This document shows, piece by piece, positions 1 to 53,362 of a stretch of 53,362 nucleotides of DNA. The stretch's first letter is position 1. Every line of letters begins with the position of its first letter. Made by a program: the position numbers and the translations under genes. Location: assembly GCA_032718475.1 (NCBI GenBank), contig JAUCBJ010002400.1, positions 1 through 53,362 of the forward strand, given 5' to 3'. The DNA is from Nemertoderma westbladi (lineage: Eukaryota; Animalia; Xenacoelomorpha). The notes beneath the pieces were generated by a model. The model made no database searches. It was not told the DNA's origin and worked only from the letters and a program-made list of their open reading frames with translations.

Positions 1-2
1 GA

Positions 3-1976
3 AGTAGTTAGAGTGAGGTCGCTGTCCGTATCTTTTTCATATATGAGTGCTCGATACACTGCGGTATTTATCATGTAACAGGATTCGTTTTCGTCGGAGA
101 ACTCGTCCGTATAGAATCCTTCCATCTCAGATTGATCAGTGTCGTTCACATCACTGAATTGGACATGTAGTTGTTCGGACTCACTTACCTGACTCGGGCT
201 GCTTCGTTCGAATTCAGTGTGCAACAAGATATGATGTTTCGCACCACACTTTGCACACCTTATGTCAGAGTAGCAGGTTCGCCGTTGGTGTCCTTGTCTG
301 AGGCAATTATAACATAACCGCTTATCCCACATGACTTCTCGTCTCTCCGTTAATGATTTCTTCAGGAATTCATCACACATATTCAAACGGTGGGTCCCGT
401 TACACAGCACACATTTCGGTTTGATGTTACTTACCTTATTTTGGGTAACATTGTGCACTCTCGTTCTTTCTTCGGGCTTTCTCACCTGAATTCTCTTGGG
501 AGACGTAAGAGGAGTTTTTCTTACCTGTTCTCTCTTGTCATTGGATCGAGACTTAAATTTACTTCCCTGTTCGTTAGGTGTTTTATGGCCATCATAAGAT
601 CTTTCAGTGTCTTTTCCGCTGTCCTCTCCTTGAGAAGTCTGGCTTTCGCCATCGTCGGTATAACACACTGGTGTTACCTTTCTCCTGGAGACGGGTTTCT
701 CACTTACCTTGTTTTCCGATGTCTTCTCTCTGGACTGCTTTATGAGCTGTAATTTCACTTCGCCATCCAAGAATGTCATGAGATCAGTCATGGTAGGGTC
801 TCGTTGTTGTTGTTCCATCATGTATAACACTTTCTTGTCCCAGCGTGTACCTACTCCACCCTTCGGTAAAGTAGAAGCCACTGCTCTAATAACCATAGCA
901 CTCTGATACTCATGAGACTTACCTAGCCAATCTAATTGTCTGCAGATCTCCTGAATTTCATCGGAAAACTCTATAATCCCGCTGCTAATAAACTTTCGGG
1001 GCGCTACCAACTTTGCATACAAATACCCAGCTATGTTATTCCTATTACCATACCTGATGTTTAGTGTGTCCCAAACTTGTCTTAATCCATCTGGATGTCC
1101 AATAAACTTTAACGCCATTGACTTGGGAGGTCCTTCCAAGCACTCGATGAGAAATCTAAGTTTCTCTCCATTGGATAGCACAGAGTCCTGTATGTTATCT
1201 TTATAATATTCATTAAAAGGTAACCATTTCATCTCATCTCCATTAAACTTGACGATCTCTCCAACCTTTACCGCTTGCCGGGCTTCGGTTCTAGCAATTT
1301 GTCGTGTAAAACTTTCTTGGGCCATCGTGTTATTTAATATCGAGTTATCGGTATATAAATTTCTCGGATTATGATCAGGTCTATAGGGAATGTCATTATC
1401 AACAGGTTTATAATTACCCTTAATAGGGTTTACTATAGGAGTTTCTACTTCGCTAGCAGTATAGATGCGTGTAGGCTCCACACCTTGCGCATGGGATACT
1501 TCAGACCTAACGGGTTGACACATTGTTACAGGGGGTGGTGGTATACCCTTTTGTGTGTTCACTAATTTATCGCGTTCTAACGCGATACTTTGCTGCACCT
1601 TTTGCAACTCTAACCTACTTTCCCTTACTGTGCCCTTGAATTGCTGAACGGTCTCCTGCATCTGCCCGAGCAGGAGATCCATCCCCCGCCGTCTCTCATC
1701 CACCCATTCGACCGCCGAAGCGGGAGTCGCCAACGTTGTAGCGGGCGGACGAGGGACAACGGGCGACAAATCAGGAATATTTCGCTCGGGGTCCAGGACC
1801 TGAACTGCCTCATGGGCTGTTCTACTGGGCACAGGTAGCTTAGTGCTGTGCAGAGGGAATTTAGAGGTAACTTCATGGAGCACAGGTGTGTCTATCACCG
1901 AAGGGGTGATTTCAAGAACAGGCCTAATTATTTCAGGCTCATCTACTATAGTAGGGAGTCCTTCTATTTTAATTAT
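3..1976 (-). pseudogene. Second copy of the gag core plus the C-terminal triple zinc knuckle; open reading frame runs off the window
   Basis: Manual translation of 1-520 on the minus strand gives CVLCNGTHRLNMC...CYNCLRQGHQRRTC...CAKCGAKHHILLH with no stop. This frame is shifted relative to the upstream ORF. Confidence 0.85.
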
Positions 1977-3433
1977 CTTACCTGTTCTCTCTTGTCATTG
2001 GATCGAGACTTAAATTTACTTCCCTGTTCGTTAGGTGTTTTATGGCCATCATAAGATCTTTCAGTGTCTTTTCCGCTGTCCTCTCCTTGAGAAGTCTGGC
2101 TTTCGCCATCGTCGGTATAACACACTGGTGTTACCTTTCTCATGGAGACGGGTTTCTCACTTACCTTGTTTTCCGATGTCTTCTCTCTGGACTGCTTTAT
2201 GAGCTGTAATTTCACTTCGCCATCCAAGAATGTCATGAGATCAGTCATGGTAGGGTCTCGTTGTTGTTGTTCCATCATGTATAACACTTTCTTGTCCCAG
2301 CGTGTACCTACTCCACCCTTCGGTAAAGTAGAAGCCACTGCTCTAATAACCATAGCACTCTGATACTCATGAGACTTACCTAGCCAATCTAATTGTCTGC
2401 AGATCTCCTGAATTTCATCGGAAAACTCTATAATCCCGCTGCTAATAAACTTTCGGGGCGCTACCAACTTTGCATACAAATACCCAGCTATGTTATTCCT
2501 ATTACCATACCTGATGTTTAGTGTGTCCCAAACTTGTCTTAATCCATCTGGATGTCCAATAAACTTTAACGCCATTGACTTGGGAGGTCCTTCCAAGCAC
2601 TCGATGAGAAATCTAAGTTTCTCTCCGTTGGATAGCACAGAGTCCTGTATGTTATCTTTATAATATTCATTAAAAGGTAACCATTTCATCTCATCTCCAT
2701 TAAACTTGACGATCTCTCCAACCTTTACCGCTTGCCGGGCTTCGGTTCTAGCCATTTGTCGTGTAAAACTTTCTTGGGCCATCGTGTTATTTAATATCGA
2801 GTTATCGGTATATAAATTTCTCGGATTATGATCAGGTCTATAGGGAATGTCATTATCAACAGGTTTATAATTACCCTTAATAGGGTTTACTATAGGAGTT
2901 TCTACTTCGCTAGCAGTATAGATGCGTGTAGGCTCCACACCTTGTGCATGGGATACTTCAGACCTAACGGGTTGACACATTGTTACAGGGGGTGGTGGTA
3001 TACCCTTTTGTGTGTTCACTAATTTATCGCGTTCTAACGCGATACTTTGCTGCACCTTTTGCAACTCTAACCTACTTTCCCTTACTGTGCCCTTGAATTG
3101 CTGAACGGTCTCCTGCATCTGCCCGAGCAGGAGATCCATCCCCCGCCGTCTCTCATCCACCCATTCGACCACCGAAGCGGGAGTCGCCAACGTTGTAGCG
3201 GGCGGACGAGGGACAACGGGCGACAAATCAGGAATATTTCGCTCGGGGTCCAGGACCTGAACTGCCTCATGGGCTGTTCTACTGGGCACAGGTAGCTTAG
3301 TGCTGTGCAGAGGGAATTTAGAGGTAACTTCAGGGAGCACAGGTGTGTCTATCACCGAAGGGGTGATTTCAAGAACAGGCCTAATTATTTCAGGCTCATC
3401 TACTATAGTAGGGAGTCCTTCTATTTTAATTAT
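519..3433. repeat. Direct tandem duplication, 2 x 1457 bp, nearly identical
   Basis: 519-1976 matches 1976-3433 at a constant offset of 1457 with only a few substitutions. Confidence 0.97.
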
Positions 3434-4600
3434 TAGGTCTGTGGGTTCTGTACTACCTAAGTTGGTGTTATTTAGTTGCCTTCTAACAGCTGGAGGCAAA
3501 TCAGGCAATTTCTGATGGTGGAATGTTCTTTTACGTCTGCTTAGGTGAGATCTATTTCCTTTGCCTTCAGTATCGGTGGTATCGCCTTCCTCAGATGATG
3601 TATATCCCTGTCTTTTGGGAGTAGATCGATTCATCATCTGCATATTACTAGCTGTTAACTGTTTATTTATGCAGTCTTGATTCTCCTGAATGTTTTCCAA
3701 TTCTAATTGGGTGGTTTCTTCAGTCGCTCTCCGTTCGGCTTCTGCCACTGCCTCTGCTGCCTTTCTTTCAGCCTCGGCCGCCTTTCTTTCAGCTTCGGCC
3801 GCTTTTGCTTCTGCCGCTGCCGCTGCCGCTTTTCTTTCAGCTTCGGCCGCTTTTGCCTCTGCCGCTGCCTCTGCCGCTGCCGCTTTTATTTCTGCTTCTG
3901 CAGCTACCACTGCTGCTTTCTTTCTGTCTTCTATACGTTTTTTCTTTACTTGTTCTTCTTGGTCTCTAGTGATGCGGAGGAGTTCATCAAATTTAGCTTG
4001 GTTCGCAGCTAACATTTCCGCATCGATTGCGTCCAGCACAAGCTTGGTTCCTTCACTATTAGGGCTAAGCCCCTCCAGCCTTCTCCTCAACTCTTCATCT
4101 CCTACAAAGCGTTGATAGTCTGACAGATAGATGTCAATAGCATCCCTCTTATGCGGTTTCTCTGCTGTCACTTCGCTTTCTTCTTGAGAAGAAGTGGCGT
4201 CGGTTGATTCTTCATAGGTTGGCCGCTCATCATAAACCTTATCCGCCATCTTCGCTCCGCGTTCGGGCGTCCGCTCAACAGTATCCGAACTACTGGAGCT
4301 ATCGGGCCGTTGAGAAATAAGTTCTTGGCTCGCGGGTTGTTGAGGTTCCGCTGCTTCTTGGTCCCGCTTGACCTGAGCTCGAGTGCCTATGATAGACCTA
4401 CGATGTTGGACTAGCCTAGGGTCTGATACTACTACTTGAGGGATGATCTTTCGCACAGTAGGAGGGGACTTAGACTTTGGTCTGGGATGTTCCATACTTT
4501 GATCTTGGTCACAGATCCTTTTAAGACGCTCTCTAAGTCTAATACTCATTCTAACACCCTCTAAAAGACTATCTGACAATGTTTGTTGTGAGTCAGACAT
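1973..4600 (-). CDS. BEL/Pao gag polyprotein N-terminal part (875 aa), prematurely stopped at the duplication junction
   Basis: KFNGDEMKWLPF...LSNGEKLRFLIECLEGPPK...VWDTLNIRYGN resembles the BEL gag core (DUF1759-like). An Ala/Glu/Lys coiled-coil repeat lies at ~3730-3920. The stop codon is created by the junction at ~1976. Confidence 0.85.
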   Translation of the reverse strand: MSDSQQTLSDSLLEGVRMSIRLRERLKRICDQDQSMEHPRPKSKSPPTVRKIIPQVVVSDPRLVQHRRSIIGTRAQVKRDQEAAEPQQPASQELISQRPDSSSSSDTVERTPERGAKMADKVYDERPTYEESTDATSSQEESEVTAEKPHKRDAIDIYLSDYQRFVGDEELRRRLEGLSPNSEGTKLVLDAIDAEMLAANQAKFDELLRITRDQEEQVKKKRIEDRKKAAVVAAEAEIKAAAAEAAAEAKAAEAERKAAAAAAEAKAAEAERKAAEAERKAAEAVAEAERRATEETTQLELENIQENQDCINKQLTASNMQMMNRSTPKRQGYTSSEEGDTTDTEGKGNRSHLSRRKRTFHHQKLPDLPPAVRRQLNNTNLGSTEPTDLIIKIEGLPTIVDEPEIIRPVLEITPSVIDTPVLPEVTSKFPLHSTKLPVPSRTAHEAVQVLDPERNIPDLSPVVPRPPATTLATPASVVEWVDERRRGMDLLLGQMQETVQQFKGTVRESRLELQKVQQSIALERDKLVNTQKGIPPPPVTMCQPVRSEVSHAQGVEPTRIYTASEVETPIVNPIKGNYKPVDNDIPYRPDHNPRNLYTDNSILNNTMAQESFTRQMARTEARQAVKVGEIVKFNGDEMKWLPFNEYYKDNIQDSVLSNGEKLRFLIECLEGPPKSMALKFIGHPDGLRQVWDTLNIRYGNRNNIAGYLYAKLVAPRKFISSGIIEFSDEIQEICRQLDWLGKSHEYQSAMVIRAVASTLPKGGVGTRWDKKVLYMMEQQQRDPTMTDLMTFLDGEVKLQLIKQSREKTSENKVSEKPVSMRKVTPVCYTDDGESQTSQGEDSGKDTERSYDGHKTPNEQGSKFKSRSNDKREQVR

Positions 4601-4719
4601 GTTTGATTGTACAGTTCAATGCCTACTGCTATATTACAGTCTAAGCAAGTCTAGTAATTCAGCATTAACGGCTAGCCTAGTAATTAATTACTGATACTGC
4701 TACTCAGTGTAGCGTGATA

Positions 4720-5100
4720 TATATATAATATTAGAATACCGGTATGCTTATAGTATATATAAGTATTATTACAGACTAGGTTTATCACAGAATACCGGTA
4801 TAATTTTAGCACAAATATATAAATATATAATAGGCCTATCGGGAATACCGGTATACAGCTTACACTTATAGTATAGTATATATAAGTATAATTCTGGACT
4901 AGAATTAATTACAGAGTACCGGTATAATTTCAGCCTAAATTTATATATATATAATAGGCCTATCGGGAATACCGGTATACAGCTTACAGTTTGTAGTATA
5001 TATAATTCTGGGCTAAAATTAATTACAAGTACTGGTATAATTTCAGCCGAAATTTATAGAAATAAAGATAATAGGCCTATCGTAAATACCGGTATATCAA
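4720..5100. repeat. Imperfect ~120-bp tandem repeats in the BEL leader
   Basis: aataggcctatcgggaataccggtatacagcttaca recurs near 4829 and 4953, with a degenerate copy near 5070. Confidence 0.7.
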
Positions 5101-7018
5101 TTATTTTAAATAATTGAATTTCTGAATTTTAGGGTTACTTGGTTACTTTACTTACTTTATTACCGCTATTTGAGCAGTAGTCCAACTGATATTGAGACCT
5201 AATGGTTGTATGGTAGGCCTACTATTTATAAATCGTTAGATTTGATTTATAATATATATATACCCGTTTTAATGGGTTTTGTCAATGTTTGAAATAAATG
5301 TTATTATTTCTGGGGAGTAATCACTACACAAAGCGGTGCGCTTTCAGTGAAGTGTTACTTATAGGACACTAAAACAAATAATTCTAATTTACCTAAGTTA
5401 CTTAATACTACAAATTACGTACGATTCGGGTTGAGATTACAATCTCTAAATAAACACAAAAATTTACAAAAAACACAAAATACGAAATTTTAGGGTAATT
5501 TTACAAGAAGTCTACAAACCAGCCTGACAAAGGGTTAGAATCTGGTTATTACAACGGACAGGGTACTACGGTATTTGAAAATAATAAGTAGTAGTAAATA
5601 CACTGCGTTGTCCAGATAGGAAAATACTACCGCCTGACGACCTATAGCCGTATCGCTATAGGTACTACGTTATGTATCACGGAGTGTTCCTACCTAGAAG
5701 TTAATAGAGCTAATCGAACGTGCCTATCAACCACTTTACAACACAAATATAATGCCCACACACTAATTACCTTCGGAAAGCACTGTACACTAAACCCTAA
5801 ATTAGGTACGAGCACTTATACAACAGATAATCAGTAGTTAAATATACTTGAACAGCTAAAAGAACCACGGCATCTGCTGGAGTGACCGGTGCACAAAATC
5901 ACCAGTCTTTACCTACGCCAAGCAGCCCGTGTAGTACCGGGGTTAGTTTAACTATAGCGGTATGTATAACAAACACAATTATTGTAGGAACAAACTTGGG
6001 GAATGAATGTTGCGAATAATCGCATAAACTCTGAATAATAAATATTACGCTACGCGTACAAACCACTCAAACAAAATGCAGACCAAATACTAACAGACTA
6101 CTATCAAGCCTAAATAAACTACAGGACATGCAGACTCCGAAATGGTTAGGTAGTATGCGTTCTAACCCAGTAGTACGACTTATTCTTTAGAAGGGGGTTT
6201 ACCTTACAGCTTTGGCTGCCCCTACTTCCTAACCGTTCTTTATCGGACAGATGATCTACACACACTGCAATCCGTTCAGACTTAACAACAATCAGACAAC
6301 AGCTCAGCCTACAAATTGTCTGTACAATCTGATCCCAGCAAAGTCACATCCTTCGAAATTGCTACTAATATGCTGCTAATTTGATCGAAATAAATTTTCT
6401 TCGAAATTATCAGCATTTTCGCCGTCTAAATTGTCTGATAATTCAGTCTACAATTCGTAGGATAAATTATCCTTCTAAACGAAGGATAAATGTGAAGACT
6501 ATTCGAAGAATCTGAAGATTTAGCTAGTTTTTAGCCGGCAAATAGAAGGATAAATTTGCCTACTATTCGCCGGATAAATTATCCTTCTAAACGAAGGATA
6601 AATTTGTAGACTTTTCGAAGGGTGGATGAATTGATAATTTTTACCCTTCGTTTAGAATGATAATTTATGCTGCTATTCGAAGGATAAATTATCCTTCTAA
6701 ACGAAGGATAAATTTGTAGACTATTCGAAGGTTGGATCATTACCTTGTTTAGTTATGCCTAGTTTAGTTACTGTATGTTATGTTTTATCCGGCAAATACT
6801 GCAGACTAAAATGATAATACATCCAGTATATTTTACTAGTATATTAGTATTACTGTAGTAATTTATTCCTACTAACTGACTAATAATTCGTATATTTTTA
6901 TCTGGACCATATTTAGCAGTAAATTAGTACAATGTTATCGCATTTCTTTAGAACTGTCGATTAAATAAAATATAAATATTCGATAAAATATATTCTATAT
7001 TGTATATTTCCATACTTA

Positions 7019-7436
7019 GGCCCCCCTCACACGGAGCAACTTGTTTCTGCAATTTGTTTCTGAAACTTGTTGATGGACCCCCTCACACACAGAAACTTGT
7101 TGCTGCAACTTGTTTCTGCGTGCGAGGAGTCCCGCACAACAAGTTGCTGCAACTTGTTTTTGAAACTTATTTCTGTGTGTAAGGGGTCCAGCAACAAGTT
7201 GCTGGAAGTTATATTCCCAGCAACTTTTTTAAAAACGTTTATTACATTACATTTTGATACTAGCTAATATCAGATAAATTGAGTGATGTGATATTATATA
7301 TAAATGACTGGACATGCTAGCTATTTATTTGAAATAATTGTTATTTTCTTCAGGGGGGGGGGGGGGGGGGGGGGGTGGCCAGCAACAAGTTGCTGAAACA
7401 AGTTGCAGAAACAAGTTGCTCCGTGTGAGGGGGGCC
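7019..7436. mobile_element. PIF/Harbinger-type MITE
   Basis: TIR GGCCCCCCTCACACGGAGCAACTTGTTTCTGCAA is mirrored at the right end, with a TTA TSD on both sides. Confidence 0.9.
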
Positions 7437-7838
7437 TTAGAGAAGCATAAGCATATTATTTATTTATTATTGAATACTTTTAAATTTCAAAAACATGACA
7501 CGACCCCCCCCCCCCCCCCAAACTTTTATACAAATTTTAATGAATAGAATGATATGAAGCAGAGTTACAGTAGTTTCACCGCCCTCATCCTTAGTGACTG
7601 AGCCAGAATTTGTATTTTTATATTTTATTCTTTAGCTAACAAGTGTTTGAATAAAGTGTCACCGCCGGCGATATTGCAGCACCAGTCCCATCTCAGTTCT
7701 TCAACCTTATATTGATTTGTTAGTTCTGATGGAAAGCTGACCATGCAAGGATTCCAAATAGGCCTATGTAAAAAAATTTAATCTAGGAAATAGCTGAGAT
7801 ATGGGCGTTTGGAAGTTTAATGTTTTTTCACGGCGTTA

Positions 7839-7936
7839 GGCCGCGTTCACACTACCTATATAATGTATACTTATTGATTATAGCTAGCTAGCTATATTTA
7901 TTTATTTTGATTTGACTCGGTAGTGTGAACGCGGCC
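7839..7936. mobile_element. 98-bp Harbinger-like mini-MITE
   Basis: Perfect TIR GGCCGCGTTCACACTACC / GGTAGTGTGAACGCGGCC, flanked by tta and tga. Confidence 0.75.
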
Positions 7937-8043
7937 TGAGGCTATTATTTTTCTATTTAATAAATAAACCATATTCTAGAACATGATGTAAGAACGTAAC
8001 TGAGGGTTCAGATTCATTTAGCAGAAACACTTTTACTGTGAAC

Positions 8044-9106
8044 AATGGGGTAGACGACTCGGAAATTTTTTTTCGAGTTTTCGTTGGTTTCATGTGAAAG
8101 AGCATGTGAAAAAACCCCAGAGAGCAATTTTACTTCAAAAAAATTAATATTTGCCGAGTTATAGCCATTTTAAAACGCAAAATTAGCAACATCGAAAAAT
8201 CAGGCCGTTTCAGAAAACTGCACGAGTGACGTCAGCCATAACACAGCAACAGTTGTCAAGCGCAGTTGATTGGCTAATATAAAGTATAATATTGCAGTAT
8301 CTAAATAGTTGAAGTATCATATGATTCCATATACATGCAAAGTTTACTGAAAAGTAGTAGTAGTTTCTGGAAGGAGTATATATTTCCCAAAATTGTGAAA
8401 AAGTAGATAATTAAAAAATGTAAATTATACAGTAGTTATAGTTCAACTAAATTCTGATTAATGCTGATTGTATTGAGATGACAGCTGAAGATACTACGTC
8501 ATCCATTACAGCTACATGGACTAACTATCAATGCTTTTTGGAATTCAATAATTTAACTTGTATAAAAATAATTACAATCGAAAAAGTGCGAATCCACAAT
8601 CCGTATCCGAATCCGTAATCTAAGTTTTGAAGCTCAATAAAACATCAATAAGCTACTGGATTTCTACCACCTGGCAGTTTTAGCTACAAAATATGTTTTA
8701 TTTTTATAGCTAACAACTATGTATAGTTTGGGAAAAATAATTATTATTCTGGAATAATTAACTTGTCATGAATCAATTTCCACATTAAGATATCAAATAA
8801 TGTATTCTTAACACAACACAAAAACACACTAAATAAATATTAGCTACACAATTTATTTTAGTTACTAAGAGATTTATATTGTATAGTAACCAATGAACAT
8901 TTACTGCTGCACTAGTGACGTCACTAGTGCAGTTTTCTGAAACGGCCTGATTTTTCGATGTTGCTAATTTTGCGTTTTAAAATCGCTATAACTCGGCCAA
9001 TATTAATTTTTTTTAAGTAAAATTGCTCTCTGGGGTTTTTTCACATGCTCTTTCACATGAAACCAACGAAAACTCGAAAAAAAATTTCCGAGTCGTCTAC
9101 CCCATT
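8044..9106. mobile_element. MITE with ~190-bp near-perfect TIRs
   Basis: aatggggtagacgactcggaaa...tgacgtca (8044-~8233) is mirrored at ~8916-9106. The TSD is ambiguous, possibly AT. Confidence 0.85.
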
Positions 9107-10360
9107 CGTATCTGGGAATTTAAATTCGTAACTGGGAACTGAAATTTGTAATCCAAATTTCAGATTTGTAAACCTGATGAGCATTCGCAGCGTATGGTAA
9201 TTTCTTTACCAGCATGCTGCTTGGTCCATTCCTATGTAAAATATTATCAATTCTTTATAATATAGCTGCTAATTGTCTTCGAAAACGAAGATAATTTATC
9301 AGGCAAATAATGCATATTTCCATAATCATAGAAGCATAATTATTAATTAAATGCATTTAAATTTACTTAATTTTACTCGATTCATCAACACGAATAATCT
9401 AATATGGCTGAAAATATGGGAAATTATTTAAATTTAAACTAACAAATTCGAATTTTTCGATTATCACCTAAAGTTTTCATAGATACCCTCAAATCTATAT
9501 TGATTATATATTTCTATATATACTCAGCCGCTTCCATTAATAAGTGTATAACGTATTGTAGGATAGGGAAGTAGGGTAGGATAAGGTAGGTATAGGCTAA
9601 TACCCCCCCCCCCCCCCCCCCTCCCTCTCCACCAAATCATCCACAGGCAGGTCCAGTGATTGGACTTGTTTCAGTTACTTTTTTTTCTTCGAAAAATAGT
9701 ATTTTTTATGCTTCGAAAATGCTTCTAATAATGTATGAAATTATCCTTCGAAAATGCTTCGTAAACTTCTAATTGAAGGCTAATAGTCTACTAAACGAAG
9801 TATTTTTGTCTTCGAAATCATCCTTCGAAAAATGCTAAATAAACTTCTAATCGCAGGCGAATAGTCTACTAAACGAAGCATTTTTGTCTTCGAATTATCC
9901 TTCGAATATGCTTCGTAAACTACTAATCGAAGGCTAATAGTCTACTAAACGACGGATATTTCTCTTCGAAATCCACCCTTCGAAACCTTTAAGAACATTG
10001 GAACCAAAAAGCCGGCTTTTATCCGGCGAAATTAGCAGGGTATTAGCCGGCGAAATTAGTAGCAATTTATCAGCGACTTATCATGCTATGACTTTGCTGG
10101 GATCAGGCTTACACGCCTTCTGTTCAATACTGGCCTACAAACAAATAAAACTTGACAGAAATAAGTAAAAATCTCAATAAAAAACCAGGGCTGCAGTCCC
10201 TGATTAATTATTAAGGCCTACCGGTATATAATTATCAAAATCGAATAATACTGCTGTACCTGTACTGCTGTATGTACTGGTCCGGGTGGTTAGGTAGTCA
10301 GGCCTACTGGGTACCGGTTGCCGGTACTTCAGCTTTATTGCCTACTGCAATACAGAAGCA

Positions 10361-10371
10361 ATATCCGTTAT
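10361..10371 (-). promoter_or_regulatory. Putative non-tRNA primer-binding site (ATAACGGATAT) directly after the 5' LTR
   Basis: It abuts the LTR-terminal ...GCGCGAACA, contains no TGG, and is the exact complement of the minus-strand 11-mer at 11134-11124. Confidence 0.6.
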
Positions 10372-11597
10372 TGTTCGCGCTTTCAGACCTTTGGCAGTTT
10401 AACCCGCCAAATTAGGATGTCTTCTAGATAATAAATCGCTTTTAGCCTCTGACAAGTATTTGATTCACTACACTAGTTGAAACCAATCTGTGCGCGATCA
10501 TTCACCCGTTGGATATACCCGGGAGATTGATTTCGACAGCTTAATTGTATTGCTATGTAAGCCTAATGTATTATTCGACTGACAGTATTATATAATCTCT
10601 GACAATATTATTCACCTTCGGGAAATATTAACAGTTCCTTTAGGACGTGGCGCTCTATCTATATAAACAGAGCTATGACTTAAACTACACGCAACGATAT
10701 GGCTTAGTTACAATTCACATATATGGCGCATTCTTTAGGAAATGCTTCGTTATCAGTCTCACTCATACACAATGCTGCACAATACTGCACACTGATCTGC
10801 CGATCTTCACTGATTTTAGTCACATATAAAAGGAACACGGACCGACTCATGTAGGGTCTATCAAATAACATTAGATTCACTTCAAACCACTTTAACATAA
10901 GTCACAATCGTTATATGTAACCTTTCTCTCTTACCTTCGGTATATCAAGAATATTGGGTTTTCGGGGTTATTTCTCGTTATTCCAATATAATATTTATCA
11001 CCATATAATGAATAATCGACAGTAAATAGCAGTATAACAATATAAAGGTATGTACAACAAGATATATGCATTGCCCAGTTGAGTTAGGTTAGTAGGTAAG
11101 TATTGAGTTGCACCGTGATTCAGATAACGGATATATGTCCTTATAATTAAGCCTACTAGTGTTAGGCTAAAAGCAGAACAGCACAAAATATTCCAAAGCC
11201 GTTCTTCCTGGCTCAGGACAGAATGATAACACTGCCCATAAAGCATTGCGTGATTTCTAGGAAATTTCTGTACAAGAACAGTAAAAACGCTCTGATTGGT
11301 TGACTGAACTGAGAGATGCCGTAGAACAAAGAAAATCGACACGTATGAATATCAGCTGTTAACCGTCGTCATAGTAACTACTGTTCAAGAGTATCTCGCC
11401 TCTTTTGCGTCACGGAATTGCCATAGAATCATCAACTATGCCTTCCACAGTACACATACGGAAGAAATAGCTCTTAGATCCTCTAAAAACACCGATACAG
11501 CAATAATACGGCCTCTTACGCCTATTAAACCAACTACAGAGTATTTTACGGGAAAAATAAGGTAAAATAACCGGGCAATTCAGCAAAAGCTTTTACA
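10372..11597 (-). repeat. LTR (1226 bp), interpreted as the 5' LTR of the BEL element
   Basis: The minus strand reads TGTAAAAGC...GCGCGAACA. It is colinear with a diverged homolog at 40759-42005, and similarity stops at these TG/CA ends. Confidence 0.8.
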
Positions 11598-11790
11598 CCC
11601 ATACTGTATTATTTGCTTTATATCCCATACTGTATTATTTGCTTTATATCCCATACTTTATTATTTGCTTTATATCCCATACCCTATTATTTGCTTTATA
11701 TCCCATACTGTATTATTTGCTTTATATCCCATACTGTATTATTTGCTTTATATCCCATACTGTATTATTTGCTTTATATCCCATACTGTA
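11598..11790. repeat. 26-bp minisatellite (cccatactgtattatttgctttatat) x ~7.4
   Basis: Directly visible tandem repeat. Confidence 0.95.
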
Positions 11791-11797
11791 TACTGTA

Positions 11798-12097
11798 TGT
11801 GGGGGAATCTACTCTCGGTCCCGCATACCAGTTATCGGGACGCCGTGCAGGCAATGTTGTAAAGTCGGAACATATGCCGGAGCAGATAAGTATAATAATA
11901 TATAATGTATATCTCGAATAAAGGTAGCCTACTGGGCTACACGGATCTAGGCCCAAACATAGTACCGGTAGACAGGACAGTCTGTACTGATAGCCTAAGT
12001 ATCTACAGATGATATGACAGACACAGACAGACTCTCGGTCGTCATCAAAGTGAAAGTATCTAGTGCCGGTACTGGTACCATAGTCGCTATTGCCACA
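11798..12097 (-). repeat. Gypsy 3' LTR (300 bp)
   Basis: Termini are TGTGG...CCACA. On the minus strand it is preceded by the PPT GAAAGGGGG and lies downstream of integrase. Confidence 0.75.
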
Positions 12098-12163
12098 CCC
12101 CCTTTCGAGCTTGGGTTAGCCGTCTGAGGCGGTGCCGAGCTAAAATTCGTTCTTACTCAGATG

Positions 12164-13081
12164 TCAGAGTCGGTCGGGTGGCTGATGTACCCGCCTCGGG
12201 TATTCGGAAACTGAAAGTTTCTCAAATTGTTGAGTTTCGATGAGGGGTTCACGCCAGCGTACGAGTTTGGGGGCTGTGGGTGTCGCGTCCGGGGTTGGTA
12301 GGCCCGTGGGTGTCTCCTGGAGGGCGGTGTCCGGAATAAGTAGGCGTCGGTTCCGGATGGGTGTGCATCCGGAAGGCATCCGGACAGTATACTTCCGGTG
12401 TTTACCGGACTCAACGATGGTGCCGGTGCGCTCCCACCGTTTATTGGTCAGGTGTTGAACCCGGACCCTGGCGCCCACCGCGAGTGGTTCCAGGGCCTTC
12501 GCTCCGCGGTTATATTGGGCGGTCCTGGTTGATTTTAATGCCGGCGCCACTCGGTCTAGCTTCGTCCGGGTCTCCTGGAGTGTCCGAGCGAAGGCGCTGT
12601 GGTGGGCCGGAACGCGCGACCTCATAGGATGGCCAAACACGATGTCCGCTGGGGAGAAGCCGCTCTCCCTGGGGCTGTTTCGGAGTTCCAGGAGCCCCTC
12701 CTGAAACGCGGCGGAGGTCGTTGACCCCCCAGTCTTCTCCAGTAGGCGCTTGAGAGCCTTCACTGCTGATTCAGCGTGCCCGTTACTCTGGGGGTATTCT
12801 GGCAACGATGTGACCGGTGTGACCCCCCAGTCTTTCAGGAAGCTGGTCAGCTCTGCTGATGTGAACTGGGTTCCGCCGTCCGACCGGAAGCGTGTTGGTA
12901 CCCCGTAGCGGACGAACCAGTCACGCAGGGCGGTGGTTGTCCGGGCAGCGGTGGGTGGGGCGGAGAAACTGTAGATTTCCGGCCATCCGGAATATCTGTC
13001 AGCGGTGGCGAGGAAATGTTTCCCGTCGAGTGAGAAGAAATCTCCCGAGATATCTTCAAACGGGCGAGTTGGTGGGGGCTC
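12164..13081 (-). pseudogene. Ty3/Gypsy integrase (DDE core plus C-terminus), 5'-truncated
   Basis: Uninterrupted frame PTRPFEDISGDFF...ADRYSGWPE...YGVPTRFRSDGGTQFTS...YPQSNGHAESAVK...LLELRNSP...IRNRRLL. Confidence 0.92.
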
Positions 13082-13084
13082 CGT

Positions 13085-13385
13085 ACAGCCTGACAGTACC
13101 GGTACACATGGTACATGCAGAATTGCAAAATTTGTCAGAAACCCAGCTGATATATCCTACAGTAATAATAATTTAACGCATTTTAAATTTGGATAAATAA
13201 ATTTATTATAACTGCAATAACAGTTACACTGATGCTGCACGAAGGCCCCACGCAAATTCTACTTGGAAAATTTTCAAACTTTTGCCAAACAACATGTGTA
13301 CCAAGTTTGGATAGATTTCATCAAGGATTGGCCGAGTTATTAACGTTTAAAATAAAATACTGAAAAAAAACGCGACAGAACGACA
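13085..13385 (+). repeat. Duplicate of 16387-16707 (3' part of a DINE/Helentron-like element)
   Basis: Near-identical to 16387-16707 apart from a ~20-bp indel. It truncates the Gypsy integrase. Confidence 0.85.
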
Positions 13386-14956
13386 CGTTCGTGGGGCCTT
13401 CGCGCAGCACGAGGCCCAGTTATGAGATACAAATTAAAATTGTGCGACTGTATCACAAAATCAGGTTATGAGAGATTAACCCACACCACCAATTAATCAA
13501 AGAAAGGGGGACAGTACGTGTTCACCCCTTTTAATCTGCACCCCCCCCCCCCCCCCCCCTCCCTTCCCACCCACCAATACATAACCGCGACATCTACCAC
13601 CCACGGAAGGGTAGCACGAACTTATTTCCAAACGCACGTTCAATATACAAAGCCAGGTGGTTTATAGGAATATAATCAATGCAGTACTCGTCTTCATTAT
13701 AAGCCTCTTTGCGTTTGACCTGTTTTGTATTAAAATATATTTATTAAACGCAGGCTGACGCTCTTTATAATAATAATACCTAGGGATGCCAGCTTCCAGA
13801 CTTTCAATCTTTACTGCCGCGCAAACCCCGCAGAGGAAGTTTTGGTTTGAGAGATCAAGCCCATCGGCAATTGGTGTTTTAATTTCGGTCCAGGAACTCT
13901 GACAATGGGAGCATTCAATCTTAGCTGTGGTCCATTCCCGTGGTTTTGGCTTCCTTTTCTTCGTCCCAAATGACAGATTCTTCTGAAGACGTTCGATTCG
14001 CTTTCAGTTTATTGTTGGCGTTTGTGTTTTGAAGTTGTATTCGAGTGGACAGTCGCGCCGGTTTCGAGGTAACCATGCCGACCTGTGATAAGCGTTGGTT
14101 ATGTTGAGTGCCGGTATTCATCTTCTCTCACCTCTTCAATGTCAGATGTTGCAAATACGAATAACGGTATATATTTCAATACTTGTCAATAGTAATATAG
14201 ATAATTTAGATAACTATTTTATATCTGTACTGTTGAGCAAACTCTACATAAATTCCAACCTGTGTATCGCCGGTAAGGCTGTTGCTGTGCAAGTGCTAGT
14301 TGCCACCGGTCAGCCGGTACCGGTAGTAGGGTGGTACCATGGCCTACTATACACAGGCCATGACAAGGACTTTGCTGTGAAATTAGCGTAGGCTGACTGA
14401 TGAATTATCAAATATTATATTTTCCATGAATGCAGGGTCCATATTTAAAAGAAGATGACTAGATTTTCGTAAAGAATTTAATTGAAACAGTATTTAATAA
14501 TAAATAAATTAATTATCGCTCGAGTTCCTGCAGCTTTTATTCGTGGCAGGAATGTTTGAACGCTAATAAGTCGGTCAATCATGGATGAAATGGAACCAAA
14601 CTTGGTACACTTGTAGTCTTTAAAAGAATTTAGAAATTCTACACACAGACAGACTTCTACAGTTCCCCGGTCTGCCGCTAGGGGGCGAATTAACAGAAAC
14701 GTAAAAATAGCTGTAATTATAGAACCAACGATCAGATTCATCTGAAATTTAGTAGTAGTTACCTAAGAGCATTGCTTAATTAGAAATTCTACAGAGACTT
14801 TTACAGTTCCTGTCTGCCGCTAGTGGGGAATTGTTAGAGCTCCAGTTCAACGTGCTTAGCATGGTTTAATAAACAATCAATTAATTATTTTATTCAATAC
14901 AGTAATTATAACAGTAAAATGAAATGTATTCTATTTTATAGTGAAATCAAGAGATA

Positions 14957-15207
14957 GGAGGGGGGTGGGACTGGACGCAAATCCCATCTTGGCGAATTAA
15001 TATCCCGCCTCAATATTAATTTCTAAATTTTGGGAAAGGAGCAGGTTACAGTGGCACGTTATTTTAACCAAAACAATAAAGTAAACACAATAGAACAGGT
15101 TACAGTTTTATTTTTGAGAGTAATCAGCTGTTGTTATTTGCGTCCAATTTCCCCTGGAGAGGGATGAATTTTTATTGCGTCCAGTTCCCCCCCCCCCCCC
15201 CCCCCCC
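14957..15207. mobile_element. ~250-bp MITE with G-rich TIR (ggg...actggacgcaa); second copy at 30759-31013
   Basis: TIR actggacgcaa / ttgcgtccagt is flanked by TA. A homologous copy lies in inverted orientation at 30.8-31.0 kb. Confidence 0.75.
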
Positions 15208-15334
15208 TATCTTGAAATCAAATACCAAAAATATATTTATTATATGAACAAACTATTTGGAAATTGTAAGTTCGGCCTATCTCTTTACCATAAGCTCAGT
15301 ATCTTTATCTGGTGTGTTTTTATTATTTTACCAA

Positions 15335-15964
15335 TTATTTAATATGTTTGATAGAATTGAACAACACCGCCCAACACAACCAACTCTCTATCCGCCTCGA
15401 GCATCGAGAATACGAGAAACTCGAACGAAATACCTGCTTATCCCAGTAGTATCCGTCCGTAGTCACCGGACCGCTGCGGTTTACTCCCGTAGAACAGTAG
15501 AATTCCCGCAGCTTCCGACCCAATTCGACAACGAATTCGCTTCACACTTTCACGTCACAGAGAACGTAATCCAGTGCGATAACGTCTGCCCAACGTTCAA
15601 CCATTTCCCCCAGGCGATCCCAGGATCCGGGCCGCCGCTAAACCCAGATCGCAATCCTCGTCAATTCGTCCAGTCGTCGACGTAAGTCAGTAAGTGGGAC
15701 TCTTCCCACCGCACTCCAAGGTGGGTGACCGGAGTGAGGCATGATGAACTTGGCAGTGGCCCGCATTACGATCTGACCGACCGCCATATTCCCAGTGTCT
15801 GAGTGTAGTAAATACCCAAATAGAATCGTACTGACAAACAAGCAATTCCGTAGTATTCCCCCGTTAATCACCTCTTGAAGCAACTCGGCTGCTTGGGTCC
15901 AGATACATCGGACTGTCGGGAGCGTTTCAGACAGTAATGGAGCGGCATTTGCGAATATTTCCAA
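15335..15964 (-). pseudogene. Degenerate ~210-codon orphan ORF with two in-frame stops
   Basis: ORF-track entries 15638-15964 and 15335-15523 share a frame. The segment is GC-richer than its flanks, with AATAAA just downstream. No family is recognised. Confidence 0.4.
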
Positions 15965-16704
15965 TGGTTTTATAATAAATAAGGGGATTCAACAGTTCAA
16001 TGCTAAAACAAATGGATTATTCCTAACCCCACCCCAATACAGCAATATACCTAACAGTATATAGCTTAGGTACCACAGTCTGACAGTACCATAATCAGCA
16101 CAGTCAGCCTACGCATGGGTGGTACCTACGGTGCGCACTACAACGGCAGTACAGCAATACGGTGTACCGTGCCAATGACTGAATGATTAGCGGTAACTAC
16201 TGAACTATCTAAACTATTATATTATTATTACCGGTACTAGGCTAATTAGGCCTAAACTATAATCACCGCAAGGGTTTCCGGGGCCATATTTAGATTACAT
16301 GATATGGCATGTCTGCAGTGTATGGTACCGGCTGACCTGTATTGCAGTATTGACTGATTGCAGAATTATCGATTCAGGAATTGAGTACAGCCTGACAGTA
16401 CCGGTACAAATGGTACATGCAGATTGGCAGACAGCCCCTATGTTTTGCAAAATTTGTCAGAAAACCAGCTGATTTATCCTACAGTAATAATAATTTAACG
16501 CATGTTAATTTTGGATAAATAAATATATTATAACTACAATAACAGTTACACTGATGCTGCACGAAGGCCCCACGCAAATTCTACTTGGAAAATTTTCAAA
16601 CTTTTGCCAAACAACATGTGTACCAAGTTTGGATAGATTTCATCAAGGATTGGCCGAGTTATTAACGTTTAAAATAAAATACTGAAAAAAAACGCGACAG
16701 AACG

Positions 16705-16875
16705 ACAGGTTGATTAATGGTACCACTACGCTAAGGCTCACTCACTTCGTGGCTCGCCCCACAGGTTGATTAATGGTACCACTACGCTAAGGCTCACTCA
16801 CTTCGTGGCTCGCCCCACAGGTTGATTAATGGTACCACTACGCTAAGGCTCACTCACTTCGTGGCTCGCCCCACA
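16705..16875 (+). repeat. Three tandem copies of a 56-bp element 3' terminus
   Basis: aggttgattaatggtaccactacgctaaggctcactcacttcgtggctcgccccac occurs three times here and once at ~25049-25105. Confidence 0.95.
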
Positions 16876-17089
16876 TTTGGTGGCACTTCAATTCTGGATT
16901 TATAATATTTCGGTATGTGTGGAATTTTGTGGCAGAGTTTGGTTTATCCAATACACGTTTTAAAATATCCCGAATAATTAAAGTTGTCTGGAACCAACCC
17001 CCCGAGCGTCACAAAGGTACAGTATCTATAGCCAGATGTTCATGTACCTCGCAAAGGTGCGTTGTACACAAAGGTGCGTTGTACACAAA

Positions 17090-17280
17090 GGTGCGATTAC
17101 GAAATCCTGCTCTCATTTTAAGTATCCGCGTTATCAAAGATGGTAGACCGGCTTCTATCAAGCAAAGGTCAATCGGTGTCTGCTCACGGACACCCACCAA
17201 CGATCTGTCATTTGGTTGTAAAAATTTTCCACCGATATAAAGTTGTCTGTTAACCAACTTTCCACAACGACCTGAGCCCC
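17090..17280 (-). pseudogene. CR1-group LINE ORF2 post-RT fragment
   Basis: ESWLTDNFISVENFYNQM / SLVGVREQTPIDLCLIEAGLPSL, with a frameshift between the two parts. Confidence 0.55.
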
Positions 17281-17974
17281 TAACTTACATTATCAAATGA
17301 TCAAGCACCATGCTAACAGTCTGGCATTTAATGATTACAAGTAAGTAGCAATACAGTATGTAACTAGCCACAGTATAATTAGAATTTATTGTTCGCTAAG
17401 ATAGCTTGAAGCTTTTTGCTACACGAAGGCCCCACTCGTGTTGTGGTTCCAGGTATGTAGCTATTCACCGTTCGAATTCCAGCTCATATCGTATAAAAGT
17501 AATTAGGGGGTATAATGATGAATTTTATCTGGCTGTCATTATTGAACACTGTTGCAACATTATTATACTGTAGATCATGAAATAGTAAACACCGGAATGG
17601 AACAACAATAGTAAGATCAGAATCTAAATTACTAAAGCACAGCCCGGCTTTCTTAAACGTAGATCAATATTCGTATCTTATCTGTTTTTTTATAGTGTTG
17701 TGAAGTTATTTAGTTTTGAAACTCTATGCTATTTTGAATCATGGAAGAGGAATATAATTCTTTATCTATATTATACTATGCGGTAGATCTACTGCAGAAG
17801 AACTCGAGCAGCTAGTAGGAATTGATAATGCTGATGTCACTGATAATACTGATGATAACGATATCACAGCATTTGCCGATTGTGATATTAGAGAAGCATT
17901 AGACATTTTGTAACATTGTTATAATGTTGTTTAATTATAATAATGAGAAATAATTATAATGACAATCGCGAAAA

Positions 17975-18200
17975 TCATCTGACTAGATGAAATGCGATTG
18001 AATAGCTATCGAAAAAGAAATTTAAAAATCCAGAAATACAAAAAAAAAGAAAATTAATTATCGCTGAGAAGATGTGCCTTAAAGTTTTTGAAAAGGTCGA
18101 AAATTGTTGTGTGGACCGTATGATAATTGGTATCTCGTTCCAGATAATAGGGCCCTGATACTGTATGGACATCTGTCCCGGACAGTACGAATGCGAGATA
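17975..18200 (-). pseudogene. L2/Crack-like LINE 3' end fragment
   Basis: SIQYQGPIIWNEIPIIIRS...FSTFSKTLR resembles the typical CR1-group ORF2 C-terminus. Confidence 0.65.
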
Positions 18201-18263
18201 TTGTAGAATAGAAAACCAGTCAGCTATATATGGTGGCACTGAAGGGCCACTTAGGCAATATTT

Positions 18264-21200
18264 TTTTTATATTTTGCTTAAAACGAATATTAAGACCAAA
18301 AAAGGTCTTAAACTTCGTATTACGAAGTTTAAGACCTTTTATTTGGTCTTAAAGTTCGTAATACGAAGTTTAAGAACTTTTATTTGATCCTAAAGTTCGT
18401 AATACGAAGTTTAAGAACTTTTATTTGGTCCTAAAGTTCGTAATACGAAGTTTAAGAACTTTTATTTGGTCCTAAAGTTCGTAATACGAAGTTTAAGAAC
18501 TTTTATTTGGTCCTAAAGTTCGTAATACGAAGTTTAAGAACTTTTATTTGGTCCTAAAGTTCGTAATACGAAGTTTAAGAACTTTTATTTGGTCCTAAAG
18601 TTCGTAATACGAAGTTTAAGAACTTTTATTTGGTCCTAAAGTTCGTAATACGAAGTTTAAGAACTTTTATTTGGTCCTAAAGTTCGTAATACGAAGTTTA
18701 AGAACTTTTATTTGGTCCTAAAGTTCGTAATACGAAGTTTAAGAACTTTTATTTGGTCCTAAAGTTCGTAATACGAAGTTTAAGAACATTTACTTGGTCC
18801 TAAAGTTCGTAATACGAAGTTTATGAACTTTTATTTGGTCCTAAAGTTCGTAATACGAAGTTTAAGAACTTTTATTTGGTCCTAAAGTTCGTAATACGAA
18901 GTTTAAGAACTTTTATTTGGTCCTAAAGTTCGTAATACGAAGTTTAAGAACTTTTATTTGGTCCTAAAGTTCGTAATACGAAGTTTAAGAACTTTTATTT
19001 GGTCCTAAAGTTCGTAATACGAAGTTTAAGAACTTTTATTTGGTCCTAAAGTTCGTAATACGAAGTTTACGAACTTTTATTTGGTCCTAAAGTTCGTAAT
19101 ACGAAGTTTAAGAACATTTATTTGGTCCTAAAGTTCGTAATACGAAGTTTAAGAACTTTTATTTGGTCCTAAAGTTCGTAATACGAAGTTTAAGAACTTT
19201 TATTTGGTCCTAAAGTTCGTAATACGAAGTTTAAGAACTTTTATTTGGTCCTAAAGTTCATAATACGAAGTTTAAGAACTTTTATTTGGTCCTAAAGTTC
19301 GTAATACGAAGTTTAAGAACTTTTATTTGGTCCTAAAGTTCGTAATACGAAGTTTTAAGAACTTTTATTTGGTCCTAAAGTTCGTAATACGAAGTTTAAG
19401 AACATTTATTTGGTCCTAAAGTCGTAATACGAAGTTTTAAGAACTTTTATTTGGTCCTAAAGTTCGTAATACGAAGTTTAAGACCTTTTATTTGGTCCTA
19501 AAGTTCGTAATACGAAGTTTAATAACTTTTATTTGGTCCTAAAGTTCGTAATACGAAGTTTAAGAACTTTTATTTGGTCCTAAAGTTCGTAATACGAAGT
19601 TTTAAGAACTTTTATTTGGTCCTAAAGTTCGTAATACGAAGTTTAAGAACATTTATTTGGTCCTAAAGTTCGTAATACGAAGTTTTAAGAACTTTTATTT
19701 GGTCCTAAAGTTCGTAATACGAAGTTTAAGACCTTTCATTTGGTCTTAAAGTTCGTAATACGAAGTTTAAGAACTTTTATTCGGTCTTAAAGTTCGTAAT
19801 ACGAAGTTTAAGAACTTTTATTCGGTCTTAAAGTTCATAATACGAAGTTTTAAGAACTTTTATTTGGTCCTAATGTTCGTAATACGAAGTTTAAGAACAT
19901 TTATTTGGTCCTAAAGTTCGTAATACGAAGTTTTAAGAACTTTTATTTGGTCCTAAAGTTCGTAATACGAAGTTTAAGACCTTTCATTTGGTCCTAAAGT
20001 TCGTAATACGAAGTTTAAGACCATTTATTTGGTCCTAAAGTTCGTAATACGAAGTTTTAAGAACTTTTATTTGGTCCTAAAATTCGTAATACGAAGTTTA
20101 AGACCTTTCATTTGGTCTTAAAGTTCGTAATACGAAGTTTAAGAACTTTTATTCGGTCTTAAAGTTCGTAATACGAAGTTTTAAGAACTTTTATTTGGTC
20201 TTAAAGTTCGTAATACGAAGTTTAAGAACTTTTATTTGGTCCTAAAGTTCGTAATACGAAGTTTTAAGAACTTTTATTTGGTCCTAAAGTTCGTAATACG
20301 AAGTTTAAGAACATTTATTTGGTCCTAAAGTTCGTAAAACGAAGTTTTATGAACTTTTATTTGGTCCTAAAGTTCGTAATACGAAGTTTAAGAACTTTTA
20401 TTTGGTCCTAAAGTTCGTAATACGAAGTTTAAGAACTTTTATTTGGTCCTAAAGTTCGTAATACGAAGTTTTAAGAACTTTTATTTGGTCCTAAATTTCG
20501 TAATACGAAGTTTAAGAACTTTTATTTGGTCCTAAAGTTCGTAATACGAAGTTTAAGAACTTTTATTTGGTCCTAAAGTTCGTAATACGAAGTTTAAGAA
20601 CTTTTATTTGGTCCTAAAGTTCGTAATACGAAGTTTAAGAACATTTATTTGGTCCTAAAGTTCGTAATACGAAGTTTTAAGAACTTTTATTTGGTCCTAA
20701 AGTTCGTAATACGAAGTTTAAGAACTTTGATTTGGTCCTAAAGTTCGTAATACGAAGTTTAAGAACTTTTATTTGGTCCTAAAGTTCGTAATACGAAGTT
20801 TTAAGAACTTTGATTTGGTCCTAAAGTTCGTAATACGAAGTTTAAGAACTTTTATTTGGTCCTAAAGTTCGTAATACGAAGTTTTAAGAACTTTTATTTG
20901 GTCCTAAAGTTCGTAATACGAAGTTTAAGAACATTTATTTGGTCCTAAAGTCGTAATACGAAGTTTTAAGAACTTTTATTTGGTCCTAAAGTTCGTAATA
21001 CGAAGTTTAAGACCTTTTATTTGGTCCTAAAGTTCGTAATACGAAGTTTAAGAACTTATATTTGGTCCTAAAGTTCGTAATACGAAGTTTAAGAACTTTT
21101 ATTTGGTCCTAAAGTTCGTAATACGAAGTTTAAGAACTTTTATTTGGTCCTAAAGTTCGTAATACGAAGTTTAAGAACTTTTATTTGGTCCTAAAGTTCG

Positions 21201-22455
21201 TAATACGAAGTTTTAAGAACTTTTATTTGGTCCTAAAGTTCGTAATACGAAGTTTAAGAACATTTATTTGGTCCTAAAGTTCGTAAAACGAAGTTTTATG
21301 AACTTTTATTTGGTCCTAAAGTTCGTAATACGAAGTTTAAGAACTTTTATTTGGTCCTAAAGTTCGTAATACGAAGTTTAAGAACTTTTATTTGGTCCTA
21401 AAGTTCGTAATACGAAGTTTTAAGAACTTTTATTTGGTCCTAAATTTCGTAATACGAAGTTTAAGAACTTTTATTTGGTCCTAAAGTTCGTAATACGAAG
21501 TTTAAGAACTTTTATTTGGTCCTAAAGTTCGTAATACGAAGTTTAAGAACTTTTATTTGGTCCTAAAGTTCGTAATACGAAGTTTAAGAACATTTATTTG
21601 GTCCTAAAGTTCGTAATACGAAGTTTTAAGAACTTTTATTTGGTCCTAAAGTTCGTAATACGAAGTTTAAGAACTTTGATTTGGTCCTAAAGTTCGTAAT
21701 ACGAAGTTTAAGAACTTTTATTTGGTCCTAAAGTTCGTAATACGAAGTTTTAAGAACTTTTATTTGGTCCTAAAGTTCGTAATACGAAGTTTAAGAACAT
21801 TTATTTGGTCCTAAAGTCGTAATACGAAGTTTTAAGAACTTTTATTTGGTCCTAAAGTTCGTAATACGAAGTTTAAGACCTTTTATTTGGTCCTAAAGTT
21901 CGTAATACGAAGTTTAAGAACTTATATTTGGTCCTAAAGTTCGTAATACGAAGTTTAAGAACTTTTATTTGGTCCTAAAGTTCGTAATACGAAGTTTAAG
22001 AACTTTTATTTGGTCCTAAAGTTCGTAATACGAAGTTTAAGAACTTTTATTTGGTCCTAAAGTAGTTCGTAATACGAAGTTTAAGAAATTTTATTTGGTC
22101 CTAAAGTTCGTAATACGAAGTTAAGAACTTTTATTTGGTCCTAAAGTTCGTAATACGAATTTTAAGAACTTTTATTTGGTCCTAAAGTTCGTAATACGAA
22201 GTTTAAGAACTTTTATTTGGTCCTAAAGTTCGTAATACGAAGTTTAAGAACTTTTATTTGGTCCTAAAGTTCGTAATACGAAGTTTAAGAACTTTTATTT
22301 GGTCCTAAAGTTCGTAATACGAAGTTTAAGAAGTTTTATTTGGTCTTAAAGGTCATAATACGAAGTTTAAGAACTTTTATTTGGTCTTAATGTTAATAAT
22401 ACGAATATTAAGATCTTTTTTGGTCTTAGTATCCGTTTTAAGCAAAATATAAAAA
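18264..22455. repeat. 41-bp satellite (~100 copies) enclosed by terminal inverted repeats (foldback/MITE-like)
   Basis: The unit is ttttatttggtcctaaagttcgtaatacgaagtttaagaac. Flanks tttttatattttgcttaaaacgaatattaagaccaaaaaa and ttttttggtcttagtatccgttttaagcaaaatataaaaa are inverted repeats. Confidence 0.95.
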
Positions 22456-22657
22456 GCTAAAGGACTACAGTAACTATGCTACATTTACCCTGTACGGAAC
22501 AGTATTATTATACTGTACAGTAAGTCAATCAAGTCTATACTATAGGGAGGAGTGGGGTGGGGTGGATAATTCCGAAGAGGGGGGGGGGGGGGGGGGGGGG
22601 GGGGGGTCAGATTCGCCTTGGACACCGGTACTGCTGCAGTAGCTAGCAGCAGTAGGT

Positions 22658-25105
22658 ACACGTTCGTGGGGCCTTCGCGCAGCACGAGGTCCAGTTATGA
22701 GATACAAATTAAAATTAAGCGACTGTATCACAAAATCAGGTTTTGAGAAATTTACCCACACCACCAATCAATCAAAGAAAGGGGGACAGTACGTGTTCAC
22801 CCCTTTTAATCCCCCCCCCCCCCCCCCCACCCTTCTCAACCACCAATACATAACCGTGACATCTACCACCCACGGAAGGGTAGAACGAACTTATTTCCAA
22901 TCGCACGTTAAATATGCAAAGCCAGGTGGTGTATATGAATATAATCAACGCCGTACTCGTCTTAATTATTATAAGCGTCGTTCAATCGTTGCGCTCGTCC
23001 AGAGTAAGTCCCCCCCTATCAGAAAGATTTACTCAACAAAAAATAGTGTAAATAAATAAACAACTACAAGGATAAGAGGTCATGTGTAGGAAAGCTAATC
23101 AGACGATACCTTTACTAATATATTGAGCTGCATTGATCTATACATAGTAATGTTGGGTGATGGGGGGGGGGGGGGGGGGTGAGGGGTAGGAGGTGTCTGG
23201 GTGGGTTGTTAGTATTAGGGTGCACAATATCGACGCACGCGCAGGAATGTGTTGATGTTTAATAGCACCGCATTCCCGCGTTAGAAAGCATCCCCAATTG
23301 GAATAAATAAATAAATTAAACGCGTTTCGTTATGTTCCTCGACTTATATTATTCTCTCCACGGACGAGTTATTAGCTGCTAGACAGGTAGACCTAGTCCC
23401 CCACAACAACGGTCATACCTTCAATCAATCAATCAATTGAGCTCATATGAGCTCGTATATTAGTTTTATTTATAAATTGAAATCTCACGAATTAATAGGC
23501 CTATTAGCTGATTAGTGAACTATCATATGTTAGACCATATATATATATTATATATTGGACCTTATCAAAATAGCGGTTGTACTGGGGCGGTATATGTTGT
23601 TCTCTAACCCACTGCAAGCGCATTTGAGGGGCCGGTATGTTTTAATAACTTCTGGTACAACGGGATGCAGTATTACAGCGCCAAGTAGATTTAATCTGAT
23701 CAGAATATTCCGGACGCTAAGTTCATGTCATTCCCGATAAGTCGGGACTTTACAAAACTCGTGGATAAAACCGCGTGTAGCAGAGAGCAGATAAATTGGG
23801 TTGAATTGCAAAACAGAATAATATGGAACTGTAAGTGGAACTGCGGCGATTTGGGTTTTTTTGTTATGGTGAATAGTCAGCCTGTCCGCGATATGTTCAG
23901 CTGCCCTTTTTAATGGGTTGCAGGTACAAATGAAATACACATTGCAGTTACTAAAATAAAAGTGGCGCATATTATTGTACATTTACAACAACAATTATAT
24001 AAATGCAATATGCCTGATCCCTATTAATGTACTTTGTACCGCCAATTCTGTAATTCAATAACGCAAAGCCGCGTTTACTGTACAGCAGCACGTAATATAT
24101 TTGATACTTATTATACTAACTAAACTAACAAACCGCAAGGCCTACTTACCGAAATAAATTAACTTTCAGTTAAATACAATATACTTGTTTGCTCTGTAAA
24201 AATTTTAATTAAAAACAATCCTGCCATTTAATATACCTAATTAGCATGGTTGCGTAAGCAGTATGAATTGGAATGAAATTGTGAAATAATTTATTTAAAC
24301 TATTATGTACATTTAGATTAAATAATAATACAGTAAGTTGGCCTACAGAAATAAACATTGATATTCGGAACAGTAAAACAATTATTTATTTCATTCATTC
24401 AACTAACCAGAGAGACTCATAGCTCCAGTGAATATTAACATCCCGACGTTACTTTAGTAATAATATTAATGTCATTGAACCCGATACACACACACCTCCA
24501 ATCAGCCAGTTCAATGGAGAGTGAGTGAATGGATGGCTACTAGCAGCAGCAGCAGTCTGCCTCTTACAAGCAAGGCTGACTGAATACCTCAAGTGTTGCT
24601 GGGAATCAAGCCAACTTGGATGTTAACCAATAAATGAGCAGTATTTAATGAGAATACATTTTTTATGCCGGTTTAATTACTTTAGATCAATTAAAGACAC
24701 GATTATTAAAGCAAATCACTTGAACTAATTAAAAACTATAATAGAATGGAGTATGCGGATTACATCTGTATATTTTTTAAGTATAATTATTGAAGTCTTA
24801 TACTGTAAAACAATTAATTTCCTTTAAAAGGCAGGTTGAAAATGGTGTTTTTACCGTAATCAACTTAATTAACTAATTAACTGCTATTATCTTAGCTTCT
24901 CGAAGGCCACACGGAAATTCTACTTGGAAAATTTCTAAACTTTTGCCATACAACATGTGTACCAAGTTTGGATAGATTTCATCAAAGATTGGCCGAGTTA
25001 TTAACGTTTAAAATTGAACACGACAGAACGACAGAACGACAGAACGACAGGTTGATTAATGGTACCACTACGCTAAGGCTCACTCACTTCGTGGCTCGCC
25101 CCACA
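22658..25105 (+). mobile_element. DINE-1/Helentron-like non-autonomous element B
   Basis: It has the same 5' block (22658-~22976) and 3' block (~24900-25105, with gacagaac repeats) as element A, but an unrelated interior. Confidence 0.6.
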
Positions 25106-25671
25106 GTATGTATGCTTTGTATGTGTAGGCGTAGGTTTACAGTAGGACGGATATCAAATCTACAAATGCTACTATCGTTGTAATTTGATTTCGTTCCTAC
25201 CATTCGCTGCAGTTTTTGCGGTTAAAATGGCATAATTGATGAAAACATTAATTAATGGTGTATAACATTCTGTATTTTATAATATTTGATTAACTCGCCT
25301 GCTTCCTAAAAGATCAAACCGAAACGGCCTTGTCTCTAAGTTTGTTAATTGTTGTCCTAACAAACACACCTGGTGCCTCTGCCCACTAACAGTAGGCCTA
25401 CTGGTAGGCCTACACTACTGTAAAAACCGCCTACACGGTAAAAGTCCTCAACCGCCAATACGTCATCAATACTCCATTTGTATTACTTAACTAACTAATC
25501 AAACTACAGTACCAAAGTACGGTACGTGACAGGATAACATAATATGTAGGCCTACACTCCATCGATCATACATAAATAATTAGAGATTGACTCCTGTTCA
25601 GAGAAGACTCTCCCCTTACACTCACCGGTGTCGGGCTTTGTATGTGCTGCGATTATCTATCTTTATAGTTC

Positions 25672-26180
25672 AGTCAATCTAGCGAAAAAGAGGGGGGTAA
25701 CCCAAAAGTAATACGCAAAAGTCAACCCAACCAAATTTTTTAATTCTCTAAATTTATTTGTTATATTATAAACTAGTGTGGTTTTTAAACTAAAACAAAT
25801 AAATTAATTAAACCTAAAATCAATAGAGCAATCACAATTTTATTATGTATATTAAGTTATTATGGAATTGTATAATTCTTTTTTAAGTTTGGAGGCGACT
25901 TTAGTTACCGAGATTTAAGAATTTACGCGTGACAGGACAATGTAAATTTTATTCATTTCCCATTGAAATGAAACATTCTAGAACATTACAAATTTGCTAT
26001 ACAGTAACTTACTCATCCCTACTGTTCCTTTTGTTTGGCTTTTGTTCTGAAAATTTATGTCGAATTTCAATTAATAAAAATATGTTCCGTAGAATAATAT
26101 TTTATAGACTTTTTTGGTCATTAACAATTATTGGTTGGGATTGATTGCGAATTACTTTTGGGTTTTAAGCTAGATTGACT
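25672..26180. mobile_element. ~510-bp MITE
   Basis: agtcaatctagc...aacccaaaagtaat(a)cgcaa is mirrored by ttgcgaattacttttgggtt...gctagattgact. Confidence 0.7.
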
Positions 26181-26849
26181 CGCCTATTAGGACGATTTTA
26201 GTTTGGAAGGTTTTTGGGACGTTTTTTTAGTCAGAAAAACTGTCTCAAAACTGTGAGTGATCTATTAATATAAAATAAAACTGGTCTGAAACAAAAAGCG
26301 CGTTTTCACTACATTGCAAAAGTCATTTCTTCCAATTTTTGTTTTGGAATATTTTTATTTTATGTTGTTAGAGAACATTCACTTGTTTTTACTCACGCCA
26401 ATAATAGGGACAGACAGATTTTATGCCATATTTTCTGTAACGCCAGAAAAGATGCCACTAAAGGCGACGAGGAGTACAGTAAGCGGTAACTTCTAACTCG
26501 CGTCTTGGCTGATGATCTGTGATTTTTAATGTTGGAAACATTGAATGGTCCCAAAAGACTACTCAGTAGTCTCCAGAACATCCAACATCCAATTTAAGCC
26601 TATTATGAAATGCTACAAAGATTAAATATATCACTCTAAACTTTGGGGCCTATACTTCTAAAACAGCGCATAAAAGTATTTTAAGAAAAGGGCTTTAAAT
26701 ACAGAGCATTTAAATAAAAAATATAAATGGTAAAAAAAGAAAAAGAATACAGTTCCTCCGTTCCTTCGGAGTTCCCCCGAATGGAAATAATAATTGATCT
26801 CGATGTAGATCAATCCGAATACTGTACGAGGATAAATTATCGGATTTAA

Positions 26850-28400
26850 GGTCAACAGACAAACTATTTAAATATTTTTAAAGTCTTCGTCGAACAAATC
26901 CAATTCCACCGATGGTAGAACACAATGGGAAAACAGCATGTTTACCAGTTGATAAAGCAATTCTATTTAATGAATTCTTTCATTCAGTATTCGTTACACC
27001 CGAGTTGAAAACAATTGAAATATTACCACCGACTGATCCAAAATACAACCCACCATTATCGATGGTGACTGATGATTACGATGTTAGTGTACCAACAGTA
27101 AAGGTGATTCTAATGAAATTAGATACTTCAAAAGCGAGAGGACCCGATAAATTGCCACCTTCATTCTTAAAAGCTTCCGCTGACCATATAGCATCATCAT
27201 TATCAATCTTATTTACTTTAATAAAACAGTACAGTTATTATCCAATCAAATGGAAATGTGAGTGTGAATCCTCCGTACAAGAAGGGAAATAGGATACAAG
27301 TCCCAATGTACAGACCAGTATCCCTACTGCCAATACCTTTGAAGGTATAGGAGAGTTGCCTCTTTTGTCCATTATACAAACAAGTACGTGATCAACTACA
27401 CAATGCCCAACATGGTTTCCGTAAAAACCGATCAACAATCACACAGATGCTTTTATTTATGGACAAGGTATACAATGCATACGATAATGGTCAAAGTATT
27501 GAGATTTTTTATCTGGACTTCCAAAAGGCGTTCCACCCATTGAGTCATAAATCAGTATTGAATAAACTGTGGCGTCTTGGAGTCAGAGGATCGTTATGGT
27601 TCACAATTCGCAGTTATTTATCAGACAGGAGTCAGTTTGTCCGAATTGACGAAGCTCAATCACCGGTAGTTGATGCCGAAAGTGGTGCACCACAAGGATC
27701 AATCTTAGCTTCCCTTTTGTATGTAGTCGACGCCAACGATCTCCCAGATATATGTGTTGAGAGTGATCCTAATCAGTTTGCTGACGATACGAAATTATTA
27801 GCTATCAGTAACCATGGTGAAAATCGCAACTTACAAATACATATTGACAATCTTGTAGAATGGGCAGTTAATAGTGGACTTCGATTCACTGCTGACAAAT
27901 GCAAACAAATGGTAATAAATAATGATAACAGTGAATCACGATTTCTATAAGGTAACATAATGGAACGCACAAACAGTGAACGAGATCTAGGTATGACAAT
28001 TTCAGAGAAACTAACATGGGGTGAACATATAGATGATCGATGTAAGAAGGCAAATAATGTCTTCTTTTGATAAAGAAGAACTGTTCACGCCGCATAAAAT
28101 CAGATAACAGATTGAACTTATATAAGTCCATGGTATTACCAGTAATAATGTACGGATCACAATGTTGGTATGCTAGTAAGAGTGATCTCAAATCAGTCGA
28201 GTCAGTTCAGCGTCGTATATCGGATTGGATATTGGCATATCCAAACATGATCTTATATAGATAGATTGATTGATCCGACTAAACGTTTTACCAATATCTC
28301 GATACATTCAGCTTAATGATCTTATTTCACTTTCAAAAATTATTTATGATCATTATGATTTCTCTTGGCGCGACCATAATACCATTGAACCTAGATATCA
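26850..28400 (+). pseudogene. CR1/L2-group LINE reverse transcriptase, frameshifted and truncated
   Basis: KAILFNEFFHSVF, KARGPDKLP, YLDFQKAF, SGAPQGSILASLL, FADDTKL and LNLYKSMVLPVIMYGSQCW are spread over several frames. Confidence 0.93.
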
Positions 28401-30758
28401 CGTACAAACAGGGTACTGCATCGTAATAATAATTTCCCCTTGCCATTTAGTAACGCCTCACTATGAACAGTTATATTCATCATGACTATATTTACTATAA
28501 ATCGTTCATTGCTTATTTATTTTATTGATTTTAAATATTTGATTCAAATCATAAACTTTTAATCAAATCTCTAAACCAACTTTTAGTGGAGTGGCTTAGC
28601 GCCATAAAAGGAAATTTTATACAATGTATAGATTGTTCCATTTTAATGTATAATAACAATTAATATAACATTATTGTTTAATTTTAATGTAAATAGTGTA
28701 GATCGTTAGATAATTGTCAAACATTTTTATTTACAGACCTTATTTTTATTTTAGTGTAACCCCTTATCACAATATGTTCATTTTTTATTTTATTTGGGGG
28801 AAGCCCCTTCATTATGTGCATACCACTAAAGAAAAAAAAAACGGTAATATTTTAAAGAAAATAATATTTACTATATATGTGTTGCGGTATAGGCTATATC
28901 AGAAGTACATAATGGAATTGGAATTGGAATTTTTTATTAGACGTCAAATCAGCTAAAATTTACGCAATTAAAATATGAACATTGACGATAACATAATGTA
29001 AATTCATATTAATAATAATAATAATAAAACACCACCGCCAGCCAGTAGAGTTTAGTGGTTCAATGTCTCTATCAATACCAGGGTTAAAGGAGGGAAATTC
29101 AAAATGAGTTACTATGTATGTTGTTTCTAAAGTACAGTCATAGTCGAACAGTTCCGGTAGTACAGTAGTACCTGAGTAGGAAGGAGTACCGGTACAGAAG
29201 TAAGTAACTTTAGTTCTACTCAGTTAATAGGTTTACATGAAAATTTTAATTTGGTTGAGGCCTTAAATCCTTACTGCCTTATCAGCTTATCCAAAATAAT
29301 AAACCAAATACTAGTAATACTACCTGTGCTGCTGTCAGTCAGTCATGGTACCGACACATCAATTTCGGACTTTCGGATTTAGGACCTGCGAACTAGCAAC
29401 TTGACGGCATGCATAGGCAGGCCTATTCCATATTCCGTGTTTTATTGACTATTGTACCTTGTCCTGTTGTCAGCTTGTAACACTTTATAGGACACCTCTA
29501 ATTGCCAGTACTGTCATACTGTTGTAGGTAGACGGGTAGACCTGTAGCGTGTAGCCTGTCCTGCATTTCTGCTGTTGTTCCGGTAGGCATATCGCCTATG
29601 TCAGTATGTTATGTAGCCTACATAATTTTGTATTTCCAACCACTGATCCGAGTCCGTTCCGCGGTCCGGGATCAGTGAGCCCTAAACCGTGGATTAGTAG
29701 AACCTATTAATTCCCTACCAGTACCAGCCTACTGTATATTGTATATTAAACCGGGCTGGCAATACCGGTAGTATTGCCTTTTAATGCAGGTTCGAAGGGC
29801 CATCATACTGCCATAGCCCATATTGCATATGTCATGGTCAGATGGTGGGTGGCCTAGGCCTATTTCTTTATTTTTTTATTAGGCGATTTTTTAGGAGATT
29901 TTTTTTATTAATAGGTAAGTGGGTTGAGTAAATATCCTACTAAAATTGTAATGACCAAAATTTTGGGATTGTGCGATATCATTTCACGTTCACTTACGAG
30001 TTTGAACTTGTAAGTAAAGTGATTCAGTGAACGTGTGAAACACGAACCCATGGAGGCAACCCAAAGGCTTTTCTCTCTCGGCTGATATACTTGTAAGACA
30101 GGATGGGCGCCACACTATCTCCCAAGGTCTAATACGCTCACTATACAACCCTTTTCTTTACTCCCCCAGCAAGCCCAGTTTCCAGGTTTACAACCTGAAC
30201 CTCCATGAACTTGATGGGCCTTTAGGAAATCATCTCAATCTCGACCCTGACCTAAATAAGTAAAGTTATCAGTGATCTTGAATCGAGAAACACCCGAGGC
30301 GACCCGGAGGCTCCTCTCTCTTGGCTGTTCCCTATAAGGCTGTAAGGCAGGGAGGTCACCACACAAACTTTTGGACACACAAGAGTTTGAAACCCGGGCT
30401 GCTCCTTTTTCTGGGTCTAAAACACAAACACACGACCTGTTAGTTGGATGACTGAGGGAGGCTGGCTCTAACACCTTTACAACCTGGACTGGTACCCGGA
30501 CCCATACACATGCCTTAAAAAATGGCGGCATCTGAGTGGTCGTGTGGGGAACTGCATGTAGGATTTCATGATGTCATTATAAGGTTATGATGACTTATGC
30601 GGTATATATAATATTATATTATATAGATAGGTGGAGGTTTCAGAGATGGGTTTATATGAATATAGTAAGTATTGCAGATAACCAGAATACTGTTGTTTTG
30701 ATAATTCATTTATTATACCATAATATATATTCAATGTTCATGTTAAATTTGCCAGATA

Positions 30759-31013
30759 GGGGGGAAACTGGACGCAATTAAAAGTCATCCCTCTCCAGGG
30801 GGAAATGCGATGCAAATAACAGCTGATTTCTCTCAAAAATAAAACTAATCTGTTCTATTGTGCTTGTTCCCACTGCTTAGTTTATTGTTTTGGTTAAAAT
30901 TACGTGCCACTGTAACCTGCTCCTTTCCCTAAATTTAGAATTTAACATTGAGGCAGGATATTAATTCGCCAAGGCGGGATTTGCGTCCGTTCGTTCCCCC
31001 CCCCCCCCCCCCC
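30759..31013. mobile_element. MITE, same family as 14957-15207, inverted
   Basis: gggggaaactggacgcaa...ttgcgtccgttcgttcccccc, with an interior matching the reverse complement of the first copy. Confidence 0.7.
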
Positions 31014-31209
31014 ATGTCTCAAATTTGCTTTGCTTACATTAGATAGAACTGGTACACTAATGGTATTAGAGTGAGTACAGTGCAGTAAAGCGTTAATGCG
31101 CTTTTACTATACTGTATATTTACAAGTGTACTTATCTTATCTATAACTTATTTATATGTGTTAAATGTTCCTTCATAATAAACCGTGATGAGTGTGCCAA
31201 GCTGATCTT

Positions 31210-32823
31210 ATGGCCAATAAGGAAGAAATACCTGAAGTTCAAACCATACTCAATAATAAAAAGATGCTAACGAAATTCTTTAATCCTTGGAATTTTCTTC
31301 AGCATACAAATTATGCATGCAAGATGGAATTTAACATTGAACGCGATGGATTCTTAGAGGAATTAACATCAGGAAAACATATTTCTGTTGTTGCATGTTC
31401 CTTATTTTCTACGCTTGTTACTAATTGTCGTGAACATTCCAATCCTTCAAACTTTCTTAAGCATCTTATTGATGTGTTTGATGAGCTAGGTTATGGAAAC
31501 ATTGCTAAAAGTTTAAGCAATGGTAAAGAAGATGATAATGAAATTAATTGCATTAATGAGTTTTTTGATGGGGTAACTAATTTGTTTTCTAAATCATCTG
31601 ACTTCGATACTAGCCTATTGATTAGATCAATTCCTACGCTACTAAATGATAACGCCCGTGAAAGAGAACTTATTGATTGTATTTCCACGAGATACGGACA
31701 AACTGCGGCCATGGAGTACTTCATGTTGTTATTAAAGAGACGTCCAATAATTCCTATACAGATTGAATTGTTTCATTCATTGATGAATCATAGTGATACT
31801 GATAGACCTGACATTGCTGATAAATTAAAATCTTTGATAGTTGAATATGTGAGATTCTCCCCAACCCCTTATTGGGATGTGAGTAATCTTCATTGTTGGT
31901 TGGATTCAACGGGTTTCTCTGAAACTATCTATTTTCGAACATGTAGTTCTGGTACTGGCCAGGATTATTTGTCGTGTAATACCACGGTTGCCGATGTTCC
32001 AAAGGAAACATGCATTGGACAGATGTCAGTTGATAAAGACAATCAAATAGAAGGGGATTTGGTTTATGGTAGATCTGTTAGCAATCCGAATGCAGCTGAT
32101 AGAAGGTCAGAGTTCACAAAACACTACAAAAATAGTTCTCGAAAAACCTGTTCGGCTTCATCTATTGACGAACTCGAATTAGATAGAAATTTTTCAGTGA
32201 GTATCGATGAAGAGCGGATATCCGAGATTGTCACTTCCAGTATCCAGAAGTTTCTGTCCAATATAAAGGTCCACGAGGAAATAGCTAACATAGTAGATAA
32301 GAGTTTTGGAAATACCTTGCAGCGACTGGTGTCAACAGATTCATCGTCTTCTGGGCATCCTGCATTCCAACGCAGCGCTTCCACATCCAGCGACTACTAT
32401 TCAATCTCTCGGTCTTCCAGCATTAGTTCAGAATTTAGTTACCCAGTTGACAATGTCCTGTTTCCACGGATATCGATAAATAATTACAAGCCACATGTCG
32501 AGGTGCAAATATATGATACAAGGAAAAAGTTAAATGATACTAAAATATCTGGTGAATCAACTGTTGATGTAGACATTCCAAATGAAGGGGATGCAGAGGT
32601 GTTGAGTGAGGTTTGTAATGGACGGAATATCGAGTGGTTTGTTAGGGAGTTTGTGAGGGGAGGTGATAAATGGGTTCGGGTGACAGTGATAGACAAACAA
32701 TCTGAGGTTAAGGCGAATAGTGAGTCACCAAACAACGAACTGGATGCCAAACAGAAAGCCTTGATAAAGTTATCAACAAGGTTGAAAAGGAAAGGTATAA
32801 TTTGGAATGTTAATGTTTTATAA
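31210..32823 (+). CDS. Intronless 537-aa protein with probable N-terminal tandem CARD (RIG-I/MDA5-like 2CARD), Ser-rich linker and unknown C-terminal domain
   Basis: A 1.6-kb open frame in AT-rich DNA, with the first ATG at 31210. FLKHLIDVFDELGYGNIAKSL and ERELIDCISTRYGQTAAMEYFMLLLKRR...RPDIADKL resemble RLR CARD helices by eye. Confidence 0.7.
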   Translation: MANKEEIPEVQTILNNKKMLTKFFNPWNFLQHTNYACKMEFNIERDGFLEELTSGKHISVVACSLFSTLVTNCREHSNPSNFLKHLIDVFDELGYGNIAKSLSNGKEDDNEINCINEFFDGVTNLFSKSSDFDTSLLIRSIPTLLNDNARERELIDCISTRYGQTAAMEYFMLLLKRRPIIPIQIELFHSLMNHSDTDRPDIADKLKSLIVEYVRFSPTPYWDVSNLHCWLDSTGFSETIYFRTCSSGTGQDYLSCNTTVADVPKETCIGQMSVDKDNQIEGDLVYGRSVSNPNAADRRSEFTKHYKNSSRKTCSASSIDELELDRNFSVSIDEERISEIVTSSIQKFLSNIKVHEEIANIVDKSFGNTLQRLVSTDSSSSGHPAFQRSASTSSDYYSISRSSSISSEFSYPVDNVLFPRISINNYKPHVEVQIYDTRKKLNDTKISGESTVDVDIPNEGDAEVLSEVCNGRNIEWFVREFVRGGDKWVRVTVIDKQSEVKANSESPNNELDAKQKALIKLSTRLKRKGIIWNVNVL

Positions 32824-33589
32824 CCCGCTGATCAGGTTGACAATGGGCCATTGGGGATTTTTATTAGCATAACACCAAATTCTAATTCCACCGGTAAAGT
32901 GTGCTAGTCACTGCAATTACTGCGGATTATTAGACTGGCATGTCTATTGTCTATGACCTTATTGACCTTGTACTATGGCAATCTTCTAATTTGGACACAT
33001 GGAGGGCAACCACTAACTCCCTTCTGCAACTGCTAAACAGCTCAAAACTGGATTTGATAACATAGCCTAACTTATATCTGGCCAAATGATTTTGGTCTGG
33101 ATTTTGTCTTGGTTTCTGAGTTTTCTGGTGATATTTTGTATTCTTTTTATTCCAAAATAGCAGTAATTACTAACTATATAATATATTTTTCATATTTACT
33201 TTAGCTTAATATCTAATAGCTTTTAAAGTTTATGTAATGTAAAGGCCTTAATAACGATTGTAAATACTGTAATATATTGTATGTACATTGTACAGGAAGT
33301 TAAACGTACTTACACGACTATTCAACCTAGCTATTTAATAATTACACGTGCTGCTTATTTTCACATATATTTTCTTTTAATTTGTTTAGAAAATGATCAA
33401 CCCAGCCCATTACAGCCAATGCAATTTCCTTAAAAGCAGACCGAATAACTACTGAATGTATTGTAGTGAAAAATATTCTTAACTCCGAGTTGAGAGTGAA
33501 TGATATTCGTTTCCGGAAAAAATATAGCCAATTCTGTGGGTTTTATATTTTAAGGAATATAGTAAGCAAAAAGTATGAGGGCTGGGCAC

Positions 33590-33700
33590 TTATGCTATCC
33601 CAAATTTTGCTCCCAGTTATTCAACTGGTGGTAATTTTATCGACCCCAGTGGATGAAAGACTGAGTGGATCCTGGAAGGGCACGAAGCCAACCCCAGCTC
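33590..33700 (-). mobile_element. SINE conserved central-domain fragment
   Basis: The minus strand ccactcagtctttcatccactggggtcgataaaattaccaccag resembles the conserved core of widespread metazoan tRNA-SINEs. Confidence 0.45.
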
Positions 33701-34205
33701 TAATATAATTGAATATTACTTAGTGGAAAAAAGTGAAATAAGAAAATTTTATATTAAAAAAAAGTAGGCCATGATAATGACAATGGACGGGGGCAGCTTT
33801 GCCACATAGCGGCAAACGCACGGGCTATCTGGTCTCCAGTACTTTGAGATGGCGCGGAGACGATGGTGGGAGCCATTTGATAAATATTGTCATATATAAT
33901 TGATATTTAATTCATATATAATATTCAGAATAAATTCCCAAGTTACAAAGGCGACATTCTAACCATAACAATAAACTAAAGTTTAGGTCAAAGTTTACAC
34001 AAACTGCCTTAAAGATATGGCTTGATAAAACAATGGAAGATTTCAATAGGAAACATGCATAGGCTATATTAGTAAGTCTGGTTTTATGTCAAACCTAAAC
34101 GTGGTATAGGCCTACATGTAATATTATTGTAAGTTACATAAAGGCGACCGAATTTAAATTTATGAGCTTTCAGAAGGAAACCTACACAACAAAAGTAACT
34201 GGATA

Positions 34206-34874
34206 TCAGTTGAAAGGGATTGTTACTGCCAACAGAATAGATACAAGAACTCCATTGAGATGATTTGCCAAACCAGATGATGTTACCAATGTTTCAGCCG
34301 TTGTTGTTGGAGGCTCTGTCTCTGTTGTAGTCGGTTCTGTTGTAACTGGATCAAACATGGGATCATTCCAATCAATCTCTCCGTTGGCATCCAGATAGTC
34401 GTGTTCCCACACCCTGTCCCCTACGTTGTTGCAGGCTTCTGTTCCATTACAACATATCAACTGGCAACTTCCACGTGTCAGTTCGGCGTTGTAAAACGTG
34501 CTATCTCTATGGAAGACATCGTTGAACTCCTGAGATTTACTGCATTCATCTTCATTGACGTAATTCTTGCAATATATGTTTTCACTCAAGCATAACAAGT
34601 GCCTGTTGTACATCAAACCTTTGATAACATCGTTGTTTATAGAGAGAATTCCCGCCGCTTGTGTGAAAAACAGACCGCACGAGGAACAATCAGTTGAATT
34701 GTTACCTGGGTTTTCCAAAAGCCAACCGGTGGTATCTGGGTACAGGTCGGGACGGGATGTCTTATAAGCGACCATGCTATGTCTCTCCAAACATGTAATA
34801 GCTGACACATACATAACTTTCTGTGTAACTATAAAAGCGGCAACTAATAGCATTTTCATAAAGTCAATATCCAT
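34206..34874 (-). CDS. Secreted/GPI-anchored Ly6/uPAR (three-finger)-like protein, intronless
   Basis: Hydrophobic signal peptide, a Cys-rich domain from AITCLE to CQLICCNGTEACN (CCx4-5CN motif), a Thr/Pro/Glu stalk, then SSG and a hydrophobic C-terminal tail. Confidence 0.85.
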   Translation of the reverse strand: MDIDFMKMLLVAAFIVTQKVMYVSAITCLERHSMVAYKTSRPDLYPDTTGWLLENPGNNSTDCSSCGLFFTQAAGILSINNDVIKGLMYNRHLLCLSENIYCKNYVNEDECSKSQEFNDVFHRDSTFYNAELTRGSCQLICCNGTEACNNVGDRVWEHDYLDANGEIDWNDPMFDPVTTEPTTTETEPPTTTAETLVTSSGLANHLNGVLVSILLAVTIPFN

Positions 34875-36689
34875 ATGTTACTGTCGAGCGCAAATTATTT
34901 ATAGATACTCAGTAAACAAATAAAATGGCCTACCCAGTTATTTTTATATCAGTAATCTAATACTACAATATTATTATTTAATAATTATTTTTTTTAAGGG
35001 AAAGTTGTTACAGAGTTGAGCTATTCATACATTCCAAAAAATAAACGATAACTGTAGAAACTGTAGGCTGTTGCAGTAGCGTTTACACCCCTTTTGGATT
35101 TTTGATCAATCGTTTGCCTTTATTAAATCTAAGTGCTGATCAATTCTACATATTATTTTGCTACTATTTTCGCCTGTCACCATAGTTCCGGACCCAATTT
35201 ATCCCAATCCTGCAGTACACACCACTATCACTGTATATCAAGCCGACTAAACCTCGAGTACGATAGACTAACAATATTAGTAATAAGATGAAGACCGTCA
35301 TTCAAGATGAGACGTGCACAAAACTTTTTTTCATTATTACGACCAACTTGCCCTACCTACTACAGTACTGGTACTGTAGTATCTGAAAAAAATTGCAAAT
35401 ACTTTCTATTATCATAAGAGTTTAAACGGAGCAATGGATAGGTGGTGTATAGAAAAAACTATACACTTATGTTAATTCGACATGGATGTTAGACCACTTA
35501 AATCTACTTTCTATTATTGCACAATTGTTTACCCCAAATTAAAAAATTATCAAATTAAAAAAAACAACGTCAACTAGTCGGTGCTAGGCAACCCTGCTTA
35601 CATAACAACAAATTATAAACTGAAAAAATTATAACTTCGATTTTAATGTCATACAGTAGTTATATAGTAGTGTAGGTTATATAAAGTAAATTTATTATAG
35701 GAAGGGATCTAGGCGTCTTAACCTCGAATGTTAAGTTTATTTTACCGAAAATAACTTTTATTGGCGCAATTGTAGGTCTAATCCCATCACATGCGTACTT
35801 TTTAACCGGGTAGTGTACAAATTTAGGAATCGCGTAATTTGCAGCTTGCCAACACATTGTTACTATCAATAATATAAAGTAAACACCCACTTTTTTATCA
35901 CACAAACCTTTTATAAGCATAATAAACAATATATACAATATAAGCGTAATAAGCTGTATAAGTAGGGTTACTGGGGTGGGTCTGGGTATACCATGTTTGC
36001 TATTGAATGAGGATACAATGGAGCTTCTCATGGAGGGATTATTGCAGGATCATTCAACTCTATAATTATCGACAGCCCTGAGAACAACTCGAATTGTTAC
36101 AATGACAAATCAATATTTACTAATTTGGAACAGTAGCAACTAATATTACGCAACTTAAAGACTATGGTGAACACGACGTTTATTGTAAATGGTGTTGTTT
36201 ATATTAAAAACACTTATTTATGTTAAGGATGTATATTGTTTATACTATCATGATCTTATTACAATATGTAGTTATTAAATTATTATAATTTTCCTTCTAG
36301 TATTCGGACCATCTCCCCAACCATTAATCAGGCAACTAACATTATTCAAAATACCGAACCAAAATAAGAGAGTAGGCCTAACAAGTTCCGAAACATGAGA
36401 GAAGGACGAGGAGGGTGGGAATGGGAGGATAACAAAAGAGAGAGGATTTCTGGTTACTACAACACCGACAACAAAACATTCATAGATGGCAAAAGTAGGC
36501 ATAGAGATTACATAGAGGTTCTTAACATTACCATATACCCTGTAATAGGCCAATTTACTATCTATGCAATTTAACTAATAATCGTTTTAATATCTAATAA
36601 TAATATTTATTACGCCATGGAAGTGGTAAAATTGCAATATCTAAATGTTTCGCACAATAAATAAATAAATTAGATTATTCAAGTTTGAC

Positions 36690-37670
36690 GTCCCAATAAG
36701 AAACAGATTACGCCTTAGCAGCCCTTAGTTGTGGCTCAACGTGTTAGCTGGACAATGTGATACCTTGAAGGAATCCCCCCACAGATACTGCAAACACAAA
36801 AAGCTCCGTCGGGTTGGTGAAATGATTTGCTCGCGCACATTATGGTAAATTCCGAGTACTGGAAAACCTTGTTGTTTACATGGCTTATTAGACTGCGCCA
36901 ATGTACTAGAAGAGAATGCTAGCGAGTCGCAAAATTATGTGGGTGTTTCCAAAACCTTTTGGCCAACTTCCAATCTGTACTTCCTCAGAGCTGGATATTC
37001 CCGGAGATTTAAGGAAGCAACCAGGTCCTCTATTAGGGGCGTTTCCTTTTCCATACACATCGCTAGTACCAGCCTGTTGAGGGTTCTTTCATGAAGGCCA
37101 AGTACTCGTTTGAGGAATGTCACCTATATTTTATCGAGGCTATGGAGATTTGAAGTTGTCAGATGGGGCCATATAAGGTGTAAGTTGTAGCTGATAATTG
37201 GACGTATTTTGGTGTTCAAGATTTTGATTGATGTTGGCAATGATAATAGACGGGGGTTTTTAAGGGAATGCATTACCATAATTTATTATTTTATTTACAC
37301 GACACGAGATATGGTTTATGTGTCTGGAGAATGCTAGGTTTGTTTTGAAGGTAATTCCAAGGTCGGTAATAGAAACAGGCTGGCTGTTTGTTACATAAAA
37401 ACAAATTGATCTGTTTTTTACCAGCTATCCCCCACGGCGGAACTGTATAATTGCGGTTTTCTTCAAATTAACCTCTAAGCCGTTCTCCGCTGCCCAGAGA
37501 GAGCGCGTTTGAGGCGGCTGGAGATGTTCCGAGAATCCGTATAGAATAACAGGTCGTCAGCGAAAAATATGAGGATTAAGTGCGCTGCCCGCTTTTGCGC
37601 CGCCACTATGTCCGCTATAGATGATGAATAGGAGTTGACTAAGTGTGACCCCCTGTAAGAAACCGTTTAA
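36690..37670 (-). pseudogene. Degenerate CR1-group non-LTR RT plus Cys-rich C-terminus
   Basis: GFLQGVTLSQLLF, IFADDLL, FLKRVLGL and FHQPDGAFCVCSICGG occur in broken frames. Confidence 0.75.
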
Positions 37671-38540
37671 GTAATCCGCGCTGATTTACTCAGACAATAA
37701 AATACCTACAGATAGTTAACGCTTAAGGGGGGGGGGGGGGATAGCCACTTGTGGTTGAGAAATTCAAAGAAAAAATTATACCATCGAAAAGAGAATCATA
37801 GAAAGTACATACGAATTTGAAAAAAATCTGAAAAAAATTGAAAATTGAAAAAATGTTTTTTGGCGCCCCCTAGCAGCCACAGAACGCTAGATTTAAAAAA
37901 TCTCGCTAAAAATGCTACTCCTCCGTTATTTTCAAATTTATTTTCAGATACCACATTTTTTGGAACCAGCATGTTCATTTTCATAATAATTTTCACGCAC
38001 TTTTTGTATTTTCATTTTCCATTTCGATAAGTGGCAGTTTTGTAAAAAAAAAAATCAATAAAATTGTTTTCTAATTTTTCATACAAAAAATGGGTAAATA
38101 TTATTAAATTAAGAAAAGTGCGTGATATTTATATTGAAGGTTATGAAATTACCTTTCATATAAAGCCAAAATGGCAAGAAACGGTTAAGAAATGGCGGAG
38201 GAGTATTTTTATTGTAGTATTTTTCGTGCGAAAATGTCATTCTGAGATAATCGAGTTCAAAGTTCAAACATTCACGCGCAAAAACTACCTGTATGTGGTC
38301 TGGTTTTTTAATAGTGTCTGACATGAAGGAAGCACACCACCGAGCTAAAATTATATTTTGGAGGTTTTCGGGGTCGCTGATTTCATTTCCGATGTCAGTT
38401 TTAATATTTGGGCCTTCTGGATTATGAGTGTAGTACACATGATTGTGGTTGTTCACATGGAGTATTGTGCACATTAATATGGAAGTTCTGGGCTGTTTGT
38501 TACAGGGTGGCTGCATTGTCTACTGTACTGCTACGTGTAT

Positions 38541-40239
38541 GGGCATTTCCACAGAAAATTGGACGCACGATATGAAAAAAATATAACTTTAAAAAATAAG
38601 CAACAGGTCATGATTTATTGGGTACAATTTCATAAATTTTTCGAATTTGACGATAATCTACAATGATTTGCAATAGACGAAAAAAGACGAAAAAAAATAA
38701 CAAAAATCAAGGCTTTTTACTGTTTATCCATATAGGCTATCCTTGGTATCATTGTAATCAGCCGTAAATACACATTCCAATGAGGTCGTTCTACGCCATA
38801 AACATAGAACGTTTCTCATACAATAAGCATTAAAAGCTACCTGTATCCAATTATAACATCCGACACTTTTTTACATTTTTTCTCAATTACTTCTCTATTA
38901 TTTGGCAAACCACATCGAAATTAAAATTGCATTAAAAAAGTAAGATGGCGTCTTTTGTGCCATTTACAGCAATCAAGGCTACCATAAAGGCTGTGATTTC
39001 AGGATATATCTTTTTACAGAACACAGCAGAACACAGTGTGATTGAAGTTTAGTAACGTCCGACACTATTGTTATTTAATGTATTTAATATCTAAATTGCA
39101 GTGTATAGTGAAAAAGGCATAAATAAAAAAAATAGGTTTCAATAATTGCGATTTTCGACTCAAAATTCACACCTTAGTATTTTGATGATATATTTGGCAA
39201 TTGTAGGTGAAATTTAAAATGGTTTTCAGATTTAGAATCTGCCGATGATGGCGGTTCTAATGATATCTAGAGTACATTCCAAAGATGAAAAATAAAGCCG
39301 ACAGAGGTGGCTAAATATAGCTCATTTTTATGTAACGTCCAACACGTAACGTCCGACACCATTCCGCACAACTTTTAACTACCGCACTGTTCCATTCTGG
39401 AATTCTTTATCGCAAGATATTGTTGATGCTAAAAACCTACAAATTTTTTCTCGTAAATTATTAACGTTCGATTTCAAGTCACACTGTTCGGTCGACCATT
39501 GGTGCAAATAGCCGTTTAACTTTTTACTTATTTATATTATTTTTTAAACTATTTTTTTTAAGGTTTTGTATCCGTTGTGTGATTGTGTTTGTTATTTTTA
39601 TTTCATTCCTACCTATTTTATTAAGTAATAACCAATGAATTATTTTTATCACAATATTTATCACTATACTATACTGTACTATGTATACATATATTTACAC
39701 TTAATTTTTCTTCTTTTAAATCATTTAAATCGCCCCTTTAAGTGCCTCGAGCCTGGGCGGCGATCTCCCTCGAAAAATTGTCGATTACCTATATTTAGTA
39801 TTTCTTAATTCTACTGTATTGGTTATACTATATATATTTTAATGTATGTTATCGTGTATTATATATATATATATATACTGTAACTTTGAATTTCAAATGT
39901 CGGCTTCAAAAGAACTCCATTGCAATTGTGAAAACCTTTTTGAAAAATAGAATAGTTCAGCTACAACATGTTGATCCCAACAATAATAACATACCTGTCT
40001 TCGGCATTAATGGCAATCAAAAATAAAATATGTACTTTAAAAAGTGTCCTATTTTTGTAACGTCCGACACCTTTTTAAAACCTTTTAAAAGCCTTTATTT
40101 GCGATATTCTGAAAAAATTTATAAATATTCTCATTTATTCAACGCAATCTGATGTTAAAGTTTCAAGTATTTTCGTAAATTTAAAGAAAAACATTAAAAA
40201 ATCGAGAATGTCCGTCAAGTCCGACACCGTGGAATTGCG
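38541..40239. mobile_element. Decayed DNA-transposon remnant with repeated taacgtccgacac motifs
   Basis: Imperfect ends gggcatttccac / gtggaattgcg. The motif tccgacac recurs several times. Confidence 0.4.
39360..39510 (+). pseudogene. CR1 LINE 3' end fragment
   Basis: PFWNSLSQDIVDAKNLQIFSRKL. Confidence 0.65.
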
Positions 40240-40569
40240 TGGAAAGGTGTACTAAATAACAGGTCATGCAGAGAGCGGATTGCGGAGAGCTGAAATTAGC
40301 CTGCGTTGGCCTATCTTTTACCTATTTATGGCACTATTTTCATAATATTTCCTTAGAAACTTCTTATATGCTAATTTTCTTAGGTGAATATGATGACTAG
40401 GGTTCATAGAAATGTAATAAAATAGCTTTCTGCAACTTTTATATTGTTGTTGTCAAGGTAACCGGAAGTTTGCGTGTCTGTAATTCAAGGCGATAGTTGA
40501 TTCTGTGCAAAGGTGCACATATATTTTACCCGACGTTTGTTTAAAATGTGCAAATATTTAGAAATAAAT

Positions 40570-40758
40570 GATTACAAACAATCAACGCCTATCTCTGCTT
40601 AATTTGCAACCACTTGAGGAGCTCCGTCTACTGTTTGATCTAAAAATGACATACCGCATTCTAAATGGCTTAGTTGACCTCGATGCTGAAAAATTATTTA
40701 CTCCAGCTCCCCCGTAGCGGTCTTCGAGGCCACAAAATGAAACTTTTAGAACAGCAGT
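40570..40758 (+). pseudogene. CR1 LINE ORF2 C-terminal fragment interrupted by an LTR
   Basis: LSLLNLQPLEELRLLFDLKMTYRILNGLVD...RGHKMKL. Confidence 0.7.
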
Positions 40759-42005
40759 TGTACGCGCTTTTGAAGACCTTTAGCAGTTTAACCTGCCAAA
40801 ATTTATATGTCTTTTGGTTTATAAATAGACTTTAGAAGTTGACAAATATTTAATACCAATAAACACAACATTAGCAGAAGCCAGCCTAGTGCGCGTCCAT
40901 TCACCCGCTGGATATACCCGGGAGACTGGATTCTGAGGGCTTAGATTATTATTGCAGTGTAAGCTTACTGTATTATTCGATTGATCGTTAATAAATAATT
41001 TCTGACTAATATTATTCACTTTCGGGAAATATTAACAGTTCCTTTAGGACGTGGCGCTCTATCTAGGTAAACAGAGATATGACTTATACTAATCACAACG
41101 GCAAGTCGGTAAGGCTAATGATTCACGTATGAGGCGCATTCTTTAGGAAATGCTTAGTTATCAGCCACAATCATGCACACTACCGGTAACACACAATACT
41201 GCTCACTAATTTGCCGACCGTCAATGAATTTTATCATATATAAAGAGAACAGCAACCAATCATGTAGTGCTTATCAAATAGCATTAAATTCACTACAAAC
41301 CACAACAATATAAGTCGCAATCGCTATATATAACCCGTCTCTCTAACCTGTAGTGTATCAAGAAAATTGGGAAATTTGGGTTCTTTATAAATGTTCTCCA
41401 AATAATAATATTCAACCAAAACACAACAGTAAATAGCATTAAGACGGTAGGTTAAGATGGTAACACTGTTTGACTGGACCGATATGTGATATGATATGTT
41501 AAGATAACAGTTATACGCTCTATAATCTTAAGCCTACTAATGTTTCTTCTAAAGTATGAAAACGAATTAACTCTAGAGCCGGTGTTCCTGGCCTAGATAG
41601 CAACAACACAACAGTATCACAAAAAACAGTAAGACTGAACACTCCTAGTATGATCGGCCGAATATCTCCACATCGACAGAAAAAATCGCTCTGATTGGCT
41701 TAAGCTAAACAAAGAACTACGTGTCCAATGGCTGTTCCCATGTCAGCAACCAGCTGTTAGATGTCGTAATCTGAATCATCAAGGATAAGCTGTGTAAAGG
41801 TATTTGGTGCATTGCGGGTTTTTTGCCTTACCATGTCCGCCAAAACACGTATATAGAAGAATGACTTTTATGTCCGTTAAAACACCTATAACGGTACCTT
41901 GCGGGCGAGGGGAATATATATATAGTTAGAGAGCCTTTTAGAGTATTCCAGCGCCTGGGGGGAAACTGGCAAAAGGGCCAGTTATATCCCACAGAAGCTT
42001 TTACA
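40759..42005 (-). repeat. LTR (1247 bp), 3' LTR of a related element
   Basis: The minus strand reads TGTAAAAGC...GCGCGTACA. It is homologous to 10372-11597 and is preceded by a purine-rich GGGAGCGG (PPT) and a same-strand ORF. Confidence 0.8.
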
Positions 42006-42083
42006 CCGCTCCCAGAAAATGGGATTTGAGTCTATAAAATATACAAAATCACAGTTTCTAATATACGTAAATACTCTAAACAG

Positions 42084-43250
42084 TTAGTCTTTCTTGCGCG
42101 GACGGCGTTTACGCAGTTTTTTAAAGCTAGCCAGAGTCCTTTTCTCTTTGGGGCGAGCCACTTTACAAGGAGGGCTATAACTCCTGGGTGAAGGGTGCAA
42201 TATGATTGCATCAGAGGGTGTAGGATTATGGTCGGTGTATCCGCCAGTCGAAGTACCGGGTTGATTGACATCAACGTCAGGGGAGAGGGGTCTAACGGCT
42301 TTGAGAGCTCGTTTCAAGACAGCCGCTCTTACGGGTCCTTTACGAGTGGTCTGAACGAGGGCCGTGGGTGGACCATAGGCAGTTAGAAACCTCCGGGGTT
42401 TAATGGTCCTTTCCAACTCGCGTTCGCGGGCTCGGTATTCGTAAGGCCGTCGATATACTTCCTGTAACTCGGGGTGTGAGTTAACAAACAAGTCTCCATA
42501 GTCCGGATCCTGACGGATATAATTGATTAAGTTATAGGAATGAAGGTCGCTAGGATTAACACTCCTGAGAAATTTGCGTACGAATTTGGTTGAAATACAT
42601 TCTCCGACGCGCTTCAGTAGCTCGTAACTTGATATGCGTGATTTCTGTTCAACCGAAGCGAATAGATAAGGATGGAACGCATAAACTCCTTCGTAAGCGC
42701 GCCCGGGATAATAGCGATGGCGCGAATCACAATGTAAATCAGCGTTCGCTTCCCAAGCTCGGATGTAACGTAGTGTGATCATTTCATCTACGCTTTCCAA
42801 ATCGTGATTAAAAGGGCAATCGAAACTGGCATGTCCCTTTAGTTGACAATGGTGACATTGAGTCATAAATTGAGGGCAAACCGCAAAGATATGCAAGTTA
42901 TTGAGTCTGCAATATGCGCAATAAATTTCCATAGTCGGTTGTTCTTGGAAATAGGAACAGCGGACGTTGGTGTCCATGGGCGTATCGTGGTCTCTCGATG
43001 CGCATAACCGACAACGTTGCCTAGAAACATAGTTGGCATGTCGATAATCGTACGCAGTGAGACACTGTGGACCTTGATACCATTCTATGATGTAATCGTT
43101 GTCGCTGTTCCGGGGCGCGATAGGCTGAATCTCTTCAGATTCTAGACATATTGGTTCGTCTTCCAAGTACATAGCTGAAGTGGGCGCGTCTGTCTCTTCA
43201 GGTGGACCTCTTGGTGTTCCCTGGCGGTCTCCCATCCAAGTACTAACCAA
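42084..43250 (-). CDS. Triple zinc-knuckle protein with basic C-terminus; retroelement 3' ORF whose 5' end is fused to 5S rDNA
   Basis: CRLCASRDH..C, CAYCRLNNLHIFAVC and CHHCQLKGHASFDC, with C-terminal KKLRKRRPRKKD. The first ~14 codons are 5S sequence. Confidence 0.75.
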   Translation of the reverse strand: MVSTWMGDRQGTPRGPPEETDAPTSAMYLEDEPICLESEEIQPIAPRNSDNDYIIEWYQGPQCLTAYDYRHANYVSRQRCRLCASRDHDTPMDTNVRCSYFQEQPTMEIYCAYCRLNNLHIFAVCPQFMTQCHHCQLKGHASFDCPFNHDLESVDEMITLRYIRAWEANADLHCDSRHRYYPGRAYEGVYAFHPYLFASVEQKSRISSYELLKRVGECISTKFVRKFLRSVNPSDLHSYNLINYIRQDPDYGDLFVNSHPELQEVYRRPYEYRARERELERTIKPRRFLTAYGPPTALVQTTRKGPVRAAVLKRALKAVRPLSPDVDVNQPGTSTGGYTDHNPTPSDAIILHPSPRSYSPPCKVARPKEKRTLASFKKLRKRRPRKKD

Positions 43251-43318
43251 GCTCGAAGGACCTTAACTTTCGCTGATCGGACGAGAAGCGGTGCTTTCCC
43301 CTTGATATGGTCGTAGGC
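43210..43318 (-). pseudogene. 5S rRNA gene lacking its last ~12 nt and terminator
   Basis: It matches the array copies from GCCTACGACC to GGAACACCAAG, then switches to the retroelement ORF. Confidence 0.93.
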
Positions 43319-44300
43319 GAAGGATTCTGAATCAAATTGCAGGGTAGTTGCGTTGGTCAAGAATTATTATGTTATATTATTAAAGTTGTCTCGTTCGTGA
43401 GCTTTCAAATTTGTTAAATTCTATAACAAAAATAAAATAAAAATACCTTTGGATTCATAATTAATATTATAATGTCGATAAATTAGACGGAAAGTGAGAC
43501 AAAAATGACAACAAATAAATGAAAAAAATTACACAATTATATTTGCTCTTAAACAATGCGGTTCATTTGCCAGTTGTTGAAAATATTAAATAAAATACCC
43601 AAAAAGTATTATCTTAAAGTATTCAGAATATAATATTTGAGAGAATCTATGACATTCAATAAACTAATGTTCTGGAATATTTACATAGTAACAGGTATAG
43701 TGTGCAGTTATAGGCTATTTGCTTGACCAGCCAATCTCAGAATTATTGTAAAATGAGATTTAACAACATATTTCACTTGAAACGTACTGATAGAGGGGTG
43801 GGGACTTGTTGGAGCTGTCGCCAGGTGATTGTAACTGTTTTTCGGGATCATTTGCGTGATAGGAAAACGCATTGAGGGAATTTTCATAGAGTATACTTTC
43901 TGTCCTCTATCTCGTGGTATGGGTTAGAAGTCGCGAAATTGAAAATCAATGTCCATTTTTGAAAAAAATCGCAAGTTATTTTGGTAAATTGCGGATAATT
44001 AATGGAAGGGCTTTTGAACTGGCAAATTAAATTTAAATTAAAGCTGTACTTTCGAGAATTTAAAATCTGTATTTTAACTTCTTTAAGAAACAACTGAGAT
44101 ACGAGAGCTCTAACATTGCATGTATTTTTCACTTAATAACTTGAGTCGTAAATATAACACCAAAACAAGGTTTGTAGCAAAATAATTCAGTGTTTTTAGG
44201 AAACTGAAAAGTCTATTGTGTATATCCAAATTCCCTTACTAACTGCGTTCCAGTAAAAATAAAGCAATGCAAAAAAAATTAAAATATTTGCTGACAAAAT

Positions 44301-44421
44301 AAGCCTACAACACTTGGTGTTCCCTGGCGGTCTCCCATCCAAGTACTAACCAAGCTCGAAGGGCCTTAACTTTCGCTGATCGGACGAGAATCGGTGCTTT
44401 CCCCTTGATATGGTCGTAGGC
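44301..44421 (-). rRNA. 5S rRNA
   Basis: GCCTACGACCAT...GTTAGTACTTGGATGGGAGACCG...TGTTGTAGGCTT followed by ATTTT; one substitution in helix III. Confidence 0.93.
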
Positions 44422-45406
44422 GAAGTATTCTGAATCAAATTGCAGGGTAGTTGCGTTGGTCAAGAATTATTATGTTATATTATTAAAGTTGTCTCGTTCG
44501 TGAGCTTTCAAATTTGTTAAATTCTATAACAAAAATAAAATAAAAATACCTTTGGATTCATAATTAATATTATAATGTCGATAAATTAGACGGAAAGTGA
44601 GACAAAAATGACAACAAATAAATGAAAAAAATTACACAATTATATTTGCTCTTAAACAATGCGGTTCATTTGCCAGTTGTTGAAAATATTAAATAAAATA
44701 CCCAAAAAGTATTATCTTAAAGTATTCAGAATATTATAATATTTGAGAGAATCTATGACATTCAATAAACTAATGTTCTGGAATATTTACATAGTAACAG
44801 GTATAGTGTGCAGTTATAGGCTATTTGCTTGACCAGCCAATCTCAGAATTATTGTAAAATGAGATTTAACAACATATTTCACTTGAAACGTACTGATAGA
44901 GGGGTGGGGACTTGTTGGAGCTGTCGCCAGGTGATTGTAACTGTTTTTCGGGATCATTTGCGTGATAGGAAAACGCATTGAGGGAATTTTCATAGAGTAT
45001 ACTTTCTATCCTCTATCTCGTGGTATGGGTTAGAAGTCGCGAAATTGAAAATGAATGTCCATTTTTGAAAAAAACCGCACGTTATTTTGGTAAATTGCGG
45101 ATAATTAATGGAAGGGCTTTTGAACTGGTAAATTAAATTTAAATTAAAGCTGTACTTTCGAGAATTTAAAATCTGTATTTTAACTTCTTTAAGAAACAAC
45201 TGAGATACGAGAGCTCTAACATTGCATGTATTTTTCACTTAATAACTTGAGTCGTAAATATAACACCAAAACAAGGTTTGTAGCAAAATAATTCAGTGTT
45301 TTTAGGAAACTGAAAAGTCTATTGTGTATATCCAAATTCCCTTACTAACTGCGTTCCTGTAAAAATAAAGCAATGCAAAATAAATTAAAATATTTACTGA
45401 CAAAAA

Positions 45407-45527
45407 AAGCCTACAACACTTGGTGTTCCCTGGCGGTCTCCCATCCAAGTACTAACCAAGCTCGAAGGGCCTTAACTTTCGCTGATCGGACGAGAAGCGG
45501 CGCTTTCCCCTTGATATGGTCGTAGGC
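45407..45527 (-). rRNA. 5S rRNA
   Basis: Full-length copy with a T7 terminator. Confidence 0.95.
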
Positions 45528-46508
45528 GAAGGATTCTGAATCAAATTGCAGCGTAGTTGCGTTGGTCAAGAATTATTATGTTATATTATTAAAGTTGTCT
45601 CGTTCGTGAGCTTTCAAATTTGTTAAATTCTATAACAAAAATAAAATAAAAATACCTTTGGATTCATAATTAATATTATAATGTCGATAAATTAGACGGA
45701 AAGTGAGACAAAAATGACAACAAATAAATGAAAAAAATTACACAATTATATTTGCTCTTAAACAATGCGGTTCATTTGCCAGTTGTTGAAAATATTAAAT
45801 AAAATACCCAAAAAGTATTATCTTAAAGTATTCAGAATATAATATTTGAGAGAATCTATGACATTCAATAAACTAATGTTCTGGAATATTTACATAGTAA
45901 CAGGTATAGTGTGCAGTTATAGGCTATTTGCTTGACCAGCCAATCTCAGAATTATTGTAAAATTAGATTTAACAACATATTTCACTTGAAACGTACTGAT
46001 AGAGGGGTGGGGACTTGTTGGAGCTGTCGCCAGGTGATTGTAACTGTTTTTCGGGATCATTTGCGTGATAGGAAAACGCATTGAGGGAATTTCATAGAGT
46101 ATACTTTCTATCCTCTATCTCGTGGTATGGGTTAGAAGTCGCGAAATTGAAAATCAATGTCCATTTTTGAAAAAAACCGCAAGTTATTTTGGTAAATTGC
46201 GGATAATTAATGGAAGGGCTTTTGAACTGGCAAATTAAATTTAAATTAAAGCTGTACTTTCAAGAATTTAAAATCTGTATTTTAACTTCTTTAAGAAACA
46301 ACTGAGATACGAGAGCTCTAACATTGCATGTATTTTTCACTTAATAACTTGAGTCGTAAATATAACACCAAAACAAGGTTTGTAGCAAAATAATTCAGTG
46401 TTTTTAGGAAACTGAAAAGTCTAATGTGTATATCCAAATTCCCTTACTAACTGCGTTCCAGTAAAAATAAAGCAATGCAAAATAAATTAAAATATTTGCT
46501 GACAAAAT

Positions 46509-46629
46509 AAGCCTACAACACTTGGTGTTCCCTGGCGGTCTCCCATCCAAGTACTAACCAAGCTCGAAGGGCCTTAACTTTCGCTGATCGGACGAGAAGC
46601 GGTGCTTTCCCCTTGATATGGTCGTAGGC
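46509..46629 (-). rRNA. 5S rRNA
   Basis: Full-length copy with a TTATTTT terminator. Confidence 0.95.
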
Positions 46630-47611
46630 GAAGGATTCTGAATCAAATTGCAGGGTAGTTGCGTTGGTCAAGAATTATTATGTTATATTATTAAAGTTGT
46701 CTCGTTCGTGAGCTTTCAAATTTGTTAAATTCTATAATAAAAATAAAATAAAAATACCTTTGGATTCATAATTAATATTATAATGTCGATAAATTAGACG
46801 GAAAGTGAGACAAAAATGACAACAAATAAATGAAAAAAATTACACAATTATATTTGCTCTTAAACAATGCGGTTCATTTGCCAGTTGTTGAAAATTTTAA
46901 ATAAAATACCCAAAAAGTATTATCTTAAAGTATTCAGAATATAATATTTGAGAGAATCTATGACATTCAATAAACTAATGTTCTGGAATATTTACATAGT
47001 AACAGGTATAGTGTGCAGTTATAGGCTATTTGCTTGACCAGCCAATCTCAGAATTATTGTAAAATTAGATTTAACAACATATTTCACTTGAAACGTACTG
47101 ATAGAGGGGTGGGGACTTGTTGGATCTGTCGCCAGGTGATTGTAACTGTTTTTCGGGATCATTTGCGTGATAGGAAAACGCATTGAGGGAATTTTCATAG
47201 AGTATACTTTCTATCCTCTATCTCGTGGTATGGGTTAGAAGTCGCGAAATTGAAAATCAATGTCCATTTTTGAAAAAAACCGCAAGTTATTTTGGTAAAT
47301 TGCGGATAATTAATGGAAGGGCTTTTGAACTGGCAAATTAAATTTAAATTAAAGCTGTACTTTCAAGAATTTAAAATCTGTATTTTAACTTCTTTAAGAA
47401 ACAACTGAGATACGAGAGCTCTAACATTGCATGTATTTTTCACTTAATAACTTGAGTCGTAAATATAACACCAAAACAAGGTTTGTAGCAAAATAATTCA
47501 GTGTTTTTAGGAAACTGAAAAGTCTAATGTGTATATCCAAATTCCCTTACTAACTGCGTTCCAGTAAAAATAAAGCAATGCAAAATAAATTAAAATATTT
47601 GCTGACAAAAT

Positions 47612-47732
47612 AAGCCTACAACACTTGGTGTTCCCTGGCGGTCTCCCATCCAAGTACTAACCAAGCTCGAAGGGCCTTAACTTTCGCTGATCGGACGAGA
47701 AGCGGTGCTTTCCCCTTGATATGGTCGTAGGC
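47612..47732 (-). rRNA. 5S rRNA
   Basis: Full-length copy with a TTATTTT terminator. Confidence 0.95.
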
Positions 47733-48714
47733 GAAGGATTCTGAATCAAATTGCAGGGTAGTTGCGTTGGTCAAGAATTATTATGTTATATTATTAAAGT
47801 TGTCTCGTTCGTGAGCTTTCAAATTTGTTAAATTCTATAATAAAAATAAAATAAAAATACCTTTGGATTCATAATTAATATTATAATGTCGATAAATTAG
47901 ACGGAAAGTGAGACAAAAATGACAACAAATAAATGAAAAAAATTACACAATTATATTTGCTCTTAAACAATGCGGTTCATTTGCCAGTTGTTGAAAATTT
48001 TAAATAAAATACCCAAAAAGTATTATCTTAAAGTATTCAGAATATAATATTTGAGAGAATCTATGACATTCAATAAACTAATGTTCTGGAATATTTACAT
48101 AGTAACAGGTATAGTGTGCAGCTATAGGCTATTTGCTTGACCAGCCAATCTCAGAATTATTGTAAAATTAGATTTAACAACATATTTCACTTGAAACGTA
48201 CTGATAGAGGGGTGGGGACTTGTTGGAGCTGTCGCCAGGTGATTGTAACTGTTTTTCGGGATCATTTGCGTGATAGGAAAACGCATTGAGGGAATTTTCA
48301 TAGAGTATACTTTCTATCCTCTATCTCGTGGTATGGGTTAGAAGTCGCGAAATTGAAAATCAATGCCCATTTTTGAAAAAAATCGCAAGTTATTTTGGTA
48401 AATTGCGGATAATTAATGGAAGGGCTTTTGAACTGGCAAATTAAATTTAAATTAAAGCTGTACTTTCGAGAATTTAAAATCTGTATTTTAACTTCTTTAA
48501 GAAACAACTGAGATACGAGAGCTCTAACATTGCATGTATTTTTCACTTAATAACTTGAGTCGTAAATATAACACCAACACAAGGAATGTAGCAAAATAAT
48601 TCAGTGTTTTTAGGAAACTGAAAAGTCTATTGTGTATATCCAAATTCCCTTACTAACTGCGTTCCTGTAAAAATAAAGCAATGCAAAATAAATTAAAATA
48701 TTTACTGACAAAAA

Positions 48715-48835
48715 AAGCCTACAACACTTGGTGTTCCCTGGCGGTCTCCCATCCAAGTACTAACCAAGCTCGAAGGGCCTTAACTTTCGCTGATCGGACG
48801 AGAAGCGGTGCTTTCCCCTTAATATGGTCGTAGGC
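48715..48835 (-). rRNA. 5S rRNA
   Basis: Full-length copy with a T7 terminator; C15T variant. Confidence 0.95.
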
Positions 48836-49816
48836 GAAGGATTCTGAATCAAATTGCAGGGTAGTTGCGTTGGTCAAGAATTATTATGTTATATTATTAA
48901 AGTTGTCTCGTTCGTGAGCTTTCAAATTTGTTAAATTCTATAACAAAAATAAAATAAAAATACCTTTGGATTCATAATTAATATTATAATGTCAATAAAT
49001 TAGACGGAAAGTGAGACAAAAATGACAACAAATAAATGAAAAAAATTACACAATTATATTTGCTCTTAAACAATGCGGTTCATTTGCCAGTTGTTGAAAA
49101 TATTAAATAAAATACCCAAAAAGTATTATCTTAAAGTATTCAGAATATAATATTTGAGAGAATCTATGACATTCAATAAACTAATGTTCTGGAATATTTA
49201 CATAGTAACAGGTATAGTGTGCAGTTATAGGCTATTTGCTTGACCAGCCAATCTCAGAATTATTGTAAAATTAGATTTAACAACATATTTCACTTGAAAC
49301 GTACTGATAGAGGGGTGGGGACTTGTTGGAGCTGTCGCCAGGTGATTGTAACTTTTTTTCGGGATCATTTGCGTGATAGGAAAACGCATTGAGGGAATTT
49401 TCATAGAGTATACTTTCTATCCTCTATCTCGTGGTATGAGTTAGAAGTCGCGAAATTGAAAATCAATGTCCATTTTTGAAAAAAATCGCAAGTTATTTTG
49501 GTAAATTGCGGATAATTAATGGAAGGGCTTTTGAACTGGCAAATTAAATTTAAATTAAAGCTGTACTTTCGAGAATTTAAAATCTGTATTTTAACTTCTT
49601 TAAGAAACAACTGAGATACGAGAGCTCTAACATTGCATGTATTTTTCACTTAATAACTTGAGTCGTAAATATAACACCACACAAGGTTTGTAGCAAAACA
49701 ATTCAGTGTTTTTAGGAAACTGAAAAGTCTATTGTGTATATCCAAATTCCCTTACTAACTGCGTTCCTGTAAAAATAAAGCAATGCAAAATAAATTAAAA
49801 TATTTACTGACAAAAA

Positions 49817-49937
49817 AAGCCTACAACACTTGGTGTTCCCTGGCGGTCTCCCATCCAAGTACTAACCAAGCTCGAAGGGCCTTAACTTTCGCTGATCGGA
49901 CGAGAAGCGGTGCTTTCCCCTTAATATGGTCGTAGGC
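49817..49937 (-). rRNA. 5S rRNA
   Basis: Full-length copy with a T7 terminator; C15T variant. Confidence 0.95.
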
Positions 49938-50919
49938 GAAGGATTCTGAATCAAATTGCAGGGTAGTTGCGTTGGTCAAGAATTATTATGTTATATTATT
50001 AAAGTTGTCTCGTTCGTGAGCTTTCAAATTTGTTAAATTCTATAACAAAAATAAAATAAAAATACCTTTGGATTCATAATTAATATTATAATGTCAATAA
50101 ATTAGACGGAAAGTGAGACAAAAATGACAACAAATAAATGAAAAAAATTACACAATTATATTTGCTCTTAAACAATGCGGTTCATTTGCCAGTTGTTGAA
50201 AATATTAAATAAAATACCCAAAAAGTATTATCTTAAAGTATTCAGAATATAATATTTGAGAGAATCTATGACATTCAATAAACTAATGTTCTGGAATATT
50301 TACATAGTAACAGGTATAGTGTGCAGTTATAGGCTATTTGCTTGACCAGCCAATCTCAGAATTATTGTAAAATTAGATTTAACAACATATTTCACTTGAA
50401 ACGTACTGATAGAGGGGTGGGGACTTGTTGGAGCTGTCGCCAGGTGATTGTAACTTTTTTTCGGGATCATTTGCGTGATAGGAAAACGCATTGAGGGAAT
50501 TTTCATAGAGTATACTTTCTATCCTCTATCTCGTGGTATGGGTTAGAAGTCGCGAAATTGAAAATCAATGTCCATTTTTGAAAAAAATCGCAAGTTATTT
50601 TGGTAAATTGCGGATAATTAATGGAAGGGCTTTTGAACTGGCAAATTAAATTTAAATTAAAGCTGTACTTTCGAGAATTTCAAATCTGTATTTTAACTTC
50701 TTTAAGAAACAACTGAGATACGAGAGCTCTAACATTGCATGTATTTTTCACTTAATAACTTGAGTCGTAAATATAACACCAACACAAGGTTTGTAGCAAA
50801 ATAATTCAGTGTTTTTAGGAAACTGAAAAGTCTATTGTGTATATCCAAATTCCCTTACTAACTGCGTTCCTGTAAAAATAAAGCAATGCAAAATAAATTA
50901 AAATATTTACTGACAAAAA

Positions 50920-51040
50920 AAGCCTACAACACTTGGTGTTCCCTGGCGGTCTCCCATCCAAGTACTAACCAAGCTCGAAGGGCCTTAACTTTCGCTGATC
51001 GGACGAGAAGCGGTGCTTTCCCCTTAATATGGTCGTAGGC
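50920..51040 (-). rRNA. 5S rRNA
   Basis: Full-length copy with a T7 terminator; C15T variant. Confidence 0.95.
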
Positions 51041-52022
51041 GAAGGATTCTGAATCAAATTGCAGGGTAGTTGCGTTGGTCAAGAATTATTATGTTATATT
51101 ATTAAAGTTGTCTCGTTCGTGAGCTTTCAAATTTGTTAAATTCTATAACAAAAATAAAATAAAAATACCTTTGGATTCATAATTAATATTATAATGTCAA
51201 TAAATTAGACGGAAAGTGAGACAAAAATGACAACAAATAAATGAAAAAAATTACACAATTATATTTGCTCTTAAACAATGCGGTTCATTTGCCAGTTTTT
51301 GAAAATATTAAATAAAATACCCAAAAAGTATTATCTTAAAGTATTCAGAATATAATATTTGAGAGAATCTATGACATTCAATAAACTAATGTTCTGGAAT
51401 ATTTACATAGTAACAGGTATAGTGTGCAGTTATAGGCTATTTGCTTGACCAGCCAATCGCAGAATTATTGTAAAATTAGATTTAACAACATATTTCACTT
51501 GAAACGTACTGATAGAGGGGTGGGGACTTGTTGGAGCTGTCGCCAGGTGATTGTAACTTTTTTTCGGGATCATTTGCGTGATAGGAAAACGCATTGAGGG
51601 AATTTTCATAGAGTATACTTTCTATCCTCTATCTCGTGGTATGGGTTAGAAGTCGCGAAATTGAAAATCAATGTCCATTTTTGAAAAAAATCGCAAGTTA
51701 TTTTGGTAAATTGCGGATAATTAATGGAAGGGCTTTTGAACTGGCAAATTAAATTTAAATTAAAGCTGTACTTTCGAGAATTTCAAATCTGTATTTTAAC
51801 TTCTTTAAGAAACAACTGAGATACGAGAGCTCTAACATTGCATGTATTTTTCACTTAATAACTTGAGTCGTAAATATAACACCAAAACAAGGTTTGTAGC
51901 AAAATAATTCAGTGTTTTTAGGAAACTGAAAAGTCTATTGTGTATATCCAAATTCCCTTACTAACTGCGTTCCTGTAAAAATAAAGCAATGCAAAATAAA
52001 TTAAAATATTTACTGACAAAAA

Positions 52023-52143
52023 AAGCCTACAACACTTGGTGTTCCCTGGCGGTCTCCCATCCAAGTACTAACCAAGCTCGAAGGGCCTTAACTTTCGCTG
52101 ATCGGGCGAGAAGCGGTGCTTTCCCCTTGATATGGTCGTAGGC
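52023..52143 (-). rRNA. 5S rRNA
   Basis: Full-length copy with a T7 terminator; one substitution in loop C. Confidence 0.95.
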
Positions 52144-53127
52144 GAAGGATTCTGAATCAAATTGCAGGGTAGTTGCGTTGGTCAAGAATTATTATGTTAT
52201 ATTATTAAAGTTGTCTCGTTCGTGAGCTTTCAAATTTGTTAAATCCTATAACAAAAATAAAATAAAAATACCTTTGGATTCATAATTAATATTATAATGT
52301 CGATAAATTAGACGGAAAGTGAGACAAAAATGACAACAAATAAATGAAAAAATTTACACAATTATATTTGCTCTTAAACAATGCGGTTCAGTTGCCAGTA
52401 GGTGAAAATATTAAATAAAATACCTAAAAAGTATTATCTTAAAGTATTCAGAATATAATATTTGAGAGAATATATCGACATTCAATAAACTAATGTTCTG
52501 GAATATTAACATAGTAACAGGTATAGTGTGCAGTACATATGCTATTTGCTTGACCAGCCAATCTCAGAATTATTGTAAAATGAGATTTAACAATATATTT
52601 CACTTGAAACGTACTGATAGAGGGGTGGGGACTTGTTGGCGCTGTCGCCAGGTGATTCTAGCTGTTTTTCGGGATCATTTGCGTGATAGGAAAACGCATT
52701 GAGGGAATTTTCAGAGAGTATACTTTCTATCCTCTATCTTGTGGTATGGGTTAGAAGTCGCGAAATTGAAAATCAATGTCCATTTTTTAAAAAAATCGCA
52801 AGTTATTTTGGTAAATTGCGGATAATTAATGGAAGGGCTTTTGAACTGGCAAATTAAATTTAAATTAAAACTGTACTTTCGAGAATTTCAAATCTGTATT
52901 TTAACTTCTTTAAGAAACAGCTGAGATACGAGAGCTCTAACATTGCATGTATTTTTCACTTAATAACTTGAGTCGTAAATATAACACCAAAACAATGTTT
53001 GTAGCAAAATAATTCAGTGTTTTTAGGAAACTGAAAAGTCTATTTTGTATATCCAAATTCCCTTACTAACTGCGTTCAAGTAAAAATAAAGAAATGCAAA
53101 ATAAATTAAAATATTTGCTGACAAAAA

Positions 53128-53248
53128 AAGCCTACAACACTTGGTGTTCCCTGGCGGTCTCCCATCCAAGTACTAACCAAGCTCGAAGGGCCTTAACTTT
53201 CGCTGATCGGACGAGAAGCGGTGCTTTCCCCTTGATATGGTCGTAGGC
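53128..53248 (-). rRNA. 5S rRNA
   Basis: Full-length copy with a T7 terminator. Confidence 0.95.
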
Positions 53249-53362
53249 GAAGGATTCTGAATCAAATTGCAGGGTAGTTGCGTTGGTCAAGAATTATTAT
53301 GTTATATTATTAAAGTTGTCTCGTTCGTGAGCTTTCAAATTTGTTAAATCCTATAACAAAAA

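Follow-up and report, generated by a model that had tools for sequence, protein, structure and literature searches.

Organisation of the locus

The window, by which we mean the whole 53,362-nt stretch of DNA analysed, contains a BEL/Pao-type gag, a leader and a long terminal repeat (LTR A) on one strand, together with a second, related LTR (LTR B) and several other repeats (Table 1). As the preliminary description had it, the gag is of the BEL/Pao type: in addition to its domain content, its homologues are Pao polyproteins with 25–45% identity. The reading frame is broken by a 1457-nt tandem duplication (window 516–3433, 99.5% identical), which represents either a recent event or an assembly artefact. 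The TG..CA ends of the LTRs agree with the hallmarks of BEL/Pao elements, as does the purine tract, seen at LTR B only, and the element is filed as BEL/Pao-type by its gag alone, pol lying beyond the window.

Table 1 Coordinates of the features of the retrotransposon locus and its surroundings, in window positions
Feature	Position	Strand	Remarks
BEL/Pao-type gag, DUF1759 and three Cys/His knuckles	1..4600	-	two frames; leaves the window before pol
Leader from the primer site to gag, with about 2 kb of own sequence	4601..10359	-	split by insertion
Insertion, 3768 bp, 13-bp terminal inverted repeats, AT on both flanks	6334..10101		nested inverted-repeat elements inside
Candidate primer-binding position, 11-mer after the terminal CA plus position 12 (10360)	10360..10371	-	without TGG; four variable places
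LTR A, 5′ LTR, 1226 nt, TG..CA	10372..11597	-	boundaries from alignment with LTR B
Hairpin predicted close to the 3′ end of both LTRs	10390..10411	-	z -1.25 in A, -2.16 in B
Predicted RNA hairpin with a like fold at 40932-40885 in LTR B	10490..10535	-	z -2.17 in A, -0.76 in B
Candidate self-primer, complement of the 11-mer	11124..11135	-	11135 pairs with the family's commonest 10360 letter; putative RNA 5′ end
CCAAT box shared by LTR A (11299) and LTR B (41698)	11290..11302	-	putative promoter function
LTR B, related 3′ LTR, 1247 nt	40759..42005	-	purine tract and repeat-level depth upstream
Cys/His-rich ORF, about 370 aa, basic tail, just upstream of LTR B	42084..43202, or to 43262	-	cut off by 5S rRNA array

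The insertion in the leader, whose terminal inverted repeats begin CCC, is one that we take to be EnSpm/CMC-like by its hallmarks; the inverted-repeat elements nested in it lie at 8044–9106 (with 191-bp arms) and 7015–7440. The two leader parts share short motifs, which weakly support continuity of the leader across the insertion. LTR A and gag lie on the same strand, the leader between them being split by this one insertion with matching 2-bp flanks, and they probably belong to one element.

LTR A is inserted in the 23-nt tandem repeat of a Gypsy-type LTR, the 3′ LTR that accompanies a Gypsy-type integrase fragment at window 11598–13156. No target-site duplication was found around LTR A alone and no purine tract precedes it, while contigs from public sequencing runs extend over its 3′ end into the leader with a depth of hundreds of thousands, compared with 16–57 in single-copy flanks (all depths being summed contig depth, not copy number). 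Because this repeat-level depth continues into the leader, we take LTR A to be a 5′ LTR and the 11-mer that follows it to be family sequence; on these three grounds, its interpretation as a solo LTR or a 3′ LTR was rejected.

LTR B is 76% identical to LTR A over the last ~650 nt, with a first half that is poorly similar. Its purine tract and the repeated internal sequence upstream mark it as a 3′ LTR, which is therefore unable to show a primer site of its own. In runs X1, X2 and X3, contigs of its flank (40469–40758) stop aligning at 40758 with 57–75 letters left over, and LTR B may be absent at its window site in these samples. AATAAA occurs in neither LTR. An exact LTR-end pattern search of metagenome contigs gave 0 matches, and a promoter-block pattern found 34 viral stretches, none of them related beyond the 20-nt match.

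The Cys/His-rich ORF before LTR B, for which no homologue was found, runs up to a truncated 5S rRNA gene near 43203, where a 5S rRNA array of 10 copies with a period of about 1103 bp begins (window 43205–53362). Elsewhere the window holds a 41/42-nt satellite array with internal palindromic symmetry (18180–22450), a LINE-type reverse transcriptase fragment (27351–27950) that is unrelated to the BEL element, and two ORFs without a Pfam family, at 31192–32823 (543 aa) and 34206–34877 (223 aa). By eye, the product of the 223-aa ORF has the look of a Cys-rich protein that is secreted and perhaps anchored in the membrane.

Complementarity between the post-LTR sequence and the LTR

On the minus strand LTR A ends in ...GCGCGAACA, with its last nucleotide at 10372, and is directly followed by ATAACGGATAT (10371–10361). 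Inside the same LTR, ATATCCGTTAT at 11134–11124 (minus strand) is the exact 11-nt complement of this post-LTR sequence. Both 11-mers occur only once within the window, their pairing ends at 11 nt in the window copy, and the internal site lies 763 nt from the LTR end. TGG is absent from the 30 nt after LTR A in the window copy, and no TGG after the LTR was found among the family variants listed at a frequency of at least 1%. The preliminary description, which had given an exact 11-nt complement extending no further, a stretch of ~760 nt from it to the LTR end and no tRNA-type TGG primer-binding site, is borne out on all of these points. Its estimate that such a match would arise by chance about once in 1000 holds as well, with a match of at least 11 nt at offset 0 in 15 of 20,000 dinucleotide shuffles of LTR A; at any offset from 0 to 5, 40 of the 20,000 gave one. 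As further measures of chance, 51 of 74,772 other window 11-mers were found in LTR A, and 11 nt was reached in 2 of 40 shuffles of LTR A when the LTR end was left free. LTR A shows the combination expected for Tf1-type self-priming, at least 10 nt complementary to the LTR and no tRNA-type TGG at that place.

LTR B carries ATAACTGTTAT at 41514–41504 (minus strand), the variant site reported earlier at the position aligned with the LTR A site. This sequence is a near-palindrome that matches with two mismatches on both strands. Contig depth in LTR B drops ~8-fold just 3′ of the site, with joints at 41503, and we read this fall as subfamilies sharing a block up to the end of the site; none of the 40 variant rows listed, from a total of 173, lies within it.

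Variation at the candidate primer position within the family

Contigs from four public runs (X1, X3, X5 and X6, representing at most four studies) were aligned on 10315–10425 with a threshold of 1%; X6 is labelled as another organism, X5 barely covers the site, and divergent subfamilies fall outside the aligned contig set. Only four places in the 111 nt are variable and all lie within positions 1–12 after the LTR. The variants account for 50% (X1) and 35% (X3) of depth at 10371, 45% in both runs at 10367, 17% (X1) and 12% (X3) at 10366, and 74% (X1) and 68% (X3) at 10360, where the variant is the commonest letter; X6 has the same four variable places. The probability of all four falling in a given 12 of 111 positions is ~8e-5 if detection is even, which it is not fully. 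Where a tRNA templates the primer site, each cycle restores the site from the tRNA, so that it should vary less than any other part of the element. The variable post-LTR site therefore argues against a tRNA primer.

The commonest letter at 10360 pairs with 11135, extending the pairing to 12 of 12, and LTR B shares this letter. At 10366, the variant pairs with the letter of LTR B and leaves the LTR B site with one mismatch in 12. Both the twelfth pair and the 10366 variant are compatible with self-pairing. The preliminary description had predicted from LTR B how the post-LTR site should covary with the internal one, and this succeeded in part: the 10366 change is present at the frequencies given above and the 10364 change is not listed. 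One match of two predicted changes is reached in ~18% of cases by chance alone. The differences of LTR B's own LTR end are not listed among the aligned contigs either, and the 10364 miss is not a fair test because B-type LTR ends are apparently missing from them. The major 10367 variant (45% of depth, and combined with the 10371 variant in apparently one X6 contig) has two mismatches to the LTR A site and four to anything in LTR B. The 11–12 nt after the LTR are complementary to an LTR-internal site and vary among the copies of the family; these contigs, which give the post-LTR side of the variant copies, do not show covariation of primer and site inside the window family.

Promoter signals and predicted RNA folds

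The TATA-like motif, earlier placed ~10 nt upstream of the site, does begin 11 nt upstream of it, at 11145. If used, a motif at -11 would place the start of transcription downstream of the site, which counts against a start at 11134. The CCAAT box lies 165 nt (A) and 184 nt (B) upstream of the site. Some 600 nt downstream of the site, the hairpin at 10490..10535 has two pairs changed on both sides between A and B, in a comparison of two sequences only. The CCAAT box and the compensated hairpin would fit a long transcribed R-U5.

The primer helix forms in a predicted 805-nt fold, with pair probabilities of 0.73–0.97 at 9 of the 11 pairs. It is lost in the 935- and 1033-nt folds, with a penalty of 14 and 23 kcal/mol when it is imposed, and the predicted folds include a local hairpin that can mask the post-LTR site. 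The most conserved LTR block (10670–10600) has no stable local fold, and a search for the three-helix pretzel of Tf1 gave only candidate helices of 7–8 bp, none of them common to LTR A and LTR B.

Self-complementarity in distant BEL/Pao relatives

To find relatives, 78 loci were fetched from metagenome contigs with an alignment of nine BEL proteins, the group of P0072, which is among the better matches to the capsid region of the window gag; 29 of the loci have a repeat on both sides of the ORF and 49 lack a flank or LTR repeat. The same search of viral contigs gave no related stretch (0 of 112). Eight loci with contig-end overlaps only were left out, and 12 were examined for a defined LTR end, three of which had no clean CA end and were set aside (L040, L046 and L105). 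The remaining nine represent eight distinct families, L095 and L096 being 99.7% identical. One of the three set aside, L040, has its gag three times over as identical tandem copies, apparently a single BEL element repeated head to tail.

At the nine loci with a defined end, TGG is absent from the 8 nt that follow the LTR, and all nine (eight of eight distinct families) have a match to their own LTR. In eight of the nine (seven of eight families: L072, L085, L086, L089, L090, L094 and L095/L096) this match is split and forms across a splice junction, with 11–15 nt of pairing (0–2 of 300 shuffles) that begins 2–3 nt after the CA and an intron of 76–164 nt with a GTAAG donor and an AG acceptor. 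The one contiguous relative, L044, has a 10-nt match (3 of 300 shuffles). When nine further loci were scanned blind, without a fixed LTR end, the junction pattern appeared in five (L035, L039, L041, L079 and L081; 0–1 of 40 shuffles), which add four new families as L079 belongs to the family of L072, and nothing above chance appeared in the other four (L043, L048, L075 and L088). Over all spliced relatives the introns inside the LTR are 75–168 nt long and bounded by GTAAG..AG. Of 11 relatives, only L085 has a TATA box 31 nt upstream of its predicted primer.

As the post-LTR sequences of these relatives differ and each matches its own LTR, the set amounts to covariation across families. In a quick gag tree, in which 85 of 202 cut sequences were kept, the window element sits on a long branch (27% best identity) outside any self-priming cluster, and the relatives therefore raise the prior for self-priming rather than providing evidence from kin. 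They suggest that a self-priming design is common in BEL/Pao, which does not imply that the window family inherited it from them.

Proposed mechanism and alternatives

We consider it quite probable that this repeated BEL/Pao-type retrotransposon primes reverse transcription with its own RNA in the manner of Tf1. By analogy with Tf1, transcription would start at or near 11134/11135, and the first 11–12 nt of the RNA would fold back over a structured loop of ~760 nt onto the post-LTR site. Cleavage by RT/RNase H behind the paired nucleotides would then release a 3′ end from which minus-strand DNA would be primed into the LTR end. A post-LTR site copied from the element's own RNA would be free to drift together with the primer. 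In the window family the self-primer would be present ready-made and unspliced, while most of the tested relatives appear to splice theirs together. With somewhat less assurance, we favour a broader reading in which a large part of BEL/Pao has abandoned tRNA priming, most tested members splice an 11–15-nt self-primer from the LTR-derived 5′ end of their RNA, and the window family is a divergent intron-free form with a ~760-nt fold-back.

The element could also be self-primed by an RNA that is spliced or cut from inside the transcript, the contiguous site being a by-product or the mark of an intron-less derivative. This would agree with the split primer of seven of the eight distinct relatives with a defined end, with donor-like sites at 10934 and 10505 in LTR A that are kept in LTR B, and with the 45% variant that has no contiguous partner in either LTR. 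The pairing offset after the CA, 0 in the window element and 2–3 nt in the eight spliced loci, counts against the main reading. However, a splice-junction primer found no support in the window element when its post-LTR site and three variant forms were compared with LTR A and LTR B: no junction match rose above chance (best 7–9 nt, in 21–287 of 300 shuffles), whereas the contiguous match was stronger in the same test, at 11–12 nt in 0–2 of 300 shuffles. The post-LTR site also lacks an AG acceptor, and we regard a spliced or internal primer as unlikely here.

Equally unlikely is that the pairing between LTR and leader acts as a structural switch (in packaging, dimerisation or translation control) and that the primer is a host RNA not ending in CCA, such as a tRNA half or a small RNA. 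Half-tRNA primers do exist in Ty1/copia lineages (PMC6317226), and the post-LTR site falls in a competing local hairpin in the predicted folds; no tRNA gene was found in the window. A host primer would nevertheless fix the site, yet no other part of the 111 nt varies, and the many unrelated post-LTR sequences of the relatives each match their own LTR. The least probable alternative, that the match arose by chance in an AT-rich, near-palindromic motif or that the post-LTR stretch is not the element's primer site, draws on the 1-in-1000 events that will turn up when many windows are scanned, on the two-strand matching of the LTR B site and on an LTR-to-gag link that spans a 3.8-kb insertion, but is opposed by the twelfth pair and the 10366 variant, which come from contig data that were not part of the original observation, by family-level depth across the LTR end and by the self-match in eight of eight distinct relatives with a defined end.

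Comparison with known systems

If the element is self-primed, the mechanism of Tf1 would reach a third LTR superfamily, and BEL elements in which no primer site can be detected would have an explanation. On the broader reading, all three LTR superfamilies would have self-priming members, and what textbooks say of Belpaoviridae would apply to some members only. We infer that self-priming would also make BEL elements independent of the tRNA supply and insensitive to control exerted by tRNA fragments. Judging from the relatives, many families may have their primer made by host splicing, which would be stranger than the window copy itself. A C. elegans BEL element has reportedly been proposed to encode its own tRNA-like primer, and no paper on it was found. 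In titles and the opening lines of abstracts, a coverage that excludes most subscription papers and Repbase entries, we found no published report of self-priming in BEL/Pao and, at the same depth of source, no published description of a splice-split self-primer in this group. The accessible parts of PMC3286476, PMC13524379 and PMC8220671 do not address BEL priming, and those of PMC554778 and PMC3118150 make no mention of primer, PBS or tRNA.

The ICTV profile of Belpaoviridae describes LTRs of at most 1.2 kb with TG..CA ends, a purine tract upstream of the 3′ LTR, a gag with capsid and nucleocapsid domains, and priming by a host tRNA at an 18-nt site for tRNA-Arg or tRNA-Gly, and calls replication in the family poorly understood (PMC8742986). 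The LTR ends, purine tract and gag domains are common to the window element, whereas the tRNA site and host-tRNA priming do not fit it: in place of the 18-nt site there is a variable sequence without TGG. The splice-split BEL/Pao relatives resemble the window element in lacking TGG and in having a self-complementary site, and differ in a primer split by an intron and an offset of mostly 2–3 nt, compared with a contiguous primer at offset 0.

Outside BEL/Pao, self-priming has been described for Tf1/sushi elements and predicted for Tcn1 and TAR (PMC6317226, bioRxiv 2022.12.06.519325 and PMC3601003), the prediction for TAR and Tcn1 requiring at least 10 nt complementary to the LTR and starting 0–5 nt after it (PMC6317226). 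The window element shows the same sequence pattern as the TAR lineage of Ty1/copia (Houba, Osr-1) and the Tcn1 clade, which, unlike it, are plant or fungal elements of other superfamilies. In Tf1, the 5′ end of the RNA anneals after the LTR, is cleaved and primes minus-strand DNA (PMC7175516 and PMC5341516). Tf1, Tf2 and Tj1 of the Tf1/sushi group (Ty3/gypsy chromoviruses) share with the window element the length and position of the complementarity. The latter differs in belonging to another superfamily, its gag being of BEL type where a Tf1/sushi member would carry Ty3/gypsy chromovirus proteins, and in the ~760-nt loop within a 1.2-kb LTR; the flanking pretzel helices of Tf1 are not evident in the window element. 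The likely case is therefore one of Tf1-like self-priming in a superfamily described as tRNA-primed, in an element that works like Tf1 rather than being a member of Tf1/sushi.
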